Shown: piece after piece, positions 1 to 64,000 of the stretch
How the letters are laid out: each line of letters begins with the position of its first letter
Position numbering within the stretch: the first letter of the stretch is position 1
NCBI GenBank assembly: GCA_050250375.1
Contig: JBFWOS010000001.1
Location: 1,150,361 to 1,214,360, forward strand
DNA: 64,000 nucleotides
Reading direction: 5' to 3'
Source: Candidatus Omnitrophota bacterium
GTDB taxonomy: Bacteria; Omnitrophota; Gorgyraeia; Zapsychrales; Zapsychraceae
Position numbers and translations under genes: made by a program
The notes under the pieces: model-generated
What the model saw: the letters and a program-made list of their open reading frames with translations, nothing else
Databases searched by the model: none
What the model was told of the DNA's origin: nothing

Positions 1-337
1 GCAGGTCTTTCTTCAAATTTTCCAGATCGGAATCCTGTTCAATGTGAAAGAAATCGTCATATCCACAATTAATCGCTTTCTTGAGCGACCGGAATGAAAG
101 GTCAATCTGATCCAATAATGAATAACTGCAGGCCAGATTATATAAAACCACCGGATTCTGCGGGTCAATCTGGTATAACCTTTCATCCATGGCAAGCCCA
201 TCCTGATAACGGCCGACTCTGGTGTAAAGATCACCCAATAAAGCCATAGCCTCGAAAAAATCAGGTTTTTTCTTCAAAAGGCCTTCGTAAAATTCAATTT
301 CAAACTGATCCGTAGATGTCGTCTTGTTCTTAACCAT
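1..337 (-). CDS. TPR-repeat protein, N-terminal 112 aa only. The gene runs off the left edge of the window. It is not in the supplied ORF track.
   Basis: Minus-strand frame starting ATG at 335-337 reads MVKNKTTSTDQFEIEFYEGLLKKKPDFFEAMALLGDLYTRVGRYQDGLAMDERLYQIDPQNPVVLYNLACSYSLLDQIDL... with TPR-like helical repeats. It lies 9 nt downstream of the aminotransferase stop, i.e. in operon spacing. The track ORF 13..234 is in a different frame and judged spurious. Confidence 0.5.
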   Translation of the reverse strand, partial: MVKNKTTSTDQFEIEFYEGLLKKKPDFFEAMALLGDLYTRVGRYQDGLAMDERLYQIDPQNPVVLYNLACSYSLLDQIDLSFRSLKKAINCGYDDFFHIEQDSDLENLKKDL

Positions 338-346
338 CGCGTCCTT

Positions 347-1498
347 TTATTTCAAAAATAATTTAATCCGTTCAAGGGCTTCTTTAAGCTTCTGGTAACT
401 GGAGGCGTATGAAATACGGACAAATCCTTCACAGGCCGTCCCGAAAGCGACTCCGGGGACAAGAGCTACTTTTTGTTCTTTGAGCAGGTTTTGGGCAAAA
501 TCCATGGATTTTTGTTTAGTGCTGGCGATTGAAGGAAACACATAAAACGCGCCTTGCGGCAGATGGCATTTTAATCCAAGCTCGTTTAGACCGTCCACGA
601 CAAAAAGCCTGCGCCGGTTATATTCCCGTTTCATTTCCTGAACATCTTTGAATCCATGGATCAACGCCTCCCGGGCGGCCATCTGTCCGGTAATAGGCGG
701 ACACAGCATGGTATATTGATGAACTTTGGTCATGGCGGCGATGATGACCTTTGGGCCGCACGCCCAGCCAATACGAAAACCTGTCATCGCATATGATTTT
801 GAAAATCCATTGAGGTACAAGACCCTCTCTTTCATACCCGGCAAAGTTGAGATCGGAGTATGATCAAAATCATAGGTTAATTCATCATAAACCTCATCGC
901 TGACAACAATCAGATTATGTTTTTTGACCACCTTGCAAATAGCACTGAGTTCCTGTTTGGTATAAGATGTCCCCGTCGGGTTGCATGGATAGTTGAGCAT
1001 CAGCACCTTGGTGTCTTTGGTGCACGCATTTTCGATCTGTTCCGGGCTCAATTTAAAACCGTTACTGACATCCGTCTGGATGATCACCGGTATGCCCCCG
1101 GCAAGTTCAACGACCGGAGCATAAGATACATAACAGGGCTGATGAATGAGAACCTTGTCATTCGGGTTCAGAAGCGCGCGCATGGCCAAATCCAGCCCTT
1201 CCGAAACTCCGACGGTAATCAAAACCTCATCATCAAAATCATATTCCAGTTCATATCTTTTTTTAAGGAACTGGACAATCTGTTTGCGCAGTTCCGGCAT
1301 GCCTTTGTTAGACGTATAAGAGGTATACCCTTTTTCCAGGGAATGGATGGCCTCTTCCCGCACCATCCAGGGGGTAACAAAATCCGGTTCCCCTACGCCA
1401 AGAGAAATGACATCTTTCATTCCAAGGACGAGGTCAAAAAAAGCACGGATCCCCGATGGCGCCAATTTTTCTACTTTTTTAGAGATAATATATTCCAT
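347..1498 (-). CDS. PLP-dependent aminotransferase, class I (aspartate/aromatic aminotransferase-like)
   Basis: 383 aa. Contains the PLP-lysine motif NGFSKSYAMTGFRIGW and the full fold-type I aminotransferase layout. An Lrp regulator sits next to it, a common pairing. Confidence 0.9.
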   Translation of the reverse strand: MEYIISKKVEKLAPSGIRAFFDLVLGMKDVISLGVGEPDFVTPWMVREEAIHSLEKGYTSYTSNKGMPELRKQIVQFLKKRYELEYDFDDEVLITVGVSEGLDLAMRALLNPNDKVLIHQPCYVSYAPVVELAGGIPVIIQTDVSNGFKLSPEQIENACTKDTKVLMLNYPCNPTGTSYTKQELSAICKVVKKHNLIVVSDEVYDELTYDFDHTPISTLPGMKERVLYLNGFSKSYAMTGFRIGWACGPKVIIAAMTKVHQYTMLCPPITGQMAAREALIHGFKDVQEMKREYNRRRLFVVDGLNELGLKCHLPQGAFYVFPSIASTKQKSMDFAQNLLKEQKVALVPGVAFGTACEGFVRISYASSYQKLKEALERIKLFLK

Positions 1499-1504
1499 AG
1501 TTTT

Positions 1505-1942
1505 TTATTTGATTAAAGTTCCGGGAAGGTAATAAGCCCCGTCATTAAAACCATACGGCTGGCTTCCGTTTCCTTCCCACCCTTCAGCAGATTTAATGTT
1601 AAATTTAATAAACCCCTCTACGGTAAGATTTGGCGTCATTTTAATGCCGTTCATAGTCAGTCTCACCGGATTATAATCCTCCGGCACTTCGCCAAAATGA
1701 TAATCTGATATTTCACTGTCAACGAGGACTTCGAGCGCATTCTTCATTTGCGATTTTGTTTCTTCGCTGACACCCTCCATATAAAACAGGCCGTACAGGC
1801 CATCGACATCTTTTTGACTGATCCCTGTTTTAAACCGATCCATCAGTTCTTCTTTTGTATCAGGGGCATCAGCCGCCATAACCATTTGACCGGAGTATAT
1901 CCCAAAAATGACCGCCAAAATTATAATCTTGAAAATCTTCAT
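1505..1942 (-). CDS. Small secreted hypothetical protein
   Basis: 145 aa. N-terminal signal peptide MKIFKIIILAVIFGIYSGQMVMAADA. No recognisable catalytic motif. Confidence 0.4.
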   Translation of the reverse strand: MKIFKIIILAVIFGIYSGQMVMAADAPDTKEELMDRFKTGISQKDVDGLYGLFYMEGVSEETKSQMKNALEVLVDSEISDYHFGEVPEDYNPVRLTMNGIKMTPNLTVEGFIKFNIKSAEGWEGNGSQPYGFNDGAYYLPGTLIK

Positions 1943-1951
1943 ATAGGTCCG

Positions 1952-2437
1952 TTAATAAGATATGTTTAAACGATTTCCTTCTGAGTTTTTTCTGAGGATC
2001 TGTCCGTCTTCCTTGTACTTCTTGAGAAGAAAATGGGTGGCTGTGCTGCGAACTTGTTCCATCGACGATAGTTTAGCGGCCACGAAATTAGCTACTGTCT
2101 GCAGGTTTTCTCCCTCAACCACGACCAATAAATCATAAGCCCCGGACAAAAGATAACAGCTCTTCACTTCCGGAAAACTGTAAATTCGCTCGGCAATATT
2201 TTCAAACCCGACATTTTTCTGCGGAGAAACGCTGACCTCAATCAAGGCGCGTACAGTTTCTTTTCCCTCGTTGATCATGTCATAATCAATGACCGTCTTA
2301 TACTTGACGATTGTCCCGTCTTTCTCATATTTTTTAATAGCGCTTTTAACCGCTGTTTCTGTCTTCCCGGTTAATTTGGCAATTTCAGCCGCACTGACCC
2401 GTGCGTCATTTGACAATATCTCTAATATCTCATCCAT
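1952..2437 (-). CDS. lrp: Lrp/AsnC-family transcriptional regulator
   Basis: 161 aa. N-terminal HTH (ILEILSNDARVSAAEIAKLTGKTETAVKSAIKKYEKDG) plus a C-terminal RAM/AsnC_trans domain. Size and layout are typical. Confidence 0.9.
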   Translation of the reverse strand: MDEILEILSNDARVSAAEIAKLTGKTETAVKSAIKKYEKDGTIVKYKTVIDYDMINEGKETVRALIEVSVSPQKNVGFENIAERIYSFPEVKSCYLLSGAYDLLVVVEGENLQTVANFVAAKLSSMEQVRSTATHFLLKKYKEDGQILRKNSEGNRLNISY

Positions 2438-2626
2438 TGAATGCTCCTATTTTAATGGTCAATTCATTCATAAAAACGGAGGGCCAGCCCATCCTTTTTC
2501 AATAAAATAAAAAAACATATTAGCCAACATTATAACATGGAACCCAAAAAAGCCAATTGTTATCAGGAGTGTATGATTTTTACTAAAAACTAGGGAGACT
2601 GCATGAAAACCGCGCTACGGGTGAGA

Positions 2627-3652
2627 TTATTCCTGGCTTTTAAGCTTGGGGCTCATCTCATCAATCCTGGCCTGGAGTTTTTGATTTTCCTGATCAAATT
2701 GCATGATCCCCCGGATCAATTCATTCTTGCGGTCTTGAAGGCTTAACGAAGTCGCGACTTTATCAGACAATTGGTTATGTTCGGCCTTAAGGCTGTCAAC
2801 GCGGCTTTTAAGCTCCTGTCTTTCCTTTTCGATCTTTGTCAGGAACTGTTCGGCCGATTTTTCTTTCAACATTTTTTTGTCTTTAAGGATTGTCAGCTCT
2901 CTTTCCTTAAATTCTTTCTTCTTTTCAAGAGAGAGAATTTTTTCTTCGAGGTTCTGGTTTTCCTTTTCCAAAAGCGGGATCTGCGCGGGCGCCGTTTTCA
3001 TTGACTCTTCTTTGCGGGTGATCTGTTCGACCAACTGGCGTTCTTTTTGCATCGCTTCCTGGACAGCAATTTTTTTCTGCTCCAGCAAGACAAGAGCCTC
3101 ACGTTCCTTGTCCTGATTCTGGACTTTGATCAGTTTTAGTTCAAGTTCCAATTCACGCCGTTGATATTGCAGGTCAGCCAGATGAAGTTCCAGTAGCGAC
3201 AGATGTTCGCTATAGTCCATTAATTCGCCGTTCAAGTACCGTTTTTGACTGCCGTCCATTTGTTGTCCGTCAAGATACTGATCCATTTCTTGCTGGACCA
3301 GATTCATGGGGCGTACTTGCGGTTGAAATAATTCCCGGCTCTTTAGTTCAACATCTTCATGATCCAGCCGCTTCTGAGTTTGAAGGATATGCCATTGTTC
3401 TTTTAAGCGGGAATATCGTTCTTCCAACTTTTTGTTCTCGGTGATTAGAGCGGTAATATCATCTTTAAGGGTTTTCATCGTGTCATAGCGGGATGTCCTG
3501 GACTGGTAAAACGGCTCATGCGGATCTTCCGCACCCAGCGGAACAGCCCCCGTTACAAAGGCGATTGAAAAAAGCATCATGGTTATGAAATTTCGCTGGA
3601 TGGATTTCAACATGGTTTTATTATAATTAGAGAAGATTGGGCCTGCAATCAT
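2627..3652 (-). CDS. Coiled-coil protein with N-terminal signal/TM segment (hypothetical)
   Basis: 341 aa. Hydrophobic N-terminus MLFSIAFVTGAVPLGA, then about 280 aa of E/K/Q/L-rich heptad-like sequence. Confidence 0.4.
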   Translation of the reverse strand: MIAGPIFSNYNKTMLKSIQRNFITMMLFSIAFVTGAVPLGAEDPHEPFYQSRTSRYDTMKTLKDDITALITENKKLEERYSRLKEQWHILQTQKRLDHEDVELKSRELFQPQVRPMNLVQQEMDQYLDGQQMDGSQKRYLNGELMDYSEHLSLLELHLADLQYQRRELELELKLIKVQNQDKEREALVLLEQKKIAVQEAMQKERQLVEQITRKEESMKTAPAQIPLLEKENQNLEEKILSLEKKKEFKERELTILKDKKMLKEKSAEQFLTKIEKERQELKSRVDSLKAEHNQLSDKVATSLSLQDRKNELIRGIMQFDQENQKLQARIDEMSPKLKSQE

Positions 3653-3666
3653 AAACTAAGAATTTA

Positions 3667-4482
3667 TCAATATTTTGGGTATCGCCGATAAAGTTCCTGG
3701 AACAGAACAGTGCCCGGATTCCGTTTACCTCCGATTAAACGTTTGTTAACGGATGCCCCCGCTTTTATGCCGATTAGAGAATTGGTCAAGAAAAATTCAT
3801 CGGCGTTGTACAACCGGTTCAGTTTAAATCGCCCGGTCTGAACCGGAAAACCCGCCTGTCTGGCCAAACGAATAACCACTTGCCGGACAATACCGTTCAA
3901 ACACCCTGTGTCGACGGATGGTGTAAAGAGCACCCCTTTTTCAATAAAAAATACATTGGTGGTTGCCCCTTCAACTAAAACACCGGTTGGGTCGAGCAGG
4001 ACGGCTTCATCATACCCTTTTGATTTTGCGTCCTGGTTTGCCGTAAAATACGGTTCATACGTCAACGCCTTTACATGTGAAAATTTATTCTTCTTTCGAG
4101 GATAATCGGAAACCATGACTTTAATGGAAGGCCGGCGCACGGTGTCGGAATGGAGCGGCGCCGTAACAATATTAAAGAAATTCTGACCCTGATCCTTGTA
4201 CGCGCAAAGCCTGACCCGCCCCTCGGTCAACTGATTTAATTGAATCGCCTTCCGGATCATTCGCAACAATTGTGACGATGAATACGAAGTGTCCATCTTA
4301 AAAAGACGGACACCCCGCTGAAAACGTTGAAAATGTTTCTCCCAAAAGCATACCTGTCCATGCTCCACCAAGATGGTTTCAAAAACCCCCTCTCCCCTAA
4401 TCACTCCGGGAGACAAGGAATAAAGTAATTCCTGAGGAGCTTCAATCCATTGCCGGTTTAAATTAATGATTGGGCTTTTCAT
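3667..4482 (-). CDS. pabC: Aminodeoxychorismate lyase (class IV aminotransferase fold)
   Basis: 271 aa class-IV PLP fold (EGATTNVFFIEKGVLFTP; ...LNGIVRQ...). Sits directly downstream of a PabB-like gene. Confidence 0.75.
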   Translation of the reverse strand: MKSPIINLNRQWIEAPQELLYSLSPGVIRGEGVFETILVEHGQVCFWEKHFQRFQRGVRLFKMDTSYSSSQLLRMIRKAIQLNQLTEGRVRLCAYKDQGQNFFNIVTAPLHSDTVRRPSIKVMVSDYPRKKNKFSHVKALTYEPYFTANQDAKSKGYDEAVLLDPTGVLVEGATTNVFFIEKGVLFTPSVDTGCLNGIVRQVVIRLARQAGFPVQTGRFKLNRLYNADEFFLTNSLIGIKAGASVNKRLIGGKRNPGTVLFQELYRRYPKY

Positions 4483-4490
4483 GTTAAAAG

Positions 4491-5897
4491 TTACACATTT
4501 TGAAAGTTCGGCGCATGGTTCATCACGGCTTTGAGGCAGGATTGAATGGCCCGGGCTTTAACCAGAGTTTCCGCATATTCCCCATCCGGAGTAGATTCGG
4601 CGACGATCCCGCCTCCGACCTGAACAAAAAAACGGTCCTGATGGGATAAAATGGTGCGGATTAGAATATTAAAATCCATTTGCCGGTTGAAGCCGATATA
4701 TCCGCAGGCCCCGGTATATATAGATCTTCTTGTCGGTTCCAATTCTTCGATAATGTTCATGGCCCTGATTTTCGGACATCCGGTAATTGACCCACCCGGA
4801 AAACAAGCCGACAGGACGTCAAATGGATCCTTATCTTCACGTAAAACGCCTTCGATCGTTGACGTCGTTTGAAAGACTGTCGAATATTCTTCGACGGTCC
4901 GCATATCCTTGACCTTTATGGAGCCATACTCGCAAACGCGGCCGAAGTCATTGCGTTCCAGATCGGTAATCATCAAGAGTTCAGCCTTATCTTTTTCTGA
5001 GGATATAATTTCCTTGCGGTAACGGCGGTCTTCTTCCGGCGTTTCTCCACGCGGCCGGGTTCCCTTCATCGGCTGCGTCTGCAGGATTTTACCTCTCAAC
5101 TGCAAATATCTTTCCGGGGAACTGCTGATCACCTGAAACAGCCCGCCGTCAAAATATACGCCAAATCTCGATGGTGAATGTTGTCTCAGAGATTGATACA
5201 ATACCAACGGGTCCACGTTAGGGCCGTGCGGGATTGAAAACCTCTGGGATAAATTGACCTGATAAATATCTCCTTCAGAAATATAGTCAAGCGCTTTGCG
5301 GACAGCATCTTTGTATTTCGTCGGCGTAAAATTGCAATCCCAGTCCATATGCTTACGGGCATTGGCAGGAATTAATTCAATTTCCGGGAGGGTGATTCGC
5401 GTCAGTCGATCCAGCCTGTCTTTGATAAAGTTGATCCGGTCCCGTGCCCGTTTTAACCGTTTGCCCGGTTCCTGTTCGGGGTAGCCGCTTGATGTGATGT
5501 GCAATTTCCCGAATACATGGTCGATCGTGATAATACAATCATAAAATCCGAACAAACAATCCGGCAGGTCAAAGTCATCAACCGATTTGAGCTGGATATT
5601 TTCCTGGTATAACCCGTAATCGTAACCGATAAAACCAACAATGCCCGCTGGCAGAACATCATCAGCGGAGCCTTCAAAACAATAGGCCGTAAAATCCTTC
5701 TTCAACCGGTCAAAGTTGGAACGACGTTTATGCTGATAAACTTTAAACGGATCAAATCCGAAAAATGAATACCTTCCCCTGTGCGGGTCAGGCAGGCTGC
5801 TGTCCAGCAAAAAACAGTATGGTTCGCCTTCAAAGGCTTTAAGAAGCATGAACGGATCACAGGTTAATTCAATAGTTTCTTTAAGATAATTTTTCAT
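4491..5897 (-). CDS. pabB: Aminodeoxychorismate synthase component I (chorismate-binding enzyme, PabB/TrpE family)
   Basis: 468 aa. C-terminal chorismate-binding signature PGGSITGCPKIRAMNIIEELEPTRRSIYTGACGYIGFN. Paired with pabC. No pabA/trpG is adjacent. Confidence 0.8.
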   Translation of the reverse strand: MKNYLKETIELTCDPFMLLKAFEGEPYCFLLDSSLPDPHRGRYSFFGFDPFKVYQHKRRSNFDRLKKDFTAYCFEGSADDVLPAGIVGFIGYDYGLYQENIQLKSVDDFDLPDCLFGFYDCIITIDHVFGKLHITSSGYPEQEPGKRLKRARDRINFIKDRLDRLTRITLPEIELIPANARKHMDWDCNFTPTKYKDAVRKALDYISEGDIYQVNLSQRFSIPHGPNVDPLVLYQSLRQHSPSRFGVYFDGGLFQVISSSPERYLQLRGKILQTQPMKGTRPRGETPEEDRRYRKEIISSEKDKAELLMITDLERNDFGRVCEYGSIKVKDMRTVEEYSTVFQTTSTIEGVLREDKDPFDVLSACFPGGSITGCPKIRAMNIIEELEPTRRSIYTGACGYIGFNRQMDFNILIRTILSHQDRFFVQVGGGIVAESTPDGEYAETLVKARAIQSCLKAVMNHAPNFQNV

Positions 5898-5910
5898 AAA
5901 TATGGATTAA

Positions 5911-6327
5911 TTATTCACCCAGGAATTGCAGGACGATTTGCCGCTGGCGGGGACGGTTATCCAGATCGATAAAAACGATCTGTTGCCACGTGCCCAGCAC
6001 CATTTTACGGTTATTGAAGGGAATCGTCAAGGAGGGACCGATCAGGGAGGCCCGCAGATGGGAATGACCGTTACCGTCTCCCCAGGCCTGGTCGTGGTGA
6101 TAATTTCCTTCCGGTATTAATTGATCAAGGATCTCTTTGATGTCTTTTTTCAGGCCCGGTTCGTATTCAATGGTCGTCACCGCTCCGGTTGACCCGATGA
6201 CGCTGATATTGACAAGGCCGTCATTAAGATCCAGCCCATTGAGAACTTCCGACACTTCAGGGGTAATGTCGATAACATCCACGTTGCCTTTGGTTTTCAA
6301 GTTCAGTGTTTTAGACCGGACCGCCAT
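5911..6327 (-). CDS. YjbQ/UPF0047 family protein (secondary thiamine-phosphate synthase-like)
   Basis: 138 aa. Typical YjbQ core (ITPEV...NGLVNISVIGSTGAVTTIEYEPGL...DQAWGDGNGHSHLRASL...). Confidence 0.85.
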   Translation of the reverse strand: MAVRSKTLNLKTKGNVDVIDITPEVSEVLNGLDLNDGLVNISVIGSTGAVTTIEYEPGLKKDIKEILDQLIPEGNYHHDQAWGDGNGHSHLRASLIGPSLTIPFNNRKMVLGTWQQIVFIDLDNRPRQRQIVLQFLGE

Positions 6328-6329
6328 GG

Positions 6330-6665
6330 TTATTTTACACGGCTGCCCAGGGCCACATCTTTCTCCGGGCTGATCAACACAGGGCCGTTTTCATCCGACG
6401 CCGCCAGCAACATCCCCTGGGACTCTTCCCCGCGCAATACCGCCGGCTCCAGGTTGGCGATGACGACAATCTTTTTACCGACCAATTGTTCCGCTGTGTA
6501 GGTTGAACGGATGCCGGCCACCAGCTGGCGTTCTTCACCGCCGAGATCAATCTTCAGCACAAAAAGCCGGTCGGCATTAGGATGATTCTTGGCTTCTTTT
6601 ATTTGAGCAATCTTAAATTCGAGTTTGAGAAAATCTTCGATCGTTGCCATTTTATTCCTTATCAT
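6330..6665 (-). CDS. tRNA-binding domain protein (CsaA / MetG C-terminal-like, Myf domain)
   Basis: 111 aa. EFKIAQIKEAKNHPNADRLFVLKIDLGGEERQLVAGI matches the OB-fold tRNA-binding domain of MetRS beta / CsaA. Confidence 0.8.
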   Translation of the reverse strand: MIRNKMATIEDFLKLEFKIAQIKEAKNHPNADRLFVLKIDLGGEERQLVAGIRSTYTAEQLVGKKIVVIANLEPAVLRGEESQGMLLAASDENGPVLISPEKDVALGSRVK

Positions 6666-6687
6666 TCAGTAAGTTAATAATTCGGGT

Positions 6688-7416
6688 CTAATTTATTCCA
6701 CAGTTAAACGCAATTGTGGCGCACTCTTCCATCGGGGCCTCTTCACCCAGTTTCATAAACCCCAGCAATAGATCATCGCTGAAACCTGTCATCATGCCCT
6801 GCGGGAGAAATTTGAGAAAGAAACCGTTCTTTTTCTTAACCTTGAGGCCCGCCGCGGTGATGTCTTTTTCCATTGAGGAAACCGTATAAACTCTGCGGTG
6901 CCCCATCTGCTTGTCGGTTGAACCGATATCACTTATTTTTTTATGAAGATTCATTTTAACGGCGACACGGCGATGATAAGAGTTCGCATTTGGAACAATC
7001 ACAATCATCTGGCCTCCCGGCTTGATCCATGCCCTGGCCTTTTTCATAATATTGACCGGATTGTCAACATGCTCCAGAATAAACGAAGCAATGACAGAAT
7101 CAAATTTGACGGCCGGCTTGAAATCCTCGAACAAATTGTTAAATGTCGTAATTTTCTTGCCGTATTTATTTTTGGCCTGATTCAGCAAAATTTCTGATGC
7201 GTCGACAATAGAGGACTTCCCGAACTTCTTAATCACGCTTGTTGTCCAAGCATCATCTCCAAACCCCATTTCAAGCACGTCCGGTCCCTTGATCCAGGGC
7301 ATAATTTGGCCAACCACCATCGCCAGTATCTTGCGGTCAATGATACGGCCGGGATCAGTGTCGATATATTCACCCGCGATTTTTTCCAGCATATTTTTTT
7401 CTTTTTTAAGATCCAT
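6688..7416 (-). CDS. Class I SAM-dependent methyltransferase
   Basis: 242 aa. Motif I VLEMGFGDDAWTT, motif post-I, and a Methyltransf_11/23-like layout. Confidence 0.65.
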   Translation of the reverse strand: MDLKKEKNMLEKIAGEYIDTDPGRIIDRKILAMVVGQIMPWIKGPDVLEMGFGDDAWTTSVIKKFGKSSIVDASEILLNQAKNKYGKKITTFNNLFEDFKPAVKFDSVIASFILEHVDNPVNIMKKARAWIKPGGQMIVIVPNANSYHRRVAVKMNLHKKISDIGSTDKQMGHRRVYTVSSMEKDITAAGLKVKKKNGFFLKFLPQGMMTGFSDDLLLGFMKLGEEAPMEECATIAFNCGIN

Positions 7417-7433
7417 AATTTCCCTTTAAAAAA

Positions 7434-8351
7434 CTAATTCAGATCAACAATATTGTCAATCACATAAATCTTGTTCGGACGTACGGCTTCAAAAGTTCTC
7501 CATAAATATTCCCCGATAATCCCTAAAGCCATATTGGTTACGCCTAACCCGGTCAATAAAACGGCCAGAATCATCCTTTCAACGGAGATCCCGGCCACAC
7601 ACAGTATCTGGATGAAATAGAGAACGCCCGCGGCAAAAAAAACAAAACCGATAAGACTTATGCCCCGCACCGGCGCGTAAGAAAATGAAACAAATGAATC
7701 AATCATAAGTTTGATGTTTTTCCGCCAGGTCCATTTTGATTGCCCGGCCTGCCGTTCCAGCTTCCTGCCGGGAATAGCCGTCTGTTTAAATCCAAGGGAT
7801 ATCATCCGAAGTAAAATGGAAGAGTTCGACTCCGCGTGATCCTCCAACTCTTGGCGCACTTTTCGATGAAACATAACAATATCAAAACCATTAACCGGAT
7901 AGTCCGCGCAAACATAAGACCGCATCAAAGCCGCATAACCTTTCGAAAATACCCGTTTTAAAAACGGATCGCCAACAGAGTCCCGTTCCAGACGGACAAG
8001 GTCAAAACCCTCAAGACATTTACGATACAACTGGCCGACAATTTCCAGCGGATATTGCAAATCAGCCGCCAGATACGTCGTATAAAGGCCCCGGGAAGCG
8101 CGGATTCCGGCGAACAAGGCCGCATGCGAACCGAAATTCCTGGAAAACCTTATTATCCTAGCCGCATAAAATTTGTGTGAAGCTTGTTTGATCTTTTGAA
8201 AAGTCCCGTCCGTTGATCCGTCATCAATGAAGATAACTTCACATTTAACCGGATCCATTGTTTGCACATACCGGGTGATCTCAGCGATTAACCGTTCCAC
8301 ATTGTCTTCTTCATTGAAACAGGGAATTATTATTGTGATATCGTAATTCAT
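7434..8351 (-). CDS. Family-2 glycosyltransferase, polyprenyl-phosphate sugar transferase type (ArnC/GtrB/DPM1-like)
   Basis: 305 aa. N-terminal GT-A domain with IIIPCFNEEDNV and FIDDGSTDGT (DXD region). Two C-terminal TM helices, as in ArnC/GtrB. Confidence 0.85.
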   Translation of the reverse strand: MNYDITIIIPCFNEEDNVERLIAEITRYVQTMDPVKCEVIFIDDGSTDGTFQKIKQASHKFYAARIIRFSRNFGSHAALFAGIRASRGLYTTYLAADLQYPLEIVGQLYRKCLEGFDLVRLERDSVGDPFLKRVFSKGYAALMRSYVCADYPVNGFDIVMFHRKVRQELEDHAESNSSILLRMISLGFKQTAIPGRKLERQAGQSKWTWRKNIKLMIDSFVSFSYAPVRGISLIGFVFFAAGVLYFIQILCVAGISVERMILAVLLTGLGVTNMALGIIGEYLWRTFEAVRPNKIYVIDNIVDLN

Positions 8352-8361
8352 GGTAATCCTT

Positions 8362-8910
8362 TTATAATTCTTTCAAAGGGATGGAATGAAAGGGTCTATA
8401 TTTTCTTAGCACCTGGTCAAGACCTGCCGGATCAAACGTAAACCATGTTTCCTTTTGATCCTGCCGGGATATTTTCGAACCGAAAGACTTATGAAAATTG
8501 ATCACGTTCACATTCCCGTTTTGTACCCCAAAATATAATTCGTTCAACTGAAGTGTATTAAAAGCAAAATGGTACATCAGGACCGCTGATTCAAATGCGA
8601 CAAAGAATCCCGCCTTTTCCTGTATGACCCATCGACCCCATTCGGCGCGTTTTTTGGCAAAATCAATGTCATACACCGCAATCGTTCCATACAAACTACC
8701 GTCAGGACTTTCGATGATCAAATGATAGTCATTATCCGCTGCACGTTTTTTCTCAATCCAGTTTTCCTGATTTCCAAGGGACGGATCGGTTATTCCGATA
8801 AATCCGTTTAACCGCGGGTTGAGCCTCAATTCCAGAATGAAGGCCGCGTCTTTTTTATCGGCAGAACGCAGACAAACATTTCGCCCGTGGATTACTTCTT
8901 TTAAAATCAT
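8362..8910 (-). CDS. GNAT-family N-acyltransferase (putative)
   Basis: 182 aa. Pattern ...LYGTIAVYDIDFAKKRAEWGRWVI...NELYFGVQNGNVNVINFHKSFG resembles RimL/Acetyltransf_3 folds. Overlaps the ACP gene by 4 nt. Confidence 0.5.
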   Translation of the reverse strand: MILKEVIHGRNVCLRSADKKDAAFILELRLNPRLNGFIGITDPSLGNQENWIEKKRAADNDYHLIIESPDGSLYGTIAVYDIDFAKKRAEWGRWVIQEKAGFFVAFESAVLMYHFAFNTLQLNELYFGVQNGNVNVINFHKSFGSKISRQDQKETWFTFDPAGLDQVLRKYRPFHSIPLKEL

Positions 8911-9149
8911 ATTTTCCGAGCCGCAATTCCGTCAACGATATCCTTAACCGTCTTCATCCGGATAAGATCCTGCATATCGAAATTGGTTTTAAATTCCTGT
9001 TCAATTTTAAGAAACAAGTTCAATTGTTCCAGTGAATCAAAATGCTTGAGTTGCCCTATCTCCGTCTCCAAAGTCAATTTTCTTAAATCTTCTTTAAAAA
9101 CCGAAGCAACCAAACTCACTGTTTTCTGAATAATTTCATTCCGTTCCAT
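8907..9149 (-). CDS. Acyl carrier protein
   Basis: 80 aa. Phosphopantetheine attachment motif HFDSLEQLNLFL (DSL). Translationally coupled to the FkbH-like gene (shared base 9149). Confidence 0.8.
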   Translation of the reverse strand: MERNEIIQKTVSLVASVFKEDLRKLTLETEIGQLKHFDSLEQLNLFLKIEQEFKTNFDMQDLIRMKTVKDIVDGIAARKI

Positions 9150-10804
9150 CAGTGAACCACCATGGCGCTTAGTTTACGAAGCACCTTTTTAACCGACGCC
9201 CGGTAGTTCCCGGAATCTGTCTCTTCAAACCCGCATTTTGAATAAAATTTCTCAGCTGAAAGATTCTTTGCTGTCGGGACAAATTCAGCCCGGAGTTCAT
9301 CGATCCCGATTTGTACTAAATCCCCTAAAATCAACTCCATAAACTGAAATTCCACATTTCTTCCCAGAATCCGGCAGCTCAAAAGATATGTGTCCAGGAC
9401 GGCAGTATTATCCGCCTCATTTGTCACGATCGCTGCCCCGACGATCCCTTCGTCTCCGAATCTGTCCTTATATCTCAGACCATAAACAAACACCCGGCCG
9501 TTATTGACCAGCGATTCGATTTGATTGACCTGGTACCGTTTTGTCGTCAGATTAAACTGATTGGTTTTCTGCGTTAATTGTGAGATCCGCGCCAAATAGT
9601 CCTTTGGGTTTTTCAAAATCTCCAATTGAATATCCAGTGACTTTAAATATTCATTGATATCCAATTCTTTTGACAGATTTTCACGATTGATCATGTTCTT
9701 ATATTGGCGATCTTTGTCACGGTCTTCTTGTGTCAGTCTTGTCTTGCCAAAATAAGGGTAGATTACGGCATTAATCAGCCAATTTTTTAATGCGGCGGTA
9801 TTTCGTGGAAATTCGGGAACGGCAATATCCGGAAGGGCTTCCTTAATCATGAGTCTTTCCTGAGCCGAGTCGTCAATCATGACCATGGAATCCAATCCAA
9901 TATTTAATTCAGTCGCGATCTGCTGCAAATTCACCGGCTTGTTATCCCAGTTCACCTTGGTGATCACAAAATCTTGCCAGGTTAATACCATCATCCGGTT
10001 TTTTTCGAAAACTTCCCTTACATCTTTCTCATTATTTTTGGAATTAATAGCCAATAAAACGCCTTGTTCTTTCAACGACTTAATTGTTTTCTGAAAATCC
10101 CGGAACGCCTTTCCCGGGCCCTCTTCGGATAAATCAATACCTAGCGGCCCTTCTTCACCCACAATGCCGCCCCACAACACATTATCCAGATCGCAAACAA
10201 GGAGCTTGCGGGACTTCCCTTCGTAAGCGCGAATCAACTCGTTAAACTCATGGCAAATGGCGCTGAACCCGATCTCAGTATATTTTATCCGCCCCAGATA
10301 CCAATACTTCTCATCACAGAGCGACTCAAATCCAAACCGTTTGATGATCCGGTGAAAATTAAATACTAGAACATTTTGATGGGATTGAACAAAGTTGGAC
10401 AAAATGCGTCCGAGTTCGACTTCAATTTTGCTGAATGAATAATCTGAATTTAATTCTAAAAAATTAGTAATGGTTTGCGGAGGAAAAACCAAGCTGGATA
10501 AAATCATATTTCTGTCAGGATTTTTCTCCGCCCATTTTCCGGAAACACTGAGCAGCATGGTGAATGAATCAATAATTTTTTGTTCATCCGGGAAAGTATA
10601 AAAACCGTCCCGCAGAAACTCTTCAGCATCCAGATGCAGCCACACGTATCGGTATGCGCCGCGGTTAACACCGGATCCTTCATCCATCAGTTCCTGCATA
10701 AACTGGCCGTAAGGACAAAAATAAGGAACGCCGAGGCCGGCATCATCACAATGCGATTTGGCCGGTTCCATATTTACGTTGCTTAGGATAGCGATCTTAT
10801 TCAT
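9149..10804 (-). CDS. FkbH-like protein (HAD-superfamily phosphatase subfamily IIIC with C-terminal acyltransferase-like domain)
   Basis: 551 aa. HAD motif I plus FkbH signature LLVCDLDNVLWGGIVGEEGP...LLAINSKNNEKDV. Domain order matches FkbH/OzmB glyceryl-ACP loaders. Confidence 0.8.
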   Translation of the reverse strand: MNKIAILSNVNMEPAKSHCDDAGLGVPYFCPYGQFMQELMDEGSGVNRGAYRYVWLHLDAEEFLRDGFYTFPDEQKIIDSFTMLLSVSGKWAEKNPDRNMILSSLVFPPQTITNFLELNSDYSFSKIEVELGRILSNFVQSHQNVLVFNFHRIIKRFGFESLCDEKYWYLGRIKYTEIGFSAICHEFNELIRAYEGKSRKLLVCDLDNVLWGGIVGEEGPLGIDLSEEGPGKAFRDFQKTIKSLKEQGVLLAINSKNNEKDVREVFEKNRMMVLTWQDFVITKVNWDNKPVNLQQIATELNIGLDSMVMIDDSAQERLMIKEALPDIAVPEFPRNTAALKNWLINAVIYPYFGKTRLTQEDRDKDRQYKNMINRENLSKELDINEYLKSLDIQLEILKNPKDYLARISQLTQKTNQFNLTTKRYQVNQIESLVNNGRVFVYGLRYKDRFGDEGIVGAAIVTNEADNTAVLDTYLLSCRILGRNVEFQFMELILGDLVQIGIDELRAEFVPTAKNLSAEKFYSKCGFEETDSGNYRASVKKVLRKLSAMVVH

Positions 10805-11183
10805 GCCCCCCCTCGATCAACTCTATCAATCCGTAAGATACATATAAAAAAGCAACCCTCCGCATTCCGAACAGTTTAGCCGGTTTAGGCGGACTGACCA
10901 GAACCACATCTTTTGTTTTAAATTCTTTTATTTTTTTATCTAAGTCGGGGACTTCATAACACACATGTGCGTAACGGATCCCTTTATCGAGGAGACCATT
11001 GACCTTCGTGCCGGAAATTAGTTCAAGGTTAATATCATCATCAACGTTAATTAAACACACCTTCGCATCTTGGTGTTCATCATACAAAACCGGGCTTTCC
11101 TGGTTAACCTGGTGAATTTTCTTCAGTTCTTCCAGTTCAAAAGCAATATCCTTACAAATAATCCCAATATGGTGGAGTTTCAT
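10797..11183 (-). CDS. VOC-family (glyoxalase / methylmalonyl-CoA epimerase-like) protein
   Basis: About 128 aa from the internal start MKLHHIGIICKD... (a beta-alpha-beta-beta-beta module beginning HHIGI). The track ORF extends 11 codons further upstream. Confidence 0.55.
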   Translation of the reverse strand: MKLHHIGIICKDIAFELEELKKIHQVNQESPVLYDEHQDAKVCLINVDDDINLELISGTKVNGLLDKGIRYAHVCYEVPDLDKKIKEFKTKDVVLVSPPKPAKLFGMRRVAFLYVSYGLIELIEGGHE

Positions 11184-11200
11184 GAATGGATTCCTGAGAC

Positions 11201-12247
11201 TTAAATAATAGTACAAATAATTTCATTATTCAGTTTTAACTGATTTTCCAGAACGGCCTGGGCGGCCTTCAATCCGCCGGCCTGCAGACGGATCACCGGT
11301 TCATACCCGATGTCTGACGGAAGAATTCCCATGTGGCCGCTCTTAACATCCTGCGGAAAATACCTGATCCCTTCCCGGTCGAGCGCCCTTGTGTCGATAT
11401 CCCCGGCAAACCGCAGCAGAACGGCATTGGGAAACTGTTTCTTTACCTGATCCACCGGTATGACAGCGCGGTCAGAAATCCAGATCTGGTCAAACGGATA
11501 AGCCGTAAAAATAACCGCCTGGCAATTTTTGAATGAATCATCTTTTAAATCTTCCAACCGGTCAGTCAACCAAACCGCGCCGCCGTTATATTGAACCCGG
11601 TTACGCGGCGTGTCGATCACCCCCAGCCTGGCCCCCTGTTTGATCAATGTCCTGGCGATATACGGACCGAAATCGTTATTACACATTAATACAAATGTAT
11701 TATTTTCGACAGATAGCCCGGACCGGCGGATCAACTCCGCGGCCATCTCCCCAAGATATTCAAATACACCAACGGATGGGTGGCGTTCGTTGACCGCCGC
11801 CACGGGGATCTTCTGTTTTTGACAATAATCCAGATCCAGATCGTCATCGCGCAGTTCCCAGGCTTCGTACATTAATGCCACCACACAGCCCTTTTTGACA
11901 TGTTGGAGTTTATCCTGGTCCAAAGGCCGTAAATGACCGGAATTGGTAATGATATCCGCATGATGAATAACTTCAGCCGACAGCCATTCACTCAGACGGA
12001 CATGATCAAGATTGAACAATTTTAATTTCTGGTTCAATTCCGCAAAAATCTCAGACGTAGTCCCGTAGGATGTTGACCGCCCAACCGCATAGACCTCGGC
12101 TCCGGCCAAACCCGCAATTAACGGGGTCACGCAATATGGCCCGTTCGCCGCTTCCGTCAAGACAACTCGCCCGGACAGATCAAGGTTCAATTCTTGTATA
12201 GCTTTTTCAATGCTTTGTTTTAAATGCTGGTCATCCATGATGAACAT
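11201..12247 (-). CDS. Hypothetical protein, Rossmann-like (function unassigned)
   Basis: 348 aa. An alpha/beta region VVLTEAANGPYCVTPLIAGLAGAEVYAVGR suggests a nucleotide- or CoA-binding fold. No confident family assignment by eye. Confidence 0.35.
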   Translation of the reverse strand: MFIMDDQHLKQSIEKAIQELNLDLSGRVVLTEAANGPYCVTPLIAGLAGAEVYAVGRSTSYGTTSEIFAELNQKLKLFNLDHVRLSEWLSAEVIHHADIITNSGHLRPLDQDKLQHVKKGCVVALMYEAWELRDDDLDLDYCQKQKIPVAAVNERHPSVGVFEYLGEMAAELIRRSGLSVENNTFVLMCNNDFGPYIARTLIKQGARLGVIDTPRNRVQYNGGAVWLTDRLEDLKDDSFKNCQAVIFTAYPFDQIWISDRAVIPVDQVKKQFPNAVLLRFAGDIDTRALDREGIRYFPQDVKSGHMGILPSDIGYEPVIRLQAGGLKAAQAVLENQLKLNNEIICTII

Positions 12248-13484
12248 TAGAAACCGCCATTTTTAATTGCTCAATGATTAGTTCCATGCCTTTTTCCGAG
12301 AGGGTATGATAAACAGGCAAAATAATGACCTGGTCCCGCGCAGCCTCCGAGTCAGGCAATTGCCACATGGCATTCAGATAAGGTTGTTCCTGGTGTATAT
12401 TCATAATTCCCCGGCGGGTCGCGATATCATGGTCCATTAAATACTGCATAATTTCATCCCGGCTTCTGGGTGATGATTCGAGTATCCTGACGGGAAAACT
12501 TTGCCAATTTGTTTTACAATACGCCGGTTCTTCAGCCATCTTAAAACAACCGATATCGTTGAGTTTACTTTTATAGATTTCGACCATTTTTCTCCGCTGC
12601 TCAATAATCTTCGGCAATTTTTTAAGCTGTTCCAACCCGATGGCGGCCTGTATATCCGTCATCCGGTAATTAAAGGCGGTTGTTGTGTATTGTTCGAACT
12701 GGATTGTTTTAGATTCATGCCGCTGCACGTCAGACACATCCATCCCCTGGTGGCGTAAAAGCCTTAATTGACGGTCTAATTCAGGATTATTAGTCGTAAT
12801 CATACCCCCTTCCCCCGTCGTAATCACTTTGCGCGGATGGAAAGAAAAACAGGCCACATCCCCCCGGGGACGTCCAATCTTTTCAAACGTCAGACTGCCA
12901 TCGAAGGAAATCTCACTCCCGACAGCGCAGGCCGCATCTTCAACCACCGGAAGATTATATTTTTGAGCCAATGGAAGTATCTTGCCCAAATCACACGGCA
13001 TCCCCATCTGGTGGACCACAAGCAAGGCCGCGATCCGGCCGATATGCTGTTCAATATAATGAAAGGGGTTCTCCTCGCAGGACAATTGATGCACATTTTT
13101 AAAATATAGACCGTCAGGACGCTCCTCACATTCCGTCTGAAAAAACTCCTCTAACCGCTGTACCGACATGTTATAAGTATCCGGGGCAATATCTATAAAG
13201 ACCGGCTCTGCCGAACATTGTCTGACCGCGTTCGCCGTGGCAATAAACGAATGACTGACGGTAAGGACCACATCTCCGGGACTTACCCCGCACACTTTCA
13301 GAGCCAGATGCAAAGCCGTTGTGCAGTTCGACGTTGCGCAGGCATAGTCGGCTCCGACATATTGTTTGAAAGCATTCTCGAATTCGGCAACTTTAGGTCC
13401 CTGGGTGACCCAGCCGGACAAAATTACTTCCTGTACGGCCTTGACTTCCTCATCGGTTAAATATGGTTTGGCAACTGGAATCAT
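12231..13484 (-). CDS. DegT/DnrJ/EryC1/StrS-family sugar aminotransferase (PLP-dependent)
   Basis: 417 aa. Family hallmarks include the FHPRKVITTGEGGMITT lysine region and N-terminal VQEVILSGW. Confidence 0.9.
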   Translation of the reverse strand: MIPVAKPYLTDEEVKAVQEVILSGWVTQGPKVAEFENAFKQYVGADYACATSNCTTALHLALKVCGVSPGDVVLTVSHSFIATANAVRQCSAEPVFIDIAPDTYNMSVQRLEEFFQTECEERPDGLYFKNVHQLSCEENPFHYIEQHIGRIAALLVVHQMGMPCDLGKILPLAQKYNLPVVEDAACAVGSEISFDGSLTFEKIGRPRGDVACFSFHPRKVITTGEGGMITTNNPELDRQLRLLRHQGMDVSDVQRHESKTIQFEQYTTTAFNYRMTDIQAAIGLEQLKKLPKIIEQRRKMVEIYKSKLNDIGCFKMAEEPAYCKTNWQSFPVRILESSPRSRDEIMQYLMDHDIATRRGIMNIHQEQPYLNAMWQLPDSEAARDQVIILPVYHTLSEKGMELIIEQLKMAVSNVHHG

Positions 13485-14461
13485 GTTGTTATCGTTTGTG
13501 GTTGTTCATCGAGCCATTTCACCAGGCTTTTCAATCCGTCTTTCAAGGAAACTTTCGCCTGAAACCCAATCATCTGCCGGGCCTTGGTCACATCGGCCAG
13601 ACGACGCATCACTTCAACTTTATTCCGCTCTTCAGGCAACGGTATATATTTCGGTTTTAAATCAGAACCCATAACTTCAATCAACGTATAACAAAGCTCC
13701 TCAAGTGAGGTCTCTTCTCCACAAGCGATATTCAAGGCTTCATTGGTGACATCCGATTTAAGGGCCGCTATACCCGCACGGGCAATATCGCCCACATAAA
13801 TAAAATCCATCGTTTGTTTTCCGTCACCGTAAATCAACGGCTGTTTCCCTTCTTTGATCAAATTGTACCAACGGATCAAGACCTCCGTGTACTTTCCGTG
13901 CGTGTCCATGCGTGGTCCATAAATATTGAAAAAACGCAGGGCCAAAAAATCCAATCCGTACATGCTGTAAAACGACCGGCACATGAGCTCGTTGGCCATC
14001 TTGGCCGCCCCGTATAACGTGTAATTGTTATACGGGTGTTGTGTTTCCGGTGTAGGAAACTGGTCAGCCTGCCCATAAACAGATGCCGATGAAGCCAGAA
14101 CAATTTTCTTAACCTTATAATCGACGCACGCCTCCAGCACATTAAACGTTCCGTCATACATCGTAGACAATGCCTCCCGCGGTTCAGCGACACAATGTGT
14201 GATCCGAAGCGCGGCCAGATGAAAACAAAAATCAATATCGCTGAAGGCCTCAATGATCAGCGGCAGGTTACGGATGTCGCCTTTGATGAGATGGACCTTG
14301 CCCGTCCCGAGAGCTTCGCGGATATTTTTATCCGAACCACGAAAAAAATTATCAAGGACTACAATCTTCTCGACCTGTTCATTGAGCAACTGTTCAACGA
14401 TAAAAGATCCGACAAATCCGGCCCCTCCCGTAATCATGATTCGGCTGTTTTTAATATCCAT
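13481..14461 (-). CDS. NAD-dependent nucleotide-sugar epimerase/dehydratase (extended SDR)
   Basis: 326 aa. Rossmann motif ITGGAGFVGSFIV and the catalytic YGAAK (YxxxK). Confidence 0.85.
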   Translation of the reverse strand: MDIKNSRIMITGGAGFVGSFIVEQLLNEQVEKIVVLDNFFRGSDKNIREALGTGKVHLIKGDIRNLPLIIEAFSDIDFCFHLAALRITHCVAEPREALSTMYDGTFNVLEACVDYKVKKIVLASSASVYGQADQFPTPETQHPYNNYTLYGAAKMANELMCRSFYSMYGLDFLALRFFNIYGPRMDTHGKYTEVLIRWYNLIKEGKQPLIYGDGKQTMDFIYVGDIARAGIAALKSDVTNEALNIACGEETSLEELCYTLIEVMGSDLKPKYIPLPEERNKVEVMRRLADVTKARQMIGFQAKVSLKDGLKSLVKWLDEQPQTITT

Positions 14462-14466
14462 ACGAC

Positions 14467-15471
14467 TTAAATTTTAATAACCTTTCCCCCGTGTTTTAGG
14501 GATTTGTCCGTTGCTTCCAGCATCCGGACCACCCGTAACCCGGCGTGACCGTCATTGATGGGTGTTTGACGGTTTTCAATACATTGGACCATATGAATCA
14601 GTTCCTGTTTGAGTGCTTCGCTCTGGTCAACCCGAGGAGAACGCATGTCGCCAAGGCGGTAGTCAATTAAAGAACGATAAATTCCCTCTTTGGTGTCAAT
14701 ATCAACACCCTTATCATAAATCTTGATCTTTTCGTCCGTCTGTAGGTCGTCCCATACCAGCATCCGTTTGCTTCCACCGATCAGGGTGTTGCGAACTTTG
14801 ACCGGCGATAACCAATTAAAATTAAAATGCGCGATCAAATTGTCCTCAAAATACATCGTCACATAAGCGATGTTTTCAATCCCGCGGTCGAAATGATCAA
14901 TCCCTACCGCGCTGATTTTGTTAGGGGTTTTCTGGAGCAGAAAATCGAGGATTGAAAAATCATGGGGCGCCAGATCCCAAATCACATTGACATCCTGCTG
15001 GAACAACCCTAAGTTGACCCGGGTCGAATCATAATAATAAATGGCCCCCAGAGAATCATTCTTGATTTCTTCCTTGATCCGTTTGACTGCCCCGGTGAAT
15101 AAAAACGTGTGATCGACCATAATGGTCAGATTGTTTTTTTCCGCCAGGGTAATCAGTTCCTCGGCCTGTTTGACATTGAAGGTAAACGGCTTCTCCACAA
15201 AAATGTGTTTGCCGCTTTCCAAGGCCCGTTTAGCCAGCTGAAAATGAGTCGAAACAGGGGTCACGATCGCGGCAACATCAATATTCGGGTCCCTGAAAAT
15301 ATCTTCCGGGTCCGTCGTCACATCAATATTAGGATAGTTTTCCTGAACCCGTTTAAGGACTTTTGGGTTCAAATCGCAGACTGTCCTGACAGTCGTTTCC
15401 CTGATGGCCGTGAGGTTACGGACAATATTGGGCCCCCAGTACCCGTACCCGATGACACCGAAATTTAACAT
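14467..15471 (-). CDS. Gfo/Idh/MocA-family oxidoreductase (nucleotide-sugar dehydrogenase, WbpB-like)
   Basis: 334 aa. N-terminal NAD(P) motif MLNFGVIGYGYWGPNIVRNL plus the C-terminal Gfo/Idh/MocA alpha/beta domain. Confidence 0.85.
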   Translation of the reverse strand: MLNFGVIGYGYWGPNIVRNLTAIRETTVRTVCDLNPKVLKRVQENYPNIDVTTDPEDIFRDPNIDVAAIVTPVSTHFQLAKRALESGKHIFVEKPFTFNVKQAEELITLAEKNNLTIMVDHTFLFTGAVKRIKEEIKNDSLGAIYYYDSTRVNLGLFQQDVNVIWDLAPHDFSILDFLLQKTPNKISAVGIDHFDRGIENIAYVTMYFEDNLIAHFNFNWLSPVKVRNTLIGGSKRMLVWDDLQTDEKIKIYDKGVDIDTKEGIYRSLIDYRLGDMRSPRVDQSEALKQELIHMVQCIENRQTPINDGHAGLRVVRMLEATDKSLKHGGKVIKI

Positions 15472-15705
15472 AGGAAATAATTTTTTAAGGTCAGTCTATT
15501 CATAACAACTGTGATTGTTGATGATAATAAATATGGCATACGCCATTATACAATCAAACGTACCCACGGAAAAGATTGATCACGATTATTTTGATATCTA
15601 TTCCCTGTAGTCAGGATGTGAATAAATGGTTGTGAGATTGAACGGGACATTCCTGCGTGTTATACTACTGAAAATTTACACACACCTTCCAAAAAAGAAA
15701 ACGCA

Positions 15706-17304
15706 TTGGACCCAAAACGACATCTTCTATATTTTATCCTGGCCGGATTGTTCGGGATCGCCATTTTGACACCCCAGATTAATTTTCAGTCAGCCATATC
15801 CGTAGGCGACCACGGCCTCAATTATTACGCGTTCCAACGTATCGCAAATGGAGATCAACTCTACAAGGATTTCTGGTGGGGGTATGGACCGCTTTCTCCT
15901 TATTATTACGCCGCTTTCTATAAATTTTTCGGTGAAACCATGAGCAGTGTTTTATTAGGCCGCATGTTGCTGATTTATATTTCCGGATTGTTCTGTTATC
16001 TGACCGTCGCCTGTTTTTCTCCGCCTTTGTTAGCCCTGGCCGCATCCCTCTGGTTCTGGATCTATAATCCAGATTTCTTTTATGGATACAATCACACCGG
16101 GGCTTTTACTGTTTTCCTGGCCCTGACGTATTTTTTATTTTCCTATTACAAAACCGCCCGCCCGCGTTACATTGGTTATTCATTCATCGTCCTGTTTTTC
16201 CTGAATATGATCCGGATCAATATGGGACTAGCCCTTTTGACCGGATTGATCGTGACGGTGTTCATGACCGACAAATATGTTCACCGAAAAAATGAACAGC
16301 GCAATCTGGTCCGCAATCTGGCTTGCGGATTGGGCATATGTATCATCAGCGGGTTAATTTACTGGATCATGTTTTCGGGACTGCCGGCCTATGCGGTGAT
16401 GCAATGTATGCCGTATTTCAGCAAGGTGTACCACTCCGCGTCATCATCCATCAAATATTTCATGTATTTTAAGTTTCTGTATATGATCACCAGCCACTCC
16501 TGGCGTTATATCCTTACCTTCGGTGTGGTCGTAACAGCTATAATCCTGACGATCCGGGAACTGAAGAACCCTTCAACCGACAAGAAGATCAAAACCGACA
16601 TTCTATTTGCGCTCGGGACAATCTCCGGACTAATCGTACTCGTTTCACATGAATTTATCATGGGTTACCAGCTTTACCGCGTCAACTGGACCATTCCGTA
16701 CCAGATGGTATTGTTTTGTTTAACGATCGGATTTGCCGTCAGAAAATATACCCCCAACATCCGTTACGCCGTGATCCTGTTTATCCTGTTTGTGGCCTTG
16801 TTTGATTCCTTCCGTTACCTGAATCGCGTTGACAAATTAAAAGCACCCGGCCAGATGATCCTCGTAGAAAACGCGCAGATCTTTGTTGGCAATCAGCCGG
16901 AATGGATCAGGACAGTCGAACAAACAACATATTATCTGGACTCTATTCTGGAAGATGATGAAACATTTTTTGCCCTGCCCTATGAACCGCTTTATTATTA
17001 TCTCACCCACCGTAAGTCACCCACTTGGCACGTGCTGATGATGGTGGGCAGTGAATTGAATGATATTCAGGAACAGCAAATGATCGAAACTCTAAAAAAC
17101 AAAAAGATCAGGTATGTTCTGTTATCTAACCGCTATCGATCAAAGGAATTGGATATGGGCGAATTGGGGGTTACTCATTTGAAGGAATTAGCTAAATACA
17201 TCAACGACCATTTTCAGACAGAAGCGACGTTCGGGTTTTGGGACGCTGACCCGGGCTGGAACTTCAACCATGGGCTGAAGATCTTGAAAAGAATTGAACC
17301 TTAA
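15706..17304 (+). CDS. Polytopic membrane protein, GT-C-like (putative lipid-linked-sugar transferase; ArnT/PMT-like topology)
   Basis: 532 aa. About 11 predicted TM helices in the first ~380 aa, then a soluble C-terminal domain. Divergently transcribed from the sugar-modification cluster. Confidence 0.45.
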   Translation: MDPKRHLLYFILAGLFGIAILTPQINFQSAISVGDHGLNYYAFQRIANGDQLYKDFWWGYGPLSPYYYAAFYKFFGETMSSVLLGRMLLIYISGLFCYLTVACFSPPLLALAASLWFWIYNPDFFYGYNHTGAFTVFLALTYFLFSYYKTARPRYIGYSFIVLFFLNMIRINMGLALLTGLIVTVFMTDKYVHRKNEQRNLVRNLACGLGICIISGLIYWIMFSGLPAYAVMQCMPYFSKVYHSASSSIKYFMYFKFLYMITSHSWRYILTFGVVVTAIILTIRELKNPSTDKKIKTDILFALGTISGLIVLVSHEFIMGYQLYRVNWTIPYQMVLFCLTIGFAVRKYTPNIRYAVILFILFVALFDSFRYLNRVDKLKAPGQMILVENAQIFVGNQPEWIRTVEQTTYYLDSILEDDETFFALPYEPLYYYLTHRKSPTWHVLMMVGSELNDIQEQQMIETLKNKKIRYVLLSNRYRSKELDMGELGVTHLKELAKYINDHFQTEATFGFWDADPGWNFNHGLKILKRIEP

Positions 17305-17396
17305 TTCTTTTATATTTATAAAAAAACCTACTTTGCGGTTATAATCTCAAAACGATACCACTTCGTAGGGCTGCTTTCTCTAATATTAAAGTAGGG

Positions 17397-17438
17397 GTCG
17401 TCACCCGTTGGAGCATCGGGTGACGACTTGTTTTTTTC
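17397..17438 (+). terminator. Rho-independent terminator
   Basis: Perfect 11-bp stem GTCGTCACCCG...CGGGTGACGAC followed by TTGTTTTTTT, about 90 nt downstream of the 15706..17304 stop. Confidence 0.7.
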
Positions 17439-17516
17439 GCTTCGCGAAAAATCTGGTGGGCCGCCAAAACATCTGTTTTGGCGAGTCTCACCAGATTTTT
17501 TTCTTTGAAAAAAATC

Positions 17517-17593
17517 TGGTGGGCGATGGAGGAATCGAACCCCCGACCCTCTGAATGTAAGTCAGATGCTCTAACCAACTGAGCTAATCGCCC
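17517..17593 (-). tRNA. tRNA-Val (anticodon UAC), CCA encoded
   Basis: Minus-strand sequence GGGCGATTAGCTCAGTTGGTTAGAGCATCTGACTTACATTCAGAGGGTCGGGGGTTCGATTCCTCCATCGCCCACCA folds into a canonical cloverleaf by hand. The overlapping track ORF 17339..17578 is spurious. Confidence 0.9.
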
Positions 17594-17680
17594 GAAATTA
17601 CTGAAAACTCAAATTTCGCGCCACCTTTATACCAAATTTTAGGAATGCTGTAAAGAAGGATTTGTCCGAAGCAGACTGTT

Positions 17681-17995
17681 TTACCAGATCCGTTCACTGT
17701 CGGAACACCATAACTCAGAGACCTCATTGGTCGCCAAATCTATCGTGCCGTGAATCTCATCTGTATACTTGACGGCATACCGGGTGTTATTGAACCGGAA
17801 CATATGTTTATTTCCGGATGGGTAAACTCCTCCAAATACCTCTTTCAATGCATCCAGCGTAATCGGCTGGCTTAACTGAAGGCAGGCTGCATGCATTTCT
17901 TCAATCTCGTTCGGTCCGGAGAATTTCTCTGAAGCGAACTTAAAGCCAAACACAACCAATCCAATAACGACAATTAATATTAAAATTTTATCCAC
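17681..17995 (-). CDS. Small membrane-anchored hypothetical protein
   Basis: 104 aa. N-terminal TM helix ILILIVVIGLVVFGF. No recognisable domain. Confidence 0.35.
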   Translation of the reverse strand: MDKILILIVVIGLVVFGFKFASEKFSGPNEIEEMHAACLQLSQPITLDALKEVFGGVYPSGNKHMFRFNNTRYAVKYTDEIHGTIDLATNEVSELWCSDSERIW

Positions 17996-18127
17996 TCCGG
18001 ACCTCCTTGTTTAACACCGGCTAAATTTCAAATATCGATTTTGATATACAATTGTTCATTATTCTAGAAGATTCCCTATACGACTACAAGCAATAAGAAT
18101 ATTGTGTGTTTTTCAAGCAACTTCTCA

Positions 18128-18168
18128 AAAAAACAGAAAAGCCACCTTTTAGGTGGCCTTTCTGTTTT
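18128..18168 (-). terminator. Rho-independent (bidirectional) terminator downstream of the GH5 gene
   Basis: GC-rich stem GCCACCT/AGGTGGC with extended arms. Flanked by A/T runs on both sides (TTTTCTGTTTTTTT on the minus strand). Confidence 0.6.
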
Positions 18169-18204
18169 AATTAAATAAAAATCAACGGTTGTTTCTCAGC
18201 AGGA

Positions 18205-21200
18205 TTAATCAATATCCACAGCAATATAACCAACCGTTTCACTGACATGTTGACCGTCACTGCCTTCTTCTTCCTGCAGTTTAACATCAAAACTACCGGT
18301 GGATACGTTCTTCTGCCGGGTCACCACCGCCCCGCCTTCATTATACGTCTGGCATTGGGTGATCGTGGCCGGGGGCGTGCTGTATGAGTTAGTATACGAC
18401 ACATTCTGCCATTCATCGTCCACACTTTCGGTGCCGACTTCCGCTTGTAATCCGCTCGACAAGGCATGTGTTCCTTCTTCCAAAACAACATAGTCAATTT
18501 TTTCGATCATGTGTTTCTGGTTAAGATAATCCCATTCTTCGATCTGGAACTGGAAGGAGTCGCTGCCGATATTGCGCAGACGAATATGCGACGGCTGCCG
18601 TCCGTGGAAGGTGACAATCTGCATGAAGACCACCGGATTGGTATAACTATTCTTCAGCTGAATCGTGTGCCATTGGCTGCCCTTCTTCTGATACGCCGAT
18701 ATTTCGCCGGCTTCACCAACAACCGCTCCTGAAGAATTGGTGATCGTCCCGGGTTCAACCGCGAAATAACTGACCACTTCGGTAGTGTGATTCGTTTCCG
18801 GGTCTTCCGATCTTTCCTCTTCAATCTTGACCGTAAACCGGCTTCGATTGACTTGTTTGATTCGAAGCCCGGCCGTATCCATGCCGTTGAATGTTTCAAT
18901 TCCGGCAATCATGACCGGTTTACGTTTAAAGCAAAGATCGAAATCGACTTTATACCACTTCTTGGTCACCGCATCAGGTGTGCGCCCGGCCGTCGCCGGC
19001 TGGGTGACGACGCGTGACTGGATATAATAATCACTCAGCATGTTTACCAGCGTCACGTTCGGTTCGTGATAGAAACGGGTGTCGTACTTGGCGAACTTGG
19101 CTTCCAGTTCGGCGGCGCTGTCAGTCCCTACGTCCGGCCCTGTTTCTTCGTCATAATTCATATGGGTCTGCAGCCCCCACTGTTCTCTCGGTTTATGATG
19201 TTTGTACGACCAAACCGTCCAGCTCCAGTCCAGGTCATTGAATGTTTTGGCGTACAAGTCCCAGATTTCACGGTAATTGAACCCGTTAAACTCGCCGATC
19301 AGGACCGGCACATTATAGTCATCTTGTTTTGAAAACTCGACTTTTCCGCAAAATAGTTCATCGTTACCGATACTATCGCAGTCCGGGTCGTCCCCGCTGA
19401 CGAGGTAATCGTCCTGCAGATCGACGTCTAGGACACCGTCGATTTTGCCCTGCGCGTTAAACTTGAACCCGTAATAATGGAATTGGTAAACGACGTTGCT
19501 CCATGAATACGTATCCGGATCGGGCAATGTATCCCAATCTTTGTCGCTGGGGATCGCCTCCATGACGATGATGTGTTTGTTATCAATCGCACGGATAGCG
19601 TCATATAACTGGTCATATAAAGACCACAGTGCTTCCAAACCGTCTTCCCTATCCGGATAATAATAGGAATCGACGGCTCCGAACGGTTCGTTCAGCAGAT
19701 CGTAGCCCATCACTGTCGTGTTATTTTTATAGTATTCCGCCATCGCCTCCCAAAGTTCTTTGGTCCTCTGGCGGTAGGTGCTGTTGTTGGGATCAAATAA
19801 TTGGTGATAGTATCCCTGGCTAGGCGTTTCGGCGGAAATACGGCCGGAGTGAAACTCTTTACTTTGATGTCCGGGCGCGCCGTGCAAGTCGAGCAGCACA
19901 TAGATCCCGCGGTCTTCACACATCTGCACAATACGGTCGATTTGTGAAAAATCAAAACTACTGCCCGCAGCCCACTGGCCGTTGCTTTCATCGATTTCAC
20001 GGACCGCCCTGTAGTAAATCGGCAGCCGGACCAGATTGGCGCCGCTGCGCATAATAGTATCCAGGTCATATTCGGTGAGGTAAGAATCCTGATAGGCTTC
20101 CAGTAGTTCTTTGGCCTGCGTTGCGCCGAAACGGTCCGTTAATTCGGTACGGATACTCCAGTCGTCGGTGACAGTTGTCCCGTCCACCGTGAATCCGGTC
20201 ATCCACGCTTCGATCAATAGGTAATTTCCCAAATTGACCCCGCTAAGGATGATCGGATCGCCGTTGCCGTCCTGTTCCTTAATGATTTTATTCACCGCTT
20301 TAAGATAGCCGGCATTCGGTGTATACGAACGCTGCGGACTCCAGTCGCTGGTATCGGTAACCATACTGTTTTCTTCAACCAGCGCCCTGACCCGGTACCA
20401 TTTGCCGTTGGTCGCCGTCAACGTTGTGTGCGCGCCGTTGTGGATCTGTTCCCATGGCCCGTTTTTATTAGATGATTTCTCCACCTGATACTTGTCGGCC
20501 TGTGCCAAATTGGTCCAGGCCACTGTTCCTGAAGCCAAAGTGGATTTGTCGATCAGGACCGGTGACGGTTCGTACTTGACGACATCGCTCCAGTCAGATT
20601 TATAGGCGATCGGATTGTCATCTTCATCAACAGCCTCTTCCCAGCGCACACGCAGCCAGGCCGGAGAAACACGGTTCAATGAATAACTGGTGTTTGAACC
20701 ATGATATAGTTCTTCCCACGGTCCGAACGCCCCGCCCGTGCTTTGTTCGAGAGTATACAGCTGGGCGCCGCTGACCGCGTTCCATTCGACATCGCCGCCA
20801 GCCAGCGCGACCACATCTATCTGGGGCACAGATTTTGAAATACGGATGTCGTCGTAAAAATAGGAACCTCTCCAATATTGCTGAAACTGCAGCTTATTCA
20901 TATTATTCAGTTCAAAGTCTGATGGAAAACTGTCCAGCGGCACGCTGAATTTGGTCCATTGCCCGAACACGGCCGGTTTTTTCGGCCAGATCACATACGG
21001 ATTGCCGACCGGTTCGTTTGGATAGTTGTTATAGTCAAATGCCTGGAAACCCAGGTCGTTATCCATCCCGTTTTCCGGCAGGGCATACACCCAGAACGTG
21101 ATGCGGTCATACGGGGATTCCTCCGGAGCTCCGGGCCCGCTTGTTCCATCGAGGTCCACATACCATTCCGACTGGTAATAACCGCCAAAGGCGGCCAGAT

Positions 21201-22026
21201 TACAGGTACTTGAAAAATTGCAGTCTGTTGACTCTTCCCCGTCCGTGACCAGCTTCTTCTCCTGGGATTTAATGCCTGTCCCGCCAAAATAATCCAGGAC
21301 ATTCAGCTGCCAGGACCGCTCGCCTTCGTATACCATCAGGTCATCGACATATAAATCGACGGTCCCGAACCAGGCCCAGCCGTACTTTTCATGTTCTTCC
21401 CCGGTGAAATTTTCCCAAAAAATAATCGGCTCGAACGACTGATAGACCCTGTCGGCGGAAACAACTTGAATGTCGTCAATATAATAAGTTCCCGTATAAC
21501 GGTTAACAAATTCGATCTTATCCACGCTCGTCAGATCAAAATTATTCGGTAATTGCGAAAATAACACATCCAGTTCGGTCCATTCACCGTGTTTGGCCGC
21601 CTTGCTCGTAAAGACTTCGAACCCCGTTGAATGATAAATACCCTGGTCGAAGAATTTGACCCGTACCTCGTTGTCCGTCTCGTTGTCGGGTTCGGCCTTA
21701 ATCCAGAATCTCAGCCGGTCGTGCCGTCCCGGTTCAAAGTCCATATTCCACTCCTGCACCTGGGACGGTATCCCTGTCCCTCCCCAGCAGGAAGGGGGCT
21801 GCAACCCTTGTGCGCAGGAAGAACTCTCAATCTTCCAGGACTTATCTCCGGAGTAGGCCTCTTCATCTGTCAATGAAACGGCTGCCTCATTAAAACCCCA
21901 TCCCTGGTTATTGTTTGTGCCCGTACCGTCCTCAAAATCCTGGTAAATCAGACCTGCCGATGCACGTGATGAGAACATCCAGACACCACATATGGTTAAA
22001 AATAAAATTCGGCTACACCATTTCAT
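18205..22026 (-). CDS. Secreted multidomain glycoside hydrolase family 5 enzyme (cellulase/mannanase-type)
   Basis: 1273 aa. It has a signal peptide MKWCSRILFLTICGVWMFSSRASA, two N-terminal beta-sandwich domains of about 165 aa each, and two Fn3-like domains. The GH5 catalytic domain carries the acid/base motif YDLLNEP and the nucleophile motif VLIGEFNGF. Three short C-terminal repeats follow. A strong SD (GGAGG) precedes the ATG. Confidence 0.85.
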   Translation of the reverse strand: MKWCSRILFLTICGVWMFSSRASAGLIYQDFEDGTGTNNNQGWGFNEAAVSLTDEEAYSGDKSWKIESSSCAQGLQPPSCWGGTGIPSQVQEWNMDFEPGRHDRLRFWIKAEPDNETDNEVRVKFFDQGIYHSTGFEVFTSKAAKHGEWTELDVLFSQLPNNFDLTSVDKIEFVNRYTGTYYIDDIQVVSADRVYQSFEPIIFWENFTGEEHEKYGWAWFGTVDLYVDDLMVYEGERSWQLNVLDYFGGTGIKSQEKKLVTDGEESTDCNFSSTCNLAAFGGYYQSEWYVDLDGTSGPGAPEESPYDRITFWVYALPENGMDNDLGFQAFDYNNYPNEPVGNPYVIWPKKPAVFGQWTKFSVPLDSFPSDFELNNMNKLQFQQYWRGSYFYDDIRISKSVPQIDVVALAGGDVEWNAVSGAQLYTLEQSTGGAFGPWEELYHGSNTSYSLNRVSPAWLRVRWEEAVDEDDNPIAYKSDWSDVVKYEPSPVLIDKSTLASGTVAWTNLAQADKYQVEKSSNKNGPWEQIHNGAHTTLTATNGKWYRVRALVEENSMVTDTSDWSPQRSYTPNAGYLKAVNKIIKEQDGNGDPIILSGVNLGNYLLIEAWMTGFTVDGTTVTDDWSIRTELTDRFGATQAKELLEAYQDSYLTEYDLDTIMRSGANLVRLPIYYRAVREIDESNGQWAAGSSFDFSQIDRIVQMCEDRGIYVLLDLHGAPGHQSKEFHSGRISAETPSQGYYHQLFDPNNSTYRQRTKELWEAMAEYYKNNTTVMGYDLLNEPFGAVDSYYYPDREDGLEALWSLYDQLYDAIRAIDNKHIIVMEAIPSDKDWDTLPDPDTYSWSNVVYQFHYYGFKFNAQGKIDGVLDVDLQDDYLVSGDDPDCDSIGNDELFCGKVEFSKQDDYNVPVLIGEFNGFNYREIWDLYAKTFNDLDWSWTVWSYKHHKPREQWGLQTHMNYDEETGPDVGTDSAAELEAKFAKYDTRFYHEPNVTLVNMLSDYYIQSRVVTQPATAGRTPDAVTKKWYKVDFDLCFKRKPVMIAGIETFNGMDTAGLRIKQVNRSRFTVKIEEERSEDPETNHTTEVVSYFAVEPGTITNSSGAVVGEAGEISAYQKKGSQWHTIQLKNSYTNPVVFMQIVTFHGRQPSHIRLRNIGSDSFQFQIEEWDYLNQKHMIEKIDYVVLEEGTHALSSGLQAEVGTESVDDEWQNVSYTNSYSTPPATITQCQTYNEGGAVVTRQKNVSTGSFDVKLQEEEGSDGQHVSETVGYIAVDID

Positions 22027-22170
22027 GATATTCCTCCATTCTTTGGGATAAAATTCTATTAATCCGGTGTTATATTTTCCTGAATTCTCGGGAGATATTT
22101 TTAGTGGTCATAATATTAGACGTAATGGAATGACCAAATCTAACAATATTTTTAATAATTTATATCAATT

Positions 22171-24141
22171 TTACGGTCTTAATCGGTGGTAAAACGCGTC
22201 TGCTTTTTTATAGAAAGAACTGTTTTTAAAACCAGTCTCTGTCAGGTCTTGCAATAAAATTTCATATTTATTGGTGAGAATATTGCGCTCAAAGGAAGAA
22301 AGTTGTCCTTCCCTTTCAGGAGCATGAACCAATTGCACCATGCTTTGAAGGTGCGCCATGGCTTTGTCAAAATCACGCTCACCTTCAAGATAAAACCGGG
22401 CCATATCGATATGCATATTTGCCAGATAGGCAATTTCCTGTGGCGTGATGGATTTTTTCTTGTTAAGGGTTTCAATGGCTTTTTGATAATAATCCAATGC
22501 CAGATGATTTTCATTTTTGATCTTATAAATATCTCCGGCTCCTTTATACGCATAGGCTTGTTTGGATAAATCGGTCTGGCCAGCCGCCAGCTTTTCATAC
22601 AGTTTGATGGATTTAAGAAATTCATCGGCCGGTACAGAACCCCGCAGAGAAAAAACAGCGGCGTGTAGGTTTTTCTCCTTTAACTTGTCAGCCAGAAAGA
22701 ATTCTGCCTGCTCCACCTTATCTTTATTGCGCATCTTATTGGCGACCAAAAGAGCGCTTTGCGCCGCATCAATACTCTGCTCATAATCCGCGGACAAGGC
22801 ATACACATCCGATAAAAATATATTCGTCCGGTACTGGTCCTTTAACGAGCCGCCATTCCCCATCTGGCGGATATAGTCAAAAGTCTTGCCGAGACCTTCA
22901 GACACATATTTTTGGTGAATAACATCCCTTTGTTTCTCAATATTGACTACGCTCAAGGCGGATCTATTCTGGAACAATAAAGTTCCGCTGATCGCTATTA
23001 ATAAAAGACTGCACAACACAGGGGCCTTACGAACCAGCAGGTTTATCATATGCTTTCCGGAAAATAATCGGTCATCCCCCATAATTGGACGATTCGGTTC
23101 TCCGTAAAGGATATAACTGGCCCAGACCATATTGTCTTCTCCGAGCTTTTCTAAGGATGCTATCCGCGACTGCCTTAAGGCAGAACCGATCGTGCTGCCT
23201 TCACTTATATACTTATAAAACTCTTTGGCGAATAAGCTGCCATCTTCATCGGAAATTTTCCATAAGGTTCCCAAAAAAAACCTCACCCCGGCCAATAAGA
23301 AGGCATCAGCCAAACCAAAGATCTGCTCTTCTGAGCGGGACTGATAAACGTCTGCCGAATCATAAGCCGATTGACAAGAATTGGAAAAGATGAGCACGGG
23401 CATGAATTCATTCGGACCTAATGTATTCAATTTTTCGATTGTCCATACTCCGTCTTTCATGGCCCATCCGCTTTTTCCCCGGTCATCGAGATCATATTTG
23501 GTGTGTCCGGCAAAATGGATGACATCGTACTCTCTTAGATTTTTCTGAATAAAACTCAGTGTGATATCTTTAGTTTTGCTTGAAATCTGCATGACGGGGT
23601 CCTCCCCTCGAAACTGATCACGGATAGCCGCAGCCTCTTTACGCGCCGAAGGTAAATCCCCGCAAGGGTCAGACATGACCAGCATACGGACAGGCCTCTT
23701 GACCGTTCTGTATGTTAATGTATTTGATGGACGCCGGGTCTTGACACCTCGGCCAAAGTTAAACTTCATGCAAAAAAAATGTTCCCCATCAAACAGCAAT
23801 TCCCACGGGATAAAAACAAGGGCTTCATCCAGAATCACCAATAAATCAGTATATCCGGGTTGGGACAGAACTTTTTTAATCCTTGGAGACAATAAATTCC
23901 GGTATAATTCGCCTCCCGATTTTTTCAAATCAGCGCTGATCCCGACGGATTGATTCCCCAGTTCACAGGACTTGTTGATCAAACGGTTAATATCCGCTGA
24001 AAACCGATTGATTTCCTCAAACAAAAAAGGAATTTCTTCATAACCATGAACAGTCGCGCCCTGTTCATAAAGGCTGAGGCTAAGTTTGTCTTTATAAAGA
24101 TTGATCTGAAGATTTAAGGCTGGTTTATTGCGGTTTGTCAT
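22171..24141 (-). CDS. CHAT-domain (caspase-like) protease fused to a TM helix and C-terminal TPR repeats
   Basis: 656 aa. CHAT hallmarks include LLVILDEALVFIPWELL, a His-Cys dyad context VIHFAGHT ... VLIFSNSCQSA, a TM helix VLCSLLLIAISGTLLF, and about 250 aa of TPR-like helical repeats. Overlaps the upstream anti-sigma-like gene by 17 nt. Confidence 0.75.
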   Translation of the reverse strand: MTNRNKPALNLQINLYKDKLSLSLYEQGATVHGYEEIPFLFEEINRFSADINRLINKSCELGNQSVGISADLKKSGGELYRNLLSPRIKKVLSQPGYTDLLVILDEALVFIPWELLFDGEHFFCMKFNFGRGVKTRRPSNTLTYRTVKRPVRMLVMSDPCGDLPSARKEAAAIRDQFRGEDPVMQISSKTKDITLSFIQKNLREYDVIHFAGHTKYDLDDRGKSGWAMKDGVWTIEKLNTLGPNEFMPVLIFSNSCQSAYDSADVYQSRSEEQIFGLADAFLLAGVRFFLGTLWKISDEDGSLFAKEFYKYISEGSTIGSALRQSRIASLEKLGEDNMVWASYILYGEPNRPIMGDDRLFSGKHMINLLVRKAPVLCSLLLIAISGTLLFQNRSALSVVNIEKQRDVIHQKYVSEGLGKTFDYIRQMGNGGSLKDQYRTNIFLSDVYALSADYEQSIDAAQSALLVANKMRNKDKVEQAEFFLADKLKEKNLHAAVFSLRGSVPADEFLKSIKLYEKLAAGQTDLSKQAYAYKGAGDIYKIKNENHLALDYYQKAIETLNKKKSITPQEIAYLANMHIDMARFYLEGERDFDKAMAHLQSMVQLVHAPEREGQLSSFERNILTNKYEILLQDLTETGFKNSSFYKKADAFYHRLRP

Positions 24142-24820
24142 GGATTAACTGAAAACGGATGGCCCCGATGAGTTTATCCTGACGGTGGATCTCAACAGTA
24201 TACAGGCCGGGCTTGATTTCTTCAAATTTTGTTTTTCCATCAGAACTGGAACGTGATTCAAGTTCCTCCTCATTCTCCAGAAGAGTAAAACGAAAGTTTT
24301 TTACGTCCTTTTTCTTTAAAGGATCGGCCGCATGAATCACAACGGAATTCTGGTCCGCTTCCCCCCGGCTTATTTCAACCTTGATCAGCAGGTTATCAAA
24401 AGTTTCTTTGATGACAAGATTACTTCTCTTATCAACCTGGTTATCCCGTAATAAAGCTGACGGCTGTGACAGCGGTCCGAATATAATTTCCCCGGTTGTA
24501 TTGAGCAGGTTAAAAACATGCCGGCTGAATGCAGCTTTCACATGGAGTAAATTAGGCCCGTACTTTTCACTGACCAAGGCCTTGGCTCTTTCAGTTAGGT
24601 CCTGAGGTGTTTGGATAAAATCTATATTGTTTGGTTCTTCTCTCATCTTATTCTGCATCTGGATTATATCCCGGCAGCGTCCGCATCCTTGAACATGTTG
24701 GCGGATGATCTCTGATTCACGGGTTGAACATTCTCCCAGGACATACAATGCCATCCAATATGTCTCCGGACACCTGCCATCGCGGAATATATCATTATGT
24801 GTTAAGTTTTTATCTTCCAT
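24125..24820 (-). CDS. Putative zinc-finger anti-sigma factor (ZAS-like HxxxCxxC), cytoplasmic, with an unknown C-terminal domain
   Basis: 231 aa. HVQGCGRCRD motif about 50 aa from the N-terminus. No TM segment. Immediately follows the ECF sigma gene. Confidence 0.5.
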   Translation of the reverse strand: MEDKNLTHNDIFRDGRCPETYWMALYVLGECSTRESEIIRQHVQGCGRCRDIIQMQNKMREEPNNIDFIQTPQDLTERAKALVSEKYGPNLLHVKAAFSRHVFNLLNTTGEIIFGPLSQPSALLRDNQVDKRSNLVIKETFDNLLIKVEISRGEADQNSVVIHAADPLKKKDVKNFRFTLLENEEELESRSSSDGKTKFEEIKPGLYTVEIHRQDKLIGAIRFQLIHDKPQ

Positions 24821-24848
24821 ATGTATTAGACGGAATTCGCCATCGTTT

Positions 24849-25448
24849 CTAAAAATTTCTTTCTTTTTCTATAAACCGTCGCAATTTATCTTCCAGCCTA
24901 TTCTCACGCATTCCATAATTTTCGGCCGTTATGCCCAGCTCCCTGGCCGCGTCCCTGGATTTCGTCTTATCCAGCATCATACAAAAAACTTTCTTTTCTT
25001 TTTCATTCAACTTTTTAATGAACCGTTCAATGATTGTTTTCGCATCCAGATTCTTAATCAATTCCTTGGCAGACTCATCCGACAGTTCTTTTAAAAATTC
25101 ACCGGATCGATAATCTATACGAATATTATTGTCATTACTAAAATCATCGGGTTTAGGCCGGCGTAAAAAATCAATGACCATATTTTCAACAATTTTCGTG
25201 AGGTATGTCGACAACTTACATCGGTTGCGGGACTGAAAAGCCCGAAGAGCTTTATAATTATTTTTAAGCAGTTTAACAAAAACATCTTGATACAAATCGG
25301 CAATGGCCTCCGGGGCTATGGGGCGACCATTTTTATGGAAACAGCGGATAATCGTATGATAAATCAGATTAGAATATGTATTAACAAACTTATCCCAGGA
25401 ACGTTTGTCCCCTGAAAGTATTCCTCTGATTAATTCAAAGTCATCCAT
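24849..25448 (-). CDS. ECF-type RNA polymerase sigma factor (sigma-70 regions 2 and 4)
   Basis: 199 aa. Region 2 LIYHTIIRCF...DLYQDVFVKLL and a region-4 HTH SRDAARELGITAENYGMRENRLEDKLRRF. Confidence 0.8.
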   Translation of the reverse strand: MDDFELIRGILSGDKRSWDKFVNTYSNLIYHTIIRCFHKNGRPIAPEAIADLYQDVFVKLLKNNYKALRAFQSRNRCKLSTYLTKIVENMVIDFLRRPKPDDFSNDNNIRIDYRSGEFLKELSDESAKELIKNLDAKTIIERFIKKLNEKEKKVFCMMLDKTKSRDAARELGITAENYGMRENRLEDKLRRFIEKERNF

Positions 25449-25460
25449 TTACTTGGACTC

Positions 25461-26237
25461 CTAAGGTCCGATCAAACGGCTTCGTTTTGCCTGAAGATAA
25501 TCGAGGACCACCGCCCCTTTTTCTGATTGGACCGATACACATTGGCCCTGACGATCGGCCTGGTTGCAGGCCACCATCTGTGCTTTTTCCATACAAAGCA
25601 TATCCTGTTCCGAGGAAAAAGAAGATCTGACGGTGATGTCATCGTAATAATACGTTCCATCCCAGTAATTAAAAAATTCGATTTTGTCGACATGTTGAAG
25701 GTCAAAGTCTTTCGGGAGCTGGTCAAACATGATATCCAATTCTGACCATTGTTGAAAAGAGGCGGGAACGATCGTCCATATTTCGAATCCTTTTACGTTA
25801 TAATGCCTGCGGTCAAAAAATTTGACCATTACGGTATGGTCCCCCTGTTCCGAAGGGTCGGACCAAATCCAAAAGGTGAGCCGATCGTGACAGACGGGGG
25901 CAAAATTAACGTCGTAGGTGTTACTTTGAGCGGCAACACCCGTCCCCAGCGTCAGCGGTTTTCCTGCCGGAATCGTTAAAGCCCACGAATGCTGTCCACC
26001 GTGGACGGGATCATGTGTCCCGGAAAGTTGAACAACAGCCCCTCCAAAGGCCCATCCATATTCCGGTTGATCTTTATTCAAACTATAATATTTGGGAGGA
26101 GTCCCGTTCCCAGGTTCAAAATCCTGATACACGATCCGGGCTGAAGAAAAAGATACGGATGAAAAAAGAAATAAAACTGTCAGGCAGACTGACTTTAATA
26201 CTGACAAATATCCGGATACAACGAATTGACTGCGCAT
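25461..26237 (-). CDS. Secreted protein consisting of one copy of the beta-sandwich domain found twice in the GH5 protein
   Basis: 258 aa. Signal-like N-terminus. The region YQDFEPGNGT...HDRLTFWIW...VMVKFFD...VDKIEFFNYWDGTYYYDDITV aligns block by block with the GH5 N-terminal domains. It is the first gene of the sigma operon. Confidence 0.5.
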   Translation of the reverse strand: MRSQFVVSGYLSVLKSVCLTVLFLFSSVSFSSARIVYQDFEPGNGTPPKYYSLNKDQPEYGWAFGGAVVQLSGTHDPVHGGQHSWALTIPAGKPLTLGTGVAAQSNTYDVNFAPVCHDRLTFWIWSDPSEQGDHTVMVKFFDRRHYNVKGFEIWTIVPASFQQWSELDIMFDQLPKDFDLQHVDKIEFFNYWDGTYYYDDITVRSSFSSEQDMLCMEKAQMVACNQADRQGQCVSVQSEKGAVVLDYLQAKRSRLIGP

Positions 26238-26307
26238 AAGCTTTTCAGACCATCGGTTATCGATTTGAAAAAATATTCTATCATATTATAAACCATATTC
26301 AAATCAC

Positions 26308-26344
26308 CAAGAAAAAAGCCCTTCTATTTAAAGAGAAGGGCTTA
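26308..26344 (-). terminator. Rho-independent terminator
   Basis: 10-bp stem AAGCCCTTCT/AGAAGGGCTT followed on the minus strand by TTTTTTCTT. Lies downstream of the 26422..26733 gene. Confidence 0.7.
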
Positions 26345-26421
26345 ATAATCTTACACCTCTTTTACGGATCATTTCCGGAAAATGCAGTTGATCGAAAGAA
26401 TGTTTTGTGTAAAAAACTTAA

Positions 26422-26733
26422 TTACACAAAAAACAAACTGAAGGCCAGCAGCATAACGACAAAATACGTCACACCTCTGACCCAGGCCGGGGCTTTAGGC
26501 ACATTATCTGCTTTCCCGCCGGCATCAATCTCCATAGCCAGCCTAACCTGTCGGCCAAGGGTATAAAAGGCAAACGCGGCCAAAAGTAACATGCCGGGTT
26601 CCACACCGATTGAATTTTTAAGGCTGTACCCAACGGCGACAGCAATAAAAGTAAACGTATATATATAAGTATTTACTTTTATTTTGTTAAGGAAATCCTT
26701 AGCGCTATTCTCCATGAATAACCTCCCGTTCAT
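26422..26733 (-). CDS. Small integral membrane protein (3 TM), hypothetical
   Basis: 103 aa with three hydrophobic helices. Confidence 0.4.
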   Translation of the reverse strand: MNGRLFMENSAKDFLNKIKVNTYIYTFTFIAVAVGYSLKNSIGVEPGMLLLAAFAFYTLGRQVRLAMEIDAGGKADNVPKAPAWVRGVTYFVVMLLAFSLFFV

Positions 26734-27179
26734 TTTTCATCATTTCCATTAAGAGGAAATGGACGAGGCTCGCCCTTGATCTTAGAACCCGAAGCGGCCT
26801 TATTCGTGTTTACATGGATCTTTACATAAGATAAAAAGTATAATACTAGTCTACCCTATTTAATGAAAATTTCCAAATAATATGCATTTATTTTATTCTA
26901 TTGTATTTCAATAAGTTAAGTAAATTTTATAAGCAAAAACCGTTGTTCCTGGCCTATTTTGTCCATATATGGGTGGCATTGTCCGGGTGTAAAAGCATTT
27001 ATTCAAGATTGTGGCCTAAAAATATCGCTTGGTCGTAACTTTGTAAAGTTAAAAGATTCCCCATTAAATCTGTTGAATAATACATTTGCGATTTTAAAAA
27101 ATACTTTATAATAGAAACAGTCACGACAGCTTGCCTTTAAAAACACTTCATTAAATTTAAATAAAAACCATTTATCCAG

Positions 27180-29627
27180 ATGAAATTAAAATTACTTCTG
27201 ATCGGGTTGTTCGTATGTCTGGCATCGATTCCTTGTTTTTCCCAAGAAGCCGATTCGCCCAACGAATACTTTCCGAATGGTGATCTGAAAATACTTTGGG
27301 AGCCTAATGAAGGCACATCTCTTCTAACCCGCAAAGAATTTTATGAAAACGGCCGTTTAAAAAGTCAGGCCAACCTCATCAATAATAAACTCACCGGAAT
27401 CTATGTCGAATATTATGAAGACGGAAAACTTTATCTGGAAACGACCTACAAGGACGACGCTCTTAATGGGCCTTTTCGGGAATATTTTTCCAATGGCACG
27501 GTAAAATCCGAAGGTGAGTATATTGACGGTAAGCTGAACGGCATTCAATATATTTATTATAAAGACGGAAAGCTCAGCCAGGAAGCTAATTATGATAACG
27601 ACATCCTGCATGGGGTCGTAAAGATTTATTTCCCTAACGGCCAGATTCGTCAACTCTCCACCTACCGTTCCGGTAAGTTATCAGGACCCTTTAAAATTTA
27701 TGGTGAATTGGGCACCTTATTGTCTGATAGAAACTATGTCGATGATCTCCAGCAGGGTCCGTTTAATTCTTATCAGGACAGCGGGGTACTCTCGGAAAGC
27801 GGAACTTTCAAAGATGATAAGGTCGTGGTGCTGAAAAATTATACCCCCGATGGAATCCTGTTACGAGAAATAAACTTCCAAGATGGGCTTAAACATGGGG
27901 ATTATCGCGAATACTACAATTCGGGCGTTTTGAAAATATATAACACGTACGACAATGACATCTTGGTTTCCCAACAGGCCTATGATCAATACGGCCTTTC
28001 CATTAGCTATACAGACACTCAACCATCCGGTCAAATAAACTTCCTGTCTTCCTTCTCCAAAAAGGAAATTTTCTTTATTTTAGGCATACTCTTGTTGAGC
28101 ATTTTTGGAACAACCTTGGTTGTAAACGGTTATCACCGGATGGTTCGGCCCAAAACATTCATGGCCCAGGATGTTTATCCGGAAGTGAAACAAGAAAAAA
28201 CCCATGACAAAGATCATAACCCCAATGTGATTGACCCGAATGCCGACAAAATGTATCGAAGTCTGGTTGAAACGGTCCGCAGCGGGATATACCTGACCGA
28301 CGCTAAAGGTAAACTGATTTACGGCAACAATACTTTTTCCCAGTTGCTCGGCTTTAGAACAAAACCTGAAACGGCGGGTATGAACCTGGATGATACCTTT
28401 AGTGATTTTGAGCGAAACAAAAAGAAGTTTCTCGAACAACTGAATGAATCCAAAGCCGTGTATGACTATACCTTCAAATACAAAAAATCCGACGGAACCA
28501 TTGCAATATTATCTACTTCGGCCAATCATGTCTTTAACGACCGCGGTCAAATTATCGGTGTACAAGGCGTCATTATGGATATCACGGAGAAATTCCATCT
28601 GGAAGAAACCGTACGGACCGAAAAGAAAAAACTCGAACTTCTGCTCGACTTTTTTGAGACCATCGATACTATCCGGGAAATGGATGCTCTTACAAAATTT
28701 ATCATTAACGGGATCAGTGAAATTCTGGAATCCAACCGCTGTTCACTGATGATGGCAGAAAACGATTCCACCTCATTAAAAGTCTGTGAAGCCAAAGGTA
28801 TGGACAAAGACGTTATGGCTAGCACCAAAGTGGATTGGGGTGAACCCATCGCAGGAAAAGTTGCCAAAGAAGGCAAACCGATCCTGATCAAAAATATTGA
28901 ATATGATGATCATTATAAAGAGTTCAAAAAGCCATCCTACCGCGGCCGCTCCCTCATGGCGGCTCCGTTAATTTATAACGAAAATCTGGTCGGAGTAATC
29001 TGTGTAACCGACAAAAAGGATGAAATCCTTTACGGCGAACCATTCAATAATATCGATTTAAAAATCCTTATTACCATTGCCTCCAAGGTCGTGATCGCCC
29101 TGGAGAATGTCAAAATGTATAACGACCTGAACCTCCTTTCGCATACCGATCCGATCACGCAAATCTACAATTACCGGTTATTTTCCCAAAGCCTTGACCG
29201 GGAAATCTCGCGATTCAAGCGGGAAAAAAACGACCTGGCCATTTTTATGATGGATCTCGACAGTTTCAAATCATACAACGACACGTACGGCCACATTGAA
29301 GGAGATGAACTTCTAAAAAATCTTGGGAAAATTCTGAAAGAAAATCTGCGGGAAAGCGACATTGTCTGCCGTTACGCCGGGGACGAATTCTGTGTAGTCC
29401 TGCCGAACACCAATATCGAAGGCGCTCAGAAAGCGGCAGAGAAAGTAGTCAAAGGTGTCCGTGAATTTCCTCATTTTAAACGGGTGGTAACCATCAGCAT
29501 TGGAATTGCCCCTTACATCGATGGTTTGGATAAAAAAGAATTTATCAAACACGCCGATGCCGCTCTTTATGACGCCAAACATTCCGGAAAAAACACCGTT
29601 AAGGTTTACCAGCCTGAAGCTTCATAA
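27180..29627 (+). CDS. Sensor diguanylate cyclase: signal peptide, MORN/YwqK-type repeats, TM, PAS, GAF, GGDEF (variant AGDEF)
   Basis: 815 aa. Repeated YxxNGxLxxEGxYxxGKxxG units in residues 40-270 and a TM helix IFFILGILLLSIFGTTLVV. The PAS domain contains MYRSLVETVRSGIY. The GGDEF domain contains FMMDLDSFKSYNDTYGH. Its I-site is RESD and its A-site is RYAGDEF. Confidence 0.85.
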   Translation: MKLKLLLIGLFVCLASIPCFSQEADSPNEYFPNGDLKILWEPNEGTSLLTRKEFYENGRLKSQANLINNKLTGIYVEYYEDGKLYLETTYKDDALNGPFREYFSNGTVKSEGEYIDGKLNGIQYIYYKDGKLSQEANYDNDILHGVVKIYFPNGQIRQLSTYRSGKLSGPFKIYGELGTLLSDRNYVDDLQQGPFNSYQDSGVLSESGTFKDDKVVVLKNYTPDGILLREINFQDGLKHGDYREYYNSGVLKIYNTYDNDILVSQQAYDQYGLSISYTDTQPSGQINFLSSFSKKEIFFILGILLLSIFGTTLVVNGYHRMVRPKTFMAQDVYPEVKQEKTHDKDHNPNVIDPNADKMYRSLVETVRSGIYLTDAKGKLIYGNNTFSQLLGFRTKPETAGMNLDDTFSDFERNKKKFLEQLNESKAVYDYTFKYKKSDGTIAILSTSANHVFNDRGQIIGVQGVIMDITEKFHLEETVRTEKKKLELLLDFFETIDTIREMDALTKFIINGISEILESNRCSLMMAENDSTSLKVCEAKGMDKDVMASTKVDWGEPIAGKVAKEGKPILIKNIEYDDHYKEFKKPSYRGRSLMAAPLIYNENLVGVICVTDKKDEILYGEPFNNIDLKILITIASKVVIALENVKMYNDLNLLSHTDPITQIYNYRLFSQSLDREISRFKREKNDLAIFMMDLDSFKSYNDTYGHIEGDELLKNLGKILKENLRESDIVCRYAGDEFCVVLPNTNIEGAQKAAEKVVKGVREFPHFKRVVTISIGIAPYIDGLDKKEFIKHADAALYDAKHSGKNTVKVYQPEAS

Positions 29628-29635
29628 CTACATCT

Positions 29636-30010
29636 TCAGCGAATATAATTCTCGATCGCTTCTAACAATTGAGGGATATCAAACGGTTTTCCAAGGGCGG
29701 GATAAAAAGTTCCATCAATTTTGAGGCCTAATTCCTGGAGGCCTTCATCTTCACCGGAGACAAGAGCGGTCAAAAAAAGGACCGGGACATCTTTTAAGGC
29801 CGAGTCGCGTTTGATTGTTTTGATGGCATCGTCCCCGCTCATCCCGGGCATCATCATATCCATCAGAATCAGATCCGGACAATCCTCTCTGGCAAACTCA
29901 ATCCCGTCAACCGCATTCTGAAATGCGCTGACTTCATACCCTTCTTTCGACAAAACTGACTTGGTGATTTCACACAAATCTTTATCATCATCAATCAATA
30001 CAATCTTCAC
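29636..30010 (-). CDS. Stand-alone response-regulator receiver (CheY-like)
   Basis: 124 aa. Acidic pocket DDD, phospho-acceptor ILMDMMMPGMSG, and conserved T/K positions. Confidence 0.85.
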   Translation of the reverse strand: MKIVLIDDDKDLCEITKSVLSKEGYEVSAFQNAVDGIEFAREDCPDLILMDMMMPGMSGDDAIKTIKRDSALKDVPVLFLTALVSGEDEGLQELGLKIDGTFYPALGKPFDIPQLLEAIENYIR

Positions 30011-30030
30011 ATTTGCCCCCTATAAATATA

Positions 30031-31887
30031 CTATTGTGTCTTGAACAAGCCCGCATTGTCAAGGGAGAGTCTTTCTATTTGGAATGAGGAACTTTTATAA
30101 ACAGAAAATCCGTCTTGAAAGAAAATGTTTTCATACAGCTTTCCGTTATATTCCAGAGTATTTCTTTCCACAGGCTCTTTCTTGAGAATTACGCACGGGT
30201 TAAAACCAGGCCGACTCAATTTATTTGATAAATTATCTACAGCTACGTGTTCCATTTTTTTGCGCACGGGTCCCGTTTGTAATAAAATCCACCAGGGATA
30301 CTCCCAGTCGTTCTCCCCCAGAGACAAACCGATATTTTTACACCCGGTCGAATTGACCGCATTAGCGGCTTTTTTATATCCAGGGTAACGGTCTCCTTCG
30401 GTTATAAAATATAAGGCCTCCCGTCCGGCATTAAATATTGTCGTCTTCTTACTGGAAACAAGCCGCTTTTTGGGGTTTTTAGTCAAAAGCGGAATTGACA
30501 AACCAAACAACAACACTGTCACTACGATTAATGTATTTTTTCCTCCATAAACTTCAAATACCGCCGCGGTCAGCGGGGCTCCGATAACGAATAATGGTAA
30601 ATGTAACCGGCTGCCCCATATTTGCCATTTTAATACAACACTCACCGCAACGAAGCATAACAAAACAGAAATTAAAAGCCCCTGCCAGACCTCTCTCTCC
30701 ATGCGTCCTTTTCGAAAAATAAGTATAAAAACAGAAACCACAAATAACAACAAGTGCGAAAAATTCCCGATTCCATCTTCATCAATGCCTTTAAAAATCC
30801 GGAACTCCCATCCAAGAGTTGTTCCTGGATCATTCGTTTCCAGCCCTAATAAATCATGAAATTTATAAATACCGTTTTCCATTGTTTTGTTGATGGTCTT
30901 AAAAGGAGTATTCAAATGAAGCCCGACATTGCGGATCAATAAGGACAAAATAGCTGTTGAAGTAAATTCACTGTTCTTTAATTCTATTGAGGATCCGGTC
31001 GGCGTAAAAATGTGCCCGCCTAATTGGTAATTTCTGAAAAAATGTGGAGCGTTTATTAGGAAAGCAATACTGCCAATTATGACAAATGATTTAAAGTTAA
31101 CTTCTTTTCTTGTGCTGAACAAGAAGCGCAGCATCAAAATCCCTCCATAAACGAGCATTGTCCCTTTGGTCAGAATACCCAACCCCAGACTCATCCCCGA
31201 CAAAATGGCGTATAGGATATTTTTCTCATGTTTTAACCTGTATAAAAATATAAACAAACATAAAAGCCAAAAGCCAACAACATAATCATTCTGGGTTGTG
31301 GTTGACTGCATGATTCCCATTGGGATAGTCGCAACCAAAAATGCGGCAAACAATTGCCCCTTACGTCCGGCCCCCATATATCCGGCTAATAACGATCCTC
31401 CGATACAACAACCCACCATCGAAAACCACTGGACAAGATTAGCCAAATAGTCTGTTCCGCTGAGAATCTGAAGGTGCAGGATAATATATTCCGCCATGGG
31501 TCCGGCCCATAATTGCCGGGTAATATTAGTTGCATAAAAAGAAACGGATTGATTCTGGATCCAGTGCGGGATCCTTCCCATATGGTACGTCATGGAATCA
31601 TAATTATTCGGCGGGGCGATCACAGCCATTATGCCCAATAAGGCGATGATCAAACCAGTCGCTAGCAGAATAAATAATTCTGATTTTCTAATATTTTCTG
31701 ATTTAAGGTCAGTGAATGAGAAACATTTGTAAAAATGGAGTCTGGAAAAAATGACAGAAACAACAATAAGCCAATAACCCATAACACCCCAAACATTTAA
31801 CCAGCGAAACAAACTTAACAATTCAGTACCCGCAAAGACTATAAAACCGAACAATACCATTGATTTTAAAATGTTCAGTCTCTTCAT
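30031..31887 (-). CDS. Polytopic membrane protein, GT-C-like (putative glycosyltransferase)
   Basis: 618 aa. At least 11 TM helices, then a roughly 200-aa C-terminal soluble domain. Resembles 15706..17304 and 57566..58948 in architecture. Confidence 0.45.
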   Translation of the reverse strand: MKRLNILKSMVLFGFIVFAGTELLSLFRWLNVWGVMGYWLIVVSVIFSRLHFYKCFSFTDLKSENIRKSELFILLATGLIIALLGIMAVIAPPNNYDSMTYHMGRIPHWIQNQSVSFYATNITRQLWAGPMAEYIILHLQILSGTDYLANLVQWFSMVGCCIGGSLLAGYMGAGRKGQLFAAFLVATIPMGIMQSTTTQNDYVVGFWLLCLFIFLYRLKHEKNILYAILSGMSLGLGILTKGTMLVYGGILMLRFLFSTRKEVNFKSFVIIGSIAFLINAPHFFRNYQLGGHIFTPTGSSIELKNSEFTSTAILSLLIRNVGLHLNTPFKTINKTMENGIYKFHDLLGLETNDPGTTLGWEFRIFKGIDEDGIGNFSHLLLFVVSVFILIFRKGRMEREVWQGLLISVLLCFVAVSVVLKWQIWGSRLHLPLFVIGAPLTAAVFEVYGGKNTLIVVTVLLFGLSIPLLTKNPKKRLVSSKKTTIFNAGREALYFITEGDRYPGYKKAANAVNSTGCKNIGLSLGENDWEYPWWILLQTGPVRKKMEHVAVDNLSNKLSRPGFNPCVILKKEPVERNTLEYNGKLYENIFFQDGFSVYKSSSFQIERLSLDNAGLFKTQ

Positions 31888-32474
31888 TTATTCGGCAAAC
31901 CGATGTCTTTGAAGTTGTATGTCCCCTTCTCTTCGTTAAAAATATCGGATGTGCTCAAAAATTTGATCAATTCTTCTCTGTCCGCGGTGACGACCGTTGA
32001 GGAGGCGTTCCCAAACATATCTTTCGATTCTGTCATCTCCCCTGAAATTTTCTTGTCCGCAATTGCTGCTTCCAATTTTTTCGAATCAATCAAGGCCAAT
32101 TTTAGCTGATGATCTTCTGTGATCTGGTAAGTAGCCAATTCGTAATCGGTTTCATCATCACTTCCATAATCTTTGTAATTGATATACCCCACCCCGTTAA
32201 CTTCGGCAGCGAACCCCTGATAATGCAAGACGTCCCCTTTTTCATCATTGGCAATGGTGAATAACGTGATGCATACCCCTTCTTCACAAGGCAGAAACAA
32301 CAAAAATCCATATTCCCCTTTCTCCTTATCCCGCATGCTCTCATCCACTTCCCACATTCCAATCAATCGTTCATCAAATTTGTTGTGTTCAGGATCAACC
32401 ACCGCGTGTTTGAACGTCGGATAACAACCCGACAGGAAAAACACCAACGCTACTAACAGCCATTTATTTTTCAT
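31884..32474 (-). CDS. Lipoprotein, hypothetical
   Basis: 196 aa. Lipobox LVALVFFLSGC. Confidence 0.5.
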   Translation of the reverse strand: MKNKWLLVALVFFLSGCYPTFKHAVVDPEHNKFDERLIGMWEVDESMRDKEKGEYGFLLFLPCEEGVCITLFTIANDEKGDVLHYQGFAAEVNGVGYINYKDYGSDDETDYELATYQITEDHQLKLALIDSKKLEAAIADKKISGEMTESKDMFGNASSTVVTADREELIKFLSTSDIFNEEKGTYNFKDIGLPNK

Positions 32475-32778
32475 CTGATTTCAAGCTCCTTTTCCATTGA
32501 ATATATTTAATAACATGCGCAAAACACCAAAGGGACAAGACCAAAGAAACATACCAAAATATAAAACTCCAACCCTGGGTTTGTTTCCCAAAAGGAAAAA
32601 AAATATACACAATTGTCAGGTAAACCAGCCCTTCAATGAAAATTATTGTAACCGCGTTTTCAGGTTTTGAATATACTCCCGCAATAATATTCTTATAAAT
32701 ACCGCGGGACACATACAGACGATAGGCCATCCATAACATCATTAACAGAATTGTGAACAAATCGAATAGGGTGATCAT
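32464..32778 (-). CDS. Small membrane protein (3 TM), hypothetical
   Basis: 104 aa, hydrophobic. Overlaps the lipoprotein gene by 11 nt. Confidence 0.35.
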   Translation of the reverse strand: MITLFDLFTILLMMLWMAYRLYVSRGIYKNIIAGVYSKPENAVTIIFIEGLVYLTIVYIFFPFGKQTQGWSFIFWYVSLVLSLWCFAHVIKYIQWKRSLKSDEK

Positions 32779-32797
32779 GATTTACAGGGATTAAAAA

Positions 32798-32874
32798 CGC
32801 TCCCGATAGGATTTGAACCTATAACCTACTATCATGGATAGCGATGCGCTTTAACCAGTTAAGTCTACGGGAGC
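32798..32874 (-). tRNA. tRNA-like gene with CAT anticodon context (Met or Ile2 candidate). Atypical anticodon/D arms, no encoded CCA.
   Basis: Perfect 7-bp acceptor stem GCTCCCG/CGGGAGC. Canonical T-arm ATAGG-TTCAAAT-CCTAT. A CAT triplet lies at the centre of CTATC-CAT-GATAG. No canonical 5-bp anticodon stem with a 7-nt loop or D-stem could be drawn by hand. An extended -10 (TGATAGAAT) sits upstream. Confidence 0.6.
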
Positions 32875-32929
32875 ATGAGGTATTCTATCACACTTAAATT
32901 CCAAGAAACAGCATGATATAAATTCATGG

Positions 32930-32962
32930 AGAGAAAAAGCCCAAACACTTGCGTGTTTGGGC
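32930..32962 (-). terminator. Rho-independent terminator (second of two after tRNA-Asp)
   Basis: Stem GCCCAAACAC/GTGTTTGGGC followed on the minus strand by TTTTTCTC. Confidence 0.65.
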
Positions 32963-32964
32963 TA

Positions 32965-33000
32965 AGAAAAACGGGCCGTCAAAATTAAATATTTTTGACG
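32965..33000 (-). terminator. Rho-independent terminator (first after tRNA-Asp)
   Basis: Stem CGTCAAAA/TTTTGACG followed on the minus strand by CCCGTTTTTCTT. Confidence 0.55.
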
Positions 33001-33027
33001 CGCCTCACCACTTTTCTGAAAGAAAAG

Positions 33028-33104
33028 TGGCGGGGTTGACGAGACTTGAACTCGCGGCCTCCGCCGTGACAGGGCGGCGTTCTAACCAACTGAACTACAA
33101 CCCC
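33028..33104 (-). tRNA. tRNA-Asp (anticodon GUC), CCA encoded
   Basis: GGGGTTGTAGTTCAGTTGGTTAGAACGCCGCCCTGTCACGGCGGAGGCCGCGAGTTCAAGTCTCGTCAACCCCGCCA gives a canonical cloverleaf. The overlapping track ORF 32949..33131 is spurious. Confidence 0.9.
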
Positions 33105-33139
33105 AAAGAATATTTATTGCCATTTCTATAATGGGAGAT

Positions 33140-33169
33140 ATATTACTATAGAAGCTTTTACCTGTCAAC
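33140..33169 (-). promoter_or_regulatory. Sigma-70-type promoter for tRNA-Asp
   Basis: On the minus strand: TTGACA, a 17-nt spacer, then TAATAT. This places the TSS about 28 nt upstream of the mature tRNA 5' end. Confidence 0.55.
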
Positions 33170-33266
33170 TCTATTTAATCCGAGGGATTACCGTCGGATG
33201 GCCTGAAACTTTACAGTTATTTTTTGTTCAGATTGGACGTTAAATAATCAAATATCCATCATTCCT

Positions 33267-34169
33267 ATGCGAAAATCTTATTCACAAATCCTTTTAAAAC
33301 TGACCGTAACCATAATAACGCTCATTGGGGCGTCATCTCCCGGAATAGCCGAGGATTTCGACCTCTCCCCTTATCAAAAGCTCATCCCTTTGCATGAACC
33401 GAAACTGCCTCCCGGACCATACGACTGGATGAGCCAGCATCGCGAAAATGACCAAAGTTTTTATGAATACATAAAAAGTAACCCCATCCGTTCCGATGAA
33501 CAACGCAAATACATCTATATTGTTCTCCTGGGAAATTTTGATCAGGCCGGCCAGGAAATCATCCGGACAACTGCCCGGTTCATTGAAGCGTATTTTAATC
33601 TGCAAGTCCAATGGCTCGACCCGATTTCACTCGGTTCTATCCCGGATAAGGCCCGGCGCATCCATCCACAAACCTTGGACAACCAAATACTGACGACCTA
33701 TGTCCTTGAAGATATCCTAAAACCTATTCTGCCGGATGACGCGTTTTCTGTGATCGCCTTTACTTCATCCGATTTATGGCCCGGGGAGGGCTGGAATTTT
33801 GTCTTCGGCCAGGCATCCATCCAGGACCGGGTCGGTGTCTGGTCGATTTACCGAAACGGAAACCCTAATGGCAGTCATGAAGAAAATAAATTGTGTTTAC
33901 TGAGAACCGTCAAAACCGGGACACATGAACTGGGCCATATGTTTTCATTACCCCACTGCCTCTATTTTGAATGCAATATGAACGGCAGTAACCATAGGTC
34001 TGAATCCGACCGGCGCCCATTATGGCTGTGCCCTGTTTGTCTGAGTAAATTAATGTGGAATACCGGTGATAAACCGGGGAACAGATTCCAGAGCCTCATC
34101 AAGATCAGCAATGAACTGGGGATTGATATAACGATTCTGGAACAATCGCTAGATATATTAATCCAATAA
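33267..34169 (+). CDS. Secreted archaemetzincin-like zinc metalloprotease (peptidase M54 family)
   Basis: 300 aa. Signal peptide. Motif HELGHMFSLPHCLYFECNM...LWLCPVC matches HExxHxxGxxHCx4CxM...CxxC. Confidence 0.75.
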   Translation: MRKSYSQILLKLTVTIITLIGASSPGIAEDFDLSPYQKLIPLHEPKLPPGPYDWMSQHRENDQSFYEYIKSNPIRSDEQRKYIYIVLLGNFDQAGQEIIRTTARFIEAYFNLQVQWLDPISLGSIPDKARRIHPQTLDNQILTTYVLEDILKPILPDDAFSVIAFTSSDLWPGEGWNFVFGQASIQDRVGVWSIYRNGNPNGSHEENKLCLLRTVKTGTHELGHMFSLPHCLYFECNMNGSNHRSESDRRPLWLCPVCLSKLMWNTGDKPGNRFQSLIKISNELGIDITILEQSLDILIQ

Positions 34170-34174
34170 AAAAA

Positions 34175-34199
34175 GGAGCGGACTCCGATTTTCATTTTT
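34175..34199. terminator. Weak bidirectional terminator between convergent genes
   Basis: Short stem GGAG/CTCC, then GATTTTCATTTTT on the plus strand. A/T-rich on the other side as well. Confidence 0.3.
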
Positions 34200-34248
34200 G
34201 CCGCAGTTACCAGAGTCTGCCCCTTTTAAAAAACCTTCTAAAACAAAT

Positions 34249-34683
34249 CTACGCCAGAAAAATATCGACCTTACCCAGCAAGAAGGCCATGACAAACAGC
34301 GCCACAGTCTCAATGATCCCCAGAGCAATAATGTAATTAGTCGCTCCCTTGCCGGTTTCTGCCAAGGAATCACAAGCGGCAGCGGCAGCCTTGCCCTGCA
34401 TCATCGCGGAAGCCCCCATCCCAAGGCCGCCGAGAATTCCAATACCCAATAACGGATGGCCTGCCGCAGCGGCAGTCGCAATTTTATTCATCAAAACCAT
34501 CCCGTATATCGTCTGAGACAAAGGAAATCCGACGAAGACCGTGATCAAAAAAGGAGCCGCTTTATTTTGCAAAAAAGATTTTTTCCAGGAACCAATGGCT
34601 CCCTGCGCCGCATATCCAGCTCCCAACGCAGATCCAACCGCCGCCAGAGATAAACAGGCCGCTACACCTATGTCTTCAAACAT
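34249..34683 (-). CDS. atpK: V/A-type ATP synthase subunit K (proteolipid c)
   Basis: 144 aa, four helices. Conserved carboxylate in IIALGIIETVALFVMAF. Confidence 0.8.
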   Translation of the reverse strand: MFEDIGVAACLSLAAVGSALGAGYAAQGAIGSWKKSFLQNKAAPFLITVFVGFPLSQTIYGMVLMNKIATAAAAGHPLLGIGILGGLGMGASAMMQGKAAAAACDSLAETGKGATNYIIALGIIETVALFVMAFLLGKVDIFLA

Positions 34684-34704
34684 TTTGAACCTCCCTCTTT
34701 TTAT

Positions 34705-36456
34705 TTAAGCTACTTTAATCGTTTTATTTAATGGCCGGTATTTCACCCCGGCCCATTCAAGACCCATGTGCCCCGAAAACTCCAGGACATTTAAACGAAC
34801 AGCGTGTACTAAGATTGCCATAAGGGCCAATATCATATTTAAAATGTGCAGCCCGAAAAATAAGACATAATTAAACCCAAACAGCGGTGTATTCCACATG
34901 CTGTTAGCAGCGTCGGCAACTGCTATTGTGGCTACTCCCACTGCAAACAACCGGATGTACGACACGATATCCGTTCCCGCGTTTATGATACTCAGCAAAA
35001 AAGGAATTGCTTCCGAACCAATCTTCTTTAGCAATTCACGGGGCGGCGCCATAAAGAACAAAGCCATTCCTGCTCCGCCGATAATCATCCACAAAGCAAA
35101 CGGGGGAAACGGACGGCCAAGCACAAACATATTGGCGACAAAATACATTCCCCATACGACAAGCAACCAACCGATCTGTGCCGCAGCTAAGATACTCGGA
35201 GTTAAACGTACAAATGCCCACAGCCGGGCGATGGTTAAGTGAATCAATGCAATCGTAAAACACAGATATTGCAAATTCTTGGGATCATTCAGCCAGGGAA
35301 CAATCGGTTTTACCGATGCCGGCAGCCAGGCCTGCCCGAAATAGGTTCCTGTTAAAACTCCAATCAAAACGGTGAACCCAGTTAACAAATACATCAACCA
35401 AAAAACAGTTTTGTCCTGCAGGCGTGATCCGAATTTGATATGACAAAATACGGTGGCCGCAAGAAAGATTAAACCATAGGCTGCGTCTCCAATCAAAAGG
35501 CCGAAGAACAGCGTAAAAAATATGAGGAAGACCGGACTGATATCCACTTCCTTATATCCAGGAAGAATTTCAATCAATTGAAATGCGGGTTTGCTCAAAT
35601 TGACCCACTGTGGATTTCTCAACTGGGTTGGAACCTCATCATCCGCGGTCGGAGCCTCAATCAAAATACCCCAATCGTTTTCCTTTGCGAACAACTTCAG
35701 ATTCAGCACCTGATCTTCCGGGATAAAACCCTTCAAAAAACAGATCTCATCATAATCATACATCCCGGACTGGGCCTCTTTTAAATCCAGCTGGTATTGG
35801 GCTTCCTGCCTGATCTTCCTAAATTGCTCCACATATTTAGTGTGTTCCCAAATGAGTTTTTCCAAATGGGTTGCTTCAGTCTGCTCTTCGGTCTGCAGTA
35901 ATTTCATTTTTTCCAGACTCACCGGCGGCGGATAAACCCGGTCATACGGCAGGTTTTTATTTTCCTGAAGAACGGCAACAAACCGCCTGAGATTCTTGGT
36001 AGCTCCCACTTCCTGAAAGATAACTCCCCCGGGAACTTCAATATTTTTCACAGACGTCGGAACTTCATACAAGTGAACAAAAATGCCTTTTTCAGCCAGA
36101 TCACGGATGTCCTGCGGCTCAAAATTTCCCCATTCTTCACATTTGGCAATACGCATGGCGCGCTTATCAATAAACTCCTGATGCTGATTATTCAAAGCCT
36201 GCAAATCCAGGACCTCGGTGGCTTTCTCTTTCCAGTCGTCGCACGGCTGTTGTTCCTGCCGGTTCTTTTTACTTTCCAGAACCCTGATGACCTGATCAAG
36301 TATTTCTACCGTTTCACGAGCCTTAGCAACCGTCTTTCCTGTCGGCGCCTGACTGTGCTCCACATGGACCGTCCCCAAATCGGCCAACCGTTCCAAAGCC
36401 GACTCAACGTCTTTTTTCTGGACGATCAAATGTATTTTTTTCATGGATACGATCAT
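34705..36456 (-). CDS. atpI: V/A-type ATP synthase subunit I (a subunit)
   Basis: 583 aa. Soluble N-terminal half and a C-terminal polytopic membrane half, in the position expected for subunit I. Confidence 0.8.
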   Translation of the reverse strand: MIVSMKKIHLIVQKKDVESALERLADLGTVHVEHSQAPTGKTVAKARETVEILDQVIRVLESKKNRQEQQPCDDWKEKATEVLDLQALNNQHQEFIDKRAMRIAKCEEWGNFEPQDIRDLAEKGIFVHLYEVPTSVKNIEVPGGVIFQEVGATKNLRRFVAVLQENKNLPYDRVYPPPVSLEKMKLLQTEEQTEATHLEKLIWEHTKYVEQFRKIRQEAQYQLDLKEAQSGMYDYDEICFLKGFIPEDQVLNLKLFAKENDWGILIEAPTADDEVPTQLRNPQWVNLSKPAFQLIEILPGYKEVDISPVFLIFFTLFFGLLIGDAAYGLIFLAATVFCHIKFGSRLQDKTVFWLMYLLTGFTVLIGVLTGTYFGQAWLPASVKPIVPWLNDPKNLQYLCFTIALIHLTIARLWAFVRLTPSILAAAQIGWLLVVWGMYFVANMFVLGRPFPPFALWMIIGGAGMALFFMAPPRELLKKIGSEAIPFLLSIINAGTDIVSYIRLFAVGVATIAVADAANSMWNTPLFGFNYVLFFGLHILNMILALMAILVHAVRLNVLEFSGHMGLEWAGVKYRPLNKTIKVA

Positions 36457-36473
36457 AAAATACTGCTTCCTTC

Positions 36474-37091
36474 TTATACTTCCGCAAGCGCCAGGTCGCG
36501 TTCAACCACTTTTTTCTTGGCCACCTTGCTGACCCCCACGGCGTTCGCCTGCTGGTCTCCCAGATAAATCCTGATCTTACGGATATTATTCTGACATTCC
36601 GGTATCTTGACCTTCTCAAACAAGTTAACCCGCTGGGTCGTTGTCCGCAGTTCCTTTTCAAGGATTGCGATCTGTTTTTTAATAATTTCCACTTCCGTGA
36701 TCAGCCGGACGACGCCTCTTAATTCTTCCAGCCCTTTATCGACCCATAGTGGAGTTTCAAAATAATCGTACTCTGCCTGGTCGAAACTTAAATCTTCAAA
36801 AACCGGAACATCCGCCCCGGCCACATTCATCCGGTTAATTTTAATATTCTTCGGGGTGATCCAGGGTTTCAAATCGATCTCGGCATCACCGAGCAGTCCG
36901 GACCATTTTTTTATACCATTGTCCTTTTCGTATAACTTGGACAGCCGTTGTTCCAGCCATTTGCGCACTTCCAGAATTTTCATTTGCAATTGCTGTTTCT
37001 TCAGCTGCAGGGTGGGAAGATACCTCTTAAACTGCTTGAGGCTGTCCCGTTGTTTCTTTAATTCCCCTTTTGTTAATTTGATCTTGGACAT
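36474..37091 (-). CDS. atpD: V/A-type ATP synthase subunit D
   Basis: 205 aa coiled-coil central stalk. LPTLQLKKQQLQ... NLFEKVKIPECQNNIRKIRIYL. Confidence 0.8.
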   Translation of the reverse strand: MSKIKLTKGELKKQRDSLKQFKRYLPTLQLKKQQLQMKILEVRKWLEQRLSKLYEKDNGIKKWSGLLGDAEIDLKPWITPKNIKINRMNVAGADVPVFEDLSFDQAEYDYFETPLWVDKGLEELRGVVRLITEVEIIKKQIAILEKELRTTTQRVNLFEKVKIPECQNNIRKIRIYLGDQQANAVGVSKVAKKKVVERDLALAEV

Positions 37092-37094
37092 AAT

Positions 37095-38402
37095 CTATTT
37101 GTTTGCGGCGGCCTTGGGCCAAAATTTTTCAATCAGCTTCGGGTTCATCCCTGTTTCGGTCGGTTCAAAACATTCCGCCAGAATCGTCCAGCCTAAATTT
37201 AACGCTTCTTCGAGCGGGATGTTTACGGAAAGATCCATTAATCGGCGTTCGAATTGGACTCCGTACTTTAATAATTTCTCATCCCACGAACTCATCTGAA
37301 ATCCCATTGATTTCTTTTCTAGGACTTCCCGGTAATCCGCAAAAAGCTGGATCATCCGGTCCATGATGGCCCGGTGGTCATCTCTGGTTTTACTGTTAAC
37401 CTGTTGTTTCAAACGGCTCAATGAACCGAACGGTTCAATGCGTCCGCCCCGCAGATAAAACTGCCCTTCCGTAATATATCCCGTGTTATCAGGGATCGGA
37501 TGAGTGACGTCATCTCCGGGCATTGTCGTAACTCCCAAAATCGTAATGGATCCGGCCCCATGAAAATCGACGGCTTTTTCATAACGCGCGGCCAATTGGG
37601 AATAGAGGTCTCCGGGATAACCGCGGTTAGACGGAATCTGTTCCATGGTGATCGCGATTTCTTTCATGGCGTCTGAAAAATTTGTCATATCCGTCAAAAG
37701 GACCAGGACCCGTTTGCCTTCCAGCGCAAACTGCTCGGCAACGGCCAGGCACATGTCCGGGACAAGAAGACATTCGACGGTCGGATCAGCCGCCGTATGG
37801 ATAAACATCACCGACCGTGATAAAGAACCCTGCGCTTCTAGTGTATCTTTAAAGAAAATGTAGTTATCATACTTCAACCCCATCCCGCCTAAAATAATAA
37901 TGTCAACCTCAGCCTGCATCGCGATGCGCGCCAACAATTCATTGTAAGGTTCGCCGGCCACCGAAAAAATCGGAAGCTTTTGCGATTCGACCAGGGTGTT
38001 AAAGACATCAATCATCGGAATCCCGGTACGGATCATGTTTTTAGGAACAACCCGTTTGGATGGATTAACCGACGGACCGCCGATTTCGATCATATTTTCG
38101 GTCAATCTCGGCCCTTTGTCCCGCGGTTCACCGGCCCCGGTAAAAATTCGTCCCAATAAATCTCCGGAATAAGACACCTGAATCTGTTTTTTCAAAAACC
38201 GGACTTTGTCATTGGTTGAAATCCCGCGGCTTCCGGCCAGGACCTGCAGAGAAACTTTTTTCCCGTCCAACCGGATAACCTGGGCTAACGATGATCCCAG
38301 GGATGTCTTGACTTCAGCCATTTCCTTATATGCGATATCATCGGCTTCGACCGTAATGACGTCGCCGGCGATCTGAATAATTTGACTGTAAACTTTTTGC
38401 AT
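37095..38402 (-). CDS. atpB: V/A-type ATP synthase subunit B
   Basis: 435 aa alpha/beta ATPase fold without a P-loop. [20 protein letters not shown]. Confidence 0.9.
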
Positions 38403-38439
38403 TATGCTCTCCTCGTAACGAACTCATCAATTCCGGGGT

Positions 38440-40242
38440 TTAAACCGTGGCCAAATCCGATTCCTGGGCTGCCCCCTCGGCAATTTTGTCCTTTAATTTT
38501 TTCTCAGCTTCCTTAAATTCAGGACTGTTTAATACCAGAAAATTCCATGTTTTAAACATCTGGGTCATTTCCTGAAAATACCGCCGGGCTTTGTCTTTAC
38601 TCTCAAATTTGAATTTCTGGTCCAGAATCTCAACGATAATGTCAAACACGTAAATCTGCCGTTCCTTCGGTGTTGCCTCATCAACTTTATCAAACGCGTT
38701 TTGCTGCAGATAAACAGCGTCAAAAAATTCGCCCTTCAGATAATCAATAAATTCATCAATCGATGTCCCCTCTTCTCCGACGACCTTCATCATCTGTCCG
38801 ACATTGTTGCTTTTGCGCAGCATGGCCCGGCTTTTTTCGGCCTTTACCCCGTCCACAAAGCTCGGATACTTGCTCCAGCTATCCAACGGATCAATCGTCG
38901 GATACCGGCGGGCGTTGGCCCGCGCCTGGGAAAGACCGAGAAACCCTCCGACAACCTTTAACGTCGCCTGGGTTACCGGTTCTTCAAAGTTGCCCCCGGC
39001 CGGCGATACGGCTCCGCCGATCGTGATTGACCCCATCGACCCGTCGCGGAACTTAACAAGACCGGCCCGTTCATAAAATGACGCGATCCTGGATTCCAGA
39101 TAGGCCGGAAAGGCTTCTTCCCCTGGTATTTCTTCCAGGCGACCTGACATCTCACGCATGGCCTGGGCCCAACGTGATGTTGAATCGGCCAGCAACAGAA
39201 CATTGAGTCCCATCTGCCGGTAATACTCGGCCAATGTCACCCCTGTATAAACAGAAGATTCACGTGCGGCGACAGGCATTGAACTTGTGTTACAAATAAT
39301 AATTGTGCGGTCCATCAAAGTTTTTCCGGTTTTCGGGTCAATCAATTCCGGAAACTCTTCCAGGATCTCAACAACTTCCCCCGCGCGTTCGCCGCAGGCC
39401 GCAACGATCACCACATCCACTTCCGCGTGACGGCTGAGCAAATGCTGCAAAACAGTCTTTCCGGCCCCAAACGGTCCCGGCGTACAAAATGTACCGCCGA
39501 TAGCCACCGGGCAGATCGTGTCAATAAGACGGATTTTTGTAACCAGCGGGTCAACCGGCTTCAGTTTTTCCGCATACGCCTTGATCGGAACTTTGACCGG
39601 CCAGGTCTGCACCATTTTAATCTCTAATTTTTTTCCTGATTCATCTTTAACCGTCGCAACCGTCTTATCAATCGAATATTCACCCGCATCCGCGACATTA
39701 ATAATCTCGTAGTCCCCCATCCAATTAAACGGGACCATAATCTTGTGCGCGAACATATTTTCCGGAACTGTTCCGATGGTATCGCCCGCGCGAACCACAT
39801 GCCCATCTTTAACTTTAGGGGAAAATTCCCACAATTTTTCCTCGTCCAGCGGCTTCAGATAGGCGCCGCGTTTCAGAAAAAACCCGTGCTTTTCAGCCAG
39901 TTGCGGCAACGGATTTTGAAGACCGTCAAAAATCTTTCCCAAAAGCCCGGGTCCCAACTCAACACTTAAAAGCTCATCGGAAAACTCAACCATATTGTTA
40001 ACCTTGATTCCGGCGGTATCTTCAAAAACCTGAAGGTCTGCGATCCGTCCTTTAACACGGATGACCTCGGCCTTTAGTTTTTCCTCACCGACAACGACAT
40101 ACGCCACCTCGTTCTGTTTGACTTTTTCTTCAAACTCAACCGCCACCATGTTGCCGTTAACACCAACCACTTTTCCGGTTCTTCTCTGTGTGCTCACTAT
40201 ATTCTCCTTATCCTTTGGAAGCAAACCCTTGCGGGAATTCAA
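38440..40242 (-). CDS. atpA: V/A-type ATP synthase catalytic subunit A
   Basis: 600 aa. Walker A GPFGAGKTV. Shows the non-homologous insert typical of A subunits. Confidence 0.9.
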   Translation of the reverse strand: MNSRKGLLPKDKENIVSTQRRTGKVVGVNGNMVAVEFEEKVKQNEVAYVVVGEEKLKAEVIRVKGRIADLQVFEDTAGIKVNNMVEFSDELLSVELGPGLLGKIFDGLQNPLPQLAEKHGFFLKRGAYLKPLDEEKLWEFSPKVKDGHVVRAGDTIGTVPENMFAHKIMVPFNWMGDYEIINVADAGEYSIDKTVATVKDESGKKLEIKMVQTWPVKVPIKAYAEKLKPVDPLVTKIRLIDTICPVAIGGTFCTPGPFGAGKTVLQHLLSRHAEVDVVIVAACGERAGEVVEILEEFPELIDPKTGKTLMDRTIIICNTSSMPVAARESSVYTGVTLAEYYRQMGLNVLLLADSTSRWAQAMREMSGRLEEIPGEEAFPAYLESRIASFYERAGLVKFRDGSMGSITIGGAVSPAGGNFEEPVTQATLKVVGGFLGLSQARANARRYPTIDPLDSWSKYPSFVDGVKAEKSRAMLRKSNNVGQMMKVVGEEGTSIDEFIDYLKGEFFDAVYLQQNAFDKVDEATPKERQIYVFDIIVEILDQKFKFESKDKARRYFQEMTQMFKTWNFLVLNSPEFKEAEKKLKDKIAEGAAQESDLATV

Positions 40243-40759
40243 TTTTCTTTAATCCTTCATATATTTCACGGCCCTTCGGTGAAGCAATATTATGGTACCG
40301 TTCAACGATTTTTAATTTAAGCCCGTACAATAAAACAAAGGCGAGATTATAAAACTGGCTCGCCATCAATTCGTCATAAAATTGCCAGCGGGCCTTGCTG
40401 ATCAACTTGTCGCCTTCTAAGGGATCGCCCGCGTTGGCGGCCTGTTTGACTAACTCGGTGAATACCGGCTGTTCATTATATTGTCCGCGGATGAAAGACT
40501 GCGCGTCCTTATTAAATCTCTGCGCACGATAAACAGCAATATGATTAGATAATCCCCGTTCGAATTCTTCAACCATCGCAATCACCGGATTTGCGATGTT
40601 AACACCAGCGTTGTTCAAAAGCCCGGATACAGTCGCATAATCATCCCGCGACATGAGTCGCTCACAATCCGCTAAAAAGCCCTGCACGGACATCGGAAGT
40701 TTACCCTGAAAACTCAACATGGGTAAACTCGCTCCAAGATAATAATATGATCCAGCCAT
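40208..40759 (-). CDS. Small conserved protein of V-ATPase operons (position of chlamydial/spirochaetal DUF2764-type gene; possibly a degenerate C/d subunit)
   Basis: 183 aa, helical. Lies between subunit E and subunit A and overlaps A by 35 nt. Confidence 0.4.
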   Translation of the reverse strand: MAGSYYYLGASLPMLSFQGKLPMSVQGFLADCERLMSRDDYATVSGLLNNAGVNIANPVIAMVEEFERGLSNHIAVYRAQRFNKDAQSFIRGQYNEQPVFTELVKQAANAGDPLEGDKLISKARWQFYDELMASQFYNLAFVLLYGLKLKIVERYHNIASPKGREIYEGLKKIEFPQGFASKG

Positions 40760-40771
40760 AAGATTAAATGA

Positions 40772-41404
40772 TTAAGCAGACTTAGTTATAATCGCTGCCA
40801 ATTGATCGTTGAGAAACGTGGTTAAATACTGGGCCAAACTTTCATCCGTAAAATCAAAACTGGATTTCCCCTGGTCATAACTGATTGTAAACCCGCCGCC
40901 GATATCATCCGAGGACTGAAGTTTGATCTCACTTTTGATCTTTTTCTGAAGTTTGGAAATAAACCCTTCACTTAAATTTTTTAAATCCTTCGCGCTTACG
41001 TCTACTTGTACTCCGCCGCCTTCTTTTCCATCCAATGTCCGCGTAATGACTTCTGTCAGGATCTCCGCCAATCGTTCATTCGTCAATGCATGCGACACCT
41101 CCGCAAGGACCAACCGCTGCAGTGTTTTTTCGATTTCCTTTCGTAATGACAGCAAGGTATCCCGTGAAGCCTGCTGCAATGATTTCTGGGCGGATTCCTG
41201 CGTTTTTTTGATTTCCGTTTTAACCTGGGCAAGCATATTATCCGCTTTTTGCTGAGCCTCCTGGACAATTTTTTGAGCCTTGGCCTGGGCCTGCTTCTCT
41301 ATTTCCTGAGCCTGATTTTGCGCGGTCTGTATCCCGTCGTTTTTAATTTTATCAATCAGTTCCTGTATTTGTGAAGACATGTTGCGCTCCTGTAACCTGT
41401 TCAA
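40772..41404 (-). CDS. atpE: V/A-type ATP synthase subunit E
   Basis: 210 aa. Long charged N-terminal helix (QAQEIEKQAQAKAQKIVQEAQQKAD...) followed by a globular C-terminus. Confidence 0.6.
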   Translation of the reverse strand: MNRLQERNMSSQIQELIDKIKNDGIQTAQNQAQEIEKQAQAKAQKIVQEAQQKADNMLAQVKTEIKKTQESAQKSLQQASRDTLLSLRKEIEKTLQRLVLAEVSHALTNERLAEILTEVITRTLDGKEGGGVQVDVSAKDLKNLSEGFISKLQKKIKSEIKLQSSDDIGGGFTISYDQGKSSFDFTDESLAQYLTTFLNDQLAAIITKSA

Positions 41405-41433
41405 TGGATTCTAAGTGTAATTTATATAACGCC

Positions 41434-42183
41434 CTAACTTCTGGCTTCATCAATTTGTTTTAATATTTGTCTGGCGGCTTCCGCCGGATCTTTGGCTTTG
41501 ACAATCGGCCGTCCAACAACCAGGAAATTGCTTCCCGCTTTTACCGCGTCAAACGGTGTGGCTATCCGCTTCTGGTCTCCAGAATCCGCTCCGACAGGAC
41601 GAATCCCGGGAGTAACGATCACAAAATCATCGCCGAACGTTTGACGAATCAGGGCTGCTTCCTGAACGGAAGCGACCACGCCGTCAAGTCCGGATTCCTT
41701 GGCCAAAACGGCTCTTTCTATGACAAGATCACGTATATTATCTGTTTTCTCATCGCTTGTCAAGACTGTGATCCCAACCAGCAAAGTCCTGTTAACTCCA
41801 ATGGTTTGAGCTTGTTTTGTTGCTGCGGCAACGGCCTGTTTAAGCATTTCCCCGCCCCCCTGTATGTGCAGGGTGCATAACAACAGACCTTGGTTGCGTT
41901 GGACGACACCCGTATGCGCACTCCGGGCAAGATTTACGGCCGAAGTGACGGCGCTGGCGACCGTGTTAGGAATGTCATGAAATTTCAGATCCAAAAAAAC
42001 CTGTTTTCCTTGGTCGAATACGTATTGAACAACCATCGGACCGCAAGCCGTGAACAATTGACTGCCGATTTTATAGATATCGACAACATCTCCCAGTTGA
42101 TCAATCAGCTTCCTGGCTTCATCAAAGGTTTCTACATCAAGCGCAATAATCAGGCTTCCTTTTTCCATCATAAAATCATCCAT
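41434..42183 (-). CDS. pyrF: Orotidine-5'-phosphate decarboxylase
   Basis: 249 aa. Active-site motif FLDLKFHDIPNTV. Confidence 0.9.
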   Translation of the reverse strand: MDDFMMEKGSLIIALDVETFDEARKLIDQLGDVVDIYKIGSQLFTACGPMVVQYVFDQGKQVFLDLKFHDIPNTVASAVTSAVNLARSAHTGVVQRNQGLLLCTLHIQGGGEMLKQAVAAATKQAQTIGVNRTLLVGITVLTSDEKTDNIRDLVIERAVLAKESGLDGVVASVQEAALIRQTFGDDFVIVTPGIRPVGADSGDQKRIATPFDAVKAGSNFLVVGRPIVKAKDPAEAARQILKQIDEARS

Positions 42184-42198
42184 TTCAGACAGAGGTCT

Positions 42199-43137
42199 TT
42201 ACCGTTTCACGATTCCCCTGAGATTATTAATGTCTTTTATTTTGTGCCTTTTCATATAATCTTTAATGCCGTTTAGAACTTCTAACGGCGCGCGCGGATT
42301 AACAAAATTCATGGTCCCCACCGCGACCATGGTTGCCCCGGCCAGGATAAACTGGAGGGCATCGTCGGCATTGGCGATACCGCCCATCGCGATGATGGGA
42401 ATCTTAACCTTTTGGGCCGTTTGATAAACTAAATTAACTGCCAGGGGACGAATCGCCGGCCCGCTTAAGCCCCCGGTAAAGTTTCCCAGAACCGATTTTT
42501 GTTTTTCGACATCAATCACCATCCCGGAAAATGTATTAATCAGGCTTAATCCATCCGCTCCCGCCTCTTGGGCTGCTTTTGCAATAATAGTGATATCCGT
42601 AACGTTGGGCGCCAGTTTGGCAATTACCGGAACTTGGGCGATAGCCTTCACCAATTTAACGATACGGTAAGTCGCTTCAGGATCTTGAGCGACCAGGGTC
42701 TTATGGCCGAGATTGGGACAGGATAGATTCAACTCAAGCGCCGCAAACCCTCCCGCTTGTGTAAATTTTCTGGCGAGAACCTCAAACTCCTGGTCGTTAT
42801 GTCCCAATATACTGATGATCAGCGGTACGCCGATTTTCTTAAATCCGGGAAGTTTCTTTTCAATAAACCCGTCAGCTCCGGGATTTTCGATCCCGATCGC
42901 GTTCAGCATCCCTGACGGTGTTTCTACGATCCTTACCGGAGGATTACCTTCCTGGGCTGGAAGCGTGACCGTCTTGGGTACGACCGCTCCGAGCTTTTTA
43001 ACCTCTTCCAGGTCATAATATTTCTCGGCATGCCCGAAAGTTCCTGAGGCCACCGTTACAGGATTTGAAAACGTCACACTTCCAATTTTGACTTCAAGAT
43101 TCATATAATTATTTAAAGAAAAACATTTTAATGCCAA
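42199..43137 (-). CDS. pyrD: Dihydroorotate dehydrogenase, class 1B catalytic subunit
   Basis: 312 aa. FSNPVTVASGTFG, GAVV.KT..L. and the C-terminal FMN-binding region. Confidence 0.9.
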   Translation of the reverse strand: MALKCFSLNNYMNLEVKIGSVTFSNPVTVASGTFGHAEKYYDLEEVKKLGAVVPKTVTLPAQEGNPPVRIVETPSGMLNAIGIENPGADGFIEKKLPGFKKIGVPLIISILGHNDQEFEVLARKFTQAGGFAALELNLSCPNLGHKTLVAQDPEATYRIVKLVKAIAQVPVIAKLAPNVTDITIIAKAAQEAGADGLSLINTFSGMVIDVEKQKSVLGNFTGGLSGPAIRPLAVNLVYQTAQKVKIPIIAMGGIANADDALQFILAGATMVAVGTMNFVNPRAPLEVLNGIKDYMKRHKIKDINNLRGIVKR

Positions 43138-43468
43138 GCAGGATTAAAAAAAACCCAAAGCATTTTTTTACAATAGGAGCTGGTAAATACTGGATGATAT
43201 GCGCTCCTAAAAAAGAGCCAACAACAAAACCGATGATCATTAAGCCGGTTATATTTAATTTTAAATTGCCTTCTATATAATAACGCCACGCCGCCGCCAA
43301 GAAGACCGGCAGTGTCAACAACCCGATAACAGTTCCCTGCGCCTGGTGCTGGGTCAGTCCGGCGGCCATAACCAGCAATGGAACCATGATCGCGCCGCCG
43401 CCAAGCCCAAGAGCCCCCCCGACAAAACCGCCCGCAAAACCAATTAAAATATATGTGAGAAACGGCAT
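43109..43468 (-). CDS. TauE/SafE (DUF81)-family membrane protein, half-length (4 TM)
   Basis: 119 aa. GxGGG-type motif GGALGLGGGAIMVPLLV. Roughly half the size of typical TauE. Overlaps pyrD by 29 nt. Confidence 0.55.
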   Translation of the reverse strand: MPFLTYILIGFAGGFVGGALGLGGGAIMVPLLVMAAGLTQHQAQGTVIGLLTLPVFLAAAWRYYIEGNLKLNITGLMIIGFVVGSFLGAHIIQYLPAPIVKKCFGFFLILLGIKMFFFK

Positions 43469-43480
43469 GTTAAGTCTCCT

Positions 43481-44257
43481 TTAATGTTCAAATAGCACTT
43501 CCTGCAAATCAAACACAGGCCCGTCATAACAAACAGTTTTATAACCCTTGGTTGTTTTAACGGAACAGCCTAAACATGCTCCGAGCGCGCAGGCCATGAT
43601 CTCTTCACAGGCGGCTTGCCCTTTCAATTGATTTTTATCCGCAAACCGCTGCACCGCCGCCATCATCGCAGACGGGCCGCACGTATAAAGGAATGTTTCC
43701 TGAGGATTCAGCCGGATTTTAGAAAACAATTCAGATACGCGGCCTTTGACCCCGGCACTACCGTCGTCCGTTGTAACATAAACTTTACAGCCGTTTTCTT
43801 TGAATTCTTTCATCGGGTATACATGCCCCTTGGTCCGGCCGCCATACAGCAAAACCAATTCCAACTTTAATTTCTTCAAAATATCTGTAAAAATTAAAAA
43901 CGGCGCGACCCCGATCCCGCCGGCAATCATGACGACTTGTTTAGTCCCTTTCGGCGGCAACGCAAACGGCATACCCACCGGCCCCAACACATCAACATCA
44001 TCTCCCTTATTCAATTGCGACATGAGTTTTGTCCCCGGCCCGACAACTTCATAAAACACCTCAACATAACGCTTTGCCCGGTAAACACTAAATGGTCTGC
44101 GGAAAAATGGTTCAAATCCATCATTGGTTCTGATATGGACAAACTGGCCGGGCTTCACCTGGTCTTTGATGGGTTTCGCATCAAAACTAAGACGATAAAA
44201 TTGGGGACAAAGTTTTTCATTAGAAACAACTTTATAGATATTTTGCAGTTTGGGCAT
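43481..44257 (-). CDS. pyrK: Dihydroorotate dehydrogenase electron-transfer subunit (FAD/NAD-binding, 2Fe-2S)
   Basis: 258 aa. FNR-like fold. C-terminal cysteine cluster CEEIMACALGACLGC. Confidence 0.85.
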   Translation of the reverse strand: MPKLQNIYKVVSNEKLCPQFYRLSFDAKPIKDQVKPGQFVHIRTNDGFEPFFRRPFSVYRAKRYVEVFYEVVGPGTKLMSQLNKGDDVDVLGPVGMPFALPPKGTKQVVMIAGGIGVAPFLIFTDILKKLKLELVLLYGGRTKGHVYPMKEFKENGCKVYVTTDDGSAGVKGRVSELFSKIRLNPQETFLYTCGPSAMMAAVQRFADKNQLKGQAACEEIMACALGACLGCSVKTTKGYKTVCYDGPVFDLQEVLFEH

Positions 44258-44269
44258 ATTTTCTAAACT

Positions 44270-45094
44270 TTATTTCTGACACTGTTCACAAAAAAACGTG
44301 CTGCGCTGGGCCTGCACGATCCGTTTAATCGGCCTGTCACAAACCGGACATTCTTTGTGTTCTTTTCCATAAATCTTAATCCGATCCAAATACCGGCCTT
44401 TTTTACCAGAAGAATCCCTGTAATTTCGCATCGATGTCCCGCGGAACTTAATTGATTCTTCCAGAACTTTGATCGTTGACCAGTGGATCCGTTCAACCTG
44501 TATTTTGGTCAGTTTTCCGGCCGTTTTTTCAGGATGCACACCGGCCGAGAATAATATCTCAGAAGCATAAATATTCCCGATACCGGCTATAAATTGTTGA
44601 TTCATTAATAACGGCTTGATTGGTGAGGTTTTATTTTTCAGCTGACGATAAAACCAGTCGACACTAAACTCATCTCCCAGTGGTTCCGGGCCGATGGTGT
44701 TCAGATACGGAATGTCCTCTAGGCGGTCAACTAAAATTAACCATCCGAATAATCTTTGATCATTATAATTTAAAAACTTTCCGTTGGAAAGACGGAAGAT
44801 CACTTTTGTTTCTTTGGAATCATTGTTCTCTTTTAAGTTAGGGCCATACACAAAATAACCTGTCATTTTAACTTGAACAAACAGAAAAGAACCATTGTCC
44901 ATTTTTAAAATAATCCCTTTCCCGCGGCGTTCCACAGATGTAAAGTTTCGCCCCTTCAAGCGTCGGATAAAGACAGGGGGAGCGACATCTTTAATCACTC
45001 GATGGTCATAAATAGCAATATCATCAACGGTCGAACCGATAATTTTCTTACGTAAATCCCTCGTCATCGTTTCAACTTCAGGCAACTCAGGCAT
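44270..45094 (-). CDS. mutM: Formamidopyrimidine-DNA glycosylase
   Basis: 274 aa. N-terminal MPELPEVE (catalytic Pro2/Glu3), H2TH, and a C-terminal zinc finger CPVC...CEQC. Confidence 0.9.
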   Translation of the reverse strand: MPELPEVETMTRDLRKKIIGSTVDDIAIYDHRVIKDVAPPVFIRRLKGRNFTSVERRGKGIILKMDNGSFLFVQVKMTGYFVYGPNLKENNDSKETKVIFRLSNGKFLNYNDQRLFGWLILVDRLEDIPYLNTIGPEPLGDEFSVDWFYRQLKNKTSPIKPLLMNQQFIAGIGNIYASEILFSAGVHPEKTAGKLTKIQVERIHWSTIKVLEESIKFRGTSMRNYRDSSGKKGRYLDRIKIYGKEHKECPVCDRPIKRIVQAQRSTFFCEQCQK

Positions 45095-46795
45095 CTATAG
45101 CATCCTCAACTTTTCATCCAGCAACTCTACTTGTAAAGCCTGGTTTAATTTTCTATAAAGTTCCTGAGCTTTAATCAAATTTTTCCGGGCTTCAGATTTA
45201 TTTTTGCTCCGGAAATAACTCATTCCGATATAATAATAACAATCGGCCGTATCCGGACGATATTCCAGATACCTTTGATAATTCCGGATCGCCTCGTCGT
45301 AATCACCATTGATAAACGCCAGGTATCCGAGGTTTTGATAGGTTCCATAGAAATCCGGATCAATTTCCACCACTTTTTTAAAATGGTACAGCGCCTTCTG
45401 GTTCATACCTTTCTGGCTATACAGGATACCGAGATTGTTGTGTCCATTAGAAAAATCCGGTTTCAACGCAACCGCTTTTTTAAGATAAAATATCGCCGGA
45501 TCAATCTGTCCTTTGCGCCAATACGCGTCGGACAACCCCAAGTAAGCCGATGGATAACCAGGCTCTTTCAGGACGAGATCCTGATAATGCCCCAGTTCGG
45601 TGACCCAGACTTCATTGCGGGCATGAGCGGTCACACTTAGAACCGTGACCAGCATCAATACGGCCAGTTTATACAACCATTGGGTTTTTAATACCGCGGT
45701 TATTCCTGCCGCTGACAAAAGGCATAACCCCACCATCGATAAATAAAGCCAATTCTCATAAATTAAATTGCGTAGCCCGAAGGTCACCCCGGCAAACTCC
45801 ACACTCTTCGTTAGAAAAAACCAGAGAATACAGAAACTGACCAAGCGGTAGTTTTTAAAAAACCTGACCATGGCGATCAGCAGCGCAATGATTAACAGGA
45901 TCGACCCGATCGTCCGTAATTCAAGAATATTTTGGGTGACCGGATAATAATAATCCGACCGTAGGCCGACCGGCCAGAAAAATAATCGGAGATAGGTGAT
46001 CAATACATTTAATTCCGTCAGCAGCACCTTCCATTCGAATAAATGAACTCCCATTAAATGTTTGAATTTAACCGCTGCGTTGGATTGATTAAGTGAAAAA
46101 ACTGCCGGAAACAAAGCCGTCAATAAAAGGCTACTCACTAGCCATCGGGTTGAATGAATTTTTTGGGCTTTATATTGGTTCAAAAAATAAACCTCAAGCA
46201 TAACTAAAGAAACTCCGATGGTTATGGCATTTTCCTTTGTCAATAAACCCATCACCAAGGTGAACATGGCCAGCCAAAGCCATCCGGGCTTATTTTCTGT
46301 TCTCCCCTTTATATAAAGAATATGTGTTAACAAATAAAATCCCGTAACCATCAAAGTTGCACGCTGGGCAATATAGGAAACCGCCTGGGTCTGAACAGGA
46401 TGACATAAAAACAAAACGGCCGTGAGAAAGGAAATTTTAGTATAATCTCCGGCCTTGTGAACCAATAATAGAATTTGGCAACTGAATATATAGACCAGAA
46501 CGCTGTTGAAGAAATGAACTATAATACTGAACCAGTGATACCCAAACACATGTAATTGGTAATTTTTATAATCTAAAGCAAACGTAACACCAACCCAAAA
46601 TCTAGTATTAAACGAATTCCAAATCCCAACCAAACCGTGATCCTGCGTGACGGCCGGATTCTTAATGATATACCGATAATCATCTTGAAGAAACTCCCCG
46701 CCAAGAACATTTGAATAGATCGCTAATCCGAGAACAAATAGAAAAACTATGGTAAGAAATAACCGCGGTTTGGAAAAAAATATTAAACCTGTCAT
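45095..46795 (-). CDS. Polytopic membrane protein with C-terminal TPR repeats (TMTC-like, putative GT-C glycosyltransferase)
   Basis: 566 aa. About 11 TM helices, then at least 4 TPR units (AYLGLSDAYWRKGQ..., GHNNLGILYSQKGM..., TYQNLGYLAFINGDYDEA...). Confidence 0.6.
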   Translation of the reverse strand: MTGLIFFSKPRLFLTIVFLFVLGLAIYSNVLGGEFLQDDYRYIIKNPAVTQDHGLVGIWNSFNTRFWVGVTFALDYKNYQLHVFGYHWFSIIVHFFNSVLVYIFSCQILLLVHKAGDYTKISFLTAVLFLCHPVQTQAVSYIAQRATLMVTGFYLLTHILYIKGRTENKPGWLWLAMFTLVMGLLTKENAITIGVSLVMLEVYFLNQYKAQKIHSTRWLVSSLLLTALFPAVFSLNQSNAAVKFKHLMGVHLFEWKVLLTELNVLITYLRLFFWPVGLRSDYYYPVTQNILELRTIGSILLIIALLIAMVRFFKNYRLVSFCILWFFLTKSVEFAGVTFGLRNLIYENWLYLSMVGLCLLSAAGITAVLKTQWLYKLAVLMLVTVLSVTAHARNEVWVTELGHYQDLVLKEPGYPSAYLGLSDAYWRKGQIDPAIFYLKKAVALKPDFSNGHNNLGILYSQKGMNQKALYHFKKVVEIDPDFYGTYQNLGYLAFINGDYDEAIRNYQRYLEYRPDTADCYYYIGMSYFRSKNKSEARKNLIKAQELYRKLNQALQVELLDEKLRML

Positions 46796-47265
46796 TGGGT
46801 ATTCAACTGAGCAATAATCTCTATTATTTTCTTTTCGGCATCAAATAAATCCTTCACCTGAATCATCCCTTCTCGATTCCAACCGCCCAGGTCAATAATC
46901 GGCCGTTTATAAACCATTCCATATGAAATTTCACATGATGTCCCATGACTGCCGGGAAGAGCAATAATGATGTCAGCACTGGCTGCTACGCAGGCATTCC
47001 GGGCAAATCCGATTGTAGTCGGTAAGGCAATATCAATATATTCATTAGCGTCTTGTTTATTAACCCCGGGAAGAAGGCCTATGGTCATGCCTCCGGCATC
47101 TTTTGCACCTTTAGCGGATGCCATCATTACTCCCTTTAGCCCCCCACAAACAAGAACAGCTCCCACTCTAACAACAATATTACCGACATTATAAGCTAAT
47201 TGCTCCACTTTTTCATCAATATCGGACCCACCGATAACAGAAATGGTTATTTTTTGTTTTCTCAT
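46792..47265 (-). CDS. LOG-family / TIGR00725-type Rossmann protein
   Basis: 157 aa. CGGLKGVMMASAKGA and IIALPGSHGTSCEI match the LOG GGGxG / PGGxGTxxE motifs. Confidence 0.7.
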   Translation of the reverse strand: MRKQKITISVIGGSDIDEKVEQLAYNVGNIVVRVGAVLVCGGLKGVMMASAKGAKDAGGMTIGLLPGVNKQDANEYIDIALPTTIGFARNACVAASADIIIALPGSHGTSCEISYGMVYKRPIIDLGGWNREGMIQVKDLFDAEKKIIEIIAQLNTQ

Positions 47266-47480
47266 GATTATACCAGTCTACTCCTTTTGACAGCTGTGTG
47301 ACAACGCTTATTTATAATGGAATATGGGAAATTGATACGAATTATACATAAAATAACTTAAATATAAAGAAAAATTACTCCACTTATTTGATTCATTACG
47401 TATAATTGTGGGCGATACAAACATAAAAACTTTTCCACATATTGTACAAAACCTGTGAATATCTACTAGATATAGTAAAA

Positions 47481-48761
47481 TTATTTGTCTTCATAGACAA
47501 CTTTTCCACCATATATCGTTGTTTGAACCCGTCCGGTCAATGTCCTGCCAAAAAACGGACTGTTTTTTGATTTGGAAACTGTCTCTTCTTTGGTAACAAC
47601 CCATTCTTTATCCGGATCCACAATTGTAATATCCGCGTCATACCCTTCTTTCAAGACCCCTTTATTTTCGATTTTGACAATTCTGGCTTGAGACGTCGAC
47701 ATTTTATCAACGACCTGCTCCCAGCTTAAAATACCGGGCTTGACCAATTCCGTTATCGTTAAGGCCAGCGATGTTTCAAGTCCAATAATTCCAAATGGGG
47801 CGCTTTCAAAGTCCGCCTCCTTATCTTCTAAAGAGTGCGGCGCATGATCGGTAACAATCAGATCAATCGTTCCGTCTTTAAGCCCTTCTTTAATCGCCGC
47901 CACATCATCTGCCGTGCGTAGCGGCGGATTCATTTTGGCATTCGTATCAAACGTCTTGACTGCTTCATCAGTTAAAGCAAAATGATGTGGACAAGCCTCA
48001 GCCGTAACAGATACCCCCTGCTTCTTGGCATGCCGGATCAGATCAATAGATCGCCGGCAACTCATATGAGCAAAATGGACATGCCCCCCCAGATAATGAA
48101 CCAATTCAATATCTCTGGCAACGATGATACTTTCCGAAATATACGGATCGGCCTTTATCCCCAATAACGTCGATGTTACCCCTTCATGCATCGCCCCACC
48201 GGCACTGATCAACGGATCCTCACAATGCTGAATCAGAAGAATATCGACCATTTTGGAATATTCAATCGCCCGGCGCATCAACTGACTGCTGACCACACTT
48301 TTTCCATCGTCAGACAATGCCAGGCAACCGGCCGCCTTCATTTCAAACATGTCGACTAACTGACAGTCTTTCTGTCCACGGGTAATAGCCCCGATCGGTA
48401 TGACATTGCACAATCCGACCCGCTCAGACTCTTTTTTAATCGCTTCAACAATCATGGCGCTATCAATCACCGGACGCGTATTTGGCATACACATAACGCC
48501 GGTAAAACCTCCTTTGACAGCGGCTTGAGATCCTGTTTCAATCGTTTCTTTATATTCATGCCCCGGTTCACGGAAATGAACATGAATATCGATCAAACCC
48601 GGCAATACCAAAAACCCTTTAGCATCAATTGTTTTTTTAGCGCTAACTTGCAGCGAAGACCCGATTTTCTTAATAACTCCCTTATCAATAAAAATATCTT
48701 TGGGCTGCTTTTCTTTCTTATCAGCGTTCACGATCATAGCATTTTTAATTAAAAGCGACAT
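47481..48761 (-). CDS. pyrC: Dihydroorotase
   Basis: 426 aa. Metal ligands IDIHVHFREPG and DHAPH. Confidence 0.9.
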   Translation of the reverse strand: MSLLIKNAMIVNADKKEKQPKDIFIDKGVIKKIGSSLQVSAKKTIDAKGFLVLPGLIDIHVHFREPGHEYKETIETGSQAAVKGGFTGVMCMPNTRPVIDSAMIVEAIKKESERVGLCNVIPIGAITRGQKDCQLVDMFEMKAAGCLALSDDGKSVVSSQLMRRAIEYSKMVDILLIQHCEDPLISAGGAMHEGVTSTLLGIKADPYISESIIVARDIELVHYLGGHVHFAHMSCRRSIDLIRHAKKQGVSVTAEACPHHFALTDEAVKTFDTNAKMNPPLRTADDVAAIKEGLKDGTIDLIVTDHAPHSLEDKEADFESAPFGIIGLETSLALTITELVKPGILSWEQVVDKMSTSQARIVKIENKGVLKEGYDADITIVDPDKEWVVTKEETVSKSKNSPFFGRTLTGRVQTTIYGGKVVYEDK

Positions 48762-48772
48762 ACCATTTTCCT

Positions 48773-49711
48773 TTACTCTTCGTTTGCGTCTTTTGTTCCA
48801 AGGGTTAAATACAACACGGCCATCCGGACGGCCACCCCGTTCGTAACCTGATCCAAAATAACGGAATACTCGCCATCCGCCACCTCCGCAGATAACTCGA
48901 CCCCACGATTAGTGGGCCCGGGGTGCATAATTAAAACATCTTTCCGCGCGCCTTTAAGCCGGTTTTTATTCACACCAAATGTTTTTGCGTATTCCCGAAT
49001 GGATGGCAAATAGTTTTCTTCCTGCCGTTCTTTCTGTAACCGTAAAAGCATAATGACATCCTTGTCTTTGATCGCCTCGTCAATATCGTAACTAACCTCA
49101 GCCCCCATTTGTTCAATTCCAAACGGCATGAGTGTAGAGGGACCACAAACCGTCACATGCGCACCAAGCATGGTCAGCCCGACAATGTTAGATCTGGCCA
49201 CCCTTGAATGCAATATATCCCCGACAATGACAACTTTTAACCCTTTAATTTTTCCTTTTTTCTCTATAATTGTAAACATATCCAATAAAGCCTGTGTCGG
49301 ATGAGAGCGGCATCCGTCGCCTGCGTTGATCACCGAGGCATTCAAATGCTCAGCCAGCTTATAAGGAACACCGGCCGCCGAATGGCGCACAATAATTGAA
49401 TCGACGTTCATCGCTTCGATATTTTTAGCCATATCCAAAATCGTTTCCCCCTTGGACAATGAGCTTCCAGATCCGGACATATTAATCGTATCCGCCGACA
49501 AACGTTTTGCGGCCAGCTCAAAAGAAGCCCGCGTCCTCGTTGACGGCTCCATAAAAAGGGAAACGATCGTCTTGCCGCGCAAGGCCGGTACTTTTTTAAC
49601 CTCCCGAGAGGAAACTTCTTTAAATGACTTTGCCGTTTCCAAGATCATCTCGATCTCTTCCTTGGAAAGGCTCGCCAAATCCAAAAGATCATGCTTGGTC
49701 CATTTATCCAT
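48773..49711 (-). CDS. pyrB: Aspartate carbamoyltransferase catalytic subunit
   Basis: 312 aa. [13 protein letters not shown] and LRLQKER motifs. Confidence 0.95.
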
Positions 49712-50249
49712 CTTTCTTTATCCTTTTGACGATCACTTCGTCGTCAAGTTCATCGGTTTCTTTTAGAATAACCTTTACACTTTCATTCTCGGCTGTCGGT
49801 ATATTTTTTCCGACATAATCAGCCCGGATCGGCAACTCACGATGCCCGCGGTCTATCAAAACGGCCAGCTGTATCTGGGCCGGCCGGCCTAAATCAATAA
49901 TCGCATCCAGCGCAGCCCTTATTGTACGTCCGGTATAAAGCACGTCGTCGACTAAAATCAATTTTTTCCCCGCGATATCAAAATCAATCAACGTTTCATG
50001 TACAACGGGTTGTGACGAAACCAAGGCTATGTCATCCCTATACAATGTGATATCTAGAATTCCAACCGGAACCTTTGTATTCTCGATTTTTTCGATACAA
50101 CTTCTTATTCTCTCAGCCAGAAAAACCCCTCGGGTCCTGATCCCGACCAAACAGATTTTTTTAGTCCCTTTATTTTTTTCCAGGATTTCATGAGCAATCC
50201 GCATTAAAGCCCGGCCGATGCTGTCCTTATCCATAATTTTCTTTTTCAT
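49704..50249 (-). CDS. pyrR: PyrR, bifunctional pyrimidine operon regulator / uracil phosphoribosyltransferase
   Basis: About 181 aa from [29 protein letters not shown] motif [17 protein letters not shown]. Overlaps pyrB by 8 nt. The track ORF begins 16 codons further upstream. Confidence 0.9.
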
Positions 50250-50329
50250 CGTGTTTCCTTTTTCATATAAATTACCGAATAAATTAAAAATCCCCAAGCA
50301 TTAAAAATCAACACCTGAGGATATCCGGC

Positions 50330-50362
50330 AACAAAAAACCCGTCCTTCGGCATAAAGACGGG
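50330..50362 (-). terminator. Rho-independent terminator between rsmI and pyrR (a possible pyr leader element)
   Basis: Minus strand reads CCCGTCTTTATGCCGAAGGACGGG followed by TTTTTTGTT. Confidence 0.7.
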
Positions 50363-50468
50363 TTGAGTATAAATATCTTTTTACATGTTTTAACTTCATT
50401 TTATTTCCTTACCGGTCTCACCGGACCGGCATTAAAGGTAATTCGTTGAAGTGAATATATCATCTACC

Positions 50469-51161
50469 TTATGATTTGTCAAGAAACGGCGTTTCGTGAG
50501 TCCTGAGATTAAACAAAATAACAAATTCTCCTTTCGGACCATGACGGGTAAAATGATCCAACAGTTGACTGGCCGGCCCTTCTCTGACTTCTTGAAATTT
50601 CTTGGTGATCTCACGAGCAACCGTTATGACCGGATCCCCTAATACCTCTTCGATATCCTTTAACGCCTTGCCCAATCGATGCGGGGACTCATAAAAAATG
50701 ACTGTCCGTGTTTCTTGTTTAAATTCTATCAACTTTTTCCTTCGGGCCGTTGATTTGACGGGTAAAAACCCTTCAAAAATAAAGGCGTCACACGGAAGGC
50801 CGGATAAAGATAACCCCGCGATCAAGGCTGTTGCTCCCGGAACAACTTCAATAGGAATGCCATTGCTTTTAGCCAAATTGATCAAACGGTAACCGGGGTC
50901 GCTGATCCCCGGGGTTCCGGCATCCGTCACTAACGCCACATCCTTTCCCTCTTTAAGCAGATTGGATATCTGTTCTCCTTTTTGACGTTCGTTGTGATCA
51001 AAGTAACTCGTTAATGGCGTTGTAATCTTGTATTCCATTAAAAGTCTTTTGGTGTGTCGGGTATCTTCGGCGGCGATCAAATCAACATTTTGTAATGTCT
51101 CTACCGCCCTAAAGGTGATGTCTTTAAGGTTTCCGATGGGAGTTGAAACGATATATAACAT
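50469..51161 (-). CDS. rsmI: 16S rRNA (cytidine1402-2'-O)-methyltransferase
   Basis: 230 aa tetrapyrrole-methylase fold. MLYIVSTPIGNLKDITFRA...AAEDTRHT. Confidence 0.9.
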   Translation of the reverse strand: MLYIVSTPIGNLKDITFRAVETLQNVDLIAAEDTRHTKRLLMEYKITTPLTSYFDHNERQKGEQISNLLKEGKDVALVTDAGTPGISDPGYRLINLAKSNGIPIEVVPGATALIAGLSLSGLPCDAFIFEGFLPVKSTARRKKLIEFKQETRTVIFYESPHRLGKALKDIEEVLGDPVITVAREITKKFQEVREGPASQLLDHFTRHGPKGEFVILFNLRTHETPFLDKS

Positions 51162-51216
51162 TTGATTTCAGCTTTCAGTTGTCAGTCACTGGCCACTGAT
51201 ACCTGAAGGCTGACAA

Positions 51217-53052
51217 CTACTCTACAGTTACAGATTTTGCCAAATTACGGGGTTGATCAACGTCACAACCGCGCTTGACGGCAATATAATACGCAATTAG
51301 TTGCAAGGGTAAAACGGTCAATAAGGGGGTCAAGATGTTGATTGTTCGGGGGATATAAATAACATCATGCACATGTTTCTTGATAGATATGTCCCCCTCG
51401 GTAGCCACCGCGATGATCTTTCCCTTTCGGGAATTGATTTCCTGAATATTTGAAATCATTTTCTCGTATGTATCGGATTGGGTAGCTATACAAACAACTG
51501 CACGATATTCATCAATTAAAGCGATCGGGCCATGTTTCATTTCTCCCGCGGCATACCCTTCGGCCGGAATATACGAAATTTCTTTGAGCTTTAAGGCCCC
51601 TTCAAGCGCGGTTGGAAAATTATTATTTCTTCCTAAAAAGAGAAAACATCCGAAATGTGAATTTTTCTTGGCGATTTTCGCTATAAGATTTTTCCCTGTT
51701 AATATATGGGAATATAATTTGGGCACATGCTTTAATTCCCTAATGAGAATTGTCGCATCTCGAGGCTTCAGGGTTGTTTTCGTCAACCCCAATTTTATCC
51801 CGAAAAGATAAAGCATACAAAGCTGTGCAGTATATGCCTTAGTTGATGCCACCCCAATTTCCGGTCCGGCATGCGTATAAAGAATGCCGTCTGATTCCCT
51901 CGCCAGGGAAGAACCAATAACATTGCAAATGGAAATGACTTTGGCCCCGCGCGCCCTGGCCTCTCTGATCGCGGCCAATGTATCAGCCGTCTCGCCTGAT
52001 TGGCTTATGGCCAATATCAATGTCTGTTTATTAACAATCGGATTACGATAACGGAATTCACTCGCAGCATCCACCGAAACTGGTATGGACGTCAAAGATT
52101 CGATTATGTACTTCCCGACCATTCCGGCATGGTACGCCGTTCCGCAGGCAACAATCGTGATATTTTTTATCGACTTGATCTGTTTGTCGGTCAAACCTAT
52201 TCCATCGAGATGAATAGAATTTCTTTTTATCCGGAAATTCAGCATTTGCTTTAATACATCCGGCTGTTCATGAATTTCTTTAAGCATAAAATGCGAAAAA
52301 CCACCCTTGGCCACCGCATCAACCTTAAAGGTAACTTTATCAATCTTGGGTGACACTTTTTTTCCGTCAAAATTAAATACGTCTACGGCATCTTTGGTTA
52401 AGATAGCCATTTCGCCATCTTTAAGATAAATAACCTGTTTCGTGTATTCAAGAATAGCCGGCACATCGGAAGCGATAAAATTTTCTTCTTTTCCAAGACC
52501 GATAATTAACGGAGATCCTATCCGGGCCGCCACAAGCATCTCCGGGTGATCGGAACTAATCACCCCGATCGCGAAGGCGCCTTTTAATTCTTTAATCGCC
52601 TTCAGGACAGCCTCTTTTAAATCTTTTTTATAATAATCGCTGATAAGGTGAACGACCACTTCCGTGTCCGTATCTGAATGGAATTTATGCCCCCGTTTTA
52701 TCAGTTTTTCTTTCAGGGATTCATAATTTTCTATAATTCCATTATGAACAATGGTTATTTTGCCGGAGTTATCTGTGTGCGGATGCGCGTTTGTTTTATT
52801 GGGCACACCATGTGTCGCCCAACGTGTATGGGATATTCCGACATGACTGGAAGGAAGTGGTTGGGCCTTGACTAATTCCTGAAGATTGACAATTTTTCCA
52901 TGTGTTTTCCGCAAAAGGACTCCGCCGTTAGGATTAAGAGGGATTAATCCAACGCCAGATGAATCATATCCTCTATACTCAAGCCTTTTGAGACCGTCAA
53001 TGAGAATGGGATATGCTTCTTTTGTCCCGACATATCCAATGATGCCACACAT
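51217..53052 (-). CDS. glmS: Glutamine--fructose-6-phosphate aminotransferase
   Basis: 611 aa. N-terminal nucleophile MCGIIGY and two SIS domains. Confidence 0.95.
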   Translation of the reverse strand: MCGIIGYVGTKEAYPILIDGLKRLEYRGYDSSGVGLIPLNPNGGVLLRKTHGKIVNLQELVKAQPLPSSHVGISHTRWATHGVPNKTNAHPHTDNSGKITIVHNGIIENYESLKEKLIKRGHKFHSDTDTEVVVHLISDYYKKDLKEAVLKAIKELKGAFAIGVISSDHPEMLVAARIGSPLIIGLGKEENFIASDVPAILEYTKQVIYLKDGEMAILTKDAVDVFNFDGKKVSPKIDKVTFKVDAVAKGGFSHFMLKEIHEQPDVLKQMLNFRIKRNSIHLDGIGLTDKQIKSIKNITIVACGTAYHAGMVGKYIIESLTSIPVSVDAASEFRYRNPIVNKQTLILAISQSGETADTLAAIREARARGAKVISICNVIGSSLARESDGILYTHAGPEIGVASTKAYTAQLCMLYLFGIKLGLTKTTLKPRDATILIRELKHVPKLYSHILTGKNLIAKIAKKNSHFGCFLFLGRNNNFPTALEGALKLKEISYIPAEGYAAGEMKHGPIALIDEYRAVVCIATQSDTYEKMISNIQEINSRKGKIIAVATEGDISIKKHVHDVIYIPRTINILTPLLTVLPLQLIAYYIAVKRGCDVDQPRNLAKSVTVE

Positions 53053-53112
53053 GGTAATTAAATTTCCAGATTAGGAAAACACCTAAAAATCAGAAGAACT
53101 TTAAACAGTCTG

Positions 53113-53373
53113 TTAAGATTTTGCTTTTTCAGCTGCCGGACGGATATTGATCAAAGTCATGACCTTGTTGTAGGTACTTTTCTTCCGAGTAAAATAAACT
53201 TCGCCGTCACACTTTGCCGTTAAATGCATGGTTCCGGAAACATTCAATCCCGGTTTCCACCGATGTCCTTCGCGGGTTAAAATCGTTCCAGCTTTAACTC
53301 TTTGCCCGCCACTGGTTTTAAGCCCTTTTGTCTCAACATAAAATTTATGCGTTAAACCGCCGATCCTTGACAT
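53113..53373 (-). CDS. Ribosomal protein L27-like protein (divergent; lacks canonical N-terminal tail)
   Basis: 86 aa. The core VKAGTILTREGHRWKPGLNVSGTMHLTAKCDGEVYF aligns with the L27 core [36 protein letters not shown]. The N-terminus MSRIGGLTHKFYVETKG replaces the conserved AHKKGGGSTRNGRDS. A strong SD precedes it; no rplU is adjacent. Confidence 0.6.
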   Translation of the reverse strand: MSRIGGLTHKFYVETKGLKTSGGQRVKAGTILTREGHRWKPGLNVSGTMHLTAKCDGEVYFTRKKSTYNKVMTLINIRPAAEKAKS

Positions 53374-53449
53374 TTTTTCCTCCGAAGATAATTAAAATTT
53401 GAATTTGTTCGACCAAATATAGTTCAGCAAGTATATATGAAAACGTTTA

Positions 53450-53494
53450 AATAATCAAATAAAATCCTACGTCCCCGGTCAGAGACGTAGGATT
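53450..53494 (-). terminator. Rho-independent terminator downstream of the dsbA-like gene
   Basis: 11-bp stem AATCCTACGTC/GACGTAGGATT followed on the minus strand by TTTATTTGATTATTT. Confidence 0.7.
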
Positions 53495-53518
53495 CCTTAA
53501 AATCGGGTATTACAAGGT

Positions 53519-54445
53519 TTATTTGCCTAATATAGCGTCAATTTCTGCTTTTAATGAATTAAAATCGCGGGCATTGGTCACTTTTCCATTCATATAGAAA
53601 CTTGGGGTGCCCCGCACACCCACTTGCCCGCCCAACTGAATATCCTTTTGAATCATATCCTGATATTTCGCGTCATTATCTTTTAAGTCTTTTTCAAATT
53701 TCGCAACATTAAGGCCGATTTCCTGAGCTGACTTTTTATATAATTCTTCACCTAATTTATCCCGGTTTTCTAAGAGTTTATTGACCATCTCCCGGTATTT
53801 TCCTTGTTCTGATGCTGCCAGAGCAGCCTTGGCCGCTGGTTTTGCGTGCGGATGAAAGTCTAATGGAAAATTTTTAATAAGGTAATTAACATCCTTTGGA
53901 TAAGCATTCAAAACTTCTTCTATCGGTGGATGGAACCTGGCACAAAATGGACATTCCAGATCCATAAATTCAGTGATTGTAATTTTTGCGTTTTTAGCCC
54001 CGATGACCGGAGTATGTGCCACAGGAATTGTGTAGACTATATTCGGGTCTGGTGCTTGCGGGACGTTTGCGGCGGCCTGCGGAACAGCCCGGGCAGCTTG
54101 ATCGATTTTGGTTTCAAGAGATTTAATTCTTGATTCTAGATCGCTAATTCGGGATAACGCCGTCGCTAATTGGATCGCTGTTGAGGTATCCATACTATTA
54201 TTAGATGCCTGTCGGCTACCGACCTGTGCTTCAAGCCTGTTTTGCGCCTGCAATATGGCGGTTTGCTGGTTCATTAATTGCTGTATACCAGAAGAACTAT
54301 TTTGTTTGGACAGTAACCCCATGCCCATTAAAAGCACAATGACCACAAGTAATACTGAAGTGAAAACTTTATTATCCATGACTACCCCTTTTGGTTTGAT
54401 GATTTTGGTGAGTATCGCCTTGTAACTATCATAAGAAAAAAACAA
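53519..54445 (-). CDS. DsbA-family thiol:disulfide oxidoreductase with N-terminal TM anchor and coiled-coil linker
   Basis: 308 aa. TM helix VLLVVIVLLMGMGLL. C-terminal thioredoxin fold with CPFC. Confidence 0.7.
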   Translation of the reverse strand: MFFSYDSYKAILTKIIKPKGVVMDNKVFTSVLLVVIVLLMGMGLLSKQNSSSGIQQLMNQQTAILQAQNRLEAQVGSRQASNNSMDTSTAIQLATALSRISDLESRIKSLETKIDQAARAVPQAAANVPQAPDPNIVYTIPVAHTPVIGAKNAKITITEFMDLECPFCARFHPPIEEVLNAYPKDVNYLIKNFPLDFHPHAKPAAKAALAASEQGKYREMVNKLLENRDKLGEELYKKSAQEIGLNVAKFEKDLKDNDAKYQDMIQKDIQLGGQVGVRGTPSFYMNGKVTNARDFNSLKAEIDAILGK

Positions 54446-54501
54446 ATAAATGCAAGTAAAAACTTTTTCAGATTAAATATAAATGTCTGAAAGTAATTGT
54501 G

Positions 54502-55314
54502 TTATAAAGAAATACCTCCATATCTGGATACAACATGCTTGATGTCTTCCCAACGATTGGGACAGCCGAAGGCCGCCACGATAAGTGTACTATCACCTTT
54601 TTGCAGGGTTCCGACAAAACATGGTCCCGCGGAATGGGTGTATCCGGTCTTTCCGTAAATATCCCTTTTCCACCCCTTAAATAAAATCTTGTTATGACTT
54701 TTTAAAGAATGCTTTTGTCCTGACTTGCTGTAAATCGTTCTATACTTCATTTTAATAGCTTCCCGAAAAAATGAAAACTTCAATGCCTCACGAAAAATCA
54801 TATACATGTCGTAAGCTGTTGTGTATTGCGAAACTTTTTTTGTGGGTAATCCGTGAGAATTGGCAAACTTTGTATGCCGAGCGCCGATCTGCTTAGCCCT
54901 CGCATTCATCATTTCAACAAACTTTGATTCCGATCCGGCGACGGCTTCTGCCAATACGACACTGGCATCGTTGGCTGAATTCAGAATGATCGCAAACAAC
55001 AGATCCCGCACTCGGTATTGATCCCCCGGGCTCATATAAAGTTTAGTCGGCTGGGGTAAGGTCGCCCGATGGCTGACGGTCACAAACTCGTTCAGGGAAA
55101 GTTTTTCCAGAACCAGCAAAGCGGTCATAACCTTAGTCGTCGAAGCCGGGATAACCCGCTCATGAACATTTTTCCCGTATAATCGAACAACCTTTGTCCG
55201 GTCGGAAAAAATCATCGCTTTACAAGACACGCGATATTTCGCCGATACGTCAAAAGGAACTAAAAGAAGAACAATAAAAAGTATTATTGAAATAATTTTT
55301 TTATACAATTGCAT
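54502..55314 (-). CDS. dacA: D-alanyl-D-alanine carboxypeptidase (peptidase S11, low-MW PBP)
   Basis: 270 aa. SxxK PASTTKVMT, SxN SANDAS, and KTG KTGYT. Confidence 0.85.
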   Translation of the reverse strand: MQLYKKIISIILFIVLLLVPFDVSAKYRVSCKAMIFSDRTKVVRLYGKNVHERVIPASTTKVMTALLVLEKLSLNEFVTVSHRATLPQPTKLYMSPGDQYRVRDLLFAIILNSANDASVVLAEAVAGSESKFVEMMNARAKQIGARHTKFANSHGLPTKKVSQYTTAYDMYMIFREALKFSFFREAIKMKYRTIYSKSGQKHSLKSHNKILFKGWKRDIYGKTGYTHSAGPCFVGTLQKGDSTLIVAAFGCPNRWEDIKHVVSRYGGISL

Positions 55315-55324
55315 ATGATTCTTA

Positions 55325-56260
55325 TTAAATCTTATTAGCCGAAAGGTAAACGCTCTCTAAGGCTTGATTGATACCGGGGGTTGGAAAAAAATGTTGTCCT
55401 TCCATTTTACAAAGCCGCCAAAAATCTTTATTCTTGCGGATCATAGCCCAAAAATTTTGTATTAAATGCTGCTCGCTAACAATAAACCTCAGCAACAGAT
55501 GTTGTTTCTCCCGGTCGTAAATTCGATCCTTTAAAACAACGGATACTTCCCCCTTCACATCTGTAAATACAAATTGATCCGGGTCAAAATCTTTGAGTTT
55601 AAATGACTTCACTTCAATATCCTCCTTGACTTTACAACGGATGTGTTCATTCTTCAATAAATTTAATTCAAAAAATTCTTCCTGGCCTTCTTCCAGCCAT
55701 TTGCGTTCAAACTTTGTTCCGAATCGCGGCTTGATTCCTTCTTCCTGCAAATGAAAATATCTTGGATCATTTTCCGCTTTTATCCATTCAAAATAAGGAA
55801 AATAATCCGTTACGATCTGGAGGTTCCCTCCATCAGCCAGGCGGTTGTTCAACAATTGCAAAAATTTGAGAGAAAATAACCTGTGTTTGATATGACTTTT
55901 CTTAGGCCAGGGACAAGGGAACAAACTGTAAATATGTTGAATGGATTTTTCCTGAAACAGCCGTTCAAATGCAGCCCATGCGTTTAATCGTAAAATCCGG
56001 ATATTCCGGACGACGGCAGCAGAGCGATTCAGCCGGCTTATTGATTTAATCGTTTTATAAATTCTTTCCCAATTATATTCAATGCCAACAAAATTGACAC
56101 CGGGACATTCCTGCGCCTTGCGCAGCAGGACTTCTCCCGTTCCAAAACCGATTTCAATTTGTAAGGGATTATCGTTATGAAAAATGTTCTCCCACTTGAT
56201 CGGCCTTTCCAGTGAATAAAAATCGACCAGGGGACTTAAGGAAGTTTCCGATAATTTCAT
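55325..56260 (-). CDS. trmB: tRNA (guanine46-N7)-methyltransferase with C-terminal extension
   Basis: 311 aa. TrmB core IEIGFGTGEVLLRKAQECPGVNFVGIE, plus about 80 extra C-terminal residues. Confidence 0.8.
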   Translation of the reverse strand: MKLSETSLSPLVDFYSLERPIKWENIFHNDNPLQIEIGFGTGEVLLRKAQECPGVNFVGIEYNWERIYKTIKSISRLNRSAAVVRNIRILRLNAWAAFERLFQEKSIQHIYSLFPCPWPKKSHIKHRLFSLKFLQLLNNRLADGGNLQIVTDYFPYFEWIKAENDPRYFHLQEEGIKPRFGTKFERKWLEEGQEEFFELNLLKNEHIRCKVKEDIEVKSFKLKDFDPDQFVFTDVKGEVSVVLKDRIYDREKQHLLLRFIVSEQHLIQNFWAMIRKNKDFWRLCKMEGQHFFPTPGINQALESVYLSANKI

Positions 56261-56261
56261 G

Positions 56262-56699
56262 TCACTTGTTTCTTAATTCTTCCAGATATTCCCAGCCTTT
56301 TCCCGACATAATATTGTCTTTAAAAATAACCGGCGTTAATTCATCGTCCGTTACCTGCCCATCGGAAGCATTAATGGTCGTCACAAAATACACGACAAGG
56401 TGTGGCACGCCTTCTGCGGTAAGCATTTCGATCCGAAACGGATTTCTTAAAGCGACGGTGCCATATGAATCAACGGATTCTGAACCCTCCTGAAAACCGA
56501 TTTTAACCTGATCCCCCATCAGGGCCATAACTTCTTCATAAGTCATACCAGCGGCGACCTGATCAATATTCGTCAACGGCTTTTGTGAAGCGCCCACTTT
56601 TTTCATCGGTTCAGGCGTAAATAAATATTCATCGCTGTCAATGGTCGCGCATCCGCTGACAAACAAACATAAAATCAACCATATGAAATTTTTTCTCAT
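56262..56699 (-). CDS. Lipoprotein, hypothetical
   Basis: 145 aa. Lipobox LILCLFVSGC. Confidence 0.45.
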   Translation of the reverse strand: MRKNFIWLILCLFVSGCATIDSDEYLFTPEPMKKVGASQKPLTNIDQVAAGMTYEEVMALMGDQVKIGFQEGSESVDSYGTVALRNPFRIEMLTAEGVPHLVVYFVTTINASDGQVTDDELTPVIFKDNIMSGKGWEYLEELRNK

Positions 56700-56873
56700 A
56701 ATATCTCCTCGCTCTGTTTTAAGATTCCGCTATTCTAACGCAAATGAAATCTCTAAACAAGAAATTTTGAATATGCAACACAAACAGATAAATAATCTTT
56801 GCCCTGTACTATTCCCATCTGGTAAGATAGGCAAAATTCCTTTAGATAACATATATCCGGACTGCATCCCAAC

Positions 56874-57569
56874 ATGACAAAGAACAAAAACCGTCCAATT
56901 AAATCGTTCTATTTTTCCGTTATCCTAATTTTCTATTGTATTACTTCTCTAACACTATTTTTTTACTTAAAAATATCCAACAACACACTAAAAAACTTTG
57001 TAAACCTGGTTATTCACAAATGGTACTTTCTAGATTCAGTAATAAGTTATTATTTAACGCCTTTTCTAAACTTTATCTACATTATAATTAGCTTTATCAC
57101 ATCCGTTCTTGCATACCTTTTCTTGAAACGGCGATTTCGAATCATCCAAATTTCTCAGATTAGCATTATTTTGGCATTCACATTATCCTTGGCCCTTCAA
57201 ACTATTCACCACATTAATCATTTAAAAAATGAAATGGCCCTTGTCAGGAACACAAAGCTGTACGATCGGCCTGTTATATTCAGCCAGTTGAATTTCCCTG
57301 TCAGCCTTTATGTAAAAAAATATTTACATGAAAAAAACAGCTGTGAATTAATAACAGATATGGACTTTTCTAATGAAAATTATATGGGAAATCTTGTAAA
57401 CTTAAGATACTACCTTTATCCCATTGACATCTATTTTAATCGTGACCAGCCCAAAGACTGTGTCTTGGTATATTGGTCTGAAAACCCCTTAGAACGCGTC
57501 CCCAACGGATATACTGCATTTCCGACATATCAGGATAAGCACGTTTTAGCCATAAAACTAACGCCATGA
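56874..57569 (+). CDS. Membrane protein, hypothetical (AT-rich gene)
   Basis: 231 aa with several hydrophobic helices. The start of the next gene overlaps by 4 nt (ATGA). Confidence 0.35.
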   Translation: MTKNKNRPIKSFYFSVILIFYCITSLTLFFYLKISNNTLKNFVNLVIHKWYFLDSVISYYLTPFLNFIYIIISFITSVLAYLFLKRRFRIIQISQISIILAFTLSLALQTIHHINHLKNEMALVRNTKLYDRPVIFSQLNFPVSLYVKKYLHEKNSCELITDMDFSNENYMGNLVNLRYYLYPIDIYFNRDQPKDCVLVYWSENPLERVPNGYTAFPTYQDKHVLAIKLTP

Positions 57570-58948
57570 CTAATCTATATTTCAAAGCTTTTCAGGCATT
57601 AATTATTCCCTTGATCCTCGGGTACTCAGTCCTGTTAACTTTTTTTAAAAACCTTCGCCTGCCTTTTCGGCTTGCTTGCCCTTTAGCCTATGGATTAGGT
57701 ATGGGCCTATTGACACATGTCATGTTAATTTATGGAATTTTTAACGTCAGCTATAGTATTAAGACGATTGGTTTACCTCTAATGTTTATTTCCATGGCCT
57801 TTCTATTATTCAATCGACGTTCAAATTCCAACAATATTGATCAATTTGATCTGTTCCCTACTCCAAAGCTAAATCTAGAATATCGTATTTTGCTAATCTT
57901 AGGAATAGCATATATTTTGTATATCGTTTTTTATGTTTTCTGGGAAACTTTCAATATTCCTCTTAAAGATTGGGACGCTGTATCATTCATCGCATATAAA
58001 GCGATGGTCTTTTATTACGAGAAATCCCTTTACCTTCATTCTGATCTGCCTAATGCCTCCTATCCCTTACACACATCGTTGGCGGAAGCCTGGGTCGCGT
58101 TTAATCTCGACCGATGGGATCATATATTGGTTAAAGCCATTTTTCCAGCTTATTTCATAAGCATGATCAGTATGTTGTATATTTTCTTGAGAACTTGGGT
58201 GTCCAGGCTTCCGGCTGTATTCGGGATTGTATTAATTCTTTCTTCGAACTTTCTAACTTATCACGCGACCAACGGATACAAAGATTTTGTAGTTATGTTT
58301 TATAACTGTTCCGTCATCATACTCTTGATGTTATGGCAAAAAAAACATCATCACGGATTCCTTCTATTGTCCGCTGTCATGGCAGGAATCAGTTCATTTG
58401 TCAAAAATGAAGCTGCACTATACTTGGTCGTCTACTATATCGTGTTTTTTGTCATCCTGTCCCTTGAAAAAAACCTGTTCTTTTTTCAAAAAACAAAAAA
58501 ATTTCTTTCCTTCGTCATTCCCAGCCTGGGAATATGCAGTATTTATCAAATTTATAGAATCACAGCCGGGATAAGCATAAATACCTACGACACAAAAATG
58601 CATTTCAATATTAACCAATTTGACCGGCTACCCGGAATCGCCTTGATGTTTATTAACATATTATTGGCGTCAGCCGGTTGGAACCTCGTGTGGTTTTTAT
58701 TCTTCCTTTCATTGATTCAATACCCAAAAATTGTCAAGAACAAGAGCCTTTGTACGATCGTCCTGAGCGTATTCGCCTTTCTTGGATTGTATGCTGTAGG
58801 CTTGCTAGTTTCTCCTCAATATGAATTTTTCAAAGAAGTTTCACAATTCACCGTACTATCGCGTGTTGTCCTGCATTTTTTCCCGCTCTCAGCACTGGCT
58901 GTTATTCTGATTAACGGTATTAATGACGATGAGAATATTCGATCATAG
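57566..58948 (+). CDS. Polytopic membrane protein, GT-C-like (putative glycosyltransferase), AT-rich gene
   Basis: 460 aa with at least 11 TM helices. Confidence 0.45.
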   Translation: MTNLYFKAFQALIIPLILGYSVLLTFFKNLRLPFRLACPLAYGLGMGLLTHVMLIYGIFNVSYSIKTIGLPLMFISMAFLLFNRRSNSNNIDQFDLFPTPKLNLEYRILLILGIAYILYIVFYVFWETFNIPLKDWDAVSFIAYKAMVFYYEKSLYLHSDLPNASYPLHTSLAEAWVAFNLDRWDHILVKAIFPAYFISMISMLYIFLRTWVSRLPAVFGIVLILSSNFLTYHATNGYKDFVVMFYNCSVIILLMLWQKKHHHGFLLLSAVMAGISSFVKNEAALYLVVYYIVFFVILSLEKNLFFFQKTKKFLSFVIPSLGICSIYQIYRITAGISINTYDTKMHFNINQFDRLPGIALMFINILLASAGWNLVWFLFFLSLIQYPKIVKNKSLCTIVLSVFAFLGLYAVGLLVSPQYEFFKEVSQFTVLSRVVLHFFPLSALAVILINGINDDENIRS

Positions 58949-59653
58949 AAACAACTTGCCAATAGCCGAACATACGGCCGTTTCCACTTTTAAAATCCGT
59001 TCCCCCATTGAAAAAGTCTTGAGCCCTAATTTCTGCAACATTTCAATTTCATAAGGAATAAATCCTCTTTCCGGGCCGATCATCAAAGTGACCGGACCAT
59101 AAACCGCTTTAAGAGAAGCGTGGGGTATGACCGGGTGTGCAATCAAGGCGGTGCTTCCTTTTATGATCCGGGGAAGCTCATCTTCAACAAACGGTTTAAA
59201 TTTTTTTCTTAAGTTCACGGATGGTAGGATGGTGTCCCTGGCTTGTTCCAGACCGAGGATAAGCTGTTCTTCCATACTCTTTTCGTCCAGCACCGGGGAA
59301 TTCCAATAACTTTTTTCGACTTGATTGGAATGGATCAGAAAAAGGTTCTTAACTCCTAATGTAGTGACGGTCATTAACAGTCGGTTTAATACGATGGGTC
59401 TGGGAAGCGCGAGGATTAAGGTAAGATCAAGAGGACGGGGAGGCTGTTTGTCCAATTTTAGATCTAATTCGACACTCTCTTCTGAAATGTTGACCACCTC
59501 GGCTGTACCAACCAACCCGTTGAGCCGGCCGGCTGTCAAAAGGTCACCCGGAACGCTTTTTAATATTTCTAAAATGTGTTTTAACCGGCGCCCCCTCAGG
59601 ATAACCTTATTCTCTTCAACCTTATCATTTTTATCAATCAATATCAGGTTCAT
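58943..59653 (-). CDS. rsmE: 16S rRNA (uracil1498-N3)-methyltransferase
   Basis: 236 aa. C-terminal SPOUT motifs MIGPERGFIPYEI and MGERILKVETAVCSAI. N-terminal PUA-like domain. Confidence 0.8.
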   Translation of the reverse strand: MNLILIDKNDKVEENKVILRGRRLKHILEILKSVPGDLLTAGRLNGLVGTAEVVNISEESVELDLKLDKQPPRPLDLTLILALPRPIVLNRLLMTVTTLGVKNLFLIHSNQVEKSYWNSPVLDEKSMEEQLILGLEQARDTILPSVNLRKKFKPFVEDELPRIIKGSTALIAHPVIPHASLKAVYGPVTLMIGPERGFIPYEIEMLQKLGLKTFSMGERILKVETAVCSAIGKLFL

Positions 59654-59700
59654 ACAAATGTCTCTTAAAGGATTTTCGTTTTAATGCTATACTTTGCCAT

Positions 59701-60747
59701 ATGGACGCTGATTATATCATTGTTGGTCAAGGTCTGGCCGGAACTTTACTCGCCTATAATCTTATTAAAAGAAATCAGTCCATTATTTTTATTGATAATC
59801 AACACTCTACCAGTTCTTCAGCGATGTGCGCGGGGATTATTAATCCCATCACCGGCAAGCGGCTTATTTTAACAGAGGACTTCGCAAAATACCATCAAGA
59901 AGCGGATCTAACTTACCGTGAATTGGAGGACAAACTCAACATAAAATTTTTTTATGAAAAAGAAATTATCCGGTTCTATGATTCACATCAGGAACACAAA
60001 AACTGGAGCGAGCGCAAAGACACAATCATCAGTGCGCCGTATATAAAAGGATACAATCCATACGGACTCTACAGCCGCTGGTTCCAGGATCGTTACGGAA
60101 GCCTTATCATTAAAGGAAACTTATGTGATGCGGCCGCTTTAATTAAAACTTTTTCTGACAAGATTGTCCAAGGGAAAATCATCTGCGAACCTTTTGAATT
60201 CAGTCGTCTGAAAATCAGCCATGATTATGTGGGTTATAAAAACCTCCGCGCCTCAAAAATTATATTTTGTGAAGGTTATAAAGCCGGAAGCAACCCGTAT
60301 TTTCAGAATCTGCCCTTCAAACATGCCAAAGGCGACATATTAACTTTGTCCATTGACCACCTTCCCTTACCGGATAAAATCTTTAATTTTGGCAAATGGA
60401 TTTTTCCGCTGAATGATCAAACTATAAAAACAGGATCGACGTTTTACTGGAGCGACATTAACACCCAACCAACCGAAGAGGGAAAAAACGAAATCCTCAA
60501 CTTCCTGAAACCGATGATTAAATTTCCTTTCAAAGTTATTGACCATCAGGCCGGCGTCCGCCCTGTTATATTAGACCTTGCCCCTGTATTAGGTCTGCAT
60601 CCCCGTCAAACACGGGTAGGCATTTTCAACGGATTAGGCGCCAAGGGGATACTCTATGCGCCCTGGCTCGCCCGCCATTTGGCTGAACATCTGGTTGACG
60701 GAGCACCCCTCGAATCTTACATAAATATAAATAGATTTAGTATTTAA
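59701..60747 (+). CDS. FAD-dependent oxidoreductase (DAO / ThiO / MnmC-C-like)
   Basis: 348 aa. N-terminal dinucleotide-binding motif DYIIVGQGLAGTLLAYNL. Confidence 0.65.
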   Translation: MDADYIIVGQGLAGTLLAYNLIKRNQSIIFIDNQHSTSSSAMCAGIINPITGKRLILTEDFAKYHQEADLTYRELEDKLNIKFFYEKEIIRFYDSHQEHKNWSERKDTIISAPYIKGYNPYGLYSRWFQDRYGSLIIKGNLCDAAALIKTFSDKIVQGKIICEPFEFSRLKISHDYVGYKNLRASKIIFCEGYKAGSNPYFQNLPFKHAKGDILTLSIDHLPLPDKIFNFGKWIFPLNDQTIKTGSTFYWSDINTQPTEEGKNEILNFLKPMIKFPFKVIDHQAGVRPVILDLAPVLGLHPRQTRVGIFNGLGAKGILYAPWLARHLAEHLVDGAPLESYININRFSI

Positions 60748-60831
60748 CCAAAAATATTTATATTGTATACTCATATTGTTTAAGAATTAACCATTCTTTA
60801 CTAGGCATGACAAAAATGAACGGGAGTTGCT

Positions 60832-62019
60832 GTGGCAACCAGCATTGGAATCGGGTTTAGTCAAAATATAGATATGCTCGTAGCCGCCCGTGATGCGGCC
60901 TTTGAAGCGAAAACAAAATTACGACAGGATCATATCCATCTGGCGATTGTTTTCAACAGTATCCATTATGATCCGCAAAAGACCCTTCCGGTCATCAACC
61001 AGGTATTAAACAGCCACCGATTGATTGGTTCTTCCACCGCCGGAATAATTTTATCCAACTCTGTAGAAACACGTGGCATTGCCGTATTGACGATTACTTC
61101 GGATGAAATGAATTTCGGTATCGCCAGCTCTGAAGATGCCCCATTAAATGCCCCTTTTTCTGTCGGGGCCAATATCGCTAACGCCGCTATCAAAGATTTC
61201 GGACAAAGCATGCGGCAGATCTTTTTATTTTTTATGGACAGCGAGCTAAGAATCACCTCGGAATTGCTCAAAGGAATGCAAGGCGTTTTCGGGAACATTT
61301 TCCCGATTGTTGGGGCCGGAAGTTCTGACAATTTTCATTTTGGGGAAACATATCAATTGTTTCAAAAAAAAATATATCCCCATTCAGTGACAGGCGTTCT
61401 TATAGGAGGCCAAGCCAGCATCGGAGTTGCCGGCCGACACGGTTGGCGGCCCCTGGGAAAACCGCGCATTATCGATGAAGTTGAATATAATGTCATCAAA
61501 TCCATTGATGGAAAAAAAGCCTCCTCTCTTTATGACGAATATTTCGGACCTTACGCCCAGGATTTGCGCTCACATAAACTCGGACGAATGGCTATCCTAT
61601 ACCCGTTGGGAATTTATATTGAAGGAAGCAATGAGTATCTTTTACGCAATACCGTTGACATTCAGCCCGATGGAAGCATTGTTTGTCAGGGAGATATCCC
61701 TCAGGGCTCGGAAGTCCATATCATGATCGGCAATAAAGATTCTTGTAAATCGGCGGCTTTTAATGCCGCTAAAGAAGCTAAAAATAACCTGTTGGGAAAA
61801 GAACCGAAGCTCGTTCTGATTATCGAATGCCTGTCCCGGCTCCGACTGCTCGGCCGATCTGCCTTTGAAGAGGTCAAACGGGTCAAAGACGTATTCGGAA
61901 ACAATGTCCCTCTTGTAGGAATGTATTCAAACGGTGAGGTCTGTCCATACAAAACCGACGAGCGCTTTAAGCAGCCTCACCATCAAAATGAAAGTATAGT
62001 CGTCGTAGCCATAAGCTGA
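60832..62019 (+). CDS. FIST-domain sensory protein
   Basis: 395 aa. Two-lobed FIST_N/FIST_C layout (…LAIVFNSIHYDPQ…; …LVLIIECLSRLRLLG…). Its stop overlaps the start of the kinase gene. Confidence 0.6.
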   Translation: MATSIGIGFSQNIDMLVAARDAAFEAKTKLRQDHIHLAIVFNSIHYDPQKTLPVINQVLNSHRLIGSSTAGIILSNSVETRGIAVLTITSDEMNFGIASSEDAPLNAPFSVGANIANAAIKDFGQSMRQIFLFFMDSELRITSELLKGMQGVFGNIFPIVGAGSSDNFHFGETYQLFQKKIYPHSVTGVLIGGQASIGVAGRHGWRPLGKPRIIDEVEYNVIKSIDGKKASSLYDEYFGPYAQDLRSHKLGRMAILYPLGIYIEGSNEYLLRNTVDIQPDGSIVCQGDIPQGSEVHIMIGNKDSCKSAAFNAAKEAKNNLLGKEPKLVLIIECLSRLRLLGRSAFEEVKRVKDVFGNNVPLVGMYSNGEVCPYKTDERFKQPHHQNESIVVVAIS

Positions 62020-63560
62020 TGATTGAACTGCCCTTAAATATCATAATCGGATTCCTCATCGTCTGTTTTATAGTGTTCGGTGTTTGCTTTTTGATTATTA
62101 ATTCCAAAAACAGACAAATATCCCAATATGAGTTTGCCCTGGCGAAATTAAAACGGTCATTTAACGACCTTGATGAGCAGGCCAAACTGATCGTCAAGAC
62201 CGACCTTGAATTAAATAAGGCCCAGGAAGAATCGGACAAACGTCTGAACGGGCTTGAAGCCCTGCAGAAAACTTCACGAATGATCAGCACGACGCTCGAC
62301 GAAAGTGAAATCTTTCACCGCCTGGATCAGGCTTTTATGACGGATTTGGATTATGAGCGGGCCGTGATCCTGGAATACGATTCAGAAAAAAAACTCCACA
62401 GCCGGGTAATCTTGGGTTTTTCCCAGGAAGGGGTAAAATATGTTATTAACCGCCTTGAAGAAGATGTCAATCTTTTGTCCGCTTTAAAAGAAGGCAACAT
62501 CTTCTCATCCGTAAACTGCCCGATCCAAAGAAAAGAATCCATCATCCGTATATTTGACACAAATCATTTTATTATCTCTCCCGTCCTAACTCAAAATGGT
62601 ATCATCGGGATTGTTTTCGTCGGCAGTCAATCCAATGCCTCACCGGTCACGGATGGAGATGAAGAACTCATTTCAATTCTTTCCAGCCAGATCGGCCAAT
62701 CCCTAGAAAACGCACGGCTATTTGAAGAAGTTTATCGTTCTTCCCAAGTCCTTGAATCAAAAGTCCAGGAAAGAACTAAACAGCTGCAGGAAGCTTTGAG
62801 AGACGTCCAGGATATCAGTAAAACAAAATCTGATTTTATCTCAGCCGTCTCCCATGAACTGCGCACTCCGCTCACTTCCATTAAAGGTTATGCATCAATC
62901 CTAATGGACGGAAAATTAGGTGATATCCCGCTTCAGGTCAAACAGCGCCTTGGAAAAATTAATACCCACTCAGACAATCTTGTCGGATTAATCAATAACC
63001 TGTTGGACATTTCCCGTATCGAATCCGGACGGGTAGAAATGAATTTCGGAAAATGTGAACTAAAAAATATCATCGATAATGTCCGTGACCTTTTGACCCC
63101 TCAAATGAAAGACAAAGAAATAATGTTCCAGACGGATCTTGACCCTCGTGTTCCAACGATGCAGTTAGACAGCAGCCAGATTGAACGGGTTTTTATCAAT
63201 TTAGTCGGAAACGCCATAAAATTCACTCCATTTAAAGGCATCATCAGTATCAAAACGCAGATGAATAACGACATTGCAAATGTTCAGGTGACTGACAACG
63301 GGATCGGCATTCCTGAAGAAGATATCCGGCGGCTATTTGAACAATTTTTCAGAGTCGATAACGAAATCAACCAAAATGTGAAAGGGACCGGTCTTGGTCT
63401 GGCCCTGGCCAAAAAGATTGTTGAAGCCCATGGGGGAACGATGTGGGTTACCAGCATCGTGAAGCAGGGAACTACGTTCCATTTCAACCTGCCTGTCCGG
63501 TCGGAAGAAGACATCGCTAGAATCAAAGAATTACAAACAAAAGGAAACAGCCATGAATAA
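62019..63560 (+). CDS. Sensor histidine kinase (TM, coiled-coil, GAF, HisKA, HATPase_c)
   Basis: 513 aa. H-box SHELRTPLTSIKGY, N-box LVGNAIKFT, G-boxes DNGIGIP and GTGLGLA. Confidence 0.9.
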   Translation: MIELPLNIIIGFLIVCFIVFGVCFLIINSKNRQISQYEFALAKLKRSFNDLDEQAKLIVKTDLELNKAQEESDKRLNGLEALQKTSRMISTTLDESEIFHRLDQAFMTDLDYERAVILEYDSEKKLHSRVILGFSQEGVKYVINRLEEDVNLLSALKEGNIFSSVNCPIQRKESIIRIFDTNHFIISPVLTQNGIIGIVFVGSQSNASPVTDGDEELISILSSQIGQSLENARLFEEVYRSSQVLESKVQERTKQLQEALRDVQDISKTKSDFISAVSHELRTPLTSIKGYASILMDGKLGDIPLQVKQRLGKINTHSDNLVGLINNLLDISRIESGRVEMNFGKCELKNIIDNVRDLLTPQMKDKEIMFQTDLDPRVPTMQLDSSQIERVFINLVGNAIKFTPFKGIISIKTQMNNDIANVQVTDNGIGIPEEDIRRLFEQFFRVDNEINQNVKGTGLGLALAKKIVEAHGGTMWVTSIVKQGTTFHFNLPVRSEEDIARIKELQTKGNSHE

Positions 63561-64000
63561 ACCAAAAATTCTTACCGTCGATGATGATCCGGATATCCTG
63601 GATGTTCTTGAATTGACATTATCCGACCTCTACGAAGTCTCACAAGCCGGAAACGGTCAGGAGGGCTTAGCAAAAGTAAAACAATTCATGCCGGATTTAA
63701 TCATTTGTGATTACATGATGCCGGTCATGAATGGTCGAGAATTCTGCAAAGCCTTAAAAAAAGATATTCTCCTAAGGCATGTCCCCGTAATCATGCTGAC
63801 AGGCAAAGGCGAAACTCAAGACCGCATTGGCGGCATTGAAGCCGGAGTCGACGATTATATGATTAAACCTTTTGCCCCGGATGAGTTATTGGCAAGGATT
63901 AAAATGATTCTTCGCAGGACTATCAGCAGCCTTGATGCAAATCCGTTGACCCATCTGCCCGGCAACACCTCCATCATGGAAGAAATTCAGACCTCGATTA
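63553..64000 (+). CDS. Response regulator, REC domain followed by the start of a GGDEF domain. Partial; runs off the right edge of the window.
   Basis: Receiver signature ILTVDDDPDI...LIICDYMMPVMNG...IMLTGKG. Then DANPLTHLPGN, matching the D.LTGL.NR start of GGDEF domains. Overlaps the kinase stop by 8 nt. Confidence 0.8.
   Translation, partial: MNKPKILTVDDDPDILDVLELTLSDLYEVSQAGNGQEGLAKVKQFMPDLIICDYMMPVMNGREFCKALKKDILLRHVPVIMLTGKGETQDRIGGIEAGVDDYMIKPFAPDELLARIKMILRRTISSLDANPLTHLPGNTSIMEEIQTSI

Follow-up and report, generated by a model that had tools for sequence, protein, structure and literature searches.

An Omnitrophota gene cluster with Arn-like logic and a candidate FkbH/ACP route to an N-acylated, lipid-linked amino sugar

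What might be made by a run of genes that sets an FkbH-like enzyme and a stand-alone acyl carrier protein (ACP) among enzymes of nucleotide-sugar and polyprenyl-phosphate glycosyl metabolism? Such a run lies in the 64-kb stretch of DNA analysed here (the window), which comes from an uncultivated Omnitrophota bacterium and in which ten ORFs, all on the minus strand, run from 15471 to 6688 just as originally predicted, with gaps or overlaps of -17 to +17 nt between them. Pfam and NCBIfam assignments agree with the domains that had been claimed for the ten genes, and the expected families TIGR01686, PF00550, PF01041, PF01408 and PF00535 were each found in the operon; all the checks by computation that had been suggested for the prediction turned out in its favour. 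The reading that we favour, with moderate confidence, is that the cluster builds an amino sugar, gives it a three-carbon N-acyl group drawn from glycolysis by way of FkbH and the ACP, moves it to a lipid carrier and attaches it at the surface through a GT-C enzyme, following an Arn-like logic; we infer the sugar, the acyl group and the acceptor, glyceroyl being our best guess for the acyl.

The ten genes and a divergent membrane-protein gene form an 11-gene unit seen again in four further assemblies, where FkbH is 50-68% identical, so the grouping is not a matter of chance; the flanks upstream of the unit vary among the assemblies that carry it. Between the operon and the divergent gene lies an AT-rich region of 234 bp (15472-15705), read from the sequence as presumably holding putative promoters for both; a promoter scan of this region scored no better than shuffled sequence. 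The methyltransferase gene (6688-7416) is, as predicted, the last of the listed genes, but a scan found no terminator between it and the downstream csaA-like, yjbQ, pabB and pabC genes, so the 3' end of the operon is not fixed, and neither scan gives backing for its boundaries. No flippase, phosphopantetheinyl transferase or deacylase is encoded within the window.

The first three products were originally described as the classic trio for a nucleotide-linked amino sugar, an account that holds at the level of families and frays at the level of chemistry. The Gfo/Idh/MocA oxidoreductase (14467-15471, 334 aa, PF01408) has as its top NCBIfam model the archaeal UDP-GlcNAc 3-dehydrogenase (162 bits over the full length, below the 450 cut-off) and matches PDB entry 7bvj (E 4e-16); from sequence it probably acts on a nucleotide sugar, as a dehydrogenase akin to UDP-GlcNAc 3-dehydrogenase. 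Its orthologues (340-430 bits) stand in Gfo-LbH-DegT rows at loci L061, L087 and L088 and beside a DegT at L089, and in relatives the usual neighbours of the gene are an LbH acetyltransferase and another DegT, neither of which is present in the Omnitrophota operon. Without these usual partners the role of Gfo is hard to place, which we count against the pathway. The extended SDR (13481-14461, 326 aa, assigned by Pfam) has as top PDB matches 6dnt (2e-54, deposited as an 'NAD-dependent epimerase/dehydratase'), the UDP-glucose 4-epimerase 4zrm and WbpP. Its active site is of epimerase type, S-A-S-V-Y-G with Y-G-A-A-K, where E. coli ArnA reads S-T-S-E-V-Y-G; it is 27.6% identical to the ArnA C-terminal domain, and in the motif comparison with E. 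coli ArnA the dehydratase/decarboxylase Glu is absent, a further point against the pathway, which has to supply the aminotransferase with a keto substrate. That aminotransferase, a 417-aa DegT-family PLP enzyme (12231-13484; PF01041, 336 bits), matches the NCBIfam models PseC (303 bits), LegC (288) and ArnB (231), each below its equivalog cut-off, and, in the PDB, perosamine synthetase (1e-55) and ArnB (2e-49); PseC, LegC and ArnB we take to aminate C4. It is the orthologue of the SDR-adjacent DegT of related clusters (340-490 bits); orthology to the DegT that adjoins Gfo and LbH was considered and ruled out at only 100-150 bits.

The fourth protein, U348 (11201-12247, 348 aa), had been called an unassigned Rossmann protein, and it does lack a match in Pfam, NCBIfam and PDB sequences. 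It has 1632 homologues, which share about 50% identity even between phyla and are every one labelled 'hypothetical'. An AF2 model (pLDDT 95.6) predicts two Rossmann-like domains and resembles formate and D-2-hydroxyacid dehydrogenases, SAH hydrolase and DpaA (TMq 0.38-0.58, 11-18% identity), with a non-canonical glycine-rich motif, C-N-N-D-F-G-P. We therefore treat U348 as a core member of the cluster family with two predicted Rossmann-like domains. Judged from their families, Gfo, SDR, U348 and DegT would together make a UDP-amino sugar; the starting UDP-sugar is probably a HexNAc, and DegT, nearest to 4-aminotransferases, would install the amine.

Comparison across genomes places the locus in a wider setting. 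Gfo, U348, SDR, DegT and the GT2 glycosyltransferase make up a core of five genes that occurs in Bacteroidota, Ignavibacteria, Gammaproteobacteria and Omnitrophota, with strong orthologues in four other lineages, and the Omnitrophota cluster is one recurrent variant of this widespread gene cluster, a family of which we found no description in the literature searched. Anchoring a survey on U348, we asked what occupies the position after it in 71 informative metagenome loci: 39 carry an ArnA-type formyltransferase, 16 the GNAT/VOC/FkbH/ACP cassette, eight a FemAB-type enzyme and three an LbH protein. The genes next to this slot in related clusters are those for a GT2 like ArnC, a small membrane protein of TMEM234 type and a GT-C resembling PMT_2/ArnT; in Pontibacter ummariensis the formyltransferase, GT2, TMEM234, SDR, DegT and PMT_2 genes are consecutive. 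That the slot mostly holds an ArnA-type formyltransferase independently backs the Arn-like logic first proposed, and the range of its contents (formyltransferase, FkbH cassette, FemAB-type enzyme) leads us to see an Arn-like system whose N-acylation step, here the FkbH cassette, would be interchangeable.

The enzyme that defines this variant, the 551-aa FkbH-like protein (9149-10804), exceeds the TIGR01686 cut-off of 146.65 with 278.9 bits and also matches TIGR01681 (62.9 bits). It comprises an FkbH_N-type N-terminal domain, a HAD-IIIC phosphatase and a C-terminal GNAT-like transferase, and in the PDB it matches the uncharacterised BF1531 (3slr, 2e-41). The residues on which its function would turn are in place: the HAD motif I Asp is present (D205-L-D207-N-V), and motif I (D205-x-D207), motifs II-IV (S255-K256, K289, D311-D312) and the C-terminal acyltransferase motifs K-T-N-Q (K413-T-x-Q-F-N418) and S476-C477-R478 are invariant across 27 homologues, and the FkbH homologue encoded in the zwittermicin cluster has all of these motifs too, the Ser-Cys-Arg cysteine included. 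The adjoining ACP (8907-9149, 80 aa; PF00550, 27.8 bits) carries a DSL phosphopantetheine site, and 49 of 51 FkbH-adjacent ACPs have retained the Ser of this site. In 40 of 80 genome loci the gene that immediately follows the FkbH homologue codes for an ACP, and FkbH/ACP pairs elsewhere frequently adjoin NeuB, cytidylyltransferase and GNAT genes. The polyketide enzyme OzmB converts 1,3-bisphosphoglycerate (1,3-BPG) to phosphoglyceryl-S-enzyme, glyceryl-S-enzyme and finally glyceryl-ACP (PMC9057759, PMC7489565). By this precedent the window FkbH would form a phosphoglyceryl thioester on Cys477, dephosphorylate it with its HAD domain and hand the glyceryl to the ACP; the glyceryl unit is thus an extrapolation from aligned polyketide-type FkbH proteins of actinomycetes and Bacillus that are 25-28% identical and have no N-terminal domain.

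Two further proteins would complete acylation. The VOC/glyoxalase-fold metalloprotein (10797-11183, 128 aa as called in the source assembly, in an ORF reaching 11216; Glyoxalase_4, PF13669, 47 bits) weakly matches methylmalonyl-CoA epimerase and, at about 1e-12, PDB entries 2qh0 and 3hdp. Its H/E/H/E metal ligands are intact and are kept in 19-20 of 20 FkbH-adjacent VOCs. Of 80 genome loci, 13 have a VOC gene as the immediate upstream neighbour of FkbH, as do at least 12 of the 16 U348 loci of FkbH type. Enzymes of this superfamily are able to take a proton from the alpha carbon of a thioester, permitting elimination or isomerisation, and the window VOC may epimerise or isomerise a 2-hydroxyacyl thioester on the ACP. 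The GNAT N-acyltransferase (8362-8910, 182 aa; Acetyltransf_3, PF13302, 51 bits) matches FdhC best among PDB entries (5kta, E 2e-22, residues 11-162), the other hits being N-acetyltransferases for spermidine or diamines with E values no better than 1e-6, and scores 39 bits, below cut-off, against the PseH model. FdhC is, we take it, a GNAT nucleotide-sugar N-(3-hydroxybutanoyl)transferase of Acinetobacter nosocomialis, and its window relative would acylate the sugar amine with the group carried by the ACP. The class I SAM-dependent methyltransferase (242 aa; PF13489, 55 bits), with top PDB match 2p7h, a hypothetical protein (9e-28), has its closest homologue among the surveyed loci (120 bits) in an FkbH locus of Parabacteroides sp. 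(L050); it may O-methylate the acyl group or the sugar at some step.

The same architecture might instead serve an FkbH_N-bearing glycan FkbH that loads something other than glycerate, for example lactoyl, pyruvoyl or, after VOC action, a 3-hydroxyacyl group, a reading that we consider unlikely though deserving of weight. Besides the low identity to polyketide-type FkbH proteins, the intact VOC and its alpha-carbon chemistry, and the 3-hydroxybutanoyl donor presumably taken by FdhC, the genes for KAS III, ketoreductase (KR) and MaoC dehydratase that neighbour other FkbH loci mean that the ACP-bound acyl may be non-glycerate or further elaborated. KAS III, KR and dehydratase are, however, all absent from the window operon, and the invariant HAD phosphatase motifs make sense only if the acyl donor is phosphorylated, as 1,3-BPG is; glyceroyl amides, moreover, are known in organisms with FkbH-type genes (PMC7099621, PMC3068675).

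A second alternative, to which we give little credence, casts the acyl group as a transient handle for the GT2, taken off either ahead of transfer or following it to display a sugar with a free amine. Its precedent is the Arn pathway, where ArnD (arnD is annotated in E. coli) removes the formyl group of Ara4FN, and the cassette does share its slot with an ArnA-type formyltransferase; yet an ArnD/NodB-type deacylase or other amidase was found neither in the window cluster nor in those related clusters that were inspected, five cassette genes, one of them for a methyltransferase, would be a costly outlay for a disposable group, and glyceroyl amides are retained in mature glycans of other bacteria (PMC3068675). 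That FkbH, ACP and VOC instead make a separate polyketide or lipid building block beside the sugar genes by accident is highly improbable: the mechanistically described FkbH enzymes that we found do come, without exception, from pathways to polyketides or non-ribosomal peptides (PMC9057759, PMC7489565), but the window has no PKS, NRPS or KAS gene, five contigs from Omnitrophota and 16 independent loci from metagenomes have the cassette amid sugar genes and in every case at the N-acyltransferase slot, and the GNAT is far closer to FdhC than to any other solved structure.

In the favoured reading, a retained N-acyl amino sugar is next passed to lipid. The GT2 (7434-8351, 305 aa; PF00535, 84 bits) is a polyprenyl-phosphate glycosyltransferase like ArnC, GtrB and PgfS, matching PgfS (147 bits) and ArnC (116 bits) over its full length, below the NCBIfam equivalog cut-offs, and GtrB (5ekp, 5e-37) and ArnC (9bhc, 1e-30) across residues 4-302; the C-terminal TM helices foreseen for it are two, at residues 234-252 and 261-279. 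A GT-C delivery enzyme was likewise foreseen, and one of that fold exists, lying outside the predicted span as the divergent gene at 15706-17304 on the plus strand. Its 532-aa product has at least eight hydrophobic segments and, after them, a soluble C-terminal domain of some 165 aa, belongs to a family of 792 representatives and has in Pfam only a sub-threshold PMT_2 match (E 0.014). All Foldseek PDB matches of its AF2 model (pLDDT 93.2) at E <= 0.1 are GT-C enzymes, among them STT3, AglB, DPY19, ArnT (5ezm), PglB, Pmt4, AftA and Emb; across 36 homologues its G-D-H-G motif shows no change at G34 and D35 and next to none at H36, and the gene adjoins the operon also in L002, L003 and L005. At the level of fold and family, the GT2 would put the N-acyl amino sugar on undecaprenyl phosphate, a flippase outside the identified genes of the cluster would turn it over, and we propose from the model that the GT-C protein is the final transferase from lipid-linked sugar to periplasmic acceptor.

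How, then, does the cluster compare with known systems? The Arn pathway of E. coli and Salmonella (ArnB, ArnC, ArnA, ArnD, ArnT and ArnE/F), which serves lipid A 4-amino-4-deoxy-L-arabinose, likewise has a DegT-made UDP-amino sugar, N-acylation, transfer to undecaprenyl phosphate by a GT2 with two C-terminal TM helices and GT-C delivery beyond the cytoplasm, and the related clusters share its ArnA-N-type formyltransferase and PMT_2 GT-C; the window DegT is 30% identical to E. coli ArnB and the GT2 27% to ArnC, and the GT-C model fits ArnT at TMq 0.58. Unlike Arn, the Omnitrophota cluster has FkbH, ACP, VOC and GNAT in place of the formyltransferase, with Gfo, U348 and a methyltransferase in addition. 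The label 'Arn-like' thus stands for working logic and falls for family membership, which we rejected because the SDR has no decarboxylase motif and no formyltransferase, ArnD deformylase or ArnE/F flippase was found for the cluster.

With the FkbH, OzmB and ZmaN proteins of methoxymalonyl-ACP, hydroxymalonyl-ACP and tetronate pathways, the window FkbH shares the HAD-IIIC and C-terminal transferase domains, the invariant D-x-D, S-K, K, D-D, (K/R)-T-N-Q and S-C-R residues, a TIGR01686 score above cut-off and a dedicated stand-alone ACP immediately after it; it differs in its additional N-terminal domain of about 190 aa and in having as partners a GNAT and sugar enzymes, not FkbK/FkbI-type dehydrogenases, FabH-like tetronate synthases or PKS modules. 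FdhC is the closest solved relative of the GNAT and presumably likewise acylates a nucleotide-linked amino sugar with a hydroxyacyl group, but its donor we take to be acyl-CoA, whereas the gene context here points to acyl-ACP. The GtrA/GtrB/Gtr(type), PgfS and CsbB/YfhO systems also pair a GtrB-like GT2 with a GT-C-fold transferase, but use plain UDP-Glc or UDP-GlcNAc where the Omnitrophota cluster, for which no GtrA-type flippase was found, adds a tailoring and acylation pathway. In Campylobacter jejuni we take cj1298 to encode a GNAT, cj1299 an ACP and cj1300 a SAM methyltransferase. The fkbH-domain gene cj1302 adjoins cj1301, annotated 'epimerase', in the glycosylation locus of NCTC 11168 (PMC7099621), and the flagellin of strain 11168 bears 5-N-(2,3-di-O-methylglyceroyl)-pseudaminic acid (PMC3068675). 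The literature searched yielded no statement linking cj1302 to this modification, which its sub-locus probably supplies; the C. jejuni system thus offers an O-methylated glyceroyl amide on an amino sugar and an fkbH-domain gene in a glycosylation locus, as in our proposal, but there a CMP-activated nonulosonic acid is transferred to flagellin in the cytoplasm, without a polyprenyl-phosphate/GT-C route.

All ten genes of the cluster in the original prediction are recovered, with their domains: ten minus-strand ORFs run head to tail from 15471 to 6688, with intergenic gaps or overlaps of -17 to +17 nt. Pfam and NCBIfam profile searches assign their products, in transcription order, to a Gfo/Idh/MocA oxidoreductase (14467-15471), an extended SDR (13481-14461), a DegT aminotransferase (12231-13484), a 348-aa protein matching no family in either collection (11201-12247), a Glyoxalase_4 (VOC) protein (10797-11216), an FkbH protein (9149-10804), an 80-aa ACP whose gene overlaps the FkbH stop codon (8907-9149), an Acetyltransf_3 GNAT (8362-8910), a GT2 glycosyltransferase (7434-8351) and a SAM methyltransferase (6688-7416). 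Upstream and divergent, on the plus strand, 15706-17304 encodes a polytopic membrane protein of 532 aa. The identical eleven-gene set recurs, in the same order, in four other assemblies, whose FkbH proteins are 50-68% identical to that of the window.

Past the membrane-protein gene, the flanking DNA is different in each of these four assemblies, which suggests a recombination boundary on that side of the cluster. A tRNA-Val gene (17517-17593, minus strand) lies immediately past the 3' end of the membrane-protein gene, and the neighbours on this side are a cellulase in the window and a response regulator, a GGDEF protein and an ORF6N protein in the related assemblies. The cellulase domain, of family GH5, belongs to a 1273-aa protein (18205-22026, minus strand) that adjoins the cluster only in the window assembly and matches the H-type lectin domain below threshold (24.4 bits, E = 3e-5), with none of the separate aligned segments passing. 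The gene at 22171-24141 (minus strand) encodes a protein of 656 aa with a caspase-like protease domain of the CHAT type. Elsewhere in the window, tRNA-Asp is predicted twice within a short distance (32797-32875 and 33028-33104, both minus strand, separated by 150 nt), one copy with the normal anticodon GTC and the other with ATC, which is unusual for bacteria. On its 3' side the cluster is followed by housekeeping genes (a tRNA-binding CsaA-like protein, YjbQ, PabB and PabC). Promoter and terminator scans gave counts no different from those of shuffled sequence, and are therefore uninformative on the limits of the operon.

The strongest support for an Arn-like reading of this cluster comes from its relatives, in which the position after the 348-aa protein is a slot with varying contents. 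With the 348-aa protein as anchor, we surveyed 80 metagenome loci, of which nine lacked data and 71 were informative; the canonical gene order runs Gfo, LbH, DegT1, 348-aa protein, slot, GT2, TMEM234, SDR, DegT2. The slot holds a formyltransferase in 39 loci, a GNAT/VOC/FkbH/ACP cassette in 16, a FemAB-type enzyme in eight, an LbH protein in three and other genes in five. On these counts, the FkbH cassette recurs as an exchangeable substitute for the Arn-type formyltransferase. The original prediction named relatives lacking the FkbH-ACP pair, with an unchanged glycan, as one ground for refutation. Clusters without the pair do exist, but in them another N-acyltransferase occupies the same place; the acyl group thus appears to be swapped between clusters rather than dispensed with.

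Individual clusters illustrate the range. That of Pontibacter ummariensis reads Gfo, LbH, DegT, 348-aa protein, ArnA-type formyltransferase, GT2, TMEM234, SDR, DegT, PMT_2; Sinobacterium caligoides has a FemAB-type enzyme and a methyltransferase in place of the formyltransferase; an Ignavibacteria MAG has two formyltransferases and an Acetyltransf_6 protein; and in a Bacteroidota MAG (L061) the slot is filled by a methyltransferase, a MaoC-KR protein, FkbH, an ACP and a GNAT. Each member of the five-gene core—Gfo, 348-aa protein, SDR, DegT and GT2—has a strong orthologue in L061, L088 and L089 (234-387 bits), and the Sinobacterium matches are weaker for SDR (145 bits) and GT2 (136 bits).

The window's own cassette carries the residues on which its proposed chemistry depends. 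The FkbH protein lies above the curated cut-offs (TIGR01686, 278.9 bits against 146.65; TIGR01681, 62.9 against 35.75) and has an extra N-terminal domain, of the Pfam FkbH_N type known from homologues. The original prediction was also exposed at the aspartate of HAD motif I, the C-terminal acyltransferase residues and the serine context of the ACP, and it holds at all three: HAD motifs I-IV (D205-L-D207-N-V, S255-K256, K289 and D311-D312) are kept in 27 of 27 aligned FkbH homologues, the C-terminal K413-T-x-Q-F-N418 and S476-C477-R478-x-x-G are invariant in the same alignment, and the ACP has the serine of its phosphopantetheine site in a D-S-L context. A homologue from the zwittermicin cluster of a Bacillus thuringiensis plasmid, presumably ZmaN, has all of the listed FkbH motifs at 25% identity; the only solved relative, BF1531 (3slr), is uncharacterised. 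In the related OzmB, 1,3-bisphosphoglycerate is converted by way of phosphoglyceryl-S-enzyme and glyceryl-S-enzyme to glyceryl-ACP (PMC9057759; see also PMC7489565), and we infer that Cys477, in the C-terminal transferase domain, would be the nucleophile forming the (phospho)glyceryl thioester.

Across 80 genome loci gathered with the FkbH alignment, an ACP gene directly follows that of FkbH in 40, 49 of the 51 ACPs retain the phosphopantetheine serine, and in 13 the gene immediately upstream of FkbH encodes a VOC protein whose H/E/H/E ligands are intact. The best solved relative of the window GNAT is FdhC (5kta, E = 2e-22), which we take to be a GNAT that adds a 3-hydroxybutanoyl group to the amine of a dTDP-amino sugar; against the PseH model (TIGR03585) the window GNAT scores 39.4 bits, below the equivalog cut-off of 93.1. 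In a Promethearchaeota MAG (L048, 11252-11488), the ACP beside an FkbH homologue has D-A-M rather than D-S-(L/M) at its phosphopantetheine site, and FkbH/ACP pairs occur in several other archaeal MAGs as well. On a Streptomyces goshikiensis plasmid, the gene for a 713-aa FkbH fusion protein (L091, 4936-7077) has as neighbours two ATP-grasp genes, a GNAT gene and one resembling UDP-glucuronate decarboxylase, apparently a further association of FkbH with sugars outside polyketide clusters.

On the sugar side, the Gfo protein scores 162 bits, below the equivalog cut-off of 450, against the model for the archaeal UDP-GlcNAc 3-dehydrogenase (NF040723), an enzyme of the WlbA/WbpB/GnnA type. Its orthologues elsewhere stand in Gfo-LbH-DegT rows; LbH and that second DegT are missing from the window, so the window clade has kept Gfo but lost its usual successors, the LbH/DegT1 pair. 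The SDR has the active-site motif S-A-S-V-Y-G, and among PDB structures it is closest to 6dnt (deposited as 'epimerase/dehydratase'), to 4zrm, a UDP-glucose 4-epimerase, and to WbpP; on motif and relatives we reject an enzyme of the ArnA or dTDP-glucose type. A single cluster, that of Sinobacterium caligoides (L087, 7774-8778), has instead the dehydratase/decarboxylase-type motif S-S-E-V-Y-G, and the sugar product may accordingly differ between lineages. The nearest relatives of the DegT protein are PseC, LegC, perosamine synthase and ArnB, aminotransferases that act at C4. In three formyltransferase-type metagenome clusters (L118, L121 and L131), a second, distantly related Gfo/Idh/MocA gene stands right after the SDR-DegT pair, a hint that the second amination might also need a Gfo-type dehydrogenase.

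The remaining core member, the 348-aa protein, matches no sequence in Pfam, NCBIfam or PDB, yet it belongs to a family of 1632 homologues, about 50% identical across phyla and every one annotated 'hypothetical', that always lies within the same sugar cluster (the window; loci L087-L089 and L092-L171; homologues P0121-P0240). The original prediction had called it an unassigned Rossmann protein, and its predicted structure (pLDDT 95.6) indeed has two Rossmann-like domains, with a non-canonical glycine-rich nucleotide-binding motif and a fold resembling formate and D-2-hydroxyacid dehydrogenases, SAH hydrolase and DpaA (TM-scores 0.38-0.58, identity 11-18%). The likeness to D-2-hydroxyacid dehydrogenases raised the idea of an enzyme acting on glycerate, which we reject as the main reading because the protein is as conserved in formyltransferase clusters without FkbH; the same conservation argues that it is part of the sugar branch rather than the acyl branch.

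Two proteins probably act at the lipid carrier. The GT2 (PF00535, 84 bits) aligns over its full length with GtrB (5ekp, E = 5e-37, residues 4-301) and with the ArnC structure (E = 1e-30); with two TM helices (234-252 and 261-279) C-terminal to its catalytic domain, it fits the GtrB-like family of polyprenyl-phosphate glycosyltransferases. The GT-C enzyme proposed to deliver the sugar is represented by the divergent gene 15706-17304: all Foldseek matches of its predicted structure (pLDDT 93.2) at E <= 0.1 are GT-C glycosyltransferases (STT3, AglB, DPY19, ArnT, PglB, Pmt4, AftA and Emb), and we infer a catalytic role for Asp D35, invariant within a G-D-H-G motif in the first external loop. Its family comprises about 800 cluster representatives and has no Pfam model, the PMT_2 profile matching only at E = 0.014. 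Compared pairwise with the large membrane proteins encoded in other clusters (DUF6044 and PMT_2 among them), it shows no significant similarity; the final transferase thus appears to vary between lineages, related clusters using unrelated proteins. A second GT-C-type protein, of 618 aa and with a PMT_2 domain (E = 3e-8), is encoded 13 kb from the cluster (30031-31887, minus strand). Searches across the whole window turned up no further DegT and no LbH acetyltransferase, nor any formyltransferase, TMEM234 flippase or counterpart of the membrane proteins of related clusters. A 104-aa gene considered as a flippase candidate (17681-17995) was rejected because its product has a single TM segment and matches no family.

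Taken together, these assignments outline a pathway in which the GT2 step is based on family membership, the GT-C step on fold and all other steps on inference. Gfo, SDR and the 348-aa protein would tailor a UDP-HexNAc-type sugar, which DegT would then aminate; FkbH would load a glyceryl unit from 1,3-bisphosphoglycerate onto the ACP, where the VOC enzyme may epimerise it, and from there the GNAT would acylate the amine of the sugar. The methyltransferase would act at some stage, the GT2 would make the undecaprenyl-phosphate-linked sugar, a flippase would carry it across the membrane and the GT-C enzyme would join it to its acceptor. We consider this architecture probable and glycerate as the acyl unit an even call, so that the explanation as a whole comes out slightly favoured. 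Within the limits of a computational analysis, the interpretation first put forward is supported.

The FkbH/ACP pairs of the genome survey often lie beside NeuB, CMP-sugar synthetase, PseG-like and GNAT genes; KAS III, ketoreductase, MaoC and AcpS genes are likewise common neighbours. N-glyceroyl and methylated glyceroyl groups decorate pathogen surface sugars: the flagellin of C. jejuni 11168 bears 5-N-(2,3-di-O-methylglyceroyl)-pseudaminic acid (PMC3068675), and for the Pse5Am7Gra of Tannerella forsythia a 2017 paper calls the genetic basis of the N-glyceroyl group something that 'remains a major challenge' (PMC5378307). Within the open-access literature searched, we found no paper assigning FkbH to sugar N-acylation; the papers found on FkbH deal with polyketides, apart from a single passing mention of cj1302 that connects FkbH with a glycan locus.

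A broader reading, which we offer tentatively and hold somewhat short of even, is that the core and its swappable N-acylation slot constitute a widespread, undescribed amino-sugar pathway operating through a lipid carrier, with the 348-aa protein a new family of nucleotide-sugar-modifying enzymes and FkbH/ACP/VOC/GNAT the general, as yet unassigned means by which bacterial amino sugars acquire N-glyceroyl and O-methyl-glyceroyl groups. If so, the sugar would be an unusual one, di- or tri-amino in most relatives, and the cassette route would also serve pseudaminic acids in Tannerella forsythia and in Campylobacter jejuni. The cluster provides a small, self-contained set of genes in which glyceroyl-type sugar N-acylation can be tested, and it shows the FkbH cassette standing in directly for the ArnA formyltransferase of a lipid-carrier pathway. 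The survey also brings out two large families without a Pfam model, that of the 348-aa protein (>1600 homologues) and that of the GT-C protein. The pathway spans several phyla, and two cultivated species among its carriers open it to direct study.

The cluster contradicts no existing concept: it most likely encodes a lipid-carrier glycosylation system of Arn/Gtr type, within a widespread cluster family that we did not find described in the open literature searched. We compared the window proteins with those of the E. coli arn operon. The ArnA decarboxylase domain has the motif S-T-S-E-V-Y-G, with the catalytic T-S-E, whereas the window SDR, 27.6% identical, does not; a homologue of the N-terminal formyltransferase of ArnA is absent from the 64-kb window but present in 39 of 71 related clusters. 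BLASTP of ArnD, ArnE and ArnF against the cluster proteins found nothing, the remaining cluster genes holding other Pfam assignments, and a tblastn search of the whole window with TMEM234, which is present in related clusters, was likewise empty. ArnT has no BLASTP match to the GT-C protein at E <= 1e-3, and the latter has no significant Pfam match; ArnT is among the structural matches of the GT-C protein (TMq 0.56-0.58), but STT3 and AglB score better. The DegT protein is 30% identical to ArnB, a likeness at family level only (NF008658, 231 bits against an equivalog cut-off of 631), and the GT2, 27% identical to ArnC, shares its architecture without being its orthologue (NF007986, 116 bits against 529).

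Follow-up and report, generated by a model that had tools for sequence, protein, structure and literature searches.

The characterized CHAT/sigma systems all work via cleavage, and the systems combining CHAT with an ECF sigma factor that have been studied experimentally are all linked to defense. In the CRISPR-associated Craspase-Csx30-CASP-sigma system, the cut in Csx30 falls within a small, flexible loop of the C-terminal domain, and this cleavage is abolished by the C627A/S substitutions in Csx29, whose published catalytic residues are H585 and C627. The characterized anti-sigma factor DdvA is a fused ZAS-TM-TPR-CHAT protein, and it has been suggested to respond to both redox and proteolytic inputs. 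Separase, a CHAT relative, cleaves after Arg and is kept inactive by a pseudosubstrate inhibitor. CHAT genes that neighbor ECF sigma factor genes were noted earlier for group ECF54.

The sigma/ZAS/CHAT operon described here, from an Omnitrophota bacterium, is a widespread and apparently undescribed signaling module. In the 64-kb stretch of DNA that was analyzed (the window; all features below lie on its minus strand), four tightly linked genes encode a CBM-like protein, an ECF sigma factor, a soluble zinc-finger anti-sigma factor (ZAS), and a CHAT-TM-TPR protein, with successive spacings of +12, +28, and -17 nt. The open reading frames all lie where an earlier note on this DNA had placed them, and the motifs that it quoted (VIHFAGHT, LIFSNSCQSA, HVQGCGRC, and GLYTVEIHRQDKLIGAIRFQLI) were all found in the sequence. 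The note had described the operon as an analogue of the Craspase-Csx30-RpoE switch that lacks both gRAMP and a CRISPR array; indeed, no tandem or CRISPR-like array was found across the window, in which GH5 is the sole gRAMP-sized open reading frame. The likeness to Craspase stands as a functional, CRISPR-free analogy; however, the parts are not the same and are not homologous, since no similarity was found between Csx30 and ZAS, and the sigma factor scored 36.5 bits against the CAS_III-E_sigma model of CASP-sigma, for which the cutoff is 100. Unlike DdvA, in which the TPR-CHAT part is periplasmic, the present operon encodes a CHAT domain that is predicted to be cytoplasmic and a ZAS that is a separate soluble protein.

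We propose, with a probability of roughly 0.6, that the periplasmic TPR domain senses, that the cytoplasmic CHAT domain cuts ZAS, and that the freed sigma factor transcribes the GH5 gene and, as feedback, the ZAS and CHAT genes. At rest, soluble ZAS would hold the sigma factor via its N-terminal zinc-bound four-helix domain, as its family membership suggests. The CHAT-TM-TPR protein would span the inner membrane, with the protease in the cytoplasm and the TPR domain in the periplasm, and an extracytoplasmic cue would activate the CHAT domain. We would guess that, in this lineage, a glycan or a fragment of one probably serves as the cue and that the secreted CBM-like protein may present it. Active CHAT would cut ZAS after Arg125, in a flexible loop of its C-terminal beta-sandwich, and the ZAS fragments may then be destabilized or degraded, as has been proposed for Csx30. 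The freed sigma factor would guide RNA polymerase to GTTAGA-N16-CGTCTAAT promoters, which presumably depend on it, with the giant GH5 gene as one target and, probably, ZAS-CHAT as another via a weaker promoter in the sigma-ZAS spacer, which would provide negative feedback and a reset.

The putative sensor-protease (656 amino acids [aa]; positions 22171 to 24141) is made up of a CHAT domain predicted to be cytoplasmic (residues 1 to 350; 23092 to 24141), a TM helix (residues 372 to 393; 22963 to 23028), and a TPR-like domain predicted to be periplasmic (residues 398 to 654; 22180 to 22950), and its AF2 model has a pLDDT of 89.1. The assignment of the N-terminal half to the CHAT family, made in the earlier note, was confirmed by a profile match of residues 74 to 348 to PF12770 (E = 5.6e-39) and by Foldseek, in which Csx29 (8eey_B; E = 3e-7) and separase were the top structures and Sb TPR-CHAT was also found. 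The C-terminal half has only weak Pfam TPR matches; its high-confidence model is an all-alpha repeat domain matching TPR superhelices, and Foldseek returned the TPRs of LGN/Pins, KLC, and BtubC. The proposed CHAT-TM-TPR order with one TM helix is likewise upheld, as hydropathy analysis found a single TM-like segment, at about residues 372 to 393, C-terminal to the CHAT domain. The catalytic dyad (23374 to 23505) consists of His213 (VIHFAGH; 23503 to 23505) and Cys256 (SNSCQSA; 23374 to 23376); both residues are invariant among 62 homologues, and in the family profile they align with the validated H585 and C627 of Sb TPR-CHAT (7x8a_D; Csx29), which places them at the catalytic positions.

The sigma factor (199 aa; 24849 to 25448) is of the ECF type, with 72.2 bits against TIGR02937 (sigma70-ECF; cutoff, 42.9) and 32.1 bits against Sigma70_r2 (cutoff, 24); its score against Sigma70_r4_2 (17.2 bits) was under the cutoff, and no specific curated subfamily model was reached in the profile search. 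ZAS (231 aa; 24125 to 24820) matched zf-HC2 (PF13490; 27.9 bits; cutoff, 22.2), and its N terminus aligned weakly to RsiW and RslA. It is a class I ZAS domain joined to a generic beta-sandwich: the AF2 model (pLDDT, 85.9) has four N-terminal helices (residues 20 to 27, 33 to 45, 47 to 61, and 73 to 82) followed by a C-terminal beta-sandwich of about 150 aa (strands in 91 to 114 and 134 to 227), which corresponds to the long non-ZAS tail remarked upon before. The absence of a TM segment also held, both here (maximum KD19 of 0.63 in the hydropathy analysis) and in 139 of 143 ZAS relatives. The ZAS family, counted from matches with E < 1e-10, comprises at least 181 clusters at 50% identity, nearly all of 205 to 260 aa.

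The sole internal low-confidence stretch of the ZAS model is a flexible loop at residues 115 to 133 (GPLSQPSALLRDNQVDKRS; 24422 to 24478), where the pLDDT falls below 50 at residues 121 to 124. Arg125 (24446 to 24448) is the only invariant column in an alignment of 120 ZAS family members. In the logo at this residue, P1 is Arg in 143 of 143 sequences, P1' is Ser, Gly, or Ala in 117 of them, P2 is Leu, Val, Phe, or Met, and P6 is Pro. An invariant Arg in the sole disordered loop, with a hydrophobic P2 and a small P1', makes ZAS substrate-like, as do the cleavage of separase substrates after Arg and the position of the Csx30 cut; the CHAT cleavage site in ZAS would be LLR/D.

Arg125 could, however, serve in binding instead of cleavage. 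In an alternative that we consider unlikely, the beta-sandwich and Arg loop of ZAS dock on CHAT uncut, with ZAS acting in a securin-like manner or as a simple membrane tether, and the periplasmic signal releases or re-binds sigma-ZAS by a conformational change, in the manner of a partner switch; the protease activity would then serve something else or turnover only. The evidence from synteny and colocalization is the same for docking as for cleavage, but the strict conservation of the His/Cys dyad across the homologues argues for real catalysis. Although an invariant loop Arg suits a pseudosubstrate equally well, and separase held by its inhibitor provides a precedent, a small P1' with a hydrophobic P2 is the typical pattern of a scissile site, and cleavage is the mode of action of every characterized CHAT/sigma system.

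ZAS proteins can also release their sigma factors by thiol oxidation, without proteolysis. The HxxxCxxC zinc-binding motif of ZAS (H42, C46, and C49; 24674 to 24697) is conserved at 92 to 94% in the family, and C17 (24770 to 24772) is a candidate fourth zinc ligand. It is quite unlikely that ZAS is an RsrA-type cytoplasmic thiol sensor from which zinc-site oxidation frees the sigma factor, with CHAT-TM-TPR being a coregulated regulon member or acting on other substrates (itself or envelope proteins). Such a sensor would be soluble and carry HxxxCxxC plus an upstream Cys, as ZAS does, and ZAS gives a weak match to the RsrA model (TIGR03988; E = 0.0012), far under the cutoff; however, the residue aligned with C17 is a Cys in just about half of the family. 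A promoter before ZAS-CHAT would make both of them regulon members, and DdvA offers the suggestion of dual redox and proteolytic input, but oxidation would leave unexplained the conserved 150-aa beta-sandwich, the invariant Arg loop, and the near-obligatory overlap with the CHAT gene, and nothing evident connects thiol stress with a glycoside hydrolase as the output.

The sigma/anti-sigma/CHAT trio proved to be conserved as a neighborhood. Of the related CHAT genes found in reference genomes, 61 have room upstream for a neighbor; in 50 of these, the gene directly upstream belongs to the ZAS family, and the sigma factor gene is present too in 40 of 54 CHAT loci; in the reverse search, a ZAS gene was followed by a CHAT N terminus in three of four sampled ZAS loci. 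The overlap between the ZAS and CHAT genes is 17 nt in the window and ranges from 1 to 53 nt in many loci. The two genes are strongly but not invariably paired, as 11 of the 61 CHAT genes have no adjacent ZAS and L093, a ZAS locus, lacks an adjacent CHAT. The module is carried by taxa that include Omnitrophota, Thermodesulfobacteriota, Nitrospirota, and Planctomycetota; the locus is no isolated case but one member of a large multi-phylum family. Across several phyla, its sigma/ZAS/CHAT-TM core recurs with different periplasmic domains and output genes and, optionally, with a cyclase domain on the cytoplasmic side.

In the present locus, the GH5 gene (18205 to 22026) is most likely the output of the sigma factor. 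It encodes a giant secreted multidomain glycoside hydrolase of 1,273 aa, with two CBM-like modules (about residues 25 to 412), a catalytic domain (residues 646 to 944; Cellulase/GH5, PF00150, E = 1.5e-30), and C-terminal H-type-lectin-like repeats (H_lectin, 24.4 bits); orthologous giant GH5 genes lie 3' of CHAT in L001, L003/L004/L012, L015, and L016. An ECF-type promoter, ATTGTTAGATTT-N12-CGTCTAATA, lies past the CHAT stop codon and ahead of the GH5 start codon (22114 to 22147). The motif GTTAGA-N14-17-CGTC (consensus form, GTTAGA-N16-CGTC; fuller form, GTTAGA-N16-CGTCTAAT) has a single exact match in the 64 kb, upstream of GH5, and this promoter has the top PWM score (29.4, compared with a maximum of 17.6 in 20 shuffles). 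It is kept in L001 and L003, where protein identity is only 33 to 43%, and a variant, TGTAAGATTT-N13-TGTCTTAT, is found upstream of GH5 in L015 and L016. Family-wide, the ECF-type motif also recurs at two set places, one preceding ZAS and the other following CHAT. The uniqueness of the motif in the window, its conservation in orthologous loci, and its recurrence in the family fit the earlier suggestion that GH5 belongs to the regulon. A candidate promoter in the sigma-ZAS spacer (TTTAGAAAC-N12-CGTCTAATA; 24824 to 24856) shares its -10 element with the GH5 promoter, and its position matches the motif site in many related loci; its PWM score, the second best in the window (13.5), is within the shuffle range and not significant alone. 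It probably drives feedback expression of ZAS and CHAT, for which a leaderless or alternative start would be needed, since the -10 element is only 3 nt before the ZAS ATG.

The same suggestion had also placed the operon's first gene, encoding the secreted CBM-like protein (258 aa; 25461 to 26237), in the regulon, and this part is less likely. The gene is doubtful as a target because it lies upstream of the sigma factor gene behind a sigma70-like promoter, and no ECF-type motif was found upstream of it in the PWM scan. That promoter, TTGAAT-N16-TAGAAT (26275 to 26302), follows an intrinsic-terminator-like hairpin (26312 to 26343), an arrangement (26275 to 26343) that is kept in L001, and probably serves as a housekeeping promoter from which the CBM-sigma part is transcribed. 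The protein has a signal-peptide-like hydrophobic N terminus (residues 4 to 36 by hydropathy) and no Pfam, NCBIfam, or PDB sequence match; it was called sugar-binding-like solely because it is similar to the tandem N-terminal GH5 modules (38 to 44% identity to GH5 residues ~1 to 191 and weaker similarity to 188 to 412), of which it is a paralogue. A homologue is found upstream of the sigma factor gene wherever the output is GH5 (L001, L002, L003/L004/L012, L015, and L016). The CBM-like protein is more likely a partner or cosensor than a regulon member, and we would conjecture that it is a candidate extracytoplasmic cosensor.

This output bears on whether the CHAT protease and sigma factor mount an antiphage or abortive-infection response, modeled on Craspase, the type III-B SAVED-CHAT cascade, and DdvA-DdvS, which we regard as improbable. 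The defense links of the CHAT and ECF sigma systems studied so far would favor it, as would two features of the family: in some lineages, the gene behind the promoter encodes a B-box plus UvrD/SLFN-like helicase, and the flanking regions diverge much more slowly than the regulatory cassette itself. However, both here and in four lineages, the output gene encodes a secreted GH5 protein whose CBM-like partner is a paralogue, the sensor domain lies on the periplasmic side, PADLOC gave no significant match for the five proteins, and neither the window nor the examined loci were found to contain any CRISPR, CBASS, or other defense gene.

In the CHAT family, K+R around the TM segment is 3.9 in the N-terminal flank versus 2.2 in the C-terminal flank, and the bias is toward the N-terminal side in 57 and toward the C-terminal side in 8 of 76 members; in some relatives, a Guanylate_cyc domain lies N-terminal to CHAT. 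A DdvA-like inverse topology, with an extracytoplasmic CHAT domain acting as a site-1-type protease and a cytoplasmic TPR domain, is hardly credible despite the periplasmic TPR-CHAT module of DdvA, since the 360-aa folded N-terminal part has no signal peptide by hydropathy, the positive-inside bias (57 versus 8) and the fused cyclase domains put the N terminus inside, and ZAS offers such a protease no membrane-spanning or periplasmic segment. The missing signal peptide, the positive-inside bias, and the cyclase fusions are three independent, indirect lines that suggest a cytoplasmic CHAT domain and a periplasmic TPR domain, and the lack of a TM segment in ZAS places it in the same compartment as CHAT.

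The coordinates that the earlier note gave for the four minus-strand ORFs proved exact (25461-26237, 24849-25448, 24125-24820, and 22171-24141), as did the tight linkage claimed for them, with spacings of +12, +28, and -17 nt. In this order, the genes encode a 258-aa CBM-like protein, a 199-aa ECF sigma factor, a 231-aa soluble zinc-finger anti-sigma protein (ZAS), and a 656-aa CHAT-TM-TPR protein. The CHAT gene is followed on the same strand by the GH5 output gene (18205-22026), a 1273-aa ORF in which residues 646-944 matched the PF00150 (Cellulase) profile at 107 bits (cutoff, 23.5; E value, 1.5e-30).

Profile searches confirmed that the N-terminal half of the 656-aa protein is a CHAT domain: PF12770 matched residues 74-348 at 134.7 bits (cutoff, 24; E value, 5.6e-39), nearly over its full length (profile positions 2-289 of 289). 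In a 62-sequence alignment of CHAT homologues, H209, H213, and C256 were invariant, and the His/Cys dyad recognized by the earlier note falls at the catalytic positions, since the family profile aligned H213/C256 with H585/C627 of the Sb TPR-CHAT protein (PDB 7x8a_D) at a marginal E value of 0.008. The family profile was needed for this alignment; searches of the PDB with the single sequence matched no CHAT structure. H585 and C627 form the published catalytic dyad of Sb TPR-CHAT, and cleavage of Csx30 is abolished by C627A/S (PMC9729208). The AlphaFold model of the protein (pLDDT, 89.1) consists of the CHAT domain (residues 1-350), a disordered linker (358-365), a long helix (362-394) that contains the TM segment, and all-alpha repeats (398-654). 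In a Foldseek comparison of the model with the PDB, the best matches of the N-terminal half were Csx29 (8eey_B; E value, 3.1e-7), human separase (9hm7; 3.9e-7), and Sb TPR-CHAT, and those of the C-terminal half were the TPR superhelices of LGN/Pins, KLC, and BtubC. In the model, the CHAT half has a caspase/separase-like fold, and it is predicted to be a protease.

The sigma, ZAS, and CHAT genes are indeed kept as a neighborhood, with the same order at close and distant CHAT homologues. This order was found where the CHAT protein is 70% identical to that of the window (L001, the syntenic close relative, and L002), 33% identical (L003, a divergent locus, and L004), 32% identical (L005), and 27% identical (L006, from Desulfobacter), as well as in two loci of an unclassified bacterium (L008 and L009). 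A pattern scan from the CHAT side, with one genome per species, yielded 388 relatives, and the neighbor genes at the best 80 of the 388 loci were scored with HMMs built in this analysis; the taxa include the Omnitrophota, Thermodesulfobacteriota, Nitrospirota, Planctomycetales, and Binatia. Among these 80, a ZAS-family gene lay directly upstream on the same strand in 50 of the 61 CHAT genes with room for one, the two genes often overlapping by 1 to 53 nt, and a sigma gene was also present in 40 of the 54 with more room upstream. The reverse direction, from the ZAS side, was covered by four look-ups only: a CHAT N terminus came after the ZAS gene in three of the four loci, and in the fourth (L093), a sigma gene stands beside ZAS and a convergent gene occupies the place of CHAT. 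The complete five-gene unit (CBM-like protein, sigma, ZAS, CHAT-TM-TPR, and giant GH5) occurs in four divergent lineages, represented by the window and L001, L003 and L012, L015, and L016.

We propose a five-step pathway, to which we assign a probability of roughly 60%. In the resting state, ZAS would bind and sequester the sigma factor. A cue, which at this locus is probably glycan related and may be received through the secreted CBM-like paralogue, would be sensed by the periplasmic TPR domain; the activated cytoplasmic CHAT domain would then contact ZAS and cut it at LLR125|D. The freed sigma factor would transcribe the GH5 gene and, as a reset, the ZAS and CHAT genes. The envelope-driven proteolytic release of sigma suggested in the earlier note is partly supported and right in outline; its likeness to Craspase is one of analogy and not of homology, and membership of the CBM-like gene in the regulon is not supported.

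The proposed substrate has the features of an anti-sigma protein. ZAS matched PF13490 (zf-HC2) at 27.9 bits (cutoff, 22.2), and its CHCC-type residues C17, H42, C46, and C49 are predicted to bind zinc. By hydropathy it has no TM segment, as had been claimed, and the same is true of 139 of 143 family members. An exhaustive HMMER search with ZAS retrieved 489 clusters (50% identity) at an E value of <1e-3 and 181 at <1e-10, nearly all of 205 to 260 aa and aligned end to end. The AlphaFold model (pLDDT, 85.9) comprises a four-helix N-terminal domain (pLDDT, >90) that is typical of class I anti-sigma domains and aligns weakly with RsiW and RslA (E values, 0.07 to 0.15), followed by a C-terminal beta-sandwich. 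It has one internal disordered segment, the loop at residues 115-133, with pLDDT values of <50 at residues 121-124 and Arg125 at the edge. In a 120-sequence alignment, Arg125 was the only invariant residue; H42, C46, C49, and several beta-sandwich residues were at least 90% conserved. Across 143 ZAS sequences, Pro is found at P6, Leu, Val, Phe, or Met at P2, Arg at P1 (143/143), and Ser, Gly, or Ala at P1' (117/143). Such a pattern would be expected where a caspase-fold protease with Arg specificity cleaves its substrate, and it is here that we infer the cut. Separase, a CHAT relative, cleaves after Arg, and in Csx30 the cut lies in a small flexible loop of the C-terminal domain, the domain through which Csx30 is recognized (PMC10028731). 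The H42xxxC46xxC49 motif is kept in 92 to 94% of the ZAS family. A tether or pseudosubstrate model, in which ZAS is not cleaved at all, we consider unlikely. Slightly less likely still is a model in which ZAS senses redox state and CHAT is a bystander.

The sigma factor itself matched TIGR02937 at 72.2 bits over residues 17-191 (cutoff, 42.9) and Sigma70_r2 above its cutoff; the Sigma70_r4_2 match (17.2 bits) was below the cutoff. A special kinship with CASP-sigma was considered and rejected: CAS_III-E_sigma (NF041236) ranked only sixth for the window protein, with 36.5 bits against a cutoff of 100, and across 48 family sigmas no special affinity was seen, the profile being one of many weak matches for 31 of them. 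Upstream of GH5, the motif TGTTAGATTT-N12-CGTCTAAT is common to the window, L001, and L003. The 64-kb window has a single occurrence of the pattern GTTAGA-N14-17-CGTC, which lies at 22119-22144 upstream of GH5; because so short a pattern would be expected 0.26 times by chance, the argument for a GH5 promoter rests on its conservation and on its PWM score, which was 29.4, the highest score among 20 shuffles being 17.6. Two fixed places are occupied by the motif in related loci: the sigma 3' end, immediately ahead of ZAS, and the stretch directly after the CHAT gene, ahead of the next gene. A GTAAGAaa...CGTCTAT version is found at the sigma-ZAS junction of cyclase-type loci and a TGTAAGATTT-N13-TGTCTTAT version upstream of GH5 in L015 and L016. 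The second-best PWM match in the window (13.5), which lies in the sigma-ZAS spacer, is not significant by score alone and has the same CGTCTAATA -10 element. These positions are those at which promoters dependent on the freed sigma factor would be placed in the proposed pathway.

Of the regulon that the earlier note had predicted, GH5 remains the probable member, with its conserved ECF-type motif upstream. The CBM-like gene is not supported as a member: a terminator hairpin and then a sigma70-like promoter lie upstream of it, and no ECF-type motif was found there. The 258-aa protein has a signal-peptide-like N terminus and gave no Pfam, NCBIfam, or PDB sequence match; it is 38 to 44% identical to the tandem N-terminal modules of GH5. 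A stand-alone copy is present at every GH5-type locus, and in each of the four lineages this copy is paralogous to the modules of the GH5 protein from its own locus. The protein encoded at 25461-26237 and the two GH5 modules (20791-21954) make up one domain family without such a match, which may be an undescribed carbohydrate-binding module. Other outputs follow CHAT in other Omnitrophota and Planctomycetales (L011, 3864-5186; L013, ~4479; L050, 10271-11830; L079, L080, and L081). Behind the post-CHAT promoter stands either a 440-aa protein with a B-box zinc finger and a UvrD/SLFN-like helicase or a BNR/sortilin-like repeat protein of ~520 aa, and in L011 and L013, the motif occurs for a third time farther downstream.

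The setting is free of CRISPR components, as the earlier note had stated. Neither tandem or CRISPR-like repeats nor a gRAMP-sized ORF other than GH5 was found in the 64-kb window, and no gRAMP/Cas7-11 or CRISPR array was present in 93 related loci, in which the large ORFs encode GH5 or beta-helix proteins. Two sets of candidates were discarded: the gRAMP-sized ORFs of L015 and L016 turned out to be GH5 enzymes, and the arrays of L030 and L070 that had seemed to be CRISPR arrays consist of simple tandem repeats with no unique spacers. Each of these two arrays starts directly 3' of the CHAT stop codon. That of L030 (Desulfococcaceae, 4152-4991) has ~9.8 copies of a unit of 86 nt, which shows internal dyad symmetry, and that of L070 (Desulfonema magnum, 9478-9761) has ~4.8 copies of a 61-nt unit. 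The genes around the operon are ordinary ones for sugar-nucleotide and polysaccharide biosynthesis, together with one encoding a GGDEF protein. A public protein identical to one from the window is annotated to a Candidatus Omnitrophota MAG. A function of the module in defense, to which the Craspase likeness might point, is improbable, as it gains no support from this gene context and PADLOC returned no match.

The pathway requires that CHAT and ZAS share a compartment. Hydropathy analysis placed a single TM-like segment at residues ~372-393, directly after the CHAT domain, which gives the domain order CHAT (1-350), TM (372-393), and TPR (398-654). Three indirect lines of evidence argue for a cytoplasmic CHAT domain and a periplasmic TPR domain. 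First, no signal peptide precedes the folded N-terminal domain of 360 aa. Second, in 76 family members the 15 residues preceding the helix contain on average 3.9 Lys and Arg residues, compared with 2.2 for the C-terminal flank, with the higher count on the N-terminal flank in 57 of the 76 proteins and on the C-terminal flank in 8. Third, in most of the longer relatives, CHAT is preceded by an N-terminal class III nucleotide cyclase domain and followed by the TM, TPR, and LpoB/CsgG-like regions; a cyclase domain requires cytoplasmic nucleotides. The inverse topology, against which all three lines speak, is very improbable.

The module parallels the protease arm of Craspase, the type III-E CRISPR system, in the proposed release of an ECF-type sigma factor from its cytoplasmic inhibitor, which would be cut by a CHAT cysteine protease that has a His/Cys dyad. 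The window CHAT domain finds its best structural match in Csx29, the dyads align, and the Arg125 loop lies in the ZAS sandwich at a position similar to that of the Csx30 cut site. The window module has no gRAMP/Cas7-11, crRNA, CRISPR array, or Csx31, and its activator would be a periplasmic domain, whereas Craspase uses target RNA. CHAT-TM-TPR is membrane anchored, whereas Csx29 is soluble, with an N-terminal TPR and a C-terminal CHAT region. The output is a glycoside hydrolase, unlike the cas1 or defense genes of the Craspase arm. Its inhibitor, a class I ZAS of 231 aa, bears no relation to Csx30: a Foldseek comparison of the ZAS model with the PDB, which includes the Csx30 entry 8eey, gave only UNC119, FN3, and RhoGDI-type matches, that is, generic Ig-like sandwiches, none with an E value of <=1e-3, and a Csx30-like sandwich was therefore rejected. 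The module would work in the manner of this arm, the analogy drawn by the earlier note, and is not one of its members, given the lack of CRISPR and gRAMP, the unrelated inhibitor, the reversed and membrane-anchored architecture, and a sigma factor below the CASP-sigma cutoff.

The module has its components in common with DdvA-DdvS of Myxococcus xanthus, namely, a class I anti-sigma domain that binds zinc, a single TM helix, TPR, CHAT, and an ECF sigma factor, and there, too, signal-induced CHAT proteolysis is proposed to free sigma. In DdvA, however, the ZAS, TM, and TPR-CHAT regions form one polypeptide, whereas the window ZAS and CHAT proteins are products of separate, overlapping genes; TPR-CHAT of DdvA is periplasmic and its active site incomplete, whereas the window CHAT is N-terminal and probably cytoplasmic, with a fully conserved dyad region. 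Autoproteolysis followed by intramembrane cleavage by RseP has been proposed for DdvA, and the window model needs no site-2 step. DdvA-like proteins were reported by the DdvA authors only in Myxococcota and one Comamonas, whereas the CHAT-TM family is found in the Omnitrophota, Thermodesulfobacteriota, Nitrospirota, and Planctomycetota. A review describes CHAT-domain proteins, a subtilase, and a carboxypeptidase in the conserved context of ECF54 and proposes proteolytic control of the sigma factor. ECF54 is actinobacterial and its sister group ECF58 planctomycetal, and both are described without an anti-sigma factor; as described, they differ from the present family, which has ZAS between sigma and CHAT (in the window and in the 50 of 61 loci of the census) and a defined CHAT-TM architecture. 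The main text of the ECF classification paper (PMC7826278) does not mention CHAT.

In the type III-B SAVED-CHAT/PCaspase/PCc-sigma and CalpL-CalpT-CalpS systems, a signal-activated cytoplasmic protease also releases or processes an ECF-like sigma factor; these systems are, in contrast, soluble, CRISPR/CBASS linked, and activated by cyclic oligoadenylate via SAVED. Moreover, SAVED-CHAT cuts a second caspase rather than an inhibitor, and CalpL is a Lon-type protease, not a CHAT protein. RseA/DegS/RseP and RsiW share with the window model the course from an extracytoplasmic signal through proteolytic inactivation of an anti-sigma factor to ECF-type transcription, but there the anti-sigma factor spans the membrane and is cut sequentially at site 1 and site 2. 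In contrast to such canonical regulated intramembrane proteolysis, our model has a membrane-spanning protease and a soluble anti-sigma factor, which a caspase-fold enzyme would cut once, in the cytoplasm. In Clostridium thermocellum, the polysaccharide-sensing sigmaI-RsgI systems use CBM-bearing sensors to control glycoside hydrolase genes, a functional parallel of the CBM-like/GH5 pairing. Full-text literature searches, which did not extend to most subscription papers or to the ECF supplements, gave no account of a module made up of sigma, a soluble ZAS, and CHAT-TM.

ECF sigma factors are among the largest bacterial signaling families, and we know of no activation mechanism for many ECF groups. 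It is possible, at somewhat less than even odds in our estimation, that the trio represents a large unrecognized class of transmembrane signaling and perhaps also the housekeeping ancestor of the protease-sigma arm of Craspase. The receptor itself would then be a caspase-like protease, and because its cytoplasmic CHAT domain would cut a soluble anti-sigma factor only once, behind the invariant Arg, a site-1/site-2 cascade would not be needed. Sensors, which vary across the family (TPR, LpoB/CsgG-like, FlgT-like, and cyclase), and outputs (GH5, BNR protein, and helicase) would be interchangeable. An ancestral position is suggested by the abundance of the CHAT-TM family in those phyla in which type III-E systems occur (Desulfonema and other Thermodesulfobacteriota, Planctomycetota, and Omnitrophota) and by the fact that Csx29 is its closest solved relative. 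If this is correct, a distinct mechanism would operate in hundreds of species of poorly studied phyla, CHAT control of sigma factors would be a general regulatory logic that extends beyond CRISPR/CBASS defense, here to polysaccharide degradation, and the family would be a plausible evolutionary source of the Craspase protease arm. It can also be envisioned that the protease, cleavable inhibitor, sigma factor, and promoter would provide compact orthogonal parts of the kind exploited from Craspase in synthetic biology. The predictions are specific: the H213/C256 dyad, the LLR125|D scissile site, and the promoter GTTAGA-N16-CGTCTAAT. Since a family member (L070; NZ_CP061800, 596153-611754) is present in the cultured Desulfonema magnum 4be13 (Thermodesulfobacteriota), experiments can proceed independently of the uncultured Omnitrophota.

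Several further observations concern individual genes. Most relatives from the Thermodesulfobacteriota are ~1050 to 1100 aa long and carry Guanylate_cyc, CHAT, TM, TPR, and LpoB/CsgG-like regions (public proteins P0009 and P0021 and many of loci L017 to L089). With Guanylate_cyc and CHAT on one receptor, a periplasmic signal may be coupled to cyclic-nucleotide synthesis as well as to proteolysis. Among the best 80 of 388 loci, the 11 of 61 CHAT genes without an adjoining ZAS gene are almost all of this cyclase type. The public protein identical to ZAS (P0084) is annotated as 209 aa long with a start at Met23, which would remove window positions 24755-24820 from the gene start and drop both Cys17, the likely fourth zinc ligand, and a CPxE motif that is conserved in the family. 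The candidate -10 element ends 3 nt 5' of the upstream ZAS ATG, a spacing that suggests a leaderless transcript or two isoforms.

On the opposite strand, adjoining the operon, an 815-aa protein (27180-29627, plus strand) has a signal-like sequence, N-terminal MORN_2 repeats, a TM segment, and PAS, GAF, and GGDEF domains, and it looks like an envelope-sensing diguanylate cyclase. Three minus-strand tRNA genes (Rfam RF00005) are located at 17520-17593, 32798-32874, and 33031-33104, one of them just 3' of the small gene that comes after GH5. This gene (17681-17995) and its counterpart at 26422-26733 encode small membrane-anchored proteins of 104 and 103 aa that flank the module; neither has a family match, both are 94 to 99% identical in L001, and L003 has a 73-aa ORF at the position equivalent to the upstream one. 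Between the window and L001, the cassette of CBM-like, sigma, ZAS, and CHAT genes (22300-26200) shows DNA identity of only 60 to 79%, with protein identities of 72, 52, 68, and 70%, respectively, compared with 84 to 95% DNA and 93 to 99% protein identity for GH5 and the small flanking genes (17500-22000 and 26500-26800). The rate at which the sensing cassette evolves, or is exchanged, is therefore much higher than that of the output gene.
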